From: Owenia fusiformis
Lineage: Eukaryota
Direction: 5' to 3'
Length of the DNA: 64,000 bases
Assembly: GCA_903813345.2 (NCBI GenBank)
Contig: CAIIXF020000001.1
Location: 6,758,001-6,822,000 of the forward strand
Positions within the stretch are counted from its first letter, which is position 1. Every line of letters begins with the position of its first letter. Shown here piece by piece: positions 1 to 64,000 of this stretch. The position numbers were made by a program, and so were the translations under genes. The notes beneath the pieces were generated by a model. The model did no database searches and was not told the origin of the DNA. It saw nothing but the letters and a program-made list of their open reading frames with translations.

Positions 1-1
1 T

Positions 2-700
2 ACGTTAAGACGTGTTAGGGTTGGGATCTGTATCATCATCTTTACCTCGATTGTATATAACATCCCCATGTTCTGGGAGGTCAGTTTCACACAGGTCTAC
101 CATGAGTGCCTTAAATTGCATATGTTCACAAAAGGGGTAGTCCGTGGCTCGGTGGGCCAACATATCCTTTTCAGAATCATCTATGGCCTTGCAGGCAATC
201 TCATATTCCGTAATCTCCTCCCGGTTCTACTTGTCATTTCTTTCAATTGTCGCCTTATCCACTCTTTGAGAATCGCACGGCGTAACCATGACAAAATGAC
301 AGCAAAACAAGATAACGATCTTGATAACCGAGATAAAAATATCACAGTTACTCTTGTGTCTATCTCATTTGTTTATCTCATCTGCATTCTACCAATGTTG
401 GTTTTGAGCATGCTTGACATCCATTACAAATCAGTGCTTACACACAAAAATGACTATATTATTGATTATTATTATAAAGATGAAGGAGAAATTGCATCTT
501 GGAAGGTCTACCTTAAGTTTGAGTTGGTTGTTCGCTTGTTGGTACGTGTCAACTCTGCCGTTAATTTCTTAGTTTATTGCACAGTCAGGAAGGGATTCAG
601 AGGGAAACTAAAAAGCCTTTTCAAGAAAAGCATCAAAAGGGAAAGCTCTGTTCAAACCTTTACAAGTAATGTCTTAGAAAAATCAAATCAGAGAATTTGA
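2..700 (+). CDS. Class A (rhodopsin-like) GPCR, FMRFamide/peptide-receptor-like; 5'-truncated by the window edge (TM4-TM7 and C-tail)
   Basis: Frame is open from position 2 (TLRRVRVGICIIIFTSIVYNIPMFWE...). TM5 NLLPVLLVISFNCRLI, TM6 ITVTLVSISFVYLICILP and TM7 VNSAVNFLVYC match invertebrate FMRFamide-receptor-like GPCRs. Stop TGA ends at 700; no intron in the visible part. Confidence 0.85.
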   Translation, partial: TLRRVRVGICIIIFTSIVYNIPMFWEVSFTQVYHECLKLHMFTKGVVRGSVGQHILFRIIYGLAGNLIFRNLLPVLLVISFNCRLIHSLRIARRNHDKMTAKQDNDLDNRDKNITVTLVSISFVYLICILPMLVLSMLDIHYKSVLTHKNDYIIDYYYKDEGEIASWKVYLKFELVVRLLVRVNSAVNFLVYCTVRKGFRGKLKSLFKKSIKRESSVQTFTSNVLEKSNQRI

Positions 701-2131
701 AATATGTTTACATGTACCATTCCTCTTGGTTATGGAACAATCACTTTGAAAAGAAAGCACAGGTTTATCATCTAAGTGAAACACAGACTGATGGTTATGC
801 ATACCACACAAGATATTCCAGTGAAAATTTCACTAAAAAAAACAAGGCCATATGATATGTGGAGAAAAGCCATTGCACTGTTCATAAAAGACAAAGTGAG
901 AGGCAAATATAAAAACTAAATGCTTACTGGTATATAGTAACATGAATGGTGCAAACCTGATCCATAGTGCGAAGAGCTCCACCCATTTTGTGGGGGGCCT
1001 TCGTAAAAAGTTCTGAAATCAGGGTGCTTGCTAGGATTTGGACCTTTTTGTTATAATTGAATTGTGAACCACATTATTTTCCTATATATGAAGAACATTA
1101 AGCTGATCTGGATGTAAACCTAAGTGATCCCAAATCAGTGCTTATTTTGCACCCTATAATAGAATAATATCATTATGTATACACCTATTTTATTCAGCTA
1201 TAGCGGGCTGCATTAAAACATTGTTCAGTAAATAAAACTAGGGTTATATTTCAGTAGTGTATTCCAGGCCCAGGATTCCAGGCTTGGTTAAAGACATCTG
1301 GGTGGTCAACATGTATCTATTATCTCCTAGTTTAAGGCAGCATTACTTGTGATTAGTCAATTAATCGAGTATGATCGAGTAAATAATTAAGTTTTGTAAC
1401 TCATGCTTTGTAACCACCTTGATTGAACATAGATGATAATACCAAGATGTTGCCGGGAAAATGTTTTCTGATGGGAAAAAGTGTAGAAGATAATAACTAC
1501 TTATATGAATAAATGTTTGTAATTCCAAGCTTTCTGTTTAATATGCTACACAAGCATTTATATTGCATCCATGATGTCTATCTGAATGAATGCATTGTAT
1601 CATAGATGAACAACTATTTATTGCTTATAATAAGTAACATGCTGCAAGTTAAGAACCAAATTAAATTCAAAATGTGAACTGTAAAATGATAAAGTAATAT
1701 TAAACCTACAATAATACCAATGAAAAACAATTTGTAAATAGGCTGTTTCTTGTTTTTATGAAATGGCCTATATGACAGATTAATGTCAAAAGTTTGTAAA
1801 ATTCTGTAAAAATAGAAACAATAATAAAATGTTGGGTGAAAAAGAATTGAATTTCTGTTTGGAGTATCTGATTGATCCAGTTTTAATTACTTATGGTGTT
1901 GTACCATACTGAAGACAATCCATCAAAAACTAATACCCTTGAAGCCCCATCTTTCTTTGGTTATAAAACAGAAACATGATATAACATAATTGAGTAATTG
2001 ATAATGGATAATATGGATGTGTTACATAAGCAAAGAAGATCCGATTTAAGCCTTTTTAATTATGCTCGCTTTTCCACTTTAGATTTTATTTACTATAAAA
2101 CTTGTTTTATTAGAAATAACATCTTACTAAC

Positions 2132-5100
2132 CTTTCTGCGAATGAAGCCCTCGAGACACTTTGCTATATCATTTCCATTCTCTGCATCAATTGCTCTCTC
2201 CTCTTCAACCTGAAACAATAAATAAGAAAATATTGAGTTCTCAGTGTTGTACCAAGCCCTTGTGTTATCAAGTCTTGCATCTCCATTTTTGCCCATCTTT
2301 CTCAAAGATGAATACTGTGACAGTGATTTGATGCAACACTTTATGCCTTGCTACTCACAAAGCCCTTCAAACAAACCACAAGCCTTCAGTCATGGATATA
2401 TCCATGACTGAATATATCAGAGTTGGATCTCAAAGACATATGAATCTGGGGGCTTTTTCGTATGAGTGTAACCTAAGAATGCAACAACGTGGTCTACTTT
2501 TGGTTGAACAGAAACCCTTGACCCGACCAAATCATGAAAGGTTTATACGATGCTGTATAAATCCGGATTTTAACTAGAACAGATACATGTATACATACCA
2601 AGGCTACTACATCACTGTATACATCTGCTGGTACATCACCAGGAGCAACATTCACAGAGGCAGCTCCAGCTTGGTCTCTGCCTAGAGCTGCATAGTGCTG
2701 TAGGCCATTACAGGAGCCATCCTGGTGCACAGGGAAGTGGCAGATATGCTTGGAGATTGAGGGAGACCTGACAGCATTAGCAATCTCCATGCAGCATGCA
2801 AGAGTCTGCCAAGGCTCATCTGAACTCTGCCACCATTTGTTACCCTGTAATAATTACATCACTCAGTACAACATCACAATGGGGGTTCTGAATTGATTTA
2901 ATAATTTATTGTCTAATGTACATTACATCACTCAGTACAACATCACAATGGGGGTTCTGAATTGATTTAATAATTTATTGTCTAATGTACATGGATCAAG
3001 CAATCATCATCGGCCTCTCTCTACGTGAATGAAGATAGGGAATAACACACCAATGTCATTACCCTAGGATCTACCAAATATACACTACCCGTCACATGAG
3101 TACTGACGGTGGTTAGGGGAAGCTTAGCTACTAGACCTTGTCTCCCAGGCCCCCCGACCGAGACCTCTCACCATAAACACAGATTGCATGACATGTGCGT
3201 ATTTAATACAGGTGATGTCTCAAGACATTGTCTAAGTCACCACTCCCAAAAATAAGTTCAACACCCAGTATTGTCATAAATTTAAACCATAAATGTACAA
3301 ACGATATATTTGTATGGCATTTATAATGGACACATATACATGTACATGTTTTGATGATTTGATGAATTGGTGACAAAAACTTGATGTTGATAAGTCTGAA
3401 CTAGATGAGAATACATACTGTCATGGGGTTATCAGCAGAATCTAAGATGTCTGCCATATGGTCATCGGCAAATGCAAGTCGGTCTGCATTTGAAGATCTG
3501 TAAATGGATAATGACATACCATTGTCAAATATTAGAAAGAGACAACATCTTATACTAATGATCATCACCAAAATATTACAGGCCTCAAGATTAATTTTTC
3601 TTCTATGCCTGATTAACTCCCTTTCCTCAAAATGGAATTTGTCACTCACCTTTTTTTGAAGCCTGTGAGGTTTATGAGGTGAATCTTCAACCAATTCAGG
3701 CCACTGTCACCCAGTGGCTTACCCTGTGCAAACTGTAGCATACCACGCACGACATCGCTACCTGAAACAGTAATTAAACAGTAAATGATCTCAAAGTAGA
3801 AATAATATTTTCTCAAGTTATAACCATAACAATGAATGTACCTACAGTTAAGTATATTTTTCTTAGATGAGTGTCTGTGCCAATCTCTTGAAGACTGAAG
3901 ATAAAACATTTAACATGAATTACTTGTGGCTAACCTAGGTGATTGAAGTGAGGTGGACATGGGTATACTCTGCCTCTGAAGTCCATGTTGTGGGGAAACC
4001 AAAATATGCAATCTCGAAACTAAAACAAGAAACAGTGATATTTAGCACTTCAAAGAGCAAAATGGCTGCCATGTTACTTAATCAGCATACCAAAAACTTA
4101 ACCAGAATGATGTTGACAAAAGTGTGCTGTTGAACCTGTTAAAATTACAAGTTGAACAATTAGCCAGTTTTCCTCCTAAAGTGTGAAAAAAGGCATTATT
4201 TTCAAAAATAAATATCAAAAATATCAAAAAAGTTCCACTACTTTGAATATATGTTGTTTTTACCTGATTTGCAATGGAAAGCCTGTAGAGCTCATTGCAC
4301 CATAAACTGTACATTTCACTCTTCTGTTGTTTAAGGTGCAGTCTATCTTGGTAGACCTGAGCCCGCTCCTTACGGTCCATGTTTCTAAAAGACAAGCAAC
4401 GCATTCATTGAATATATATGTACTCATGTTACTGTCAGACACATAAATGCTGTAACATGTTTCTGTATGATATTCATATAGAACATTTTCATGTTAGACA
4501 AAAACAATTGCATCATATATATATTCATGTACATACGGATTCTTGTAATAAACATGTATACTTTAATATAACAACAGTATTGTTCTGATTTACTGATCCA
4601 AAATACTTAATAGAAATTAATTTTTAGGATAATTTTCTACTACTTTTGATAGCGTTCCAATGCACTTACTTAAATAAATGAAGAAAATAAAGGAACCAGT
4701 GTAATTCAAATATCTTCTTTTTCATATATAATTATTTACTGTATTGCCACTCACCTGTCCAGATGTGGTATTGATGGGCACTCTGATATCGGGGGAGGAA
4801 TATCAAGATTTTTATCTCCTTTTGAGTTGAACACATCAATGATAATGTCCAGGACCTACAAGATAACAGAAATGTTGAACCAGAACAAGATACACACTGA
4901 TTAATTTCGCACTTTGATGAGAACACAAACCACCAAGTAATTTACCCAGCATTAAATACCTAAGTATGCTCTAGCATGTCTACAGGTATTTTCAAATTGA
5001 ATGGATTAGTGGTTTAACTGTAATAATGACATTAGATTTATTTGCTACGATTTTCATGGCGTCAACCCACCCATCCAGACAGACACAAACATGTATGCCC

Positions 5101-8100
5101 ATCAGCACAAGACCCATACAATACAGCACACAAAATTGCGATAAAAATATTTTTATATACATGTACATACATATCTGCTATTCCAAAAATGTAAGGCTTT
5201 AAATTTGGAATTATGTCCTAAAAGTTGATGGAATCTTCTAAATGTTCTTGTGTTCAATGAACCAAACAATGATGGATTAATTGTGCATCAACAATCAACA
5301 ACTTAGTTTTCTGTCTATACTAGGCATGCTCACACACCAAACCATTCAAAATGCATTTCATTGCACTCTTGGGTGCTATATTGTTATCAATTTGTTATTG
5401 CACCTTTGTTTATCATTGTGTTTTTTTAATTTGACTTACTTCATTGTTGATCTTCCATGCACAGCTACTGAGTGTGTTAAGTGAGTCCAAGTGTGTTTTT
5501 CTAATTTGACTTACTTCTTTGTTGATCTTCCATGCACAGCTACTGAGAGTGTTAAGTGAGTCCAAGTGTGTTTTTCTAAGTTGACTTACTTCTTTGTTGA
5601 TCTTCCATGCACAGCTACTGAGTGTGTTAAGTGAGTCCAAGTGTGTTTTTCTAATTTGACTTACTTCATTGTTGATCTTCCATGCACAGCTACTGAGAGT
5701 GTTAAGTGAGTCCAAGTGTGTTTTTCTAATTTGACTTACTTCTTTGTTGATCTTCCATGCACAGCTACTGAGAGTGTTAAGTGAGTCCAAGTGTGTTTTT
5801 CTAATTTGACTTACTTCTTTGTTGATCTTCCATGCACAGCTACCACTAGTAATCAGGATTTGGTGTGAATGGGACATTTCTGGTGTTAATTGGTATGAAA
5901 AATAATTTTACTACCATCTAACACCAAGTCACACCATAAAACTGGTGTGACTTGGTATGAAAGGATTAAGAGATTAAACCCCTGCTGTTCAACACTGAGT
6001 CATGCTGTTTGGCTGGTGTGAGATGGTGTTAGAATAAATTTTAATCCCTTTGATCTCTACAAATCAAAATCCACACCAAGTCACACTGAAAACTTGGTGT
6101 TACTTAGTAGTAAAATTTTCATAGTTCTTGATTGCAATTTATAATTCCTTTAATCTTTTGATCTGCTTATTATTGTATTTTTTCTAAGGGATTTGTCAAC
6201 ATGTCTAGAATGGAAACTAAACTTGAATTTTTATTTAAGAACATATTTATTTATCATTAATTACTTGATTTTAGTATATGTTTAAAACTTTAATAGTATT
6301 CTTATAGGCTTAGTTTGAGTCTAATTCATCTTTTCCAAATAACTAGAGAAAAAACTTAATCGTCAAACATTCTAATTATTATTAATTGTTTTAAACCTTA
6401 AAGATTAAAAAAAACTTGATTTGTCAAGTTATTAAAATAGCATTAATGGATGAGTGTCACAAACAGGATTAGTGAAGCAATTGAGCAACTGAGTATAATA
6501 AACAAAAATATCAAACATTGATGTCACGTTTTGTTTTTTGGTATTGCTACATTGTTTGAATAGATATGACTTAACATCTAATGAGCCTCATTTTGGACAT
6601 ACAGATAAACAAGCATAGTAAAAAAAAAGTAAGGTAATATGTAATGAACTACCCATCACTGCCATGTTATTAATACATTTAAATGAAAATTGACAAGGAT
6701 GGGCAAATGTGCCCATACTGTAAACATAATGGAATGACCTGCTCAGAGTGAAGTGTGGGCAGATGACAATTTGACTACTAAATGTCAGGTTTAGAGTCAA
6801 TAATAGGATTAGTATGCCCATAGATGATTCCTAATTGCCCATAGATAGTCCTAATGTGCCCACACAGTACTATAGACATAATGGAATGACCTGCTCAGGG
6901 TGTCACTGAAGTCTGGGCAGATGACAATTTGACTACTCATAAATGTCAGGTTTAGAGTCAATAATGGGATTACTATGCTCATAGATAATTCCTAATTGCC
7001 CATAGATAGTCAAAATGTACCCATACATACTACTGTAGACATAATGGAATGACCTGCTCAGAGTGTCACTGAAGTGAGGGCAGATGACAATTTGACTACT
7101 CATAAATACTACCCATATATTCCATCATATGGTAATGGACGTTTTGGCCCCATGTATGCTCAATGGACTTATCCATTTGTTGTTCAGTGTTGGGTGGCAT
7201 GCCAGGCCCTGAACAAAGAGCATTAAGAAGCAACCATCATGTAAAACATATGCAGTTTACAATTGGGTGTCCCATATGGCATTAAGTGGTCAGGCAGCTA
7301 AAGTCACCAAGAAAGTTCCATCAGAAACCCCCAAGACTATGACAGAGTATATGTCAATGTCACCATCTACAGATAAATGTTGGACATTCTCTTTGTTAAA
7401 AGAGGACTATAGGAGCTCAAGAACAATTGCACATTTTTATGAAAACCTCTACCCTAATGAGAAACCAAATTTATGTGACATTGACCCAGTATGTAAGTTT
7501 GTTGGGGAGTGGTAAATATCAAGTGATAATAATGAACGGCCAGAAGAGATAGATTCCTTCTTTCATTCTCATAATATTAAATGTGATACTAAAATATATC
7601 ACTTGTCTTTTGTGAGCAAACCCTTAGCTTTAGCTGTTGAAGGAGATAGAGTTTGGTTTGTAAATTACAAATAAGATGAAGAGTTATCCTTTTAGTTATA
7701 TGTATATTGTTGTACATGGCTAGCATATTATTTATTACGATAAAAAGACTAAATGATTTCAGTAAGTACACATAAGTTATTGCCTCTGTTGATTTGTCCA
7801 CTTAGGAATACAATTTCAATTGTGATGATTATCTATATCTCCCAAAAGTATGCAAACATATTGAATAAATATAAAACTAATTTTAGAATTAATTTATTTT
7901 AATAAATCATAGTGGATTTAATTATGAAATTACTTAATTGCTGTATTGGAACACTGTACTAATAATCTATAGAAACAAAAACAATAAGTATAAGGCAATC
8001 AAGAGATCAAATACATGTTAAAATGCAATCAAGGATTAAGAAAATGAAGTTTTATGTTTTACTACCGATTCACACCAAACTTTCAGTGTGACTTGGTATG

Positions 8101-11100
8101 AATTTTTGTTTGTAGAGATCAAGGGGATTAAATTTGATTTTCATACCATCTCACACCAGCAGTATGGTGTGACTCAGTGTTGAACAGCAGGGGTTTAATC
8201 TCTTAATCCTTTCATACCAAGTCACACCAGTTTTATGGTGTGACTTGGTGTTAGATGGTAGTAAAATTATTTTTCATACCAATTAACACCAGAAATGTCC
8301 CATTCACACCAAACCCTGATTATACTGAGAGTGTTAAGTGAGTCCAAGTGTGTTTTTCTAAGTTGACTTACTTCTTTGTTGATCTTCCATGCACAGCTAC
8401 TGAGTGTGTTAAGTGAGTCCAAGTGTGTTTTTCTAATTTGACTTACTTCTTTGTTGATCTTCCATGCACAGCTACTGAGTGTGTTAAGTGAGTCCAAGTG
8501 TGTTTTTCTAATTTGACTTACTTCTCTGTTGATCTTCCATGCACAGCTACTGAGTGTGTTAAGTGAGTCCAAGTGTGTTTTTCTAATTTGACTTACTTCT
8601 TTGTTGATCTTCCATGCACAGCTACTGAGTGTGTTAAGTGAGTCCAAGACTGGGTAGAGCTGCTCTGGGGGACAGGCTGCCATCACTTCATGCTGCTCAG
8701 GGTGAGCTTCAGGGAGACGGACAAGTTTTGCTGTAAAAATACAGTATAAGATATATACCAGGTCGTTCAATAAGTTTGCAGAAAAATCATTCAACCTGGT
8801 GGTGGTATCTAGCTCATGTTTTTGAAAATTATGTGAAAGAACACCATCATGTTTTTAATATGTCAAACTTAAGTGGTGTGGGAAACAAGTCTTTCAGACA
8901 GGACAAATATGACCAGTCCATCTGCGTAGACCTGTGTCATAGCTGGGCATTACAGGTAAATCATTAGCTTGCAAATGTCCCTGTGTTTTTTTTTACTTAC
9001 TTGAGGCAAGCATGAAGCCCCCAGATCTGACAGAGGTCCAAGGAATAGGTGGCACCAGCATAGGTACTTCATAGATGTCGAAGGTCAAGCTTCGAATCCC
9101 TACATCTCTGTATAAACGCACTAATGCTGGATGTGGCTGAGTAAAAAAGAAAGAAAAAATAATATCATTGAAGTGTTAAACTTTTATGTACAGTTGTAGT
9201 GAACAAAAAATTGATTTCTACACATATTAAGATCAGTATTACTAACATAATGAGAATTAGGAAACGGCGACTCCACAGAGTAGCAAATCCCACCGAACCA
9301 AACATTGATCAAATACCCCATCATATTTTGGACATTACATGATAAAAATAAAACTTGCACTTAATCCTATTGCTCAGGTGTTTTAAGTTATTATAAATCA
9401 TTTTTCCATGAAAAATGGCAGCCATTTTGAATGAGCAGACATCTTGAAAATTCTTTCTTGACCAGAGTCCTATGTCTCTAAGCCAAAACCACATCTCAAA
9501 CATTACATTTATTGTGAAAAATGGTGGCCAACCATTCTGACCTGAGCATCTGTCTTGAAAATTCCTTCTTAAACTGACTCCCTCAAACATCAGCATATAA
9601 AATTTGAACCAAATCCATCAATTTGTATTTGAGTACATAAACATGGTTAAACATGGTATTTGCTATTGCAACCCTATATCCCTTTGGAATTCAAGCTAGA
9701 ATATGTTTGAAATATCAAGAATATGTTTGAACATAAGCCAAATAAAGTAACTCTATCATCACATGGTTATATTACCTTGACTTCTTCCTTCATTTTGTTG
9801 CTATGGTTACGGTATATGTTGTAGAATGCTGGAATACTTCTGAAACAAAAAAAATAGATTTTTAAATTGAGATGATATTCAAATGTTGAAATAACAATAA
9901 TCTTACAGAAATGTATCAATTTTCGAGTATCAGAAGAACAAAGGACAGAGAAGAAATCTTAAAAAGAATTACTACTTACATCCATTGGGCTAATCTCATC
10001 TGATAAATGTAAATATAAGTTGCATGGCATGTTAAACTGGAAGCGCCCGATTAAACTGAATCATGTGATCTAATTATGCACAATGACTTATACATGATTT
10101 CTGTCGCAGTGTTGCGACAGCCAATCAGATTGCGAGTTCTTAATCGGGGAAATGCTATTTGCTTATCGCAGGGGGTAAAAAGAAAGAATATATTCTGGAT
10201 TTTGAAGCCCTGTGATCAGAGGATGATCAATGTAATGTCACTTACTTGATTCCTGAAACAGGGGTATTGCCTGCAGCTATCTTTGTCTCAGACAGGATGA
10301 TGTTGTACATGAAGTGACCCACCTAACAAACAAGATATGATATTATCCTATGGGAGCTTTAAGATTCAATGGGATTAGTCAATTCAATACAATGCATATA
10401 TGTTTTCAAAATTCCAAAGATATTCCTTATTAACAATATTCATTATTAATTTTTGTTTTATATTATTAAAACTAAAAGGAATATACGCTTTTTTTCCTAT
10501 GCTTTGCAATACTCACATCTCTCATGACCTGTTCGGGCCAAAGTGGATCTTTGACATCCTGAAATTAGTGAAAATGTATTTTTTTAATCATTTTTTTCAA
10601 GTGAACATATTTTGTATTCTATAAGTTCGAAACAAAAGTAAAATAGTGCTGTCCCTCGTTGACTTTAGCTGCCAGTCTTCAATGTCCCCTTCAAACAGTT
10701 TTTATTGGAGTTCAGAACTCCTTCCCCATTCAATCTTTTTCAATCACTGTTAAAGTGCTTACATGTATACTGTCTTTGTGGCAATTAGTACTTGAAGATG
10801 CTACTTCAACAATAACCAAATAATTACATGTAGGTGTACATTCAACAAAAAAAATGAATTTACAATTATTACTTACCAGTGTAGGTCCATCGGTGAACTT
10901 CTGGCAAAGAGTTTGCCACATTTCTCTATGATTTCCTTCCTTTAACTGGCTGGCATTGTACTTGCTTATGTATTCATGATACATCTTACGAATCTGATAA
11001 ATAAAACACACACAGTAATGAATATCTGGATTTGAAGAATGGTTCACCATGTAATTTATCCAGCATTCACAAAACCTATTCAGTTGTTGGCAATAGTCTG

Positions 11101-14100
11101 TTCTTCAGACTTCAGCATGTGTAAAAGTTTCAAGCTGAACAGACAAATGCCAGTTTTCCTAAAATTTTATGACAGAATTCATGAAAAGTTCGGAACGGCA
11201 GATTTGTCAATCTTTTCAAAATGGCCACCACTCGCAATTGCGTATACTGAACCCTCTTAGTTTCTTTGAAACATAGGATAATTTCCTATGCTAAGGGCTA
11301 AAAAAAAAAGTCTGATTTTAATACATCAAAAAACATAAGCTGGATTTTAGATTTTAGATACATCGTAAATGTGTTACTTTAACATGTGGTCGAATGAGAA
11401 AGTTGCATTTAATGTTTAATATGTACACAAATCAAATAGGTTACCTTCTTAGCACTGCCTGCCTTGTGCTTTGTGTGTATGACATATTTCTGCATGAGAC
11501 GGTGTCCCAGTGTTGTTGCTAATATAAACATTGATGGACTGAACATTTCTGATGCCAGGCCTAGTCTTTGAATCTCCTGTAAACATTTCAAATAATTATG
11601 TGTATGCCAATGGGAACATAATTTGGACATCCAACTACAGCATACATATTCTTATTTATACATGTAGCAAAAAATGTCCAAGACACACAGTGGTAAATAT
11701 CACACTTTTTTATCAAAAATTCAAAAAGACCGTCAAGAATGTCCAAAACCTATAATCAGAAAACAATATAAAATTTTGAGAGATAAAAACAAATCAAGCC
11801 TGGAACTTTGTGCCAGTCAACTGATATTCTTTCTTCTAATATGGACATTCTGCAGAAATCAGATATAAAATGTTGAAATACATCATACCTGCATCATAAG
11901 CTCTACATACGTTTCAGGAGGGAACAGTTTGAGGTAGGGGTATAATCCAAGATGTATAGTACGAGTTCTATCATTCTCCAACTCTTTTAATTTCCTCTCA
12001 AAGCCAGCCTTCAATGAGTTCCTCCATGCGTGCTGTAGCTTCTTCAGTTTGACTCCCTAAAATCATATGTTCAATTTGCATAGGTAGGTGTGGATATAAT
12101 GTTGGATAATGTTGAATTACATCTAGCTCAGCCTCCCATTTATTCCCTATTGCCAATTGGAAAAGCTATATGGACTTGATAAAAGTATCAATTAAAATAT
12201 GACTTTGAGATTATTAACCATTTCATTAATAAACTTTACTTAAATTGTACTACATACCATTTCTTTTTCTTTTTCAGCATTTTCTGGATCACGTTTCTCA
12301 ATGGACTGTACGGATATATGATCTTGCGTTTCCAGTTGATATTGCTCAATGGCTTGTTTCGTTAAATCCCCTACAGGCAGTACATTGGCAAATGGATTAT
12401 CTGGAGGTACCTAGATAAACAAATAAACACACATTACCCTTCGAGCTGCTGGATATACTCTGGGGAAAGAGAGCAAGAAACATCCCAATAAAATAACAAC
12501 CCATGAACATATAAAATGTCACCACCTGCCATTTGTTACAGACACCAACTGCCAAACACCAACTGCTGAATGCCGTTCAAAAAAAGTTGGAGACTCTGAC
12601 GTGGTGAAATAAATTAAGTTAATACATCCTTAGAGCTCTCCACAAGTGATCAAATACTAAAATCAATAGACATGCACTTAACATGTACTACATCTATTAT
12701 GTGTTTCCAAATTTTGAATTGGTGATTTGTATTGAATAACTGTACCTCGTTGCTAAGATCATTTAGATCTGAGAGTAAGTCACATGAGTAGTGTTTCGCT
12801 ATCTGCACTGGATTTGCTTTGAAGTTTTTGTCACACTTCTTAATAGCCTAGAAAAAAGATTCATTTGGTTTATGCTGATTCTGTATGGCATATTTGATGA
12901 TTGAATCAGGCTGATTCAGAACTGAGGTGTATTAGAGGTGTTCATCTTTGGGGGATTGAGAGGTTCAATAGAAAGAAGAACATTGTTGTATCTTTATTTA
13001 TTCTCTTTTTAAAATGATCAAATTATTGACTTTAGTATTTAAGCCCTGGACTCAGAGCATTGCATACTGCATCATTCCATTGAAGGTGTTGTTTCCAAAT
13101 CTTTGCATGACTGCGCAGTGGGAATCCAAAGCTTAGGAAACAATGCCTGAGTAGAATGAAGCAGCCACAATGCATTGAGTCATAGGCTTAAATTCTTTTC
13201 ACACATTGCAAAATATTTTCTACAAAATTAGCTAAAAGATACAAAATCAGTTAAAGATAATATACAATGAAACTTTTTGGAAGGGTCAAGTTGACAAAGC
13301 ATCAATTACAATCTGTGAGTCTAGTTATCACATTGACAACCATACAAACAAATGGTTATTGCTTATATAACGTGAAATAGCGCGTTCTGATTGCCTGGAA
13401 ATGGACACACGTTGCATAGCTATGTGTGAATCTGATATTATGATTTCAGGGCTATTGTCATTTTTGAAACTAACAAAATGAACTACTGTACCTGAATCAC
13501 TTGCTCTTTTTCATCCATTTGGAAAGCACATGAGCTTAGTATATCTTTGAGTTTAAATTTCTGAAAACATGACAAAAACAAGAAAATTCTGTAGATTCTA
13601 CAATCATTATATATAAGTAAGTAGTAGTAGCAGTTGTATTAATGTCTCACGCACTAATATAGTTACTCATGTATACATAATATTGTGTAAAAATGATACA
13701 TAAAATTTTGAAACATGCCTAGTCGATGCCGACCTATGGGAGACAATGGAATGTTAGATTATGCTACACCATTTGGCTTGCATTTTTATAATTGTTTTAC
13801 CAAGTGTTCGTTGAACAGTATTTTCATTCATTATCAAACAACATTTCACTAAACTTGTTTGCATATCAAAGTCATTATAATCTAACATTTTGACAAAAAG
13901 ACTAGATCATCCATTTTACATACAATTGGCCCAAGCATTCTATCAATTTTAGCATATAAAATTAATAAAAAGGCAAGGAAAAGTTATCCTTGATTGTCAA
14001 GAGTCTGTATTAAGTGATGAAGATTATATAAAAGCTGGCATTCTACAAGGCTCTGTTCTTGGATCTCTACTTTTCCTGATATGTAAAATGATCTGGGCCT

Positions 14101-17100
14101 GGATGTAGGCCTATAGGTAAAACAACACACCAACCTGTTTATGTATGTCATGTAGAATCATTTCAGCAGTATCATAATCAAAAGGTACATTCTTTTTTCC
14201 AGCTAGTAAAGTTTGTCGATTGAGGCACTCTAAGGTAGCAGCATAAGATTGTAAGGTAGGAGCAACTCTATTGGTTTCCATGTTATCAAATAAGGCGATG
14301 ATATCTCTTAACCGACCCTAAAGAATCAATTTCATTTTAGTTGTTATAGATTGATGACTTACAGAAAAACACATGTTTAAACTTAAAATTCCATAGCAAA
14401 GATTTTTATTGTATGTTGTTACTTTTATTGACACAAGACATTTATCATACTAGAAAACCAGCAACTCTAGAGTTGGAGATCTCAAAATGGCTAATTTTGG
14501 AAAAGGTTCCTCCAATGGATGGATGGATGGATGGATGGATTTACGAACAGATAGACATTTTCTTTATATCCCTCACAGAGGATGTTATCTACCTGTTTTG
14601 CCATAGCATGCATTAATCTATTGTATATTTCAGCATCCTTGATGACATAGCCTTTCTGCAATAATGACGGAGCAATGTTCTTGCAGCTGTAGCAGTTGGG
14701 GGTATGTTGAGCAGGTTCCAACTGAAATAAAACATAACATTGTGAATAGACAATACACAATATTACAACCTACATTAGTCTCCTACATGTTGGTATGTTT
14801 TATCAGAATTAGGTCTCAGAAAGTAAATATGATGAAATGATAAAATGATGAATAGAAATGAATTGAATGCTTGTCAAAGTGACAACTTTACTCTATAGAT
14901 TGAAATTTATGCTTACTTGACCTTTACAAAAAGTTTCATTGAAAATATTTTCATTCAGTGATTTCATATCTTTTACATGATTTTGTAGAAAATATTTTGC
15001 AATATGTGAAAAGATTAAAGCCCAAGACTTGATGCATTGTGGCTGAGTCATTCCACTCAGGCATTGTTCCCTAAACTTTGGAACCCCGATGCATGGTCAT
15101 GCAAAGATGTGAAAACAAAACCTTCAAAAAATTAATTCAGTCCACGATGCACTCAGTCTAGGGTAGCTTAAAACTTTAAAAATACTCACCATGTCACAGC
15201 TAATACATGCTGTCACATATGCCTCCAGGCTTGCATTGAATTCCTTTGTTATCTTATCCATGTGTCTTTTCTCTATTATAATATTGGCTGCTGCTTTATT
15301 CCCTAAAGCCTTAACTAACAAATCAGGATCAAGTTTCATCATATCTAATGTTTTATCCTCCAATGATTTTCTCAGTTGTTCTATCTCTTTAATTTCCTTT
15401 TCTATTGCATTCTGTTTTTTTGATTTAGTTACATCAGATTTGTTTGCTTTGACTATTTTGGCCTTTTTGATGCTAGTGTTATCCTTGTGAGGTATATCAA
15501 CTAGTTTATTCAGATCAATTTCAATTGGATCAAGTCTAGTATCAACTACATCAGTTTCTTTGATTATATCTTGACTAGATGTAACAGTTTCACTTCCTTG
15601 TAATTCACTTTCAAGTTGTTCTAAACTAATAGCACCACTGTTAACACACTGTTTATATTCAACCTCAAAATTTTTGCCGGGTACTTCAGTGTCACATAGT
15701 TCAGAGGAACTTTTGGATTCATTCTCTGGTTTCATGATTTCCTCATGATAACTGTCTTGAACAACTTTATTCATTTGCTGTTTGAAAGTTGACACACGGT
15801 TCAGCCATTGTTGGTTTGAAGGCTTTGCCTTTTTCATTTTTGAGTGTAGGACATTCACCCAGTCTGTTGAAGTGAACACTGTTTTATTGCCGTCCTGTGT
15901 AAAAAACTTTGAAGTGTCTGTTGTCCTGTTTGGTACACTGTTCTGTATGAAAGAGTTGGGTAGTGTTGCCCTATGAGGCTTGAATATGCCTGGATTGAAT
16001 GAACCATCACAGTTGCTGTAGTGTTGTATAACAGGACTAGTGTCAGTATTGCAAGAAGGTTTTAGTCTTTGTAACCTCCAGTCTAAAACTAAAGAAAAAT
16101 GCATGTTGGATTATAAATGTACATCATATAAATTACCCACATTGATAGTTGACTAAGGGAGCATTTCAAAGAACGGTATCGGAAAATTAACTATATTTGC
16201 ACAGTTACGGAGGGAGGGGGTCACTTGTCTTAAAAGTTAGCATTCCAACATCGTTCGTGGGAATTTTCTTACAGCATGCTCTTTTTGTCCAGTGCACTTC
16301 TGATACAAAAAATAAATAAAAAACATGTACACAGCAAAAGTAAAATCATACAAAAAATGAGTGGCTATTAATTTGTTTTCATCGGTGATACCGAATTCAC
16401 AAGTCAAGATTAACTTGTCCAATATTAAACCTACTGCTGATAATGTACAGAAATACAGATTTGAATGGTTATAGAAAAGACTATATTACATGTTATTTTA
16501 GATATAGTGTGACTTTCGAAACGACGCATATAAACATTTCTCAAACACAGTTATGAGAGCGGAGGGAGGGGGTCACAGAATAACTGTGCAAATACAGTTA
16601 ATAATCCTAAATCTATGAAAACCAAGTATTTGTTGCTTGGAAGAACTTGCTCTGTAACTCATGTAATGATATCCCAAACAACTTCTTGACTTGCTTTAGT
16701 CTAAACTTAACTTCTTATTTGAAAATAGAAATAAAATTGTTACCTTTAACCAATTCTTGCTCTATGATACGCTTTTTGAAATTCTTTTTCTTTTTTGGCT
16801 TTTTTGTTCTTGGTGTAGAATTTACAATGGGCAAAGTGGAATAGCGATAAAAGCCCCTGGAAGTTCTTCCTACAATTATAAAAAAAACTAAATTATTCAT
16901 TATCATGTGGATCGAGTTAGAGACAACAAATAGTAGCATTAAGTTATTTTGTACAAATAGGTGTTATATTCATTTGATCTAAGCTGTTTGACATGTGTTT
17001 CTTAAAAAATTCTATAAATTGGCCTTAGGGTATCATTAGCAAGTTATACCAATATGAAAGAGATTGGTCACATACTTTGTTAGAATTGACAAATTCAAAA

Positions 17101-17978
17101 ATATATGGTACATGGATGTCAAAAATCCAATATCAGAGCTGCGTAATGAGACCTTCATAGCATTTGTGCCTGCTATCAGGTGATTGAATCTGTCATTTAG
17201 TTTTAGTCTCAAAAACACCATACCTGCGTGTCAGGTTTATTGATTTGTTTCATTGTTCTCTGTTTCCAAAATACATAAATACATACATTCTGTCCAAAAT
17301 ATTAGTTGGTTAATATTAATATTAGTTTAATTGTTGGGACATTAAATGTTAAAATTCAAGAAAATATGCAAACTATATGACTTATCAATTAATTTGTATC
17401 AGCATTGTAGTCCTGATTTTCATCTTCAATTCATCAAGGTAATTATCCAACTACACAATTTGGAATAGGTTTCAGCTGTGGGTGAGGTTTGCCTTATCAA
17501 AGTCAAAAATTTTTAAAAAAGCAATCCGAGCCCACGTTTATGGGGGTAATGCACCCTGGCCTCAACACATGAATCTAGCTTTGAAAATCAGTTGCGCACA
17601 TCCCTGGGTCAATAGGTTATGACAAATCACTCATATTCTATGTCATCAGGTGACTTCCACGTCCATAATGGCCAGGTATATATATGCCTATATGGCAAGG
17701 AGGGTTGGCATTTGTGTTTATAATTGACATGGCCCCTATGGATCAGAGAAATGAGCAAGCATCTTTATGGGAAAACTCACATGTACAGTGGGGGACAAAA
17801 ATAAAACTCAACGTTCACAGGTTGTCACAATGAGCTAATTTCAAAGTTTCATGTCTCAAACTCTCCCAAGCGGTAGAAAAATAATTCCCGTTCACTAAAG
17901 TAGCACAATAAATGAATCCAAAGCTTCATACCTGCAAATAATGGATAAATTCCTACCAAATCGAATGAATGTTTTCAT
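2132..17978 (-). CDS. POLRMT: Mitochondrial DNA-directed RNA polymerase (T7-like), multi-exon, 3' exons outside the window
   Basis: Frame-consistent GT-AG exons (minus): 17978-17932 (tentative start), 17189-17050 (tentative), 16869-16744, 16088-15190, 14721-14593, 14317-14135, 13560-13492, 12847-12746, 12410-12258, 12056-11889, 11576-11445, 10993-10877, 10558-10517, 10322-10246, 9839-9776, 9136-9001, 8730-8597, 4855-4755, 4384-4264, 4019-3935, 3761-3650, 3497-3419, 2844-2599, 2209-2132. Diagnostic motifs: [75 protein letters not shown]. The expected VKQTVMT and HDC exons were not found in 1-2131. Confidence 0.95.
2599..2844 (-). CDS. POLRMT: POLRMT exon containing catalytic motif A
   Basis: [28 protein letters not shown]...[20 protein letters not shown]...DVYSDVVAL, bounded by AG and GT; 246 nt, phase 0/0. 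Confidence 0.95.
2853..2990. repeat. Two-copy 69-bp tandem duplication in a POLRMT intron
   Basis: attacatcactcagtacaacatcacaatgggggttctgaattgatttaataatttattgtctaatgtac occurs twice head-to-tail. Confidence 0.9.
5417..5843 (-). repeat. 75-bp tandem array, left arm (about 6 units), derived from a POLRMT exon-intron junction
   Basis: acttac (minus-strand GTAAGT) recurs at 5434, 5509, 5584, 5659, 5734 and 5809; each unit translates to [25 protein letters not shown]. Confidence 0.95.
5844..8322. mobile_element. Non-autonomous CACTA/EnSpm-like DNA transposon (about 2.5 kb)
   Basis: Starts CACTAGTAATCAGG. About 270-bp terminal inverted repeats (about 5850-6115 and 8058-8322) rich in CACACC/GGTGTG sub-repeats. 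TAC is duplicated at 5841-5843 and 8323-8325. The right end lacks the last 6 nt of the TIR. No transposase ORF seen. Confidence 0.8.
6707..7105. repeat. Internal tandem repeat (about 160-bp unit, about 2.5 copies) within the CACTA-like element
   Basis: acataatggaatgacctgctcag...gggcagatgacaatttgactact recurs near 6724, 6876 and 7039. Confidence 0.8.
8323..8648 (-). repeat. 75-bp tandem array, right arm (about 4 units, including the genuine exon end)
   Basis: acttac recurs at 8366, 8441, 8516 and 8591; same unit as 5417-5843. Confidence 0.95.
8597..8730 (-). CDS. POLRMT: POLRMT exon whose 3' end seeds the 75-bp tandem array
   Basis: [44 protein letters not shown] followed by GTAAGT; joins in frame to [14 protein letters not shown] at 4855. 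Confidence 0.9.
13950..14095 (+). mobile_element. Degenerate LINE reverse-transcriptase fragment
   Basis: Translates to ...[18 protein letters not shown]..., resembling the GVPQGSVLGPLLFLIYIND motif of non-LTR reverse transcriptases; disrupted. Confidence 0.65.
15190..16088 (-). CDS. POLRMT: POLRMT large N-terminal-extension exon (899 nt)
   Basis: Long ORF with an acceptor giving [13 protein letters not shown] (resembles the N-terminal ELLEVLQARVRQL segment of vertebrate POLRMT) and donor GTGAGT at 15189. Confidence 0.85.
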
Positions 17979-17979
17979 G

Positions 17980-18125
17980 AATCGCCATGTTTGTTATCCA
18001 AGGAAGGTTGACTCCCAGAATGCAACATCAGTTAACCGTATTTACTCATCACAAGTTTCAAAATGGCGGAACAGCATTTTGAAAGCTGGCACGTGTCATG
18101 TTGCATTCTGGGAGCCAATCCTCTG
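17980..18125. promoter_or_regulatory. Putative bidirectional POLRMT/TRAIP promoter
   Basis: Perfect 17-bp inverted repeat ctcccagaatgcaacat (18012-18028) / atgttgcattctgggag (18098-18114) resembling the ZNF143/Staf site; AAAATGGCG (YY1-like) at 18060; CACGTG at 18090; CCAAT at 18115. Divergent donors at 17931 (minus) and 18284 (plus, GAG/GTAAGA). Confidence 0.65.
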
Positions 18126-20059
18126 TTCCAGCGCAATCGAGCGACAAAATCACCTCAATATTTGAAGAGTCGGCATAACATGTGAATATCCACTTTTGAA
18201 GTTCTTATTTGTCATTAGGGACACAAATTCCACTGTATTTGGACTTACTAAGACAGAGAAAATAGAGCACTGAATACACTGAGGTAAGAATATATTACAT
18301 GTGCGACAGCATGTAATTTTCATAGCTTTTGCAATTCTTTATGATCCCCACTGTAGAAGTATCGAAAAATTTGTTACATGTATCTACAAAATAAGCCATG
18401 ACTGAAGGCTGGGCATGAACCAGAGCCATTTTAGCCACGGACCTCTGCCAGATTACCTTCTGTGTCTAGGCTCAATAAAATTACTCATTTATCCTTTGAG
18501 CCTACTACCAATAGGGGCTGGATCTGGCTCCGGATCTGTGATTTTAGTCACAGATATTGGCCAGATCGTTTTGTAGTAGGATCTCATAGGCTCAAAGAAT
18601 AATTCACAAGATACGACACTAAATTGGAAAATTTCAAAAAAATATGACCACCTTTCAAAAATGTTCCTTATACAAAATGGTACCTGCTTCCCCATGACAG
18701 ATTTTGCACTTATTTTATAGCTGAGATCTTCATCTTTCTATTTCTACTTGTTTGGTTCGAGTAAATAACCTATGGATGCAGTTATTTGACTTTTAATACG
18801 GCGAATATTTTTCACGAGATCCGGACTCTTGTGTGTCCAAATATCATTGTACTGATGACGTCACATTTCTGGAACCACGGGAGCAACATTCAGATTTGGA
18901 CAGACAAGAGTCCGGCGATTAAATATCACTGTTTTGGCCTCTTATCAATGCAGCATTGCTTGAATAACGGTCATTGGTGATAAAAAAGTTAAAGAATAAC
19001 AAGATGCTTCGAATGAGGTATGATTTGTCTCATATTTTTCTAGTTCAACGTCGTTAAACTCAATAACGGCGTTCTTTATTATTAGGAATTTTCTTGGGGC
19101 CATTATTGAGTTTAACCTCCTTACTATTCTTTCCTTTGATGCAAGTTCTGAATCCATCGAAACCATTTTTCCGCGATAACGTGCAACTGATACTTGACAA
19201 TAATATAAAAACACATAACATCAAGCGATTTAACACAATATTATTGTGTTAAATGTTCATTTATACGAGTAAAATGAGGCTACACTTACCAATCTCTACA
19301 GTGACATTTCCGCATGTCTGTCATTGTGTCTGTTCGTCTGAGTGTCCCGGATCGTAAAATTAAACTACCAGCGAAACGAAATTGTTGTCAAATAGATTGA
19401 TAATTATTATCGCCATTACTCGGGATAAAAAGATCAATTTTGAGGATAACAGGTATCTTTGATTAATTTATATAGCGCATATATACACGCAAAATAGTTA
19501 TTAATTGCAAACCAACTGTTCGTTAATGCAGTGCCGTGATGACGGTTAATTCCTGAAACGATTTGCAATTTCGATGTTACCGAAACTGACCGACATTTTC
19601 GTCATATTCCAAACCTGTCTCCAATACTTTCGTAATTATGCATCAATAGGGTCTAAGGGGGATACGGGACGGGGTGTATGTGTTTATAAGGTATGTATGC
19701 ATGCTTGAATCACATTCTTTGTGTAATATTGCCATGTTTTCATGGTTCAATTAGTTCCGCTTGTCGAAACCTGCTGAACGATTAAATTAACGCATCAAAG
19801 GCAAAATGGTCATGGAGGTTAGACCTAGCCGGGCCATAACACATGTCAGATAAGAAACGAGGCCCGGGCTAGGTCTAATGTTGTTGGACTAATATTTTTC
19901 AGAAATGGCTCCATATTCGTCATTTTAAAATTTGAAATTTTCTGAGGTGTCTCATCTTGAGGAATATTTATTGAGCTACTGATCCTACTACAAAAGAATC
20001 TTGCCGGGATCTATGATTTTAGTCACAATTTTTTTCATTTTCAGTAGACTAGTCTAGAC

Positions 20060-20938
20060 TAGTGTTGTCGCGATGTGCCATAATCGTACATCGATGCATC
20101 GGCAATTTCAGGAGTAAACATCGATGCATATCGCGATGTACATCGAGAAAAAGTCCGAGAAAAGTGCACTGAAATACCGAACGCTAATGCACTAAAATAC
20201 CGAACAGAACAAATTAATAAGAGTACGCTGGTACATACGGGAACTTCTAGTAACGGTGAAATGAAAGTAAAAAGTATTTTTTTTAGATTAATGGTTCATT
20301 TCGACTAGCTAAAGCAGTTTTAAAGCGAAAGAATATCAGAAAACATTTGAAAATGAAATAAGTCATGAGAAAGGTAAGCGATTTGCGTCAAAATAAGATA
20401 AGAAAGGGTGATTTTTAGCAAATTCAATTTTTTTTAAAAACATCGATGTTTTGTTTCAGACATCGATGCATCGCCAGAATCAGCTTTGGCGATGTATATC
20501 GCGATGTATCGATTAAGGTACAGCTGGAAAGTAACATTTTGGTAAAAAATTGCTATACCTGCACATGTTATTTTCTGGTACAAAATAAAGTATGAAGCCA
20601 TGTGTCAATTTCCTTGCTTTTTTCAGGAAAGTATCATTACATTGTCTTCTTTTAAAATATCTGGTAGGCGTTCAATGGGAACTCCAGGAAATTCTGATAT
20701 TTCACACTTTCTATTTTTCCAAATTTTCTTTCAAAGTTTCCAGACAACACAGGAGCTACCATTGACCTGTTTCCAGATATTCTAAAAGAAGATAGTGTAA
20801 TGATACTTTCCTGAAAAAAGCAAGGAAATTGATACATGCCTTCATACTTTATTTTGTACCAGAAAATAACATGTGCAGGTATGGCAATTTTTTACCAAAA
20901 TGTTACTTTCCAGCTGTACCTTAATCGCGACAACACTA
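20060..20938. mobile_element. hAT-like non-autonomous element
   Basis: TIRs TAGTGTTGTCGCGAT / ATCGCGACAACACTA; imperfect 8-bp TSD gtctagac/gtctagtt; many catcgatg sub-repeats. Confidence 0.7.
20517..20920. mobile_element. Near-palindromic MITE with TTAA target duplication (Kolobok-like), nested in the hAT-like element
   Basis: TTAA-GGTACAGCTGGAAAG...CTTTCCAGCTGTACC-TTAA; arms complementary over about 150 bp or more. Confidence 0.8.
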
Positions 20939-21920
20939 GTCTAGTTTCTAGACTAACCTGTCTCCTGTGCTACTATCCTTACCTTTTTCGTGAATTGTTG
21001 ATTGAAGAGTTTCACAATTAAGGCATCTTTGGAAGGAAACAAATTTATTTTGTACATTGGCAGCATCGGATATCTTAAGGTGTAGTCTTAATCCATGAAT
21101 TCGAAAAATTTGTGACATTTTCACGTTTTAAAAATTATACAACCGGAAGTCAAAGTTTGGGAGCATATGATTTTTTATTTCAATAAATGTATTTTCAATT
21201 AACGTATTTGAGAATGAATTTTATAAACATAGGCTATCTAGAAATTTAGAAAATCGAATCGCCTGGACATTAAGATATGCAATCATGCTACAACATTTGA
21301 GTAAATGTGTTTTGAAATTTGAATACTAAGCAGGAAGTATTGCCTGCGCATGCTCAATTGACCGCCAATTTTGATTTTTGATTTTAGGACATCTTATCAT
21401 GCAATTATCAAATACATAGCTATTTCAATTACATGTTTTCGTGAACCTAAGAATCTTGAATAAAATTTAGACATTTCCAATGAAAAGCTGTGCATGTAGA
21501 TCTAAAGGTAGGTAGATATTTTACGATTCGAAAAAAATCTAAGTTACAAAACAAGGCAAGCCACAAGAACCTCAAGTGGCGTACATGTATCAACTGACAT
21601 ACAGTTGGGGACATAAATAAATGACAGGTGGATTTGCTGAAGTGAGGATTTGCCATGTTAAAAATAAGAGAATTTTCAAGAGGCCATACATCAGTGGATG
21701 AGATTATACAAAATGTAAAATATACAAATTTTAAGGGATATATATCTAGACAATATTGGGAATTATGGGCTTTCAGACCACCATAATTAGGAAATGGTGA
21801 TCGAAAATCGACCTGTCATTTATTTTTGTCCCCAACTGTATCAGATATTGGTTGCCAAAGCTGGAAGAATAAGTTTATGTTCTTTTTACCTATTCTTCAA
21901 GATTCGGCCACAAATAGATG

Positions 21921-22294
21921 CAGGGTTCTCCCCAGAATCTAATTGCATGGCGCTCCCCCCTGCTCACCTAATTTTCCCCCCTGTTCCCCCCCTGCTTGCT
22001 TCATCCCCCCTGTTCCCCCCTGCTTGCTTCACCTGCCCAGGGTCCTCAATATAATCATAAATGGGCCATATTATCATGTAGTATTATTAAATAAAAGGTT
22101 TTCTAAATGAGATTTGGTGTTTATTTACATTTTGCAACCCTGTAACCATATGAGAGCTGCTGAAGTACATATTGACAAAGTACGCGAGTGATGCAAGCGG
22201 CAAAAATTGATACAAAAATCACGCGAGCGAAGAGAGTGGCGTTACTTGTTAAAAAATCCCCCCCTGCTATCAAAAAATCCTGGGGAGATCACTG
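21921..22294. mobile_element. MITE with CAG...CTG termini
   Basis: cagggttctccccag / ctggggagatcactg inverted termini, with agatg on both flanks (5-bp TSD). Confidence 0.65.
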
Positions 22295-22725
22295 AGATGT
22301 GTTGATACAGTTTCCAGATGTTCCTGAGACAAAAGATAGCAATGAACATCTTCATGAACTTCATGATGAAGTTCAATGAAATCAATGTAAGATCTAGGCC
22401 GCCCCCACAAAGCTAAACTTATTGATGTTATTTTGTTGGATTTAATCTATACTACATTTTATTTGGTAACCTATTAGCTTGGGGTCTTTTGTAAAATGTC
22501 GATGTATAGAGTTAATTCGACCATGCAGTTATTTCGACCATGGTCATGAATCAAAATTCCATGTTTGGCCATCTTGGATTAAGATGTCACTTATTGGAGA
22601 TGGATTTGGTTCAAATGTTGTAGGCTAATGCTGTCATGGGCATAGAACCTTTCAAGCAAGCCACTGAATTTCAAAATGGCAAGCATTTTTCATATAAAAA
22701 TTAATTAATTTCTGATAACTTTAAA

Positions 22726-24203
22726 CACGGGATACTAGAGTATCCGCGTATATTCAGTATGACCGGTTCTTAGGCTACGAATATGACCTGTTTTGGAAAG
22801 TCATGAGAGGCACAGCTGCTTAAAAATGGAAAATAAAGGTTAACTTCTATATTATCCTTTTTGAAATTGTGTTTGTTGAATATAGTTTATGCTGTATTTA
22901 ATAGTAATGTAACAAAAAAATGTTAAACATGAGCTATTTTAGCAATGTAACTGTTCTTAATGGAATATCAATCAGAAAGTACAGATTTCTCGCCTTAGAG
23001 CCAAATCATTAATATCACAGTAGAAAAAAACAAATCCCAAACCTTTTTATGTCTAACCTGAACAAGATCTCCAAATCTCAGTTTATATGATCCCCCGTAG
23101 AGTGAGCAAGAGAAGGATTTATCTTTTCCCAGAGGATACGCTTGTGAAATGTCATGGAAACGAGTGTAACACGGCCCACTGATTGATGTGATCGGAATGT
23201 TACCGGTGTAGAACATGTAGAATACGAGTGTATGCTCCTCAATAAGAGGTGTTACTGATGCTGCCATCTGAAAAATGTTGTATTTTAAGTTAAATGTGTA
23301 GTTTCAGCAATTTGGTTACAGAGTAATATGTTATATTTTCAAATACATGATAAACTTTTCTTTCCATACATTGTAATGTATTGGTATAAAACCTGTCTTA
23401 TTATAGGTGATCTAAAAGCATATTTTGCCATTACTTTCGCCAACATTCTGAAATCGGGTCAACTGATTTAACCACAAATCTACAAAAGGTCTGAAATGGG
23501 ACAACATAATTATAATCAAACAAGGCTATTGTTTTCGGTCTACGTTTAACTGAATTCTTTTGGAAAAAATAGGCTCTGGACACTATAACTTATAAGTCAT
23601 CTACTCTTATTTAGTTCTTCCCACTTTATATTGGAGACCTACTGCAAGCGTCTGAAGAGCCTCAACATTCTGGTATTTCGAATTACCTTTTGCATCTGTC
23701 ACCGCTAAAAGTCGTATCCAAACACCGGTTAAATGCCGATCCAAGACATTTCACAACCGTATTCTCCAATAATGGGGCACCAGTGACATTCGTATTCTCA
23801 AAAATTCAAAGATGTATCATATTTGGACAGAGCAGGCTAAATTATTTAAAATATTCATGACTAATTCGTAGATCTAGCTATATATTATACATAAGATGTG
23901 TCATCCTCTTCGGAGTTGCGTTGTGTTACACAAAAACTGATCAAAGATGCTGGAAACTAGGATTTTATGGCTTCAATCTAATATTAATACGTTTTCTCTT
24001 GATTAAGGCCCCTTGTGATATGCCTGGCATTATAAGTATACCAAGTATCATTCATTGACCAAGTAGGATAAAAAGAAAACGTTCGAAAGTGTTCATAAAT
24101 AGCAAGTACTCACCTCGTCTGTTTATAGGAACAGAAATACGGTCACACTCGTAAGCTTAGAACCGGTCATACTCAATATACGCGGATACTCTAGTTACCC
24201 GTG
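22726..24203. mobile_element. Non-autonomous TIR element (about 1.48 kb) inserted at a TTTAAA site
   Basis: About 60-bp TIRs cacgggatactagagtatccgcgtatattcagtatgaccggttct / agaaccggtcatactcaatatacgcggatactctagttacccgtg, with tttaaa on both flanks. Confidence 0.8.
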
Positions 24204-24736
24204 TTTAAAGCTATGTGGAATTTGGTCTCATTTCATTATAGCCATCGTTTTTCATTAAAAATGTAATCTTTGACAACTAAGATACCAGTTGACAGATTTG
24301 GTTCAAATCATATATGCATATTACAAAATCTTCACCACTATCCATTGCCCCTCTGGCTCTACATATCTAACCCTATCCACAAATTGGTTAAATTCACTGC
24401 TATAAACATGTTGTCATCTTGAGTTCTTTTGACTTTTCTGATGCCTGATTTTTGAAATTGTGCCAAATGCACCAATTAAGATAATGAATTTGCCATGTTT
24501 TTAGATCCATCTTCACCTCAATTGATACAATGTAGCAATTTGTGACATTGATAGACAGGTATCAGATATGTCAATCAACATAACTTTTGATGATCTTTCC
24601 AATGATATATCACACTTAACTTGGTACCATCCATTAAGGTTTTGGATGTAGCAGGAGGGACAGGACTTTTGTTCAGTGAGACTTTTTGTGTGAAATTTAT
24701 ATCTTTTTCTTTCCAGGAAAGAGGAGATAGCTTACC

Positions 24737-27038
24737 ATGCGGATCCAATGTAGTATCTGTACTGAACTTTATGAACATGATAGCATTATATCTGGGCTAC
24801 CTTGTGGCCATCTATTCCACAGGGAATGTGTTCAGCGCTGGTTTACAAGCAGCAACAAAAGAGACTGTCCCCAATGCAGAAATCATGTGGATAGGAAAAA
24901 AGTTATTGATAAACTTTATTTCGTGGTTGGTGACTATGACAATGGTGAAACAGAAGACAATGCACCCGAAAGGATAAAAAACCAGTTGGATGATGCCAAA
25001 GTTACTATACGGGAGATTAAGAAAGACAAAGAAGCTGCAATAGAGAAATATGCAAAACTGCAAAGAGTTATCAATGAAATTAGTGATGAAAAACACAGTT
25101 TAAAGCTATTGTTTGAGCAAGAACAAGCTAGTAATGAAGGACTCCAGAGACAGGTTGCCTTCCTCCAGGCTCAACAGAGGGATGCTCAGAGAGCAAAAGA
25201 AGAGTGCAAAACTTACAAGAAAAGGGTTACAGAGTTAGAAAATGTAGAGAAAGTTGTTAAAGGTAAATTCTTATTTAAGATAATCAAACATTCTGTAATT
25301 TTTCAGATTAGACACTTCCATTGTATAATTTGAACTGAATGGAGAATTCTTAGGGAAGAATACACCAGAAAATAGGCCATCAAAATTTGAATTATCCCAA
25401 AGAAAATTCATGTCTACTTTATAACATGATAATATGCAATGTTTTTAAACAGAGGCTCATGTGTTATAGAAATCCAGGAAGAATGTCAGAATGACAGAGT
25501 TTAAACCACTTTGGCTTATATGCATAGCCTAATCCAATGTAATTAAAGTGTGGTATGTGAAATGTGAAAAATCGTGAATTTATTTAAAACCAACTTTTAG
25601 AGAGAGGTCACATATATTTTTATGAGCGATAATTTACACCAATGCATTCATCCTCACATGTTTTTTGCTGAAAAATGTGTTCATAAATTAGCAAGAAATG
25701 AACTCATCCATGTAGGAAAGTGGTTCAGAGAAAAATGCATTTCAAAATTTTAGTTCTCATAGAAACCAATGGTTCAATAATATTTAAAACATATATTCTT
25801 CCTTTCAACCTGGTTGGACATTAAACATTATTACCACCTTGCCGGACCTGTTCTAAGGGTATTTTAGTTTGGTTGAGAAAGCTTATATTTTGCTATATTG
25901 ACCTTAGCAATAGTTGACACCATAGCAGCAGGCCATAGTGGCAGGCCAAAATCATTTCAGCCCAGTGATGTTCCTTGGGAAATGAGATATCGTTCAGTGC
26001 ATAACCCTTATGTATGTTCTTTTTGTATAACAGCCTGCCTTCTGGTTAAGAGAGTGATGCTAGGCTAAATATATTTCAAAACTCCAGCTATTAAATGCCC
26101 AAAATATTTTAGTTAGCTGCATAGAAAATATCTGAGTGTACTTAATGCATCTACACTGACTGGTGTTTCAATTTAATTAATCGTAACATTGTCTATTTAC
26201 AGGCTGTGAAAGTGAGGTACGGGAACTGATATCCCAGCGTGGAGATGGCTCGGGGAGTATGAAGGAGCTTGCACAGTGGAATATCACACTCAAGGGAGAG
26301 TTGACACGAACAAAGAGAGACAAAAGATTCATGCAATCTGAAAATGACAAGCTACGCATCCAACTATCGAATGTTAAAAAAGCATTGATGGATAAAACTA
26401 CAGAATGTACTGCAATCAAAGAACAGTTCAATGATTCTGAAAATGATTTGAAACACACTGAGAAGGAAAATGAAAAGTTGAAGAAAAAGTTGGCACTGCT
26501 TATGTCATCACTAGGGTCACCTGGAGATACTGCAGCAGGTTTTGCCCACAGGCTTATGAATGAGAGTCCCATGCCTCTGCCCCCTAAACTCTCTACCCCC
26601 TCTTCAAGTGGCCAGATAGACCTTGATTCTGGATCCTTTGTAGTGCCATGTACACCAGAGATTGTAAAACCTAGTCCAAATACTCAGATTAAAAATGACT
26701 GTGAAAATAATGGAATTAAATACATCAAAACGACATCATTAGCTAATCCCTCCAAGAAACGTAAAGCTGATGAGCCTGTCGAAAACTTTGTAGTAGGTTT
26801 AGGAAACTTGAATTTGTTCAAGAAAAAAGGTTTAATTGAAAACAGTCGCATTCGTAATGGCTACAATGGTATGGGTGGTCATGAAAAATTCATTGAAATG
26901 AGGAAAGGACCTCAAATGAAACCTTTAAAAAAGCCAGTTCAGAAATCAGGTCAACTTCCCAAAGCTTCAAAGTTGGCGAAGAAAAACCCTCCTCTCCCCA
27001 AGTTAGATTTTTACTTGTCACAGAATACATCTGATTAG
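24737..27038 (+). CDS. TRAIP: E3 ubiquitin-protein ligase TRAIP (about 453 aa), coding exons 24737-25262 and 26203-27038
   Basis: N-terminal RING-H2 CSIC...CGHLFHRECVQRWF...CPQCR, long coiled coil, EVRELISQRG...KELA segment, IRNGYNGMGGHEKF motif and terminal PIP-box-like PKLDFYL. Intron AAG/GTAAAT...TTACAG/GC is phase 1 and keeps frame (526+836 nt). Confidence 0.93.
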
Positions 27039-27380
27039 GTTTGGATATGTAGTATTTTTGGAAGTAAAAAAATATAGAAATTCAAAAATCAATTTAATTT
27101 AAATCATAATCTCAATGAATTCTACGACTTACACATATTTATTGTCTGGTTTTCTTCATGCCGACTCAAAATGTGCTATTGACTGATCAGGTTTTTGGCT
27201 TTTTTACACAATTCTGATAGCCATAATCACTTGTCTTTTTGGGGCCATTCCCATCAAGCCCAGGCTTAGGATTGGTCTTGAGATTCATATTCTGTTAACT
27301 TACTAATGATGAAAGTTATTTGCTGTGAACTGAATAACCACATTTTACGAATTTGTTGTACAAGTAAATCATTCATAAAG

Positions 27381-27598
27381 GAGGAGGGAAAGTATCGCAA
27401 CAGATTCGGACAGTCATATGTTGGATTTTGGCTATTTTCTGTTGTTTGCATCTTCCCTGTCTCAAAATCGAAATTATTTTATCATGTCTATGAGTTCTTT
27501 TCCTGGAGGTAATAACATATGCATGTGTTTAAATCCTCAGAAAATAGCCAAAGTCCAACATATGACTGTCCGAAATCTCTTGCGTACTTTCCCACCTC
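27381..27598. repeat. Inverted repeat (about 60-bp arms) downstream of the TRAIP stop codon
   Basis: ggacagtcatatgttggattttggctattttctg (to 27441) is complementary to cagaaaatagccaaagtccaacatatgactgtcc (from 27538). Confidence 0.8.
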
Positions 27599-28672
27599 TT
27601 TTCCCATTCTTATTAATATACAGAACAATTTTTTCGAAATAGAAATAATTTATTGTATAATTTACGCACATTCTAATGTTACTTATACATATCACAAATT
27701 CATCATTAAATCAAGTGACATATTTCAGATTCATGAATAATTTCTTCGTTGGGATTTGCTTCTCCTATCTGTGGAGTTGCCATTTTCTAGTTCAAGTCTG
27801 TAGAACATAATTTTTTGTAATGACCATTAACAACTGGATCTGATTTTTAACATTAATACATATTATTGAGTACAATTCCTTGTATGTAAATATTGTATAA
27901 AATAGTATATATCTACAGTTTCTATAAAATAAAGTATATATTATTTTTACACAGAATAACATCTTATTTTTGGTTTAATTTGACATCATTTACTAAGCAC
28001 ACAAAATTAGTTGAGTCAAAAGCCAAGATTCTTTTATTTATTGCCTCAATGCACAACCATTGCCTTCATTGAGTTATAGGTTAAAACAAAACAAGCTCTA
28101 TATGAGTCTTGCTTATGTGCATGTTCAATAACAAAAATGACATGTATTTGCAATAAATCAAAGAATTCAGGTACTTGTGTCACATAATATCTGGTTTGTT
28201 TTGGTGTAAATGCATATATATGAATATCACAGTAATTGCAAATTGAGAACATCAGTCATGAACTGTAAAATGGATATAGAATAATATAAAGAACTAGCTC
28301 ATGCAGTATGGTTACTCATCCTCCGAATGCAGAGCTCCAGACATCTTCCACTAGAAGGAGGTATGAGTTCTAAAGGCCTGTATTTGGAGGATGTGTTCAC
28401 TACACAGGAGCAGGAATGTCTGAGTAGCTTATCCATAAAAATGAACAAAAATTGTCATAATTCTGAATATCAATTCAAATAGATAAAATATCACTACCTG
28501 GCATTTGTTACAGATGCCAGACACCGATCACAAAAAGTTGAAAATATAACAACATGTCACCACTTGTGGTGGTGATGTAAAAATGGATATGAGATAGTAG
28601 TTGATTGTCAGAATATTTTATGTTACTTTCTTGTAAATGTTGACCACTGGTTTAACCTAGAAGTCTAATAAG

Positions 28673-31600
28673 CACTGGCATGTAGCGGCCCTGATATCGA
28701 TAAATTCTACACGCAATATAACCCGATTTTAGATGCTTGGTTAAAACTTTACACGAAAAAGCCTCGATATCCGGGCATTTACTCTTACACTGAACTGAAA
28801 ATAGCATCGTCTAAACGTGTATGTCTTGGCTTCCGGGTGAGTTTATCAACATTTATACTCAATTGAAAGAGCAGTCGTGCTTATATCGTGTACCAGTTTG
28901 ATTGTTTTATATGTGTGTGTATTTATAATATGATAGCCTAGTAATACCGTGTCCTTAGAACAAGTGCTAGATATCGAACTGATGACCTGAAATTAGATTA
29001 TTGGACTGATCGCGCATCTGATATTAGATGATTAATTTGCATTGAATCTGATATTAGCTTGCAACCCAATACCACAGTAAATACCATGACTTTACATTAG
29101 AATGATAACACGGCCTCATATTCTAATTTATTATACGTCCATTGCAGGCCAAAAATGTTTCAATGTGGATATTGTAATGCACACGAGAATACATTCGATT
29201 CGTATATATTGATCATACATCAATTGAACATGGAGATTTTCCTGTACACTTTTCCCAAATATGTGGAATAGACTAGATGCGAGTAGAAATTATCTTGATT
29301 TATCCTATGCCAAGTGGGGTTTTAGGGAGATAAGTTGGTAAGATATATCCCGTATCCTGATTTTGAGGTTTCCATATCAAGAACCTCCATATCTCCCGTC
29401 ATATCTCCCGCTTCGGTGCATATCTTCCCGCTTCGGGGCGTATCTTCCCGCTTCCAAAAAAAGTGGAAATGCAATAAAATGACTTTGCATATGAATGATT
29501 TGTTTATTTTTTACACCTTGTACTACTGAAAACTCTACTTGGTATAGGATAAAGCAGTTATGTACGGTCGGTTTGGATATTGGGTTCATCCCTCGTGAGA
29601 TATGCACATCTACTTTCTGTCCCTACGGTCCCTCAGGTAGATATGCATATCTCCCTCTGGAAAAACCCCATATCCAAAACCCCCCAGTACATAACCCTTA
29701 TTTATCCCATGGTTACAAGGATATAGATCGAATATCACGTGAAGATATAATTGATACGTGGATGAAGATCATATTTTAGCAAACAATTCCCAAATCATCG
29801 AATATCACTTTTGAAACCATCGAATGTCACTTTTTGAAAGGTGATATTCGATGGTTTCAAAAGTGATATTCGATGGTTTCAAAAGTGATATTCGATGGTT
29901 TTGATTTTTTCAATTTTTTTATTAATTCAGCAAAACGATTGTTTATATATTTATTATATATTTTTATTTTTTGGGATCTTGTTTTTACGGCGTTCGCATT
30001 AAATACAAACCACTCTGTTACGTCACGTATATGACGTTCGTTGAATTATCGCAATCAAAATGTCAGACCAAATGGAATTTCCATTGCAATTTATCTGACT
30101 ATTCAATGTTCGCTGGATAATAATTCCCAATGGGATAAACGGACAATCCTATGTTTTTTCAAAAATATCACTTATATCCACTCATGGATATCAGTATCTT
30201 CACTCATTCGCTGCGCTCACTGGCGAAGATATCAATATCCACTCATGGATATAAGTGATATTTTTTCAGAGCCATAGGATATTCCTATATTATTCCATAG
30301 TTAGCATGATATCCATAGGATAACATGTCAAAATAAAAACGGTATTTTTGAAATCAGTGGTAAAATATGATATTTTTGGCAAATTTTCACTTAACCATAG
30401 CATACGGTGTTTTTGGGGGGGGGGGGGGCTTTTAGCCATGACATACGGCGCCGTATGCCATGGTTTATGGATTTTTGCTACTTCAGACTCAAAACGAGGC
30501 TAAGTGTCAATATCGCCGTATCGTTTGGAAAATTCGTTTTAAATCACTTAATTCCCGACGATTCTGATGATGACTTTAACTATGGAATATAAAGAACATC
30601 CTATGATTTACTCGTGATATGATTTTAATCCACTTATGGATGTTGATATCTGCACTCTCTCGCTACGCTCACTCGTGCAGATATCATATCCATTCGTGGA
30701 TAAAAATCATATCACTCATAAATCATAGGATATCCCTCTATTTAAGATGTGATATTCGATAGTTTAAAAGTGATATTCTATGGTTTGTAAATTGTTTGCT
30801 AAAATATGATATCTTGATCCACATATCAAATATATCATCATGTGATATTCGATCTATATCCTCCTTGCAACCATGGGATAAAGCTTTACGCCCCGCTACG
30901 TCATAATCGCCGCTTGCATGTTTGTTCATAATTTGTAACGTTCGCGGAATGACTGTAAACGGCAATGGAGAAAACACAGACAATCAGGGTCTGTTTGATA
31001 GTTAAAAAATGGGAAAGAGCATCCACTTAATCAATAAAAAATTCGAGAAAATAAATATGGGAATATTTGAGAGAACATGAAAATCCGCCCACGGCCAAGA
31101 AAACAAAACTGGACATGAATATTCTAAAATGTTTCCACGATTTAACAATGTGAACCAGATGACCAAGATTGGTATGGGATAAACATATTATCCTATAGTC
31201 GCGGTTCAGGATATTGGGATTATCCCTTGGCCAATATATAGGGGTTATGCAATTGGAGGTTTTGGATACAGGGAATATCCCGAGGGATATACAATATATC
31301 TTCCCGAGGGACCGAAGGGACCAAGGGAAGATGAATTATATATCCCTCGGGATATTCCCTGTATCCAAAACCTCCAAGTGCATAACTGTTGTATATAGTT
31401 TAGCATGATATGTACTTCTTTCTGTAACTGGAATACGATTCTAATATACAAGCAGCACATACGTATTCCCGGGGAACCATAAATATTTTGTGTAGGGTGT
31501 GGACATTTTTCTTTTCATTTCTCTAAAATCAGATTATTCTCATAAAATTCATACAAAGTTGGGCCTAAGCCTCTATTTTCGTATTCTGCATGTTAAGATA

Positions 31601-32092
31601 TTTATAATGTAAAACCTAAGAGATAAATTCAATGTCTTCAGTTGAGAATAAGTATAAGGTAAATGTGTGAATTCTGCTTGTTGTTGCACTATTTTTATAA
31701 TAAACAAGGTTCGATACGCAACACTGAATAGACTGCAGTCATAGCTTAGTTGTAAAGAAAACAAAAGAAGTGGGGCGTGATCATGCTTGAATACGATTTT
31801 AAATATATCGCCCTTTACATTTGTTGAAATCGGCCTGTATTAATTTCAACAGGTGATCGGTGTACAAGGGCATATATTTGAGTTATTGGTTTAACGATAA
31901 GTATGACCTATGAGTGGGTAATGTTTTACAAATGCATGAAACAAATACTCCAATGGCCTAATCTCAATTTTCCTGCATAAAGTATTACATTGAAATGATG
32001 GTCATTTGCTCTCTAACTTCCGCACCGCATACGTAACTTCGTAACAATTCAATAAGCCAAGACAGGACCGCTATAATCGCTACATGCCAGTG
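28673..32092. mobile_element. 3.4-kb composite non-autonomous TIR element containing nested repeats
   Basis: Perfect 15-bp TIR CACTGGCATGTAGCG / CGCTACATGCCAGTG with AATAAG duplicated at 28667-28672 and 32093-32098; no long ORF. Confidence 0.8.
29701..30882. repeat. About 135-bp inverted repeats enclosing two long hairpins
   Basis: tttatcccatggttacaaggatatagatcgaatatcac... (29701-29835) is inverted at about 30745-30882; hairpins at 30146-30280 and 30598-30731. Confidence 0.7.
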
Positions 32093-33286
32093 AATAAGGG
32101 AAAGTAGTAATACACTCCATTAGATCTTCTAATTGAGCTTAGAACTACTTTTCCCATAGCCTATGGGTTTGACACCAATTGAGAGGTGATAAACTGGTCT
32201 TGCAGTTCCATAGAACCAGAAATTAACAGACAAACATTACTACTTAAAGCATACAAATTCTAAAAAAATCAATTAATTTTCATTTGACTTTAACAACATA
32301 TTATCAGCAATGATATGAACCAATTGAATTTTGTCAGAATAAGGCCTATTTGTAAAAGGTCCACATCAAACAAACACCAGACTCCAGACATATGGTAAAT
32401 ATTCACAATAAGTTCATTTATATATGGCAATGCCATATTTCATAATTATTATCATGATGACGTAAACATAAATTACATATTTTATAAGAAAAACAAAGCA
32501 AAACTTGGTTCAAATCATATGGTGAAGTGATGTGAATCACTTGACCAATACCCTTCATTTTGCTGATAATCTGCATACAAAATCAAAAGCCATTGTGACC
32601 TAGATTTTATAAAGAATGTACATTATATGTTCTCATTTTGTCTTGAAACCAAACTGATTGTTTTTTAACCAAGAGCTCTCTAATAAAAACAGTCGGATCT
32701 AGTAAGCAACTTTTTCAAATAATGTTTCAATAATACAATATTTTGGGCTCATATCCTTTGTCATATCTGTATTATAAAATTCAAGATTTTTATTGCACTT
32801 TGAACAAGCAAAACATGCAAAATATCACTACCTGCCATTTGTTACAGATGCTGACTGCTGAATGCCAACCACATTATTTGTCCATATTTAAAAAGAATAT
32901 ACTGGCAGGTCAATTCTTCATGTAGCTTAATATTTTGTCACCCTCTATATTTCTGATTCTGTCTTTAATAATTCACATTGATTGCACTAATCTAAAATTT
33001 AAGATCCTTTTGTTTATGGCCTGGTGAAAATAGTCTTGTAGAAAGGTGTAATGGCACAAATAAAAAATGCACCTGCGAAAATAACATTCAAAAATAGACC
33101 CATTCTTAAATTCGAAACTCTGGTGACCAGAAATAAAAATAGTTGTATAGCACTACATATACCCTGTATGTTTGAGCTGTACTCGAACACTACTGTACAC
33201 ATGTTGTGTTCCTCCTTCATTGAGCCACACCCTGTATACAGTACAGTACATGTGTACCCTGAGATCAATAAATAAATAAATGTCGG

Positions 33287-33481
33287 CAGGCACGTAGCCA
33301 GAATTTGCCAAGGGGGGGGTTCAGTTTTCAAAAATTTCCAGGGGGGTGCACATTTGATAATTTTGGCCCAAATATGGCTAAAATCACTTGAAAAGTGCTC
33401 AAAATGATGGAAAACTGAATGATTTTGAAGGAATTTTTGGCCAGGGGGGGTTAGCCCGAACCCCCCTTGGCTACGGGCCTG
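33287..33481. mobile_element. About 195-bp MITE, copy 1
   Basis: caggcacgtagcca...tggctacgggcctg termini; flanks gtcgg/gtcga; highly similar to 38841-39036. Confidence 0.8.
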
Positions 33482-33860
33482 GTCGAATAAAACATTAAAC
33501 TCCTGAGTCTTGCAGTCTTGATGTATAATTAGGCCTTTACTTGTATATCAGATCAACAAAATATTTATGATAATGTCTTAAGATACGACATAAGCTCTAG
33601 TTATAATCAAGGAAAGTTGATTTCAACATGTATAAAAAAAACACCATAGCAAATCAGTGGTTATCTTATTTTGACAAGTAGAGGATTGAGCTATCACTTT
33701 TGTGATAAGTGTCACTGATTCTAAATGTACATTACTTCGAACTATATATCAAATGCACAGATCTCTAGTGTCCAAAGTGGTAGAATGACTATGCACTGCG
33801 TGCCAGGGAGGGGGGAGTCAGATTTGATACGGGCCTAGCTGCTGCATCATATTCCAGAGT

Positions 33861-36800
33861 CTATAATATAACACATGCCTGACTGCTGGGCTTCTGACCA
33901 CTTCCTCTACTAGCTGCAGGATTGACTGTAGCTGCAGCAATACCTGCAACCCTGAGCTTCTTGCTCTTATCCTCAGTCCCTTCAGGCATCAATGGACTTC
34001 TACTACGTAATGGTTGATTATTGGAGTCAGTCTCAGATTGGCCATTAGGTGAGGTGCCTGTAGGACTTGTCATACTCAGCACAGTAGGAGCTACAAATGT
34101 TAATTCAATATTTCATTTTTATAGGTTATTTCATGACCGTATTGCAATGGTTAATTAACTACATCTGTACATGACTATTGTACATTGTATTTTCATTAAC
34201 TCACAAAAACATGTAAGAGACTCAATGTGACTCTTTACAATTTTGTAGATTTTTGATAGATATGAATAGCCATATGTTAATGCTAGGAAACATCCATTTA
34301 CTCTCATTTGATAAATGGGCATTAAGTTGGCATATGGCATAATATGAATGGATGAAAATAAAACAATGGTTGATACCATAGTAGCATTCTCAATGCTCAG
34401 GTGCCATATTACTGATTACATGTAGATTAGCTCAAATACCTCTTTTTAAGTGGATACCCCTTCTTATCTTCTCCATGTTAGTGTCATTGAGGAACTTTGC
34501 ATATTTGGGGTGCTTCTCAACATACTCCTTGAGGAGGAAGTCATGTGCATTGACCACCTCAGTTTGGACATCAGCAATGGTTGTGTCAGAAAGCACAGTA
34601 ATACGACTGCCCTGCTGATGGTCAGCACACAACCAATGGATTTTCCCTGTTGGCAGATGACATCTAAAGAGAGAAAAAACATAAATTGTCCAGTTTTAAA
34701 ATCTGAAAGAGTACCAAAGGGAGATGGAGTCAGTTGTCCCATTTAACCTAAAAGTGCAGAAAAATGGGTAGTAATCTTAGTGATGTTTTTCATTTGACAT
34801 ATAATACATCTAATCAATGAATCAAATAACTGTAGAACTAGAATTAATCTATAACAATAAAATAATATATCAAAAGCCAAAGTACTTACCTTGATAGGTT
34901 GCCTTTAACAGACTCTTCATCATGAAATATGAGTTCATCTCTTAAAACATTATATGCTTGGCCAATATCTGATCCCTCCATCCCACGCATGGCATTTTTC
35001 TGGATTCTCTTGGCAAGTTGTTCATTTTCTTCCCCTGTTGTGAAGAACTGAAGGCCAACATTGCTGTACTTGAGGATGGTGAGAAGTCTCCCGAGGTAGG
35101 CAGTTGACTTGTCTATGAGGGCTGTAGCAGAACTTTCATCACCAGTGTATGGTATGGCATTCCCACATATATGCCATCCCTAAGGAAACATATTGTATGT
35201 AAAATAATAGTTCAGTGCATAACATTTTTGGTTTTGGGTTACCTGACACCTTCCTGAGGAAAAATCCTTTTTCCTTTGCTATTAAGGTACTTTATGCCTA
35301 GCTCTGTCACTAGGTTACTCAATATATTCTGCAAGGAAAATAGCATTGAATATTCTCACTATATTCTAGTGGGAAAATTGCATTGAAAATTGTTCAAATA
35401 ACATGCTATTTTAAAATCTGGACTCATAAAAATGATCAGTGATGTTATCGTCCCCTTCCCTACTGGCTTAACATATACAAGCAGGGCCTCAATTCATTCA
35501 ATGTGGCAATCATGTAAAGTGTGATTAAAATCTACATAGGACTGATTGTTATAATATTAAAGGGTGACGCATATCGTTTAGCAAATCGAACGCTCGTTTC
35601 TGGTGTTGCTCACCGTTTAGTATAAAAGGCCCGATCCCGGAATAATACTCAAGGGTTCACAGGTTCGAGCTCGTTGTGTCAACACCTCTAACTGTTATAT
35701 AGTATAAGTATATTATAGATCGTCACACATTTATAAAAGGATGATTTTTATTTTGACAAATCAATTCCACATTTATGGGTGAAGTTTCAGGATCTTCTAT
35801 TTGTGTACAATAAGGAAAAATTGGCATCTAAATTTCCCCATAACGTACTAGCACACAGCTTGGCATATGAAATATCCTACAAATGAAACAAAGCAAGACA
35901 AACCGGTTTCTAATACAAGGATTTATATTGGCTGTTGTACATGTATTCTTTGAACGCAATCACTCTTTGGATAACGTTTTCAAAATCATTATAAACGGAT
36001 TACTTTATCTCAAAGACAATTTCAATAAACTGGATTTTACAGAACTCCCCTTATTTCTTAAAAATGGACTGATCCAGTTGATTCGCCTGGAGCCGCCATA
36101 TTGTTTTTATACGGGATGCTAATCGGAACCCTTTAAAACCATTGTTCTATCATTATTCATTTACACTTAAAAAAAAATTGATTACAATCACAGTAACTTA
36201 CATTTTCATACTCGCAGAGAATTCTGAAACAATACGTCTGCTTTTCAGTAGTGCCATCTTTATCAGCCTCCATGAGGTCAAGGACACAGAGACGTGGATA
36301 TATGGCATGTTTGATTTCTCCCTTGTGTTGTAAAACCTCCAATAAGCGCATGAATTTCCTCTGAGCTAATTCATAAACTTCCTAAAAAACAATACATACA
36401 GTCTGTAGAAGCTAGTCGGGCATCAATCCCCATGTTACCCCAAGTCACTCTCAGACATGGGGAAATAGATGGTGATGGTAGAAGAGATTTAATTCCATCA
36501 TAGAGACCAGTGAGAAGCAAAATTATGTCAATGCAAAACAAGTTTCATTTTCAATACTTGAAGTGTTCAATTTAGAAATTGATACCCTTAAAGGGAGGTA
36601 CAGCACATGTTCACCATTTATTACTTTACCATACACCTGCTGAAAATTTTACATTAAAATAGACAAACCTGATATGAAACTTCTGTATCATTGGTTTTAA
36701 AACAACCAGAGTCATTTTCATCAGTTTTGCATCTTTGAGAGGCCGCACTTGTAGGCCTTGATGGTCTCTCTTTTCCAGCATATTTTGCTTTCTCTGATTC

Positions 36801-39800
36801 TTTGTGTTTTTCAACATCTATTATTGTTTTTACTTTCTCTAATAGTTTATCAAATGCAGTTTCACTCTTTTCCTGGAAGTTAATTTCGTCAGACTTTCCA
36901 CGCCCTGTCAGCATTGCTGCCTAAAATGTCAAACAAAATAATATTGATGATTTCAATTCATATTAATCAAATTTTCAACCGTACCATTGGTCTTTGCATA
37001 AAAACATATTTTTAAGACTCTTTGCAGTGTTGTTGATTTTTATTTGAGGTTTTGAAGCTATTTTAAATATAGTCTAATAGTATAACGATCTGTTCCATCC
37101 AAAATCATAAGGGCCATTTTTTGTAATGAATTCCGTGTACTAACATAGAAGCATTTTTTGGTTATTTTTCTATTCCAAGTATACTGTCCTGTGGCTTCAA
37201 CTGATTAATATATTTACAAAATATTTGTAATAAACCACAACTGTGAGTGTCTCATAGTAAATTTACATTGACTGATGCAACACTAGTATAGTATACATAT
37301 ACTTACCTCTGTGTACCTCCAGTTATTGGAATTTCCAACTATGGCTACAATGATTGGTTTATTCAATGCACATGCGGCAAACCTCAGCTCCATCATACAG
37401 TTGGTAGAGTCAGCATACTGCTCAGATACACATACTACCACAACCTTAGAATGCCTTAGTCCATTACTGATCGACTCAAACAGGTCATTCTGAAATATTT
37501 CATGCACAGAGCTTGATGATTGCTTTTAGGACTGTTTGGAATTGATAATCAAATTAACAAAATACATGTATTAAATTAGAACTTAACTCAATAGACATTG
37601 GTGGTTTATCATAACAAACTGCAATTTGTATCATGAATAGATACAAAACTCTTTCCTGTAAATACTGTACACATGTACATATAAGAGGTTATTTCATAAT
37701 AAGAGGAAACCTTTTTTATAAGAGGTTATTTTGATTATTTAAAATGTAGGTGTATTTTAGAAGAGCTCAGCACCACACTCCACTAAATGATAATGTGTTA
37801 CAAAGTCCATCTTTTCTCACCTGCCCAGTCTGTTCAATATCTATCCAACAATCTATTCCATTTTTTTCCAACATATCCTTCATGTCCCTTGGGTCTCCCC
37901 AACCAACAGAGCCATCTTTTGCTTTGGTGCCCAGTTTAACTGCCTGGCTACTGTTTGCCCAGCAGTAACTTATGAAGCATGGTGGATGAAGATCCTGTAA
38001 AAGGATTGAACAATATATACAATGAATATGAAGTTACGTAGATATAGAATTCTAATATGACTCCCAATGGGGCACTTTTAATATCACACTGTTATAAGAA
38101 AATTGCATCTTGCACGTTGCAAGTATTTTTCATCTTTTTATTTCTGACATTTGTCACCTCATTCAACAATGGGTGCCTGAATATGTACTTCTGCAGAAAG
38201 GGTAATAAAGAACACTACAGTGTCACATGAAAATGAATTCTCTTGAATTCTCTTCTCCAAACCTCTATCTGATGTAAACTGAGACAGGTTATATAATATA
38301 TTGGCATTGGGAAAATCCCAAATCTCCTGAACCTCATTTAGAATAGTCTTAATGTACCTCATTTGCTGTTTGATTGAGAGTCTGGGTAACGGCTTGTTTC
38401 AATTCTTCTAATTTAGCCTCATATCTCTCAAGTTGTCTCATGTTGACAAATACCTGGAAATTACATTTATATTAGATCTGGAAAACAAATTAAAGTGGGA
38501 CTAACGCTTATACCTAAATGAAGATTTTCTGTTTTATCAACCTTACATGTATATGTGTAGTTTTTTTCAAGTTTAGCCTGCAAGAACCTGATTTATAGGT
38601 CTTCAGTAAAACATATTACAGAAAATGTACTGTATAAAGCAATAATACAGGGAACTAGTTATACATGTATTTCAGTAAGTTCATTATATATTATGTTATA
38701 GAAGTGAGTCAGGAGATGTCTCAGAACTAAAGTAGTCACACTAATTTGATTCTTGTGTTAAGTTGAGCTAGCTGATTTCCCTACATTGGATTGTGGTATA
38801 TTGTACTTGAGCCACTACAACCATGTTTTACTGTACTATACAGGCCCGTAGCAAGGATTTGCCAAGGGGGGGTTCAATTTTCAACAATTTCCAGGGGGGG
38901 GTTCAAATTTGACAATTTTGGCCCAAATATGGCTAAAATCACTCGAGAAGTGCTCAAAATGGTGAAAAACTGCATGATTTTGAAAGAAATTTTGGCCAGG
39001 GGGGAACTCTGCAAACCCCCCCTGGCTACAGGCCTGCTGTATATTGAGCATCTTACCTCCTCTCCCACTAGGAGTCCAGCTGGAGTTTGTTTCCAGTCAT
39101 ATGAAGCTCCCACTGCAATGATCTGACATGGCTTCTTTAGAGTCAACTTAATATAATGGTACAGCTCCTGACATTTGGCATCTGCAGCAAACTCATCTGA
39201 CATAAACACTAGCGCCATCTAAAAAAGAAAGAAAATTAAGATTAAAATGGAGGGATTTCAGATCTAACATAATTAAATGGCCAGCCGTTATGTTATTTAT
39301 CTATACATTACATATGGCAAAAAAGCTGGCCTGAATCAAAAGCAACTGGCCATGGTAGTTTAATTACTCAAAGGATAGGTATCGATATGGTGAGCTGAAT
39401 TCAACAATGTTTTTCTCTTCTCTTAACCAATTTCAAATTATAATGCCACCATCCAAAAGATGACCATTAAATTGACGATGTGTAAAATTTTCAGAATGTT
39501 TTGCTGACTGGTTTAAGAGAAACGAGTGTTCAAAAAGTTCACCATATCGATACCACTCCTTTCACCAGCTGTTCTTAAAGTATTTAATTTCTGGTTACCT
39601 TAGCATCCTTTATTGGAACCACCAAATCATTGAAAGACCAGAGGCCCATATCTTCACGATACCAACTGAAATAATCAAAAACAAATATAACATAGAAAAA
39701 TCAAATACGTTGTCTCGTACATGTAAGTAAAAAATTCTAGTAAGCGTTTTCAAGATAAAGATTGCATATTGATATAACACCAAGTACTTGGACCACACCA

Positions 39801-42800
39801 AATGCACGGGCATTTACTTTTAAGTTAATTCTTACCATTTGTATCCCAAGTTTTCCAAGTCGACTTTCACCTTCTCAGGCTGGACAACAGAATCATCACC
39901 AGGTGGCGCATTTGCTTGACAATAGCAGAAAAAGATGTCAGCTGACATATCCCTGTGGACATCTTGCAGTTGACGTATTGTCTGCTCTAAATTGATGTTG
40001 AACTCAACTGCATTGCTCGGAGGCATGACCGCTGAAAAGAAGCAATATCATACAAATTGAATTATTGGAAATAAATACATGATCAAAACATGCACAAATT
40101 AAATTTAAAATCATTGAGCAAAATTTTTGAATCATGTCATTATCAGTATTTCTTTAAGCAAATCAAAATAGTCAAAGTACATGAAAATCAAGCTAGAAAG
40201 TTACTAATAATGTAGAAGTACTATATAAGCACATAAACATTAACACCTCCTTGTTTTTACAGTAGAAGTATTACCTTGAAGTTCAGCCATCGAGATGCTG
40301 TGGAAGTATTTACGACATTGTAGAAATGGCGCCTTTACATCAACAGCCATATGTACCAGGTGATGGTCAAACATGCTGGGATCCTTTGTGCCCTAGAACA
40401 AATTGTGAATTAAACATGAACGATTTACATAGTAGATATCATAGTACTACAAGTACATTTGTGAATAATAGACTGCTTTTCTCAGATTTAACTCTGTAAA
40501 AATTTGATAGTATTTTGTGTTAAAAGTGTTCTGGCAATATTGTTTCATTAGCACGGAGCGGTAGGCAAACTGCGCGCCTACTATGCACGCAGTTTGGAAC
40601 ACTGACAAACTGCGCGCCTATTCACAAAATGACAGACAGGGAGGACACGACTCCCAAGAGGATGGAAATTACTGAAAATACTAGGCTAGTTTTGGTTTTC
40701 AGACAGTACCAAGATGTGGAGACTAACTTAGTTTATACGTAGCACTCGATTTTTTTCCCGATGCATATCTAGTTATCTCAAAATAAGGTTCCCAAGGAGC
40801 TTTTGTGTTAAAATTATACAGTGTTGCGTCATATAATGTCTGTTTTTCGTAGTTTGACGTTTATTCAGCCCTTGTGTTTGCATATTCTGAAAGATATAGG
40901 ATTGCTGCACATGGTTTAAGTAATATAGTTTGTTTGTTAAACAGGGACAAGCCATTAACGTGATTTTATTTTTTTCGCTGTCAAACTGCGTGCATACTTT
41001 CACGTGGATTTCACAAACTGCGTGCCTAATATTTACAAACTGCGCGCCTATATTTACAAACTGCGCGCCTAATTTGCAAGCTGTGTGCAAGTTTGTTGTG
41101 TATTTTCAGAAAACGTAAACGCCACTCACTAAACCTGTCCCTATATAAAAAGAAACCAAAGTCTGACCCTAACAAAAATGTAAATAACAACGGCGCATCT
41201 TCAAAAACCATGACACCCCCTTCAGAATTAAACAAGATGTTATTTTAAAACGCACCAATGAAGAAAAGGAAACCAATCAAGAAACCAAAGAGGCGATTAT
41301 TTAAAGGTACCAGTGACTCATTTGAAAAAACATTAAAAGACTGTGAAAACCTCTTGCCCGATGTCCCCTCAAACCTTAAAAGAAATAGTACATTGTGTCA
41401 ACCCTTCCTCAATTTCTTTGGATTTATCAGGCTCGTATACTATACATGTACTGCAGTCGGGACATTCAAGTATTACTTCCTTTGGCATATGCTATAAAAT
41501 AGACTCGGAACTATTGTATCCCCCAAAAATTCAAAGATTTAAGTGAAAAAGTTTTGAATTTCTGAATTTTTGCTCGTCATGCATGCATGGTCACTTATTT
41601 ATGGTAAATAAAAAAAGATTCAATAAATATTTACACAATTTTTATGAACGAATTGTATTTATGTTGCACCATGCATCATGCACCATGTTAGTTTGAAATA
41701 AAGTAGTAAAATAGGCACTTCGGCACTTCGATGGGGACTAGGCGGGGGCCACCTGGGTGTCTTTTAGTAAGACCCCAATAGAACAAAACCATTTTCATGA
41801 GATTTTTGAACTCAACTCTATATGATGAAGTCGAATTATTGCATCAATTTTTTATTAAATCATATAGACAAGAACAAGATAAAATATAAATATGCACATT
41901 TCCAATGGTTGTCAACCATCAACCCAATTTTAGTTTTTGATTTATTTGAACCTTTTCAATCTCTACCTTTTCAACTTACTTACGTACTCCCATGAAATCA
42001 CATAGGCCTGCATTACTGATAAGTCATCGATAATATGCACGCAGTTTGGAAGAGTAGGCACGCAGTTTGTGATTTCTGGCTAAAATAGGCGCGCAGTTTG
42101 TGTTTTATTACTTCTTTCTGTCATGTTCATCTGTTTTAATACGAAATATTTTGTATTGTACGGGAAAACTGGGTTGAGATTTACCTGTGAATCAAAACCC
42201 AAGTGTTTTATATTTCTGTGAAACGTGCGATATCAACTTATGTATCGGTGATCGAAAAATCGATGTCAATTTTTTGTATTAATCTGCTTATATTTTTAAA
42301 CCTACGTTCATCTGGACATACATTTCGCTATCACATGGTTGAATCATATAATCGCCACCGAATGGACGTGTTGAACTATAAAACAATTCAGAATAAATGT
42401 CTTAAAATGACGTTTGAAAACACAGACTCCAACTTTTATGATGCAATGTTGATAGGCGCGCAGTTTGTCAGTCTTTCAAACTGCGTGCATAGTAGGCAAG
42501 CAGTTTGGCTACCGCACCGTGATTAGGTGCAAATATGCCTCTGTAGGGTCTGAATTATATCTGATGTAAGTCAAAACTCCAAATAATTTAACTCTTCGGT
42601 TTGTCAACATCTATTGCTTCTCATGCAATTTTCTATGCTCAATTAAAAAAGACATTATGGCAAGCTGAAATATGATTAATTAAAAGCTCAGAAATTATTA
42701 TCATAAATGTATTCCATTGATTATTGTTAACTTTAATGGACTAGTTGATTAGTGGTGAATTAAAAATGGTCAATTGGTATTTGATTTATCAAAGATTACA

Positions 42801-45800
42801 TTGTTCATGAAATATGGTGACTTTTTGAATTGAATGGCCATATTGAACATTCCTTTTCAAATTCCAGGTTGTTCAATAAGTTCACGGAAAAATGCTCTCA
42901 TTTTAAAATCTTTTGATATTTTCTCATGAAATTTTCACATAATGTGTAAACAAAACATTTTTTTATTGATTCAGTAAATATCAGCTTCTCTAATGTGATT
43001 GGTCAAACATAATGGTTACTATGGTAACTAGACTTTTGGGTAGGTGGGACCCTTTTTATGTTACATATTATTCAAAAGTATAACAGAATAGTAAGCAAGT
43101 TAATGAGTGTATCACATGCATTTTCTCATCTCCGCTTTCTATGTGAGGATGATATAACTTAATGTAATAGTCGTAACTATTGTCCCATAAGGTCCTAGAT
43201 GGACACAGCTGTATGTCTCAGACCTTGACAACAGCGGAATACATGTAGATACAGAAATATATGTTCAACCCCCTAGATACACTACATATTCTTTTCTCCT
43301 TTTTTATTTTTCTCTTTTATATCTTATTGAACTCTACAAACAATACGATAATGTGACCTCAAAAATAGAAAGAAGTCAATGTCCTCATGTACATGTAGTG
43401 TACTTTGAACCTCAGGTATGGGATACATACTTTTCAATATTACCTACCTATTGATATATTTAAAGTGGGTCTTGACAGGTTCAAGTTTATCAATATGTCT
43501 GCCTTAGATAACAAAATGCTATATATGTGCAACCTTGCCTTTTCTGAATTGCTACTTAATATTGTCAAATAAGTCCTGACATAGCATACAGTATAACCCA
43601 TCAGTTGGATCAATGTTTTTTCTTTCTATGAATGTCCTGTTATATGTTTAAAGGCCCCATATAAAGTGTAAACCACTTAATATCATTATCTTACCCAATG
43701 TTTTCAAAATGTAGTTTGTGAATCTTTTCAATCTAATTTCAAAAGCTTGATCTTTAAGGACTTTTTGTTAAAAAATTGTGAGTTTCTTCAAATAAAATTT
43801 CAGTTGCCACACATATACAAACATACACAGATACATCGGAATCTATTTTTGTTGAGAAATTAAGAAAATTGGTTGAACAATAAGCAAGAATTTGAAAGAG
43901 TGGTTCAGAGAAAAAAGCATTTTGATATTAAAAATGATGAGAAATTAAAATATTTTAAAATTATAAGATGAATAACTATTTTTTCAAATCACAATTTTCA
44001 AATCAACTGAAACAACTGAAAATATTATAACTAATATGGATTAAAAGCATTTAACAAATTATTCATTTATATCATACTCAATGTCTGAATTAGATTTATT
44101 TTAGATCTAATGCACTCAGATTTTCAATCTATGCAAGTAGGTTACATTTTGACCTTTTTTATGAATTCGTGTCATACAGAATTAGGTTTGGATTACTGTA
44201 CTTAATGAACACTTGAGGTGATATGAAATGGTTTCAATAACTATAACTTTTTATCTAAATATGAAACACTTATCCAATTTAAATCCAAAATTGATAAAAA
44301 TTTATATCATTTCAAATGGGTTTAAAGGTTGAAAAATCATATTACAGAATGCCAATGTATTGGTTCGGCATGAAAAATGAGATAAAACACCAGTCAAAAC
44401 CAGTTGACATGTTGACCAGTTAACATTTATAGCACAGTTGAAATACCGTATTCTCTTTAAATTGGTCAGTTATAGACATGAATTGTTTTAATGCAATAAA
44501 AAATAAAAATAATAGAGGCATAAACTCCAATAAATGCACACCCTACTTTTCCAAAAATGACATTGGCAATTTAATTTTGAAAAAAATATTTGGCGATAAT
44601 AGGGTTATTTGGACTTAATTCACTTATCGCTAGCGACTGAGCTGTTTTTTGCAAAAGTTACAGACATGGTTCTAGAACTTTAAGACATTTATGATACATA
44701 GCCTTAAAGTGGTGACTAAAAAGCTATAATGAATGTTAATTCTGACAAAAGCCTGGGTCGTCATTTATTCCTTTATAATCATGTAGTAGTATTATTATCA
44801 TCAAATTTATTTTATCTGTCTTTATGAAGTCCAGTCAGTAACAAAAAGCCTTTGGATTTTGGCCCAGGTATCGCCATTAATTTTCAAAATGGCAGTCTGC
44901 ACAATGTACAAATGAATGTGAAGGAAATATTTTCATTGATATTAAATGATGCATATATGTCCATTGACCTACTAAACATATTCCATGAAATGTTATCGCC
45001 GATATATTTACCTTTCGAAAATCAGCTGGAGTTTGTAATTTAAGACTCCTATGTATATGAGAATTTGGGAGGCACACTGTGCATTCATTAGAGAGAATAT
45101 GGTAGGTGAGAATGAGCCTAATTAATTGTATGTTATCAAGCAGGCTACTTCAGGCACTTCATAATAAAAAGGTACTGAATATCATTATGGCTAAATTGTG
45201 TGTTTCGAAAATATTTTATAGAAAATCAACAACCTTAACTTATAAAATTTCCTTTGTCAGAAGGAGTTAAAAGAAGCCTCTGTTATCTTGTTCAATATGA
45301 ATATGAGGAATGGTACAGTAGCTTAATAGTAAATATAACAGTTTACCCTTCGTACCCTTCTATAATGCCATTGGGAGATTGAAGGGATACTAGTATATAA
45401 TGTAATATCTTGTAATGAAATAAATATATTTTAATAAAAAATTGAAAAAAAAGTTTACCACTTTATTCATGCAGTCAGGACATGGTATCTGGAAAGTGTA
45501 GTCTACCCCTTGAAATGACTCCGCAATCAGACCCTCCAGGACTTCATGTATTAAGAACAGAACATTTTCTGGTTGGGGCCCCCTTACAATCACAGACAGA
45601 TCCTTGTCACTGCAAAAACAATCATGCAGGTCATCCCTCATAACAACAGTAACATGAAGGGAACCATTATGAGTAACAATACATGTACGGTAGTTGCTTA
45701 GATGCTATTGCAGTATAATTTTAAACTACCAATTACAGTCACTCAGATGCGAGTAGGTAGGTGGCTAATTCATGGAAAATAACATCGCAGAGTATTACAA

Positions 45801-48800
45801 AATTCCCTCAAACTTGAATATTGATCTGTTTTAGTGGTTCACATTTCATATTACCCTTATGTATCTGATAGTTATACAAATTAAAATATGTCCAGAAAAA
45901 GAAAATATTATCTGCCCAACACAAGAAAAGATATTTCACGTTTTGTGATTTTACAACATGGGGTCTATGGGGAACCCCCCCCCCCGGCCTACGTAGAAGT
46001 CACATTTTCAAATTAAATTAAATTTTCAAAGTTGATGAACTCATTTTAAAGCCACATTCCTAGATGTAGATTCCAAATATGACATCAGATTGACTGAATC
46101 CAGGGACTGAATTTTGAATTATTGACGTAAATCAAGATTACTTCTCCTTGAATCTAGTCTATTAATTTTGAATTTTGGGTGTGGTTACAGTTATAACAAA
46201 AATTTCTAAATAATGATAAACATGTTTAACATACTGTGTTATCAAAGCTGTGTGGTTATTCTTGTTCAAAATGGAACCTCGTTTCCATATTGCAGCTTTG
46301 TTTGAAAACTGGAAGAGACGAACTTGGACTCTGTTGAACAATCCGGTTGGCAGATATGTGAACTGATACACCATCTTCATCTCACGTGTCCCAGGGACCT
46401 CGTCCTTTGGAGGCCACTCAAACTGAAATCACATTTTTAAACTTTGATTTGATATACCCAAAAGTTTATAAAATGTAAAACATGTGTTTAAAGAAAATTA
46501 AAAACTCCAAAATAGCTGTCAGAACCGATAATGGTCACACTAAAGTTAGTCAGTTGTAAAATAAGGTTCCATGCCACATGTCTGAGAATTTAGAGGAAAT
46601 CAGATAAGCAGTAATCCAGGAATTCTGATGAAAAACTGAATGGCATCACAATCATAATAAAGATTGCACAGCCATTATGATGACTATATTGCATGACTGG
46701 TGCAAACTAATATTCAAAATACAATACAATTGGTATGTAAATTTGAACGACCCTTAGTTCAAGAACTTATTTTCCTGGAATGTACTAAAAACCCTTCGAC
46801 CCTTCGACCTACGACTTACAGCGTGTCAAGAATTTTTGAAATATATTTTTAGAAAAACCCTTCGACCTTCTAGATATTTCTCAGTCCATATGAAGTTGCT
46901 GGAAATATTACTTTGTGTATAGAACTTAAGAATCTGTCCCAAGAGAGTTAAAGATATTTAAAGCTGGACTCCGATCGGAGCCGGCGATATGATTTTGGAA
47001 AGGTTTCTAAATGAAGAACGTGACGTCACTTCTGAATCATAGCATTCAAAATAAGTAGCGTTTAATTACTCCCACCATTCACATTATCACGGTGGTCCAG
47101 CGGTAGAATGCTCGCTGAGTACGCGGGAGGCCCCGGGTTTTAGTAAAAAAGTAAAATAAGACTTTAAAATAGAGGCCACTTTTCAAAATGGCCACCTGGC
47201 CAATGTGCCATACTTATGAGTATCAACATATCAAATGTGAAAAAATAGGTCCACTACTTTTCAAGTTAATATGCAAAATAACACACACTAAGTTAGAAGC
47301 CATTTTTCAAAATGGCTGCGTACTTGCCAAAGTGTCATAAGATAGTGTCCCATGCTTATGAGTTTTCACAAATTATATATGCAAAGATCGCTCCATAGCC
47401 TATTACTCTTCCCAGTTACAGCAACTTAGAATTTTGACACACATCAAATTGTCCGCTATTTCCAATTCTGATTGAACGAAATGCGATGGTACCTTCAGAC
47501 CCTTGGGTTGCCATTTGGAAGTGATTGTGTTTTCTGATTTGCTTAAAATCTTGCAAGCAAAGGGATGCAAAACAAATAAGCTAATTCTCATTGCCTATAG
47601 TCTAAATTAGTGTGTTTGTTCATTTCCCGCCTGCCGGGCATAGAAGATAATCATTCATTTTCAGTTATTCATGTTCTTTCTGGTCAAATATAGAGAAAAG
47701 TACTTCTCCATTAATCATGAAAATTATTTCTTAAATTATCGGTCAACTGTACTAAAAACCCTTCGACCTACGACCCTTTGACCCTACGACTTACTGGGTG
47801 TCAAGAATTTTTGGAATATATTTTATTGAAAAACCCTTCAACCTCTGATTTCCCAGTCCAGTTGATTACGTATAGTTCCAACTTGAGCTCCCTGTGTACG
47901 CAAATACGCATTTTACCTGGTAATTGTCAAGCAAAAATGTTTCAGTAGAAAAATTTCTAAAAAAGTTTGTCTACACAGCAAAAATACGAACGCCGAAAAA
48001 AAAACGTATGCATTTCGTTCGGACTTTTCACGCGAATTACGTATATGTCACGCATTGTGTTCGAAATTTTTCGTCTTATTTTACTTTTTTACTAAAACTT
48101 GAAAAGTAGTTGAACGATTTTGAGATCAAAAGTTCGATGGGATTTGCTCCACCTCACGTTGCTGTTATCTAGTTCTGAAATGTTTCATATCTATGTCTAA
48201 TAAATATAGTTGTATAGATGTGTTTGTAATAACCTTTATGCCCTTAAAATGTATATATTCAGGGGGGGACATTCGTGGGTTCAAGTGGACCACTCCATTG
48301 GCCAAATATTCTCTCAAAATCAGTACAATTTTCACGATTCTGAGCATTTTCAAGATTTCTGGGCCACTTGAAAATTGTCAAATGTTCACCCCTTGATCCT
48401 TTTGAAAAACTTAAATTGGCAAAAGCTGGTTATACGAACCTGATATGACCTAGCTTGCAAGCTTTTTCTTGACGGTTTGTGTTTATTTTCCTTGTACCCT
48501 TGCATGCTTTGGATTTTGTAGGATGCAAAACAAAGAATCTACTTATTTAGTTGGCATTAGATTCTTAACTATACAAATCCAAATTGAATCAAAGTTGATA
48601 AAATCAAAAGACGGTTCTCTTTAGACTACATAAAAAATTTGACCTGAAAATATGCACGATGCGCCACTGTTACAATGTGATGGGAAAAGCACAAATATTT
48701 TTACTGAGGAGGTAAGAAACGTTCACATTCGAATGTGCTTGAATACATTAAACCTGCACATCGCTCCAAAACGCAATATGTTGACATATATTGTTTTTAC

Positions 48801-51800
48801 ATTTTCAAGCTCTAATATAAAGTTTATGTAAATAAAAATAATTATCTGCGTAATGTCAAAGAACAATCATTTAGTTAAAAAAAATAAAAAGGCGAATGCA
48901 GGTTTCGAACCCGGGCCTCCCGCGTGCTAAGCGAGCATTCTTCCGCTAGACCACCGTGATTTTATGAATGGTGAAAGTAATTAAACGCTACACATTTTGA
49001 ATGCTATGATTCGGAAGTGACGTCACGTTCTTCATTTAGAAACCTTTCCAAAATCATATCGCCGGCTCCGATCAAAGTCCAGCTTTAAATATCTTTAACT
49101 CTCTTGGGACAGATTCTTAAGTTCTATACACAAAGTAATATTTCCAGCAACTTCATATGGACTGAGAAATATCTAGAAGGTCGAAGGGTTTTTATCAAAA
49201 TATATTTCAAAAATTCTTGACACGCTGTAAGTCGTAGGTTGCAGGGTCGAAGGGTCGAAGGGTTTTTAGTACATACCTTAGTGAATTAAGCTTTTTAATG
49301 GTGTATAAAACATAGTGATTGGTCTTATATTTCTAGAGATATCGTAATTTCTAAAAATTTCGTGACATATACGTAATTCGCGTGAAAAGTCCGAACGAAA
49401 TGCGTACGTTTTTATTTCGGCGTTCGTATTTTTGCTGTGTAGACCTAGGTGTAGACGAACGTTTTTAGAAATTTTTCTACTGAAACATTTTTGCTTGACA
49501 ATTACCAGGTAAAATGCCTATTTGCGTGCACAGGGAGCTCAAGTTGGAACTATACGTAATCATTTAGTAAACTGGACTGGGAAATCAGAGGTCGAAGGGT
49601 TTTTCAATAAAATATATTCCAAAAATTCTTGACACCCAGTAAGTCGTAGGGTCGAAGGGTCGTAGGTCGAAGGGTTTTTAGTACATTCCTATTTTCCAAG
49701 CAAAATGGTAACATCTTGTTGATGAAAAGGCCACAGAAATGATGTCTAGTTTAGAATGTATCTACATGTTACCTTTGGTTCTTGTTCGGATAGGAGGCAA
49801 GGAACAATACTGACTGGCTCATCAGGCAGGGGGAATGTCAGGTCAAACTCTTCTGTCAGGCGTAGCAGCCACTCATGCATGTTAATCTTTTTTTGTCCTT
49901 TTCCTTTGCTAAAATAGAATTTTCATACACTGTATAATGGTCCTATTTTTAATTAATTTAATGAATTCAAAATATGGTTACCAAAAATACAAGTAGTGGC
50001 TGTACTTTCCAGTATTCATGGCAATATTTAACCCTAATGCCTGCAACCTTTTTTTATAACAAAAGTTGGAAAGAGGGGTCATTTGGACCCCCCTCTGTGA
50101 TTTTTATTACTTGTCTGATTTCATTATAATTGGTATTGTTGTAAACCTTATTCAATTACCTCTTCAGAAAAGTTTTATTTTCTTAAAAAAGTAGGTCAAT
50201 AAAGGTCAAGTTGAGGTCAACGTGACCTAAGGGGTGTAAATTTTTGATATTATGTGATAAAATGTCAATTATCTTTCACAATAAATTTTTGTGCAAAAAA
50301 TGCTTCGCTGCCTTAAAGGATAATCTATTATCTTTCAAATAATACTAAAATCATGGTAAAAGCTTTTCTAGAAGTTACACACTTACAAAGATAGCAGGTA
50401 TCGCGAAATCCCATTGAAATCAATGTAACGTGAAATTGAGTCTGCAATTTCAAGTTCAACTTGTTTTTGTCTTTAGCATGTATATTTCAAGATGTATAAC
50501 AAATGCCAATAAGTGATTTAGTATGCAGATGTATGAATATGTGACTTGGTATTTTTTCAATAAAATTTTGGTCGATGATGTTGCCTAGCAACCACCTAGC
50601 AATGGCACAAACATCGAAATAGTGAAATTTGGGGTAAAGGAGAATAAAAAAATCATATTAAAATTTGGAAGAAGGTATCATCATAATTCTGATACCACAG
50701 TGTGCATAGACATTTAGGAATATGCAAAACAAATACAAAGGTATTCATAAAGTAGTTTTTTTAAAACCCGTTTTTCTCTCAAATTCAAAAAGAGAACACG
50801 TTTCGAGACTACATGTACTTGGCAATTTACAGTTTTTTACATTTAAAAATTCATAACACAGTCAATAGTGGCTCGATGTTCATGAAATAAAGCATATTGG
50901 AAAGAAAATCTAATATGCTACATGTAAATCATTATCTGTCAAACAAAGCAATAATCATCTTTTTGTATTTTCCTAAGCATTAGAAACAAAGTAACAATCA
51001 ATATTTCATGGATTTCAATTTTATTAGCATCAAGTTCCAACTATCATAACCTTGCCCCTCTACCCCAAATCACCTTGGTTTTTATGCCAAAAAGTGTCTT
51101 ATACATTGTATCGTTGGCTCAGGCTAAGGCATAAATCTATGCATGGTCTGCTAATGTTAGCAACACGCGATTGTAGCGTGAGAGCATGAGCTAGATAACC
51201 TATGAAAATAATCATCGGTTTCAAGTTACATTTGTGAAGGTGATTGATTAAAAATACTGTGACGAAATTGTGATTTTCATTTTTGTTTGATTTTGTATTT
51301 TGAGTCAGTCGGCTCATTTGGAGAGTGAGATGACTCATGCATGTACCATTTAGAGATGAATTTGCTCTGCTGCCGAGGGAACCCCTGGAGTAGAATGGTA
51401 CAACCTGTATGAATGGAATGTTAGCTAGACAGAAGAAGAAAGGTCAACAGGATGCCTGGATTATGGCTCATGAATATTACCCAGAATGCAACACCAAATG
51501 GGATAAGCAAAGCAATCCAACCAATCAGAGGGTTTCCCGACGCATATAATTAGTGAAGTGAGATAGGACAGAGTGTGGCCTGATGTGCGCAGTCTAGCTT
51601 TTTGTGTCGAAGTATCAAGAGCTGTATAGTGATTCTAGGGATGATATAGCCGGAAGGTGATGGAACAAACTGTTTTATGATGGAATATTGAAGCATTCGA
51701 AGGCATTGAAGAAGCTGAAGGATTCCAAAGTGGAGAAAGGACATTTTTGGAGTATATTTGCGTGTTGAACTAGCTGTTTTGTAGGACGATTACAAACAGT

Positions 51801-54800
51801 AAGTTATTGGATTATTAGCTGCTTGTGTGTTGGCGACCGGATCTAGGATTGGCAGAGATATATTCGTGGATTATATAAGTTGCAGTCTAGAGGCGCCTTG
51901 GAGACACCTTGCAGAGTTGCAGTTTGTGAGTGTTGATTGATTTATGTTGTTCCTTTCTCTGATAGATTTGATGTATTGATCCATTTGTTCAGCGTAGCCA
52001 TTTTGTGACTTCATTTCTTCTTCGTCTTCTTCCCATAATTCATTGCGTGTCCGCCATCTTGGATAACTTCCGGGAGGCGAGTGACTCTGGTCTAATCTCA
52101 GTTTACTGATTGACATTCCTGAGTTATCTCGCCCAGAGCTGTTGTGATCTTGTTGAGAGACGTACTTACTCCCACATATGTGTGTGAGTTGGGTCTAATC
52201 TCATCCTTGATTGAAATTCCCGACTCATTTCACCAGAGTGGCGATTCGGAGCGAGAGGAGCTCCCATTGACGTGTATTGACTACTCCCAGGAGAGGGACA
52301 ACTCTGAGAGAGAGTGTGTTCCTATTGATGAGAGTTGGCTACTTCTGAGAGGTGACGACTTAGAGCAAGTGTCTTCTATTGAGGTGGTTAGCTGTATCTA
52401 GGGAGAGAGAGTGACAATTAGGAGCAAGAGTGCTTCCCCCTACGTGATCTGATAAGTCTCAGTAGAGAGACAACTTCGACCAAGAGGTGACTGACCATTG
52501 AGGTGGCTGACCTGCTAGCACAGAGGCAGAAATCTTGGGTCTAATCTCATCTTTGATTGATATTCCTGACTTCTTCTGTCTGGAGCTAGAATTCTCCCAT
52601 TGAAGGTGATTTCCACCCCTGCAGCAGAGCTGACAGGTAGAACCAAGCAGAGCAGGCAGAGCCGAGTAGATCAGACAGGCAGAGCTGAGCAGAGCAGAGC
52701 CGAGTAGAGCAGACAGGTAGAGCTGGGCAGAGCAGAGCCGAGTAGAGCAGGCAGAGCAGAGCAGGTAGAGCCGAGTAGAGCTAACAGGCAGAGTCGTGCA
52801 GAGCCGACAAGCAGAGCAGAGTAACCTAGACAGCTGTAGCAGAGCAGAGCTGACAGGTAGAGCAGAGTAGACTGGCAGAGTAGAGAGCAGTAGAGAACGA
52901 GCAGAGAAGACAGGCAGAGTCGAGCAGAGCTGACAGACAGAGCCGAGTAGAGCAGACAGCTGGAGCAGAGCAGAGTAGACAGCAGAGCAGGCAGAGCAGA
53001 GACAGACAACTCGGAGTCAGAGTGTTGATTCTCAGTGTATATAGAGATATTTATATTTGAGTTGTTGAGCCATAAAGGCATTTGAGCACATTTGTGAAAT
53101 TTATTGTTATATTATAGTGTTCAAAAGATTATTAAAATCCCGTAATTGATTGTTTTGTATATTCCTATATTCTCCATCTCCTAGCTCAGTGACAGCCGAA
53201 GCACCAAACTAGCTCGGCGCCTGTGAGAAACACCTCCGAATCCCTTATCATCGCCACCAGACCTTCTCCGAGGGAGTACGGGTACTCGGCGGGAGTCTGG
53301 CGCGCGACAATACCATACAAAAAGATCTTCAAGTTAATTTTTAACTCAACTTTAAGGTATGGAATATTTTCAAGAACAACTTAAAAGGAGAACTTAAAAG
53401 AGTTCAATGTCAATCTGCAATATAAGTTATTGAATGATTTGAAGTGCAATACAGGATATATTCTGCTTGAGAATTCCGTATTGGCACTCAAATTCGTCTC
53501 GTTCCAAAACAGAATTCTCGAGAACGAGACGAAGTCAAGTGCCAATACAGAATTCTCGAGCAGAATATATCCTGTATTGCACTTCAAATCATTCAATAAC
53601 GTTTTTATCGTGTGATCGATTGTCCCCTCCGTACCGATATTTTCTGTATTGCGACGGAGATGATCAACGGGGACAATCTCAGTAGCAATACAGCCTGGTA
53701 CAGCACAAGAACTGACCAATCAGAGGGCTTCATTTTACAGATCATACGACAATCAAATATATTGCTTAATAAGTGGAATACAATGAGCAAAGCAGTGATT
53801 ATACATACTCAAGTGCAATAAAATCACTAGGGAAGGGCATTTGTACTGAAGGGAGTGTTTTCGGTATATTTTTAAGGACATTTTTAAGTACAAAAATGCA
53901 CTGAAAAATGTACTGATTTTTGAAAGCAATTTTAAATATAATATATATTTAAAATTGCTTTTAAAAGTCAGTATATTTGATGAACTGAAAAATATATATT
54001 TAAAATTGCTCTTAAAAGTCAGTGTATTTTTCAGTACATCTTTGAACTTAAGAATGTCCTTAAAAAGTCAGTATATTTTTTGGTACATTTTTACCTAAAA
54101 TGTTCTTAAAAAGTCACTACATGAATATTTTTCAGTGCATTTTTGTACTTAAGAATGTCCTTAAAAAGTCAGTATATTTTTTGGTACATTTTTACCTAAA
54201 ATGTTCTTAAAAAGTCACTACATGAATATTTTTCACTACATTTTTGTACTTAAAAATGTCCTTAAAAAGTAGTCAGTATATTTTTCAGTACATATGTCTC
54301 AATTTTAGAGTTCCTGATCAAGATGTCTAGAATTACACACACCTTGATTGCAAATAGAAGGGAGAAAGGAGCCCCCCTCCCCCACCCTATAAATTGCTTG
54401 CTACGTCAGTGTATCGAGTAAATGTTCCAATACAAATGAACAATTGTTAATACAAGTGATTCTTCTGATTCTAAAACAGTTAGCAGATAAACCCGGATCT
54501 CTTAAATTGGTATATATATCTTTAATCAGCATATGTTTCAGCATGTGCACTAAAGATATTAAAAGCCCATGGTTTCAGTACATTTTTGTAATTAAAAATG
54601 TCCTTAAAAGTCAGTATATTTTTCAGTATATTTTGTACTTAAAACGCCCTTAAAAAGTAAGTTCATTTTTCAGTATACTTTGTACTTAAAATGTTTTTAA
54701 AAAGTCAGTATATTTTTCAGTACATGAATATACTGAATTTTGTACTTAAAAAGTCAGTATATTTTTCAGTACATAAATATACTGAATTTTGTACTTAAAA

Positions 54801-55626
54801 AAGTCGGTCCATTTTTCAGTACAAATATGTATGCTGAATTGCTGATGTACTTACGAATGAATTGCATTTTTCAAAAGTGTTTCCGGCCACACACGCTTCA
54901 AGTCACGATGTTGAAAGCGTCCATTTTTGATTGGTGATTGTTTGACAGACACCACACATGACATGGCATCCACGATCCATTGAGGGTCAATGACGATGCA
55001 ATCTCGCAGGTAATCATTGTCAAAGTATTGCACGGTTCCCAGGAAAGTCAGGAATGTGATAGCCTCTTTCATCTAGATAATATAAAGGGAACATTGTTTC
55101 ATGATTATAATGAGCACAATTTACAAGTGGTATAACAGACATGTGACTTGAAATAGCATTGAAAAGTGAATGAATGCTACGACTGGTCAAAATGTCAAAA
55201 TTGAAATATGGATCAGTTTTCTAGTTATTTTGTTATGCAGGCTGATGAGCTGAAGATTATCAAAACAAATTGCTCAAAAATCACACCCCCAGTACCACTG
55301 CCATCCATTGTATCAGAACTTAATGTGAACACTTAAAATACCAGTTCACACCAGCAATGCTTCATTCAGACAGGTTTAACTGTACATGTACTTTGAAACT
55401 AAAATGAGATAACACTGAGATCCCTACTCACATCGTCATGTTCATAGATGCCACACTTTGTGCCAAGATTTAATTCCTCCATTGCATTCCATGTGATCAC
55501 AGTCTTCTCCTTGGAGAGTCTGATCATCTCTTTCTCAAGGTCTAGCCAGGCTTGTGGGATCTTCTCTCCCATATAAGGCTGCTTCATCGTCTCTGTCATC
55601 AAATCATCCTTCAGTTTACTTATACC
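33861..55626 (-). CDS. ROCO-family protein (end of Roc, COR, two TIR domains, C-terminal Cys/His domain, CaaX); 5' exons outside the window
   Basis: Frame-consistent GT-AG exons (minus): 55626-55432, 55072-54855, 49908-49773, 46422-46235, 45609-45459, 40392-40275, 40031-39836, 39665-39599, 39218-39057, 38453-38358, 37994-37821, 37489-37307, 36920-36669, 36381-36202, 35179-34890, 34663-34458, 34090-33861. COR motifs: GEKIPQAWLDLE, FLTFLGTVQYF...VIDPQW, IVPCLL, YLPTGLFNRVQVRL, IWKRG. TIR motifs: DIFFCY...LVFMSDEF and CFISYCW...CWIDIE...VVVCVSEQYADSTNCMMELRFA. Ends CVIL-stop. Confidence 0.88.
35561..36132. mobile_element. Possible degenerate TTAA-targeting (Kolobok-like) element
   Basis: TTAA-AGGGT...ACCCT-TTAA termini, but complementarity is short. 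Confidence 0.35.
37307..37994 (-). CDS. Exons 37994-37821 and 37489-37307 encoding the second TIR (TIR_2-like) domain of the ROCO protein
   Basis: PCFISYCWANS...GIDCWIDIEQTGQ / NDLFESISNGLRHSKVVVVCVSEQYADSTNCMMELRFAACALNKPIIVAIV. Confidence 0.85.
38841..39036. mobile_element. About 195-bp MITE, copy 2
   Basis: caggcccgtagca...tggctacaggcctg termini; flanks ctata/ctgta. Confidence 0.8.
40552..42521. mobile_element. Transib-like non-autonomous DNA transposon (1.97 kb)
   Basis: About 70-bp TIRs beginning CACGG(A/T)GCGGTAG; exact 5-bp TSD ATTAG (40547-40551 and 42522-42526); internal caaactgcgcgccta repeats. Confidence 0.8.
47748..49277. mobile_element. Second copy of the same Mutator-like family nested in the opposite orientation
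   Basis: 47748-48052 is the reverse complement of about 49360-49685, and about 48905-49275 is the reverse complement of 46781-47138. Confidence 0.75.
48891..48961 (-). pseudogene. tRNA-derived (tRNA-Gly-like) pseudogene inside the Mutator-like element
   Basis: ggtggtctagcggaagaatgctcgcttagcacgcgggaggcccgggttcgaaacc resembles the tRNA-Gly(GCC) D, anticodon and T arms. The loop reads AGC, the acceptor stem does not pair, and a T-run follows. A truncated copy lies at about 47088-47139 (+). Confidence 0.65.
51258..53309. mobile_element. Probable solo LTR (about 2.05 kb)
   Basis: TGTGACG...CGCGACA termini with ATAC duplicated (51254-51257 and 53310-53313); higher GC than the flanks; internal GCAGA-rich low-complexity tract at about 52620-53005; ATTAAA near 53130. 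Confidence 0.65.
53426..53600. repeat. 175-bp near-perfect hairpin
   Basis: gttattgaatgatttgaagtgcaatacaggatatattctgc... is complementary to ...gcagaatatatcctgtattgcacttcaaatcattcaataac. Confidence 0.9.
53860..54825. repeat. AT-rich degenerate tandem repeat (about 45-50-bp unit) with an orientation switch near 53940
   Basis: aaaagtcagtatatttttcagtacatttttgtacttaaaaatgtcctt-like units recur; interrupted at about 54295-54570. Confidence 0.75.
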
Positions 55627-56094
55627 CTGCAACATGAGAAGAGATTGTCTTTACTCTATATACATAATACAGTAATCTCCCAAGCATCAAAGCAAGTGGG
55701 CGCAGTACCCACCTGAGATTTTGAAAATAAGCTTGGATCCACCTGAAAATCCATTTGAACCCAATTGAAAATGAGAAAAAAAATCATGAAAAATGACTTT
55801 GTTCAACTGGCAATGATTCAACAGAAATTGATTAGAATTTAAAAACATAGATGGCATTACAGTCCTTCCTCCCATTAAAACCATTTACACATATAAATAA
55901 TCAGCACGTTTTGACCAATTTTGGTCTGAGTTATGCAGTAGAGATAATTTTTGAAAAACAACATTTCAATGATTCAAAATGTGTTCACGTTTGATACATT
56001 TCACTGTACTATACACAAATATATATCGAGGTCATTGGATTCCAGGACAGTATACTTTCAACAGTTAAAGCATTTGGATTGAGTTTTCAAAATC

Positions 56095-57693
56095 ATGGGA
56101 CATTTAAAAGTGTTCATGCTTTGTTGCATGATGATGGTTGTTTTTCCGGTGCCTTGTCATGGAAGTAAAATATTAATGTATCCTCTTGATGCAGGCTATA
56201 ATAGCAGACTTATGAACATGTTTAAACTCGGCAGAATGCTCATTAAGGCCAACCACCAGATCACATTTGTTGTTTCCGACAGAATGAAAGAAGATGCTTT
56301 GTTTAAATTGGCAGAGGGAGGAAAAGTGGATTCTAACCTTAATGTAATCAGCTATAAAACTCCACCAGTGGATCCGACAGTAATGCACGTGAGTACTGAG
56401 AACCAGGACTTTCTTGAAGCATTGATCATAAGGGACTTTGCACAGACTTTGAATCTTTTTGGTCAAGCATTAAGTATTGCACTGAATAGCACACTTCAGG
56501 ATAAAACTGTCATTGACCAATTGAATGCACAACAGTTTGACCTTATTATTGCGGATGAATTTTCACTGTATCCAAGAGTCATTGCTGCAGAAAGAAACAT
56601 TCCGATCATATTGTATTGCAATTTTGGCCCCATGTCTTCTGATTCTGATATCATTCCGAGGTACAGTTTGGCATATGTAAATGCAAATTTCAATAGATTC
56701 AGTGATGTTATGACATTTCTTCAAAGGCTGGAAAATGTATGGGATTATCTAAAAATTCAATGGGAAATGTCTGGTATCTACACATTAGCAGAAGCTGTTT
56801 GCCAAGAACATGGTTACGGGAAGTCTTGTGACAATATCAGGGGGATCCACAAGACTGTTAACCTTGTGCTCATGAACAGAAATGATGTTACTTATTACCC
56901 TGCACCCTATATGCCACATATTATTTCCTCAGAAGGGTTCTTCCTTGATAAACCAAAACCTTTGGATAGTTACTACACAGATGTTATAAAAAGGTCAGGA
57001 AGAGATGGTATCATCGTGGCTAGCTTTGGGTCAATGTTCCGGAGATTAGCACCGAAATATCGCACCATTTTTGCTGAAGCATTTTCTAAAATGCCGCAAA
57101 CTGTAATATGGAGCTACGAAGGTGAAACACCAGAAGGTCTTGGAGATAACACAATTGTTTCAAAATGGATTCCTCAAACTGATCTACTGGCAAATCCTGC
57201 AGTTAAACTGCTCATAACACAGTGCGGGGCTTCTTCATTATTTGAGGCATTAAACTGTGGTCTTCCTGTTGTTGCGATTCCCTTTATTGGGGACCAGGAG
57301 TACAATTGTCTTAAACTTGCGGACAGAGTCAAATCAGCCAAGTTTGTCAAGTTGAAAACTATTACGAGTGAACAACTACAAAGTGTAATGGAAGAGGCTA
57401 TAAATGATAAAACATACAGAGCAAATGCAAGGAAAGCCACATCAATATATCATGACCAACCCATTGATCCAAGAAATAAAACATTGTTTTGGATTGAGTA
57501 TGTCATTCGCCATAAAGGAGCAGCACACTTGAGATCAGCTGGGGAAAATCAGCTGAACTTTTTTCAATATTATCTTCTCGACATAGCTGGATTAGTTGCA
57601 GTCATTTTGTTTACTGCTTTGATAAGTTTGATTGTGATCCTGAAAGCAGTAATTAATTGCTTGCTAAAAACTTTAAAACATAAAAAGGACTAA
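56095..57693 (+). CDS. UDP-glycosyltransferase (UGT family, 532 aa), intronless CDS
   Basis: Signal peptide, FDLIIAD, SDVMTFLQRLEN, GIIVASFGS, signature WIPQTDLLANPAVKLLITQCGASSLFEALNCGLPVVAIPFIGDQ, FWIEYVIRHKGAAHLR, FFQYYLLDI, transmembrane helix and KHKKD ER-retrieval tail. Confidence 0.96.
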   Translation: MGHLKVFMLCCMMMVVFPVPCHGSKILMYPLDAGYNSRLMNMFKLGRMLIKANHQITFVVSDRMKEDALFKLAEGGKVDSNLNVISYKTPPVDPTVMHVSTENQDFLEALIIRDFAQTLNLFGQALSIALNSTLQDKTVIDQLNAQQFDLIIADEFSLYPRVIAAERNIPIILYCNFGPMSSDSDIIPRYSLAYVNANFNRFSDVMTFLQRLENVWDYLKIQWEMSGIYTLAEAVCQEHGYGKSCDNIRGIHKTVNLVLMNRNDVTYYPAPYMPHIISSEGFFLDKPKPLDSYYTDVIKRSGRDGIIVASFGSMFRRLAPKYRTIFAEAFSKMPQTVIWSYEGETPEGLGDNTIVSKWIPQTDLLANPAVKLLITQCGASSLFEALNCGLPVVAIPFIGDQEYNCLKLADRVKSAKFVKLKTITSEQLQSVMEEAINDKTYRANARKATSIYHDQPIDPRNKTLFWIEYVIRHKGAAHLRSAGENQLNFFQYYLLDIAGLVAVILFTALISLIVILKAVINCLLKTLKHKKD

Positions 57694-58129
57694 ATTCACA
57701 TTTTAAAGACAATATGTAATACTTCACATCTTGATGTCATTATTACTTTTAGAGGTACTGTACTCCAACTTATATCCGATAGTATTAAATTTCTTGTTTC
57801 AAAGCTATTATATTTAACTTATTTTCAGTTTTTAATTTACAACTATTGGAATTTCGCAGCTATTATATTTTGCTTATCCAAACCTTTGAAACAGTGCAAT
57901 ATATAGTTGTACGCAAAAAATACCAGGAGTACAGTTTATCATAAAATGATAAAATAACAATCACTTATTAAAATGGTTGCCCTATTTTTCAAAATATGAT
58001 CTTTGACTAATCAGCATCATTATAAGATAATTAATAAAAACCATTTTAGTCAATACTAAAATGGTCTCGAAATGATATATATTAAAAACTGCTGAGATAA
58101 CAAAACTTGTATTTGTAATCATATTCATA

Positions 58130-58577
58130 TGGGACATTTACAAAAGTACACAAATTGATAACTCTCTCATATATAGCCACATAAATTATTGTATTCTTAT
58201 CTGGCGAAGAGCAACTAAAGCTTTAGTGTTTCAAATTCTGAAAGTACAAAAAAGATTCTAAAGACTGATTACAAACAGTGCTAGAACAGACGATTCCTCT
58301 CCACAATTTAAGAAAATAAAGATACTTAAATTAGTAGATATTCACAAGCTAAATGTTGGTATTTTTGTATTTAATTGTCTTGAACGACCAAAAGAATTTC
58401 CTCACTACAGTACTTCATATCAAATGCCCAAACTCATGGACAGGGACACGTTACAGATTCAATCTTAGATCTAATCAATTTAAATCCACATTTGGACAAA
58501 GGACCATTAAATACAGAGGACAGACAACATGGAATGAATTACCTGAAACTTTTACACATCTAAATTCTAGAAATAAG
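58130..58577 (+). mobile_element. 3' remnant of a CR1/L2-like LINE ORF2
   Basis: Disrupted frame reading NSLIYSHINYCILIW...VQKRF*RLITNS...QFKKIKILKLVDIHKLNVGIFVF, then FGQRTIKYRGQTTWNELP; resumes briefly after 59392. Confidence 0.7.
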
Positions 58578-58581
58578 TTAA

Positions 58582-59388
58582 CCCCCCTGTCACACCAAAC
58601 TAGTTCTTACCCGTTCTTGCCAGTCCTACGCAAAAGTCATAAAACGGGCTCAATCTGGCTGTGGTCAGGAAATATGTCTAAAATAATTAGCTACTTCGTT
58701 CATAAAAAGTCTTCAATACGTCCATCTCATTCGCAGTTCGTTCAGGTCGCACCAGGTCGGTGTGCAACGTCATATAACGCGTCCCTTAGTCTAGAAGGTC
58801 ATCATGACCTGATTACAGAACGGTATGGTCGCCATCGAATTTTGAATCTATTCAAAATTCTAACATCACCTTCCCGTCTGAGAACGTTCATGAAGTTCGT
58901 AAATAGACCTTAGAAAGTTGCAGCTACGTTCATTCCGTTCGCACACAGTTTAAAACCAGTTTTGAAGAACACAGTAGCAACTTGTTTGGTGTGATAGCTA
59001 TATTTTTGCTAACTCGTTCATAAGCAGTCTTAAATAAGTTCTTTATCAGTTTAAACCCGTTTGCAATTAGTTCTACCCCTTTCTCAATACGTCCTCAGAC
59101 AGTTCAACACGTTGTTAAAACGTCCCTAGTAGGATTGAAGTACGACGGTTCCATTTGTAGTACGTCCAGCTCGTCGTTAGTACGTTGTCACTTATTCTAA
59201 TTGTAGAACGTATCAACCACCAGAACATTTTGAGCATGTTCTAAGTTCTAGGGGACCTACCCATTCGAGTACGTTCGATAAAGTTTGTATATGGACCCCA
59301 AACAGTTCTAGGTATGTCCAGTCCGTTCGTACACAGTTGAAGGCCGTTTTCGAGAACATAGTAAAAATAGTTTGGTGTGATAGTAGGG
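58582..59388. mobile_element. piggyBac-like MITE (807 bp) inserted in the LINE remnant
   Basis: TTAA-CCCCCCTGTCACACCAAACTA...TAGTTTGGTGTGATAGTAGGG-TTAA. Confidence 0.7.
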
Positions 59389-59632
59389 TTAAGTCAGATT
59401 TAAAAAAGTATTATCTACACACGTATTAAATTAAACTGTATAACATTTAGCTATATGTGCTTTGCTCTGTCAAAATCGCCAATTTCTCGGAAACCGAGCG
59501 AACTTGAGAAATGGCGATGATAGGTCAAATAGGCATTATGGATATGCATAAAATGAATGTGAATATGACTCTATACGAATAGCAGTTTTAATTTGTGCAG
59601 CCAATGATACTTTTTGTCAAATTTTATAGAAT

Positions 59633-60780
59633 AACCAGAACAACGGCAACGCCAAAGCGTAGCGAATCCCATCGAACATTTTTCAAAAGGGGCACCTTCT
59701 ACCAAAAGTGTCATTAGACAGTGTGCCATGCTTATAATATTCACATACCAAATATGAACAAAATCGCTCTACTACTTTTCGAGTTATAGTAAAATACGTT
59801 AAAATGGTGGCCATTTTGAAAAATGGCCGCCTTCTACCAAAAGTCTCATTAGACAGTGTGCCATGCTTATAGTATTCACATACCAAATATGAACAAAATC
59901 GCTCCACTACTTTTCGAGTTATAGTAAAATATGTTAAAATGGCGGCCATTTTGAAAAATGACCGCCTTCTACCAAAAGTGTCATTAGACAGTGTGCCATG
60001 CTTATACGTATTCACGTACCAAATATGAACAAAATCGCTCCACTACTTTTCGAGTTATAGTAAAATAAGTTAAAATGGCAGCCATTTTTCAAAATGGCAG
60101 CCATTTTTCAAACTGTCTGCCATTTTTCAAAATGGTCGCCTTCTTCCAAAAGTGCCATTAGACAGTGTGCCATGCTTACAGTATTCAAATACCGAATATG
60201 AACAAAATCGCTCCACTACTTTTTGAGTTTTAGTAAAATAAGTTAAAATGGCGGCCATTTTTCAAAATGTCTGCCATTTTTCAAAATGGCCACCTTCTAC
60301 CAAAAATGTCATTAGACAGTGTGCCATGCTTATTGTATTCACATACCAAATATGAACAAAATCGCTCTACTACTTTTCGAGTTACAGCAAAAATCGTAAA
60401 ATAACGAGTAAAGGCGGCCATTTTTCAAGATGGCTGCCATGTGCTTTTTTAATATCTACATTTCTAGCTTTATTAATGTCCTATATATTTTTTTTTACAT
60501 TTAAAACATATTGCTATTACAGTTTTACATATTGCACCTAAATTACTGTAAAATCTGCACTAAAATGGCAGCCATTTTTAAATGAGTGGCCATTTTGAAA
60601 ATCGGCTTTCGAGCAGAACTTTTACCCCCATAGGCTATATGTGTACAAAATATGAATAAAATCGGGCCAACGGTATTTGAGTTATTGCCCGGACGGACGG
60701 ATGTACGTACAGACGGATGGACGGACGGACGGACGGAGGCGTTCCCTATATCCCTCCGAACTTCGTTCGATGGGATAAAA
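59633..60780. mobile_element. Helentron-associated (HINE-like) element carrying a 135-bp tandem array
   Basis: Units at 59701, 59836, 59971 and further degenerate copies; (GGAC)n microsatellite at about 60690-60738; terminal palindrome tatccctccgaacttcgttcgatgggata followed by an A-run. Confidence 0.7.
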
Positions 60781-62019
60781 ACCAAAAACTGTAATTTCAA
60801 GAGTTACATATACAGCAACTAGTACAAGTTAATTGAAAGTTCTACTTCAACAAAGTGTATAGTATTTACAGAAAATTTGACTTTTTGACGTCAAAAGCAG
60901 CAATTTCTCGGAAACCGGGGAACTTGGGGAACTTGGGAAATGGGAAACCGCGATGATTAGGTCAAATAGGCATTATGGATATGCATAAAATGAATGTGGA
61001 TATGACTCAATCTGAATAGCAGTTTTAATTATGTGGCCAATGTTTTTTTGTTTTTTTTATAATAAATTTATTTCTGATTTCATAAACATATCAATACAAA
61101 ACAGTGCATTTGATACATAATACAGTATAGAAATATACATGATATAAAAAGATATAATAGGATTCAGAGATAAACATTTATTTGAGGATCGTTGAAAGCC
61201 ATTTAACAAAATTAATTAAGCTCACTATCAATCACTGAAAATAGATGTTTATAACATACAATATTTCTACATATCACTAAGTTTAGATCAATATTTTTCC
61301 ATTTATCAATTTATTCTGACAATTAACACCACTTGGTGTAAATTGCTAAATAGATTATTGTAATAAGAATGTTTCTGAAGTGGGTTATGTTGTTTCCTAA
61401 AGGCCAACCAATAATTAAATGTTTATATTTGATATGACATTTTAGAATCTGACTAAATTTTCCCCGGGGGGTTCACTGTGTACAAAATTTGGTGGGGGTC
61501 CTAGGCTGAACCCTCAGATATCAATATATTCCCATACCAAAATGTCTAATTTGGATGTGTTCCCATACCAACCAATATAGTGTCCGAAAGCCATACCAAA
61601 TGCCTAAATATGAGACCAATGCCATACCAAATGTCTAAATACAGGACCAATGCCACACCAATGCTATGACTGGTCCAAAGTAGAATATTTCCCAGGAAAA
61701 AAGCTAATATTCAATCTGAAGAAGGTCCCAAGAAGAAGGTGATTTTTAAGGAAAACATTCCAAAACAACCTCAAATTTAAGGAAATGTGTAACGACTAGA
61801 CCAATGCCATACCACAAGTGTGAGATAACATATTTTCCATGACCATTCTCATTCCAGAAAATGGAAAAATGTGACCATTGCCGTACCTCAAAAGTCATAA
61901 TGTGGGGGCATTTTCATACCAGATCTTAAAATGTGGGTCCATTGCCATACCAAATGTCAAACAAGAACACAAATGTGTACAAAATGTCCCCACCAATGGG
62001 TGATCCCGTCTAATGGTTA

Positions 62020-63592
62020 TCTTGAAAATGGGTAAACAAGACTTAATTTGAGGATGGAAAATCCAAAATGGCGACCTTAAAATTTACCCAGAATGCCATG
62101 AAAATTTGAAATTGATCCATCACACAGTTAACCAGAAAACATGTAAACAAGACTTTACAGACAAGATTTTAGGATGGAAAATCCAAAATGGCTGCCTTGA
62201 CATTTACCCAAAATGTAAAAAAACTAATCAGTTTGTAAATTTTCATACTAAAATTCATCCCTGAAAATATGAAATTGATCTTCCGAATGGTTCACCTGAA
62301 AACGCATAGACAAGACTTTACAAACAAGATTTTAGGACAGAAGATCCAAAATTGCTGCCTTGACATTTACGAAGAATGCCAAAAAACTAAACAGATGTAG
62401 ATTTTCATACTAAGAATCATCCCTGAAAATTTGAAATTGATCTACCAAACGGTTCACCTTAAAACGCGTAGACAAGACTTTACAGGCAAGATTTTTAGAC
62501 GGAAAATCCAAAATGGCTGCATTGACATTTATCTATACTGCCAAAAAACTAATCAGATCTCGATTTTCATACTAAGAATCATCCCTGAAAATTTGAAATT
62601 GATCTACAGAATGGTTCACCTTGAAATGCATAGACAAGACTTTACAGACAAGATTTTAGGACGGAAAATCCAAAATGGCTGCCTTGACATTTACCCAGAA
62701 TGCCAAAAAACTGATCAATTCTAGATTTTCATACTAAGAATCACCCCTGAAAATTTGAAATTGATCTAAAAAACGGTTCACCTGAAAACGTGTAGACAAG
62801 ACTTTACAGACAAGATTTTAGGACAGAAAATCCAAAATGGCTGCCTTGGCATTTACCCAGAATGCCAAAAAACTAATCAGATCTAGATTTTTATACTAAG
62901 AATCATCCCTGAAAATTTGAAATTGATCCACCAAACGGTTCACCTGAAAACGCGCAGACAAGACTTCACAGACAAGATTTTAGGACGGAAAAATCCAAAA
63001 TGGCCGACAATAAAAAAGTGATTATGAGTTTTTGCTAATTTCCTTTTACAAAATTATCACATATAACTACTGTTAACAATAACATAGGCTTTTACAAGAA
63101 AGTACATCTGAAATTATTTATAAAGCTACTAAATAGTTAAAGTATGAAAACTCAAAAACACCATTCAATATGATACAAAGTATTATCGCGCGCTAACTTT
63201 TCTTAAGACATTCAAAATGGCTGCCATGACTGAGCTAACAGGTTCAAAACCTAATCAGATCTAGAATGAAGTGAGCTGAACAAGATATTAAAGTTTTAAA
63301 AGCAACTGTGAAGCCGTTTTTCTTAAAGTTTGCAGACAAGGATTTTAGCATTTGACTTCAAAATGGCCGACAGGAAGTAGGTTTCGAGTTAATTTTTTTT
63401 CATCCACATCTGTATGCGCTCATAAGTTATCCCTGAAAATTTGAAGGTGATATCTGTAGCGGTTTTGGAGAAAACTCCCGGACGTACGGACGGACAGACG
63501 GACGGACGGACGGACAGACGGACAGACGGACGGACGGACGCGCCTAGGCCGACAATATGGCCCCACACTTTGTGGTGGGGACATAATAAAAA
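62020..63592. mobile_element. Second HINE-like element carrying a 162-bp tandem array
   Basis: caagactt recurs near 62148, 62311, 62473, 62635, 62797 and 62959; (GGAC/AGAC)n at 63480-63540; terminal hairpin atggccccacactttgtggtggggacat followed by an A-run. The left boundary is approximate. Confidence 0.7.
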
Positions 63593-64000
63593 AGTACCCC
63601 ATGTGCGCCGAGGATCCCCGTCAAGGTTTATACACAGTCAACCCCCGGGAATTTTCCCCATATTGGGTTGACCTTTTTACATTCACAAAGCAAATGTTTT
63701 GAAGTACAAAGGGAGCGAGAACTTTGAATATTACCGTTCCACTTAGAAATCATATATCCACAAGCAAGTAAATTGTTTAAAATCTTATAATTAAATTCTG
63801 CAAAGTGTCTATAGTTAAGGTTTATAGATTTTTGAAGGTAAATATTGTTCCAGATTTTGTTATCTTGAATATTAAATTCTTTGTTCCATTTAAACTCTAT
63901 TTTGTTATGTTTATTTTCAAATTTGAAGTTAATTAATTCATTGTAAAAGAATTTTGCCTTCTTTCATTTTCATTTAAATCAACATATCTGTTTCCTATTA

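Follow-up and report, generated by a model that had tools for sequence, protein, structure and literature searches.

A ten-unit minisatellite across an exon–intron junction of POLRMT in Owenia fusiformis, with a first splice donor that is probably the one used

The 64-kb stretch of Owenia fusiformis DNA analysed here (64,000 nucleotides, hereafter the window) matches the Owenia fusiformis POLRMT at ~100% identity, and the deposited protein (1406 aa) maps to it by tblastn, from 21118 to 2596, with 95–100% identity in most exon-sized pieces. The lowest pieces (57–85%) are those where the HSPs run into introns or into the repeat array described below. Pfam domains in this protein include PPR (residues 416–461), RPOL_N (571–880) and RNA_pol (1006–1406), and chains of the human POLRMT structure match residues 416–1406 (E = 7e-248). 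By its domains and full-length similarity, the gene is identified as POLRMT, the single-subunit mitochondrial RNA polymerase. Two of its exons, both on the minus strand, border the intron studied here. The first, of 134 nt (8597..8730), encodes ...KLVRLPEAH... and ends in phase 0; it was placed by tblastn (residues 840–893 against 8746–8585), by the sequence itself and by BLASTP, and its authentic donor is the GT at 8596–8595. The next, of 101 nt (4755..4855), was placed by tblastn (residues 890–923 against 4855–4754, 100% identity) and by the sequence. An earlier, sequence-only reading of this DNA had given the same coordinates for both exons. The junction maps to residues 712/713 of human POLRMT; when the 44-aa exon was used to look for the motif in T7 RNA polymerase, human chains were the only matches.

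At the donor end of the 134-nt exon we identified ten 75-nt tandem units on the minus strand, which were listed in register. Units c1 (8648–8574), c2 (8573–8499), c3 (8498–8424) and c4 (8423–8349) follow each other directly, c5 is split by an insert into its first 26 nt (8348–8323) and its last 49 nt (5840–5792), and c6–c10 occupy 5791–5417. Tandem Repeats Finder (TRF) reports a period of 75 in two blocks, 8323–8648 (4.3 copies, 98% matches) and 5417–5843 (5.7 copies, 97% matches). Taken together with the unit listing and the donor matches, the upstream block (8323..8648) holds c1–c4 and the beginning of c5, and the downstream block (5417..5840) holds the end of c5 and c6–c10, with six pseudo-donors. 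Each unit corresponds to 52 nt of exon (8648–8597) and 23 nt of intron (8596–8574), and not to the last 51 and first 24 nt as had been proposed. The array is thus head-to-tail, with a period inside the range of roughly 10–100 bp typical of minisatellite units at exon–intron boundaries, and its first monomer, c1, crosses the border of a genuine exon, whose end at 8597 is confirmed by the deposited POLRMT protein. Further copies of the unit were sought across the 64-kb window, and none was found outside the array. The repeat and the ten donors described in the sequence-only reading are there, but the array is not contiguous, being split within unit 5 by an insert of 2,482 nt. Downstream of c10, the non-repeated remainder of the intron (4856..5416, minus strand) reaches the acceptor AG at 4857–4856. 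The whole intron (8596–4856) measures 3,741 nt, of which nine extra units contribute 675 nt and the insert 2,482 nt.

The insert (5841..8322, without an assigned strand) is probably a non-autonomous DNA element with terminal inverted repeats, as judged from the in-register spacing, the junctions and the end-to-end alignment. Its two arms, at 8057..8322 and 5850..6115, form an inverted repeat of 266 nt with 91% complementarity, which extends to ~353 nt at 84% with gaps, and identity starts at TAATCAGG on both ends of the insert. GTA is duplicated at the two junctions, but the downstream one has 6 additional nt (CTAGTG) that do not fit this pattern, and both the termini and the target duplication are ambiguous. 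The element contains an internal tandem repeat of 161–163 nt in 2.5 copies (6716..7107; TRF), and its longest stop-to-stop frame is 100 aa; five internal ORFs gave no Pfam match at E ≤ 0.01, and no second copy of the insert was found in the 64-kb window. Because the insert interrupts unit 5, the array must predate it.

Only 5 of the 75 positions vary among the units, and any two units differ at no more than 3 of them. Units c1 and c3 are identical, as are c4 and c8, and c5, c6 and c9, while c7 and c10 have one variant in common; these shared variants fit repeated unequal exchange, as previously suggested, or block duplication. At the peptide level SQL/SQI and INN/INK both occur among the units, with INR in c2 and IKK in c10, and the K-to-R, K-to-N, I-to-L and R-to-K changes encoded by the extra copies show no sign of constraint beyond the youth of these copies. 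Tandem repeats are prone to mis-assembly, and either the array or its copy number might be an artefact. However, the five distinct variant positions form a non-periodic pattern across the units, one unit is interrupted, exactly in register, by a unique 2.5-kb insert whose termini have diverged, and at 3.2 kb in total the structure is far shorter than long reads, so that we attach next to no probability to this explanation. Regarding the origin of the duplication, the sequence before c1 reads ...CCCAGT and every unit ends in ...AACACA, and the sequence after c10 reads ATGATAA and every unit begins with CTTGGAC. In this junction comparison the flanks share no base at the breakpoint, and slippage on CTTGGAC-type microhomology, proposed at first, is therefore rejected.

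The donor motif GAAGTAAGTCAA occurs 10 times in the window, always on the minus strand and within the array, against 0.00 occurrences expected from shuffles. It is identical in all ten units, in keeping with the earlier observation that every copy keeps GAA/GTAAGT, and donors 1–4 have an identical 12-mer. The donor GTs are located at 8596 (authentic), 8521, 8446 and 8371 in the upstream block, and at 5814, 5739, 5664, 5589, 5514 and 5439 (pseudo-donors) in the downstream block. It is a strong donor, with 7 of its 9 positions agreeing with the MAG/GURAGU consensus cited in PMC1557585. The mean unpaired probabilities of donors 1–4, from predicted RNA accessibility, are 0.24, 0.21, 0.24 and 0.52, and the unit with its flank folds weakly (−6.7 kcal/mol versus a shuffle mean of −13.2, z = +2.45). 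RNA structure was rejected as the basis of donor choice, given the weak fold and unpaired probabilities that do not favour donor 1. Classical in-vitro experiments reportedly showed that, once U1 is saturating, the donor closest to the acceptor may prevail.

The reading frame is open from the exon through c1–c4 and meets an in-frame stop at 8269–8267, inside the insert and ahead of donors 5–10. Donors 5–10 therefore give no in-frame extension, and only donors 1–4 can extend the frame. The description of the array as in-frame and stop-free holds through c1–c4 and fails thereafter, and the ten donors are not equals, as six of them sit behind a transposon that contains a stop. It is correct that splicing at 8521, 8446 or 8371 would lengthen the protein in frame by 25, 50 or 75 residues. 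The open frame is nevertheless unremarkable as a signal, since the chance of a unit being both in frame and stop-free is ~0.61 × 1/3 = 0.20, that is, ~20% of cases. A Pfam match to 'Serine_rich' obtained with the exon plus the read-through of units 1–4 (E = 2.2e-6, no single stretch passing) was discarded as a repeat-driven artefact.

The extra donors could also act as repeated intronic U1-binding sites, which would help to define the upstream exon or guard the transcript against being cleaved and polyadenylated too early, at AATAAA motifs of the transposon. U1 suppresses intronic polyadenylation, the ten strong U1-type sites of the array flank the insert on both sides, and the insert has AATAAA on the transcribed strand at 7898, 7736, 6251 and 6235. 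However, the array is older than the insert and so did not arise for this purpose, and such hexamers are common in AT-rich introns (the GC content of the window is 35%), which makes a role of this kind very improbable in our view.

The deposited O. fusiformis POLRMT model, analysed by BLASTP, contains a single copy of the segment with the next exon directly after it, as obtained by use of the first donor; the 90%-identity cluster of this protein has 1 member. The annotation of O. fusiformis was guided by RNA-seq (STAR, StringTie, Portcullis, Trinity, Mikado, Augustus and PASA, according to PMC9977687), and ab initio or protein hints may underlie part of the deposited gene model. Because c1 and c3 are identical, a short read can tell them apart only if it reaches 53 nt or more upstream of the junction. 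We used the POLRMT exon with the read-through of units 1–4 as a query for isoforms containing the repeat peptide. Among proteins of 239–2000 aa only the single-copy deposited protein was found, and among those of 74–238 aa there was none. An exhaustive search of representative proteins gave 25 matches at E ≤ 0.001, with 0 from Owenia; the 13 inspected comprised 5 unrelated repeat proteins, 5 read-through POLRMT fragments, 2 spliced fragments and 1 duplicated, and a further 2 of the 25 matches were full-length POLRMTs that had come up before. This absence of isoforms is weak evidence, because the protein collections seem to be without Owenia transcript-derived POLRMT fragments.

The conservation of the segment was assessed in 120 POLRMT proteins, the best 120 of 1,207 matches, including the deposited O. 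fusiformis protein. None of the 120 has an insertion within the 29 residues around the junction, and the alignment shows a strongly conserved segment without gaps in all 120 of these animal POLRMTs. A tunable splice-donor ladder, as envisaged in the sequence-only reading, would imply that a regulated choice among donors 1–4 lengthens POLRMT step by step at the conserved AWKIN segment. The in-frame geometry would allow it, and each insertion would restore the native sequence to either side of the junction, such that one copy could fold in place. We give this proposal hardly any credence, considering the single-copy deposited protein, a junction free of insertions in the best 120 of 1,207 matches, extra copies whose substitutions show no more than youth, a frame property of the kind expected by chance, and a transposon tolerated inside the array, closing the frame after unit 4.

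Donors 2–4 might instead be used without regulation, infrequently yet detectably, the extensions of 25, 50 or 75 residues being noise or weakly deleterious by-products. This is unlikely, though plausible enough to be kept in mind: donors 1–4 offer the same 12-mer, the extensions are in frame and without a stop, the resulting exon sizes of 209–359 nt are ordinary, donor 1 does not stand out in predicted accessibility, and second and third donors are used in IFI6 and CBS (PMC1557585). On the other hand, the deposited model uses donor 1 alone, no insertion is found at the junction in the 120 best homologues of 1,207, and, according to PMC1557585, splicing is confined to the first donor in F7 and in the arrays with long units (81 and 100 bp). 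The stronger proposal that donors 2–4 are used measurably, perhaps in a condition-dependent manner as in IFI6, giving isoforms with one to three extra copies of 25 residues, is a long shot. If true, it would place an in-frame splice-donor ladder within the conserved core of an essential polymerase, with insertions at a site that has none in the best 120 of 1,207 animal POLRMT matches.

Minisatellites with a first monomer lying across an exon–intron boundary have been described for human F7, IFI6, CBS, LMNB2 and PDGF (PMC1557585), and, to judge from the reference dates in that paper, such repeats were already on record in the late 1980s and 1990s. The phenomenon is thus not novel, and the discovery is modest. 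Human F7 carries 5–9 copies of a 37-bp unit, and splicing there takes the most upstream donor exclusively; mutation of the authentic donor renders the pseudo-sites functional (Borensztajn et al. 2006, PMC1557585). The Owenia array resembles F7 intron 7 in its boundary-spanning first monomer, in an authentic donor followed by sequence-identical pseudo-donors (5–9 in F7, 10 in Owenia), and in a single acceptor for all, with the most upstream donor giving the normal mRNA (in Owenia, by the protein model). In contrast, the F7 unit (4 nt of exon and 33 nt of intron) is not a multiple of 3, whereas the Owenia unit (75 nt, 52 + 23) is in frame; the F7 donor is weak (UGG/GUGGGU) and that of Owenia strong (GAA/GUAAGU); and donor usage was tested with 50 constructs in F7, while in Owenia it is predicted from a gene model. 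The Owenia array also differs in coming from an annelid and in being interrupted by a transposon. Closer in unit length are LMNB2 (100 bp, 10–15 copies) and PDGF intron 4 (81 bp, 16–18 copies), where the array also lies across the junction and the authentic donor alone is used; these are mammalian genes, and the summary of them in PMC1557585 mentions no transposon interruption.

The arrays of IFI6 (6-16) intron 2 and CBS intron 13 are likewise junction-spanning minisatellites that supply multiple donors. Their units are shorter (presumably 12 nt in IFI6) and their donor usage is documented, that of Owenia being predicted. The host in Owenia is a highly conserved polymerase segment. In both human genes second and third donors do get used, which is a real precedent for a donor ladder, as far as described in PMC1557585. 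Work from 2010 also indicated that, when a tandem duplication includes a splice signal, use of the outer sites leaves the mRNA unaltered, and that alternative in-frame products become possible if the duplicated length is a multiple of three (PMC2891723). There, exonic AG/GY sites are duplicated to give a new intron, whereas in Owenia an existing donor is duplicated and an existing intron becomes longer.

The explanation that we favour, and consider likely, is a near-neutral junction minisatellite with silent pseudo-donors, in which the first donor (8596) is used. The 75-nt segment, comprising 52 nt from the exon end and 23 nt from the intron start, would have been duplicated in tandem and later expanded by unequal exchange to ten units, with the donor GAA/GTAAGT repeated nine more times inside the intron; a non-autonomous DNA transposon would subsequently have inserted into unit 5. 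The spliceosome would join the most upstream donor to the acceptor at 4856, and the extra units and the transposon would be spliced out as intron, leaving the mRNA unaltered. The nine downstream donors would then be silent or nearly silent pseudo-sites, and probably silent. From one gene model and the analogy with mammals, we infer that first-donor use is exclusive or predominant, and that the array is neutral. The strength of the donors, the splicing at second and third donors in IFI6 and CBS (PMC1557585) and the in-vitro outcome under saturating U1 count against this explanation. The net result would be growth of the intron from ~584 nt to 3,741 nt.

On this explanation, the locus would represent a ~six-fold growth of an intron without change in the mRNA, by junction duplication and then transposon insertion. 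It is a natural case of several identical donors in competition, as the sequence-only reading had recognized, and would offer a non-mammalian test of the rule, worked out on the human F7 minisatellite (PMC1557585), that the first of several identical donors wins. Useful features for such a test are the strong donors, the transposon parting donors 1–4 from 5–10, and the first three alternative donors being in frame, products of which should escape nonsense-mediated decay.

On sequence grounds, the window is the O. fusiformis POLRMT locus, in agreement with the sequence-only reading. The translation of the exon with read-through across the first four array units (P0001) matches a single long protein, the deposited O. 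fusiformis POLRMT protein P0002 (1406 aa; labelled 'unnamed protein product [Owenia fusiformis]' and DNA-directed RNA polymerase), which maps to the minus strand of the window as some 27 pieces of exon size between 21118 and 2111, mostly at 95-100% identity, contains the PPR, RPOL_N (571-880) and RNA_pol (1006-1406) Pfam domains, and matches human POLRMT structures (E = 7e-248). The sequence and this mapping also confirmed the coordinates proposed for the exons flanking the array, 8730-8597 (134 nt, ending in phase 0) and 4855-4755, both on the minus strand.

Tandem Repeats Finder recovered the 75-nt period on the minus strand in two blocks, 8323-8648 (4.3 copies, 98% matches) and 5417-5843 (5.7 copies, 97% matches), which are in register and form ten units, numbered in transcript order: c1 (8648-8574), c2 (8573-8499), c3 (8498-8424), c4 (8423-8349), c5 (split into 8348-8323 and 5840-5792) and c6-c10 (5791-5417). 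The 12-mer GAAGTAAGTCAA occurs ten times in the window, always inside array units (0.00 expected from dinucleotide-preserving shuffles), and no further copies of the unit were found outside the array within the 64 kb. Each unit comprises 52 nt of exon and 23 nt of intron, rather than the 51 and 24 nt first read, and the array is not continuous as then described, c5 being broken after its 26th base by an insert of 2,482 nt. No pair of units is separated by more than 3 differences in 75 positions, and variation is confined to five of these (19, 48, 49, 62 and 66). Several units are identical (c1 = c3; c4 = c8; c5 = c6 = c9), and a K-to-N change is common to c7 and c10. The variants that join units on either side of the insert (c4 with c8, c5 with c9, c7 with c10) support the view that repeated unequal exchange, as had been proposed, or block duplication preceded the insertion. 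The suggested origin by CTTGGAC-type microhomology slippage finds no such backing: the 5' flank of c1 (...CCCAGT) and the unit end (...AACACA) have no terminal base in common, and the 3' flank of c10 (ATGATAA...) and the unit start (CTTGGAC) have no initial base in common.

The insert (5841-8322) ends in inverted repeats of 266 nt at 91% (roughly 353 nt at 84% if gaps are allowed), with clear identity between the two ends starting at TAATCAGG, and holds an internal 161-163-nt tandem repeat. It has no stop-to-stop frame above 100 aa, no Pfam domain in five internal ORFs at E <= 0.01, and no second copy within the 64-kb window. GTA is duplicated at both junctions, and six further bases at the downstream junction are not accounted for. 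We call it a putative non-autonomous TIR DNA element, leaving the superfamily unspecified. Its 266-nt, 91% complementary arms (5850-6115 and 8057-8322) both lie within the transcribed POLRMT intron, and could form a long double-stranded stem that draws both parts of the split array close to each other.

The array had been read as a possible ladder of donors, with the choice among them yielding stepwise in-frame extensions of POLRMT. The frame is open across c1-c4 and meets a stop codon at 8269-8267, within the insert. In-frame extension is thus possible only from the donors at 8521, 8446 and 8371 (+25, +50 and +75 residues, the increments first proposed); the six donors from 5814 to 5439 sit beyond the stop. 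A multiple-of-three, stop-free unit is in itself unsurprising, because its chance is about 0.20 (of random 8-codon stretches drawn from the window, 61% lack a stop in any one frame, times 1/3 for length).

The junction corresponds to human POLRMT residues 712/713 and sits between the RPOL_N and RNA_pol Pfam models; exon residues 1-42 align with 669-710 of the full-length chain 9mn4_E. The AWKIN motif is presumably also present in T7 RNA polymerase, near residues 327-331, where the N-terminal domain borders the thumb, a position consistent with the alignment of P0002 824-1151 to T7 270-591. Among the best 120 of 1,207 POLRMT matches, P0002 included, each compared with P0002 840-960 by BLASTP, none (0 of 120) has inserted residues in the 29 residues around the junction. 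A point in favour of tolerance is that each extra copy would restore the native sequence on either side of it. Separately, a 95-aa predicted protein (P0124) carries a 45-residue stretch over the same POLRMT segment twice, exactly, 5 residues apart, which could reflect either a tandem duplication of this region in another organism or an error of assembly.

On indirect evidence, the first donor (8596) is the favoured candidate for use. P0002 holds the segment in single copy, followed directly by VLDIIIDVF..., and is the one member of its 90% cluster; no other protein with the repeat peptide was found among proteins of 74-2000 aa or in the representative library. In PMC9977687, the Owenia genome annotation is described as RNA-seq-guided (STAR, StringTie, Portcullis, Trinity, GMAP, Mikado, Augustus and PASA), with 99.29% of transcripts RNA-seq supported, a genome-wide figure that is not POLRMT-specific. 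Predicted RNA structure offered no reason for donor preference. In every unit, the exon-derived GACTCACTT (8644-8636) is complementary at 8 of 9 positions to the donor AAGTAAGTC (8599-8591), with which it pairs in a predicted fold weaker than shuffled controls.

Comparable repeats have been described by Borensztajn et al. (PMC1557585). F7 intron 7 has 5-9 copies of a 37-bp unit and uses the most upstream donor only, its pseudo-sites becoming functional once the authentic donor is mutated, for which a 5'-to-3' scanning model was proposed. The authentic donor alone is used in LMNB2 (100-bp unit) and PDGF intron 4 (81-bp unit), the two nearest in size to the Owenia unit. In IFI6/6-16 the first two of 25 pseudo-sites are used besides the authentic donor, and in CBS intron 13 two pseudo-sites are in use. 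Judged by titles and abstract openings, PMC1557585 was the only one of 12 papers retrieved on junction minisatellites to treat a junction-spanning array; another gave a genome-wide list of tandem repeats associated with splicing. PMC2891723 discusses how introns may be gained when splice signals are duplicated in tandem, and remarks that multiple-of-three duplications allow alternative products.

The intron position itself looks old. In five short predicted proteins (P0126, P0127, P0130, P0137 and P0141), W-x-[IV]-N-x-x is followed by V-S or V-T and then by unrelated sequence, the divergence beginning exactly past the residues homologous to WKINKE; P0141 picks up again at VLDAILEVF after 35 residues. 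We infer that they fit read-through into a GTx-AGx intron that other species would share, in phase 0, at this junction.

POLRMT has another very young tandem duplication beside a splice site, a perfect 69-bp x 2.0 repeat (100% matches) at 2853-2992, in the minus-strand intron that precedes the exon with its start at 2844. The repeat stops 8 nt short of the exon (intervening tattacag), so that 3' splice site probably has its branch-point region in duplicate. On the plus strand, opposite POLRMT, an open frame of 232 aa running off the window start (2-700) weakly matches rhodopsin-type 7tm_1 (E = 1.9e-5; 24.7 bits against a cut-off of 30.5 bits). It probably represents a receptor gene lying inside a POLRMT intron, since P0002 residues beyond about 1170 fall outside the window. 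The stretch 24731-27038 holds a plus-strand RING-finger gene (zf-RING_2, E = 1.6e-13) with a coiled-coil-like ORF after it, in divergent orientation to POLRMT, whose start lies at 21118. RING Pfam domains also occur in the POLRMT model of Lineus longissimus, P0004 (1820 aa), pointing to conserved neighbours or to a fusion in the gene model of that species. Further along are a single plus-strand frame of 536 aa (56083-57693) showing a full-length match to UDP-glucuronosyl/glucosyl transferase (UDPGT, E = 2.4e-87), a degenerate AGCAG-rich array (52646-53006) and long-period tandem arrays of 135, 154, 162 and 173 nt (59677-63004; up to 5.6 copies, 87-93% matches).

Taken together, the evidence does not favour a tunable donor ladder. 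The Owenia array is a real and tidy case of an already known kind of repeat. In the most likely reading it is a near-neutral minisatellite at a splice junction, with extra donors that stay silent, and was later struck by a transposon; junction duplication and transposon together would have lengthened an intron of some 584 nt to 3,741 nt.

Follow-up and report, generated by a model that had tools for sequence, protein, structure and literature searches.

The minus strand of the 64-kb window, by which we mean the whole stretch of Owenia DNA that was analysed, carries the 3'-terminal 17 exons of an annelid gene that is intact over this part and encodes a kinase-less ROCO protein; the exons are visible as open stretches from 55626 down to 33861 (Table 1). 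Spliced together, these exons give 3060 nt in a single open frame of 1019 codons plus a stop, the sole stop being terminal. All 16 introns are GT..AG, the acceptors are preceded by pyrimidine-rich tracts, and none of the 16 junctions shows an in-frame stop, a start context or a phase conflict. Exon borders were obtained by junction scoring, after which ambiguous sites were settled by reading the sequence, and the ends of our model fall exactly on those given in a preliminary description of this DNA, which had proposed 17 exons spliced in frame. A possible short first exon at 55713-55884 was dropped, its phase being incompatible with exon 1. Rfam reports no family anywhere in the window.

The encoded protein runs from the last helix of Roc through COR-A and COR-B, the latter with a C-x2-C...C-x4-H element, to TIR1, a helical linker and TIR2, followed by a charged linker, a Cys/His domain of ~230 residues and a tail ending in a putative CaaX box. 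Pfam and the alignment with Lingula bear out the order previously read from the exons, that is, COR, a Cys/His element, TIR, TIR, and a domain with LCEY..GWH and HWLCADH motifs; the "end of Roc" noted there is present, but as the last Roc helix only. The absence of a kinase also holds, with none found by Pfam on the window exons tested and none in the Lingula records P0002 and P0003.

Table 1 Exons of the Owenia ROCO-TIR gene, in order of transcription, with the evidence for each
Exon	Position	Strand	Encoded part	Evidence
1	55432..55626	-	Roc last helix and start of COR-A	acceptor ttgcag|GGT; tblastn to P0003 298-378, E 1.8e-9; no Pfam hit alone
2	54855..55072	-	COR-A	Pfam COR-A 1.3e-15, model positions 42-106; donor GTAAGT
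3	49773..49908	-	COR-A end	Pfam COR-A 1e-4, model positions 108-143, below cut-off; tblastn 74% identity; acceptor read in sequence
4	46235..46422	-	COR-B start	Pfam COR-B 1.5e-12; tblastn E 5.7e-21
5	45459..45609	-	COR-B middle with CPDC pair	Pfam COR-B 4.2e-9; CPDC kept in Lingula
6	40275..40392	-	COR-B end with C-x4-H	these residues kept in Lingula; tblastn E 1.6e-5
7	39836..40031	-	linker and first strand region of TIR1	tblastn to P0003 625-687, E 6.7e-9; no Pfam hit alone
8	39599..39665	-	TIR1 middle	tblastn E 0.003; only in-frame junctions found
9	39057..39218	-	TIR1 second half with KCQEL (Glu kept)	tblastn E 3.3e-8; cross-hit to Lingula TIR2, E 0.032; no Pfam or PDB hit alone
10	38358..38453	-	helical linker TIR1-TIR2	ttccag|GTA ... 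GAG|gtacat; tblastn E 1.2 only; fits Lingula linker in alignment
11	37821..37994	-	TIR2 first half	tblastn E 2.8e-16; Pfam TIR_2 0.032, below cut-off
12	37307..37489	-	TIR2 second half with NCMMEL (Glu kept)	Pfam TIR_2 1.3e-7, TIR 1.1e-4
13	36669..36920	-	charged, poorly conserved linker	open frame and junctions; 26% identity to Lingula
14	36202..36381	-	C-terminal domain part 1 (..LCVLD.., ..ILCEYE)	44% identical to Lingula; no Pfam family
15	34890..35179	-	C-terminal domain part 2 (GWH.., helices)	30% identical to Lingula; RNA reads with SNPs
16	34440..34663	-	C-terminal domain part 3 (C..LP.GKI.WLC..H)	50% identical to Lingula; tblastn E 3.5e-6
17	33861..34090	-	low-complexity tail ending CVIL	stop codon 33861-33863; frame and acceptor read

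An orthologue in Lingula

The brachiopod Lingula anatina has an orthologue, LOC106160503 (P0003, a partial record of 1338 aa), with the same order of parts from the end of Roc to the CaaX box. Aligned end to end, including the last four residues, the Owenia protein and P0003 share 429 of 982 aligned residues (43.7%), with regional identities of 55-62% over COR and of 40% and 53% over the two TIRs. Searching the window with P0003 by tblastn gives 18 hits, 14 of which are collinear on the minus strand from 55644 to 34588 and span P0003 residues 298-1200; the remaining four are one TIR2-to-TIR1 cross-hit and three weak strays (E 1.5-9.3). A second Lingula record, P0002 (1197 aa), is named "probable serine/threonine-protein kinase roco5" by NCBI, which we regard as a transferred name because Pfam finds no kinase, and both records hold COR and TIR in one chain. 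Lingula differs in a 20-residue insert in the C-terminal domain and in ending on CVIM; its LRR and Roc are known, whereas neither is seen in the window for the Owenia gene.

The Roc-COR module and its front

Pfam was run on 15 stop-to-stop ORFs taken as exons (exons 8 and 17 were left out, and the ORF for exon 10 is off-frame); nine of the 15 have no family at E <= 0.1, including the three TIR1 exons given and three C-terminal-domain exons. COR-A and COR-B are both recognized on the window's own exons and find full-length matches in the Lingula orthologue, whose COR-B match continues through the exon-6 stretch to model position 142 of 145. For the LRR and the Roc G-domain, tblastn of P0003 residues 1-297 gives nothing in the window, of which 55651-64000 lies upstream.

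The Lingula orthologue has Pfam matches to LRR, Roc (2.9e-21), COR-A and COR-B and two separate ones to TIR_2, and its Roc matches 4wnr_A, a solved Roco chain (1.8e-40), LRRK2 (5.4e-39) and LRRK1 (4.9e-27) in the PDB, with bit scores (4wnr 141, LRRK2 136, 6hlu "Rab family protein" 127) that leave bacterial and animal ROCO proteins unseparated. The same alignment shows GxGxAGKTSLL, WDFxGQ and the TRAD/NKID position ([NT][KR]xD), and we infer from this orthologue that the front of the Owenia protein is probably an LRR and then a Roc G-domain in which G1, G3 and G4 are intact. Exon 1 needs an upstream exon because it begins at a strong acceptor in mid-domain. Upstream of it, on the opposite strand, lies a UDP-glycosyltransferase (UGT) gene with an intact ORF at 56083-57693; an intron of >8.4 kb holding this gene nested within it is plausible because introns of 5-6 kb are already present in the gene.

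Tandem TIR domains

TIR2 is recognized by profile, with exon 12 scoring 32.6 bits against Pfam TIR_2 (cut-off 28) and 22.5 bits against TIR (cut-off 21.3). TIR1 has no Pfam hit on its own exon ORFs given (E <= 0.1), and exon 9 has none in the PDB; because its own exons lack a Pfam match, we assign TIR1 solely through the orthologue, where the corresponding stretch, P0002 969-1093, is 40% identical and itself covers TIR_2 model positions 2-121 of 122. Of the two TIR folds proposed earlier, profile searches uphold TIR2 and find no match on the TIR1 exons searched.

The six PDB matches of exon 12 are weak (E 0.47-0.95) and are all plant TIR proteins aligned at S..C..EL, one of them named ADP-ribosyl cyclase/cyclic ADP-ribose hydrolase. 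NCMMEL of TIR2 aligns with S.WCL.EL of four plant TIR chains, and KCQEL stands at the same place in TIR1, such that the glutamate of this motif, which we take to be the catalytic position of NAD+-cleaving TIRs, is present in both TIRs of both Owenia and Lingula. TLR TIR domains keep the same glutamate and are not known to act as NADases, so the residue does not prove enzymatic activity. Because this glutamate is found in both TIRs and the TIR_2 profile outscores the TLR/IL-1R-type TIR profile, NAD+ cleavage is favoured over a pure adaptor role as the predicted output.

C-terminal domain and CaaX end

The Cys/His-rich C-terminal domain is conserved between annelid and brachiopod (39% identity to Lingula) and appears to be an orphan, with no relative detectable beyond Lingula in the databases searched. 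Exon 15 gives one hit (E 1.2e-4) among 1.84 billion representatives, a repetitive protein of 3688 residues that we take as chance; a word-index search with Lingula residues 985-1215 returns the query itself alone among 435 candidates, and a profile word-index search for the domain returns P0003 alone among 5153. We find no usable match in the ESM Atlas, only sub-threshold ACT_5, Vac_Fusion and DmmA-like_N in Pfam at E <= 10, a probability of 0.2% when the domain is compared with the rest of P0002 by hhalign, and none confirmed of 163 pattern matches in a metagenome scan with exon 16. PDB profile matches to two de novo designed proteins (E 0.025), and one further match at 1.6, are considered meaningless. 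An AlphaFold2 model of the domain from a 4-row alignment (mean pLDDT 40.0, pTM 0.30) is too poor for a fold search.

CVIL directly precedes the stop codon in Owenia, as does CVIM in Lingula. With a Cys, two mostly aliphatic residues and a final residue, CVIL fits the pattern of a putative CaaX prenylation box; outside it, the tail alignment to Lingula is not significant (score 44; 16 of 500 shuffles score at least as high). What is new here is the conserved CaaX end, together with the orphan C-terminal domain.

RNA coverage

When three raw RNA runs and a contig run are mapped, exon-bearing bins reach a low depth of ~0.2-2, compared with 0-0.3 in repeat-free intron bins, and reads in the exon bins are strand-consistent, with the first mate almost always on +. 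No splice joint of this gene is among the 15 joints listed of 106.

Discussion

The most familiar Roc-COR is that of LRRK2, in which it governs a kinase, and TIR is an output module in Toll signalling, SARM1, plant NLRs and bacterial defence. With its predicted Roc, the Owenia protein shares the Roc-COR-A-COR-B core with the vertebrate ROCO proteins LRRK2, LRRK1, DAPK1 and MFHAS1, the last of which is an LRR-Roc-COR protein without a kinase, but it has no kinase, WD40, death domain or ankyrin, and places TIRs in the output position after COR. SARM1 provides an animal TIR, with a glutamate at the catalytic position, that acts when gathered by an oligomerising, ligand-controlled module; it combines ARM and SAM with a single TIR and lacks both a GTPase and a CaaX box, and the likeness is one of description only. 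Classes of ecTIR-DC proteins were reportedly set out by Gerdol et al. in 2017, a work that we group with the invertebrate surveys of ROC-COR and TIR.

Combinations of ROCO and TIR are already catalogued from Aplysia, Trichoplax, a red alga and bacteria. Published surveys describe ROCO domains in TLR-like, MyD88-like and TIRDC proteins of Aplysia (PMC9334734), name TIR as one of the domains that occur in ROC-COR proteins of Trichoplax (PMC4104024), and predict bacterial LRR-Roc-COR-TIR proteins as an immune design (Kaur, Iyer, Burroughs, Aravind 2021; PMC8195603). As described there, the invertebrate proteins resemble the one predicted here in joining Roc-COR and TIR in one animal protein with no vertebrate counterpart and a function only guessed. 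The Aplysia examples, compared by description only, carry Mbt, EF-hand, Death or NHR domains (PMC9334734), and the available text of the Aplysia and Trichoplax surveys does not mention tandem TIRs with a Cys/His domain and a CaaX end. The prokaryotic order LRR, AP-GTPase (Roc), COR and effector, as far as it is set out in the accessible part of that report, shares with the predicted full-length Owenia protein an LRR sensor, a Roc-COR switch and a C-terminal effector slot able to hold a TIR (PMC8195603); unlike the prokaryotic TIR version, the Owenia gene is spliced and encodes two tandem TIRs, the orphan domain and a putative prenylation box. The system had been thought likely uncharacterised in animals, which stands for bench work, as our literature search found no paper joining ROCO, "TIR domain" and NADase and no bench test of the layout, but not for the architecture, already present in invertebrate surveys.

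Our best explanation, which we hold with slightly more confidence than doubt, is a kinase-less ROCO protein that would be prenylated and in which Roc-COR would gate an enzymatic TIR output. A C-terminal geranylgeranyl group would hold the protein on the membrane, the LRR would sense a ligand or cell state, the bound nucleotide would shift the dimer/monomer state of Roc-COR, as in other Roco proteins, and the two TIRs of each chain would thereby come together in the head-to-tail contacts on which TIR action depends. GTPase-switched TIR output is a reasonable proposal from the architecture alone, and the domains suggest a likely role in innate-immune or cell-death signalling.

TIRs of TLRs and MyD88 are recruiting adaptors, and it is possible, if rather doubtful, that the Owenia TIRs are likewise non-enzymatic and draw further TIR proteins, MyD88-like or other, onto a platform at the membrane, with Roc-COR gating only the scaffold. 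A membrane anchor would suit such a receptor-proximal platform, the Aplysia survey puts ROC-COR proteins in one group with the TLR-like and MyD88-like TIR proteins and suggests a "GTPase TLR signaling cascade" (PMC9334734), and invertebrate ecTIR-DC proteins are hypothesised to be adaptors or regulators in what is accessible of another study (PMC6321704). The lead of TIR_2 over the TLR-type TIR profile on exon 12, PDB matches to plant TIRs only, and the glutamate in both TIRs argue against a pure adaptor, although none of the three is decisive.

Two other readings question the gene itself. We consider it improbable that the locus is a 5'-truncated remnant or partial duplicate which lacks LRR and Roc exons, ends at the UGT and makes no working GTPase protein: the empty Roc and LRR search of 55651-64000, the intact opposite-strand UGT ORF and the very low RNA depth are what such a remnant would give, but each of the 17 exons has an open frame and canonical splice sites, the identity to the brachiopod orthologue points to purifying selection, the acceptor of exon 1 calls for an exon upstream, and the long introns elsewhere in the gene make one around the UGT plausible. 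That the COR and TIR exons are two neighbouring genes or transcripts, an objection foreseen in the preliminary description, is more improbable still; no RNA joint spans the 5-kb intron from exon 5 (45459) to exon 6 (40392) among the 15 joints listed of 106, but the Lingula orthologue has COR and TIR in one predicted protein, in two records, its Pfam COR-B match crosses the residues of exons 5 and 6, and the 16 junctions are free of conflict.

The preferred reading, a prenylated ROCO protein with Roc-COR gating enzymatic TIRs, may be extended to a more speculative and on balance unlikely scheme, in which a NAD+-cleaving sensor, anchored to the membrane and switched by GTP, is retained in lophotrochozoans and operates in the manner of the predicted bacterial LRR-Roc-COR-TIR defence proteins. 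As a prenylated dimer, the ROCO protein would keep its four TIRs separate until the LRR is engaged, whereupon the tandem TIRs would form a composite active site of their own; at the membrane, the orphan Cys/His domain beside the lipid anchor would read or deliver the signal. If true, this lophotrochozoan sensor would amount to an immune receptor of the nucleotide-switch kind in animals, with Roc-COR in the place of NACHT or NB-ARC.

With this locus, a family listed in surveys gains a well-defined gene model, whose CaaX end offers a simple handle on membrane localisation and whose orphan C-terminal domain invites structural study. Should the switch govern how the TIRs assemble, the family would represent a third class of animal nucleotide-gated immune or cell-death sensor, beside NLRs and Apaf-1, of a design shared with bacteria.

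Structure of the ROCO gene

The window is AT-rich (GC 0.32–0.43) and has the character of an animal chromosome, with short open stretches between repeat-rich introns; a series of open stretches on the minus strand, from 55650 to 33861, gives COR- and TIR-like translations. A word-index search with one open stretch as query returned three proteins, namely P0001, an unnamed 179-residue fragment, and two from Lingula anatina, P0002 (1197 aa, "probable serine/threonine-protein kinase roco5") and P0003 (LOC106160503, 1338 aa, partial). We find that P0003 gives 18 tblastn matches in the window, 14 of which lie in collinear order along the minus strand between 55644 and 34588 and correspond to its residues 298–1200; one further match is the second Lingula TIR (TIR2) crossing to the exon of the first window TIR (TIR1; E 0.032), and the other three are weak strays (E 1.5–9.3).

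Scoring of all in-frame GT/GC..AG pairs between adjacent exon cores, with inspection of doubtful sites in the sequence, gives a final model whose sole stop is terminal. All 16 introns start with GT and end with AG, with a pyrimidine-rich tract before each AG. The preliminary description had reported 17 exons splicing in frame, and both ends of our model coincide with the coordinates it gave. The exon that links TIR1 and TIR2 keeps the frame of its tblastn match, and a longer ORF in another frame was rejected as the linker exon. An alignment of the translation to P0003 starts at about residue 304 of the latter and reaches its final residue, with 429 of 982 aligned positions identical (43.7%). 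Identity is 55% for the Roc end and COR-A, 62% for COR-B, 40% for TIR1, 53% for TIR2, 39% for the C-terminal domain and 23–33% for the linkers and tail.

Features of the window, in order of position, with Pfam matches to individual ORFs
Feature	Position	Strand	Details
End of GPCR-like ORF	1–700	+	judged by eye
Exon with phage-type RNA polymerase-like motif	2494–2853	-	judged by eye
RING-finger coiled-coil ORF pair	24731–27038	+	judged by eye
Repeat, first copy	33014–33547	read on -
ROCO gene	55626–33861	-	17 exons, 3060 nt, 1019 codons
RNA signal	~37100–37120		intron 12; depth 8–18 reads
TIR_2 and TIR	37283–37525	-	TIR_2, E 1.3e-7, 32.6 bits (cut-off 28); TIR, E 1.1e-4
TIR_2	37767–38033	-	E 0.032, below cut-off
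ORF rejected as linker exon	38159–38398
TIR1–TIR2 linker exon	38453–38358	-
Repeat, second copy	38870–39050	read on -	adjoins exon 9
COR-B	45390–45704	-	E 4.2e-9
COR-B	46162–46428	-	E 1.5e-12
COR-A	49746–49922	-	E 1e-4, below cut-off
AGCAG-type tandem array	52646–53006		intron 2; period 5, ~74 copies, 64% matches
Inverted-repeat-like element	53380–53760
COR-A	54851–55072	-	E 1.3e-15
UGT ORF	56083–57693	+	536 codons; UDPGT, E 2.4e-87, positions 2–495 of 499
Tandem array	59677–60383		period 135–173 bp, 2–3 copies
Tandem array	62099–63004		162 bp, 5.6 copies, 87% matches

Exon 1 opens at a strong acceptor, with an in-frame stop 24 bases before it, and its content ahead of COR-A is the last Roc helix only. 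Residues 1–297 of P0003 have no tblastn match in window 55651–64000. Within that region, directly upstream of the ROCO exons and on the opposite strand, lies an intact, intron-less UDP-glycosyltransferase (UGT) ORF that matches the Pfam family UDPGT (UDP-glucuronosyl/glucosyl transferase) over its full length, with tandem repeats after it; two long-period tandem arrays occupy the region where upstream ROCO exons might be expected. This ROCO copy may be without its front, or the front may lie beyond an intron of >8.4 kb in which the UGT gene is nested. We consider the long intron more likely than the loss of the front, because exon 1 starts mid-domain, the exons are all intact and introns of 5–6 kb occur within the same gene.

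Domain composition of the protein

Pfam was run on 15 stop-to-stop ORFs taken as exons (exons 8 and 17 left out, and the exon-10 ORF in another frame), with the UGT ORF as a 16th protein. Nine of the 15 ORFs have no family at E ≤ 0.1, including the TIR1 exons submitted and all three that encode the C-terminal domain. By the same method, the Lingula proteins contain LRR, Roc, COR-A and COR-B, and TIR_2 in two stretches; Pfam finds no kinase in them. Since Pfam is blank on the TIR1 exons of the window and finds TIR_2 twice in Lingula, the window TIR1 is assigned solely through its orthologue. The nucleotide-binding motifs of the Lingula Roc are visible in its PDB alignment. The Cys/His element pointed out in the preliminary description, C-x2-C...C-x4-H, falls within the end of the Lingula Pfam COR-B match, which extends to model position 142 of 145, and all four residues are common to Owenia and Lingula. 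Both window TIRs retain a glutamate, in KCQEL (TIR1) and NCMMEL (TIR2); that of TIR2 aligns with S.WCL.EL of plant TIR chains in a PDB search, whose six matches are all plant TIRs and weak (E 0.47–0.95).

A domain of ~230 residues that follows the second linker and precedes the tail is conserved between annelid and brachiopod, with exon identities to Lingula of 44, 30 and 50% and conserved Cys/His positions in ..LCVLD.., C-x3/4-C-EYE-x-GWH and C-x-LP-x-GKI-x-WLC-x2-H. None of our searches returned a relative of this domain, and its AlphaFold2 model is unusable (mean pLDDT 40.0). Judged from its sequence, the domain is conserved, uncharacterised and probably metal-binding. The protein ends in CVIL, with the stop codon immediately after, and the Lingula protein in CVIM, with a basic stretch before; both are CaaX boxes. 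As a rule, such a box leads to geranylgeranylation if its last residue is Leu and to farnesylation if it is Met. Outside the box, the alignment of the tail to Lingula is poor (score 44, reached in 16 of 500 shuffles), so the CaaX argument depends on the position of the box and its conservation. The CaaX box and the orphan C-terminal domain are additions to the preliminary description.

Transcription and repeats

Three raw RNA runs labelled as the same species, together with one contig run, were mapped on window 33800–53799. Exon-bearing bins free of abundant repeat have a depth of ~0.2–2, with the first mate on the plus strand in nearly all reads, and the repeat-free intron bins 43805–45138 and 50475–51808 have a depth of 0–0.3; exons 15 and 16 carry SNP-bearing reads. 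This depth pattern fits weak minus-strand transcription of the ROCO gene. None of the 15 joints listed (91 others are in the set) is a splice joint of the gene, so the gene model is not proven by RNA. The high-depth bins 35134–36467, 38469–39802 and 53143–53799 are repeats.

The RNA signal in intron 12 far exceeds the depth of the ROCO exons, its first mates are mostly on the plus strand, and position 37107 reads A>G in 34 of 35 reads from the three RNA runs together. Rfam finds no family there; possible sources of the signal are a repeat that is expressed from another place, an RNA hosted by the intron and an exon not yet annotated. The two copies of one repeat, which give similar pseudo-peptides, are a dispersed element; the copy beside exon 9 is covered very deeply in the RNA and contig runs alike, with loose ends at 38841, 38871 and 39004, and its presence makes the ORF there appear longer than the exon. 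The AGCAG-type array is degenerate and GC-richer, and yields long Leu/Ser/Cys-rich minus-strand ORFs. The stretch 53380–53760 is highly covered, and the RNA runs have joints of the "opposite strands" and "goes back" types there; its two strands encode nearly identical peptides. It looks like an inverted-repeat element and is possibly MITE-like.

Discussion

Roco proteins pass through a dimer–monomer cycle that follows their nucleotide state, and TIR domains are active only once assembled. From this established family behaviour, we infer a model in which the protein would be an LRR sensor with a prenyl anchor, and the state of Roc-COR would set whether the four TIRs of a dimer can assemble. NAD+ cleavage is our favoured, if tentative, candidate for the TIR output, a choice that the retained glutamate alone cannot settle; the alternative, a pure adaptor role for the TIRs, seems only somewhat less likely.

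ROCO proteins with TIR domains have been described before. ROC-COR and TIR are reported to occur together in the same chain in Aplysia, for which a "novel GTPase TLR signaling cascade" is proposed (PMC9334734), TIR is among the domains listed for Trichoplax ROC-COR proteins (PMC4104024), and a TPR-ROCO-TIR protein is reported from a red alga, alongside about forty ROCO domain combinations in animals (PMC11378527). Bacterial LRR-AP-GTPase-COR proteins have TIR as one of at least 24 alternative C-terminal domains and are predicted to be counter-invader systems (PMC8195603); "ecTIR-DC" classes are found invertebrate-wide (PMC6321704). Our literature search never found ROCO, "TIR domain" and NADase together, and found ROCO, TIR and prenylation together only in two reviews whose titles and abstracts concern other subjects. 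The kind of protein is thus known from sequence surveys.

The preliminary description had proposed a kinase-less, GTPase-switched immune signalling protein, likely uncharacterised in animals. The gene and domain order that it described are confirmed and its interpretation is partly supported, but the ROCO-TIR combination itself is already catalogued, including in Aplysia (PMC9334734). The Owenia gene adds a well-resolved member to a known kind of protein, and is distinguished by two TIRs in tandem, by the orphan domain and by a CaaX box at its C terminus.
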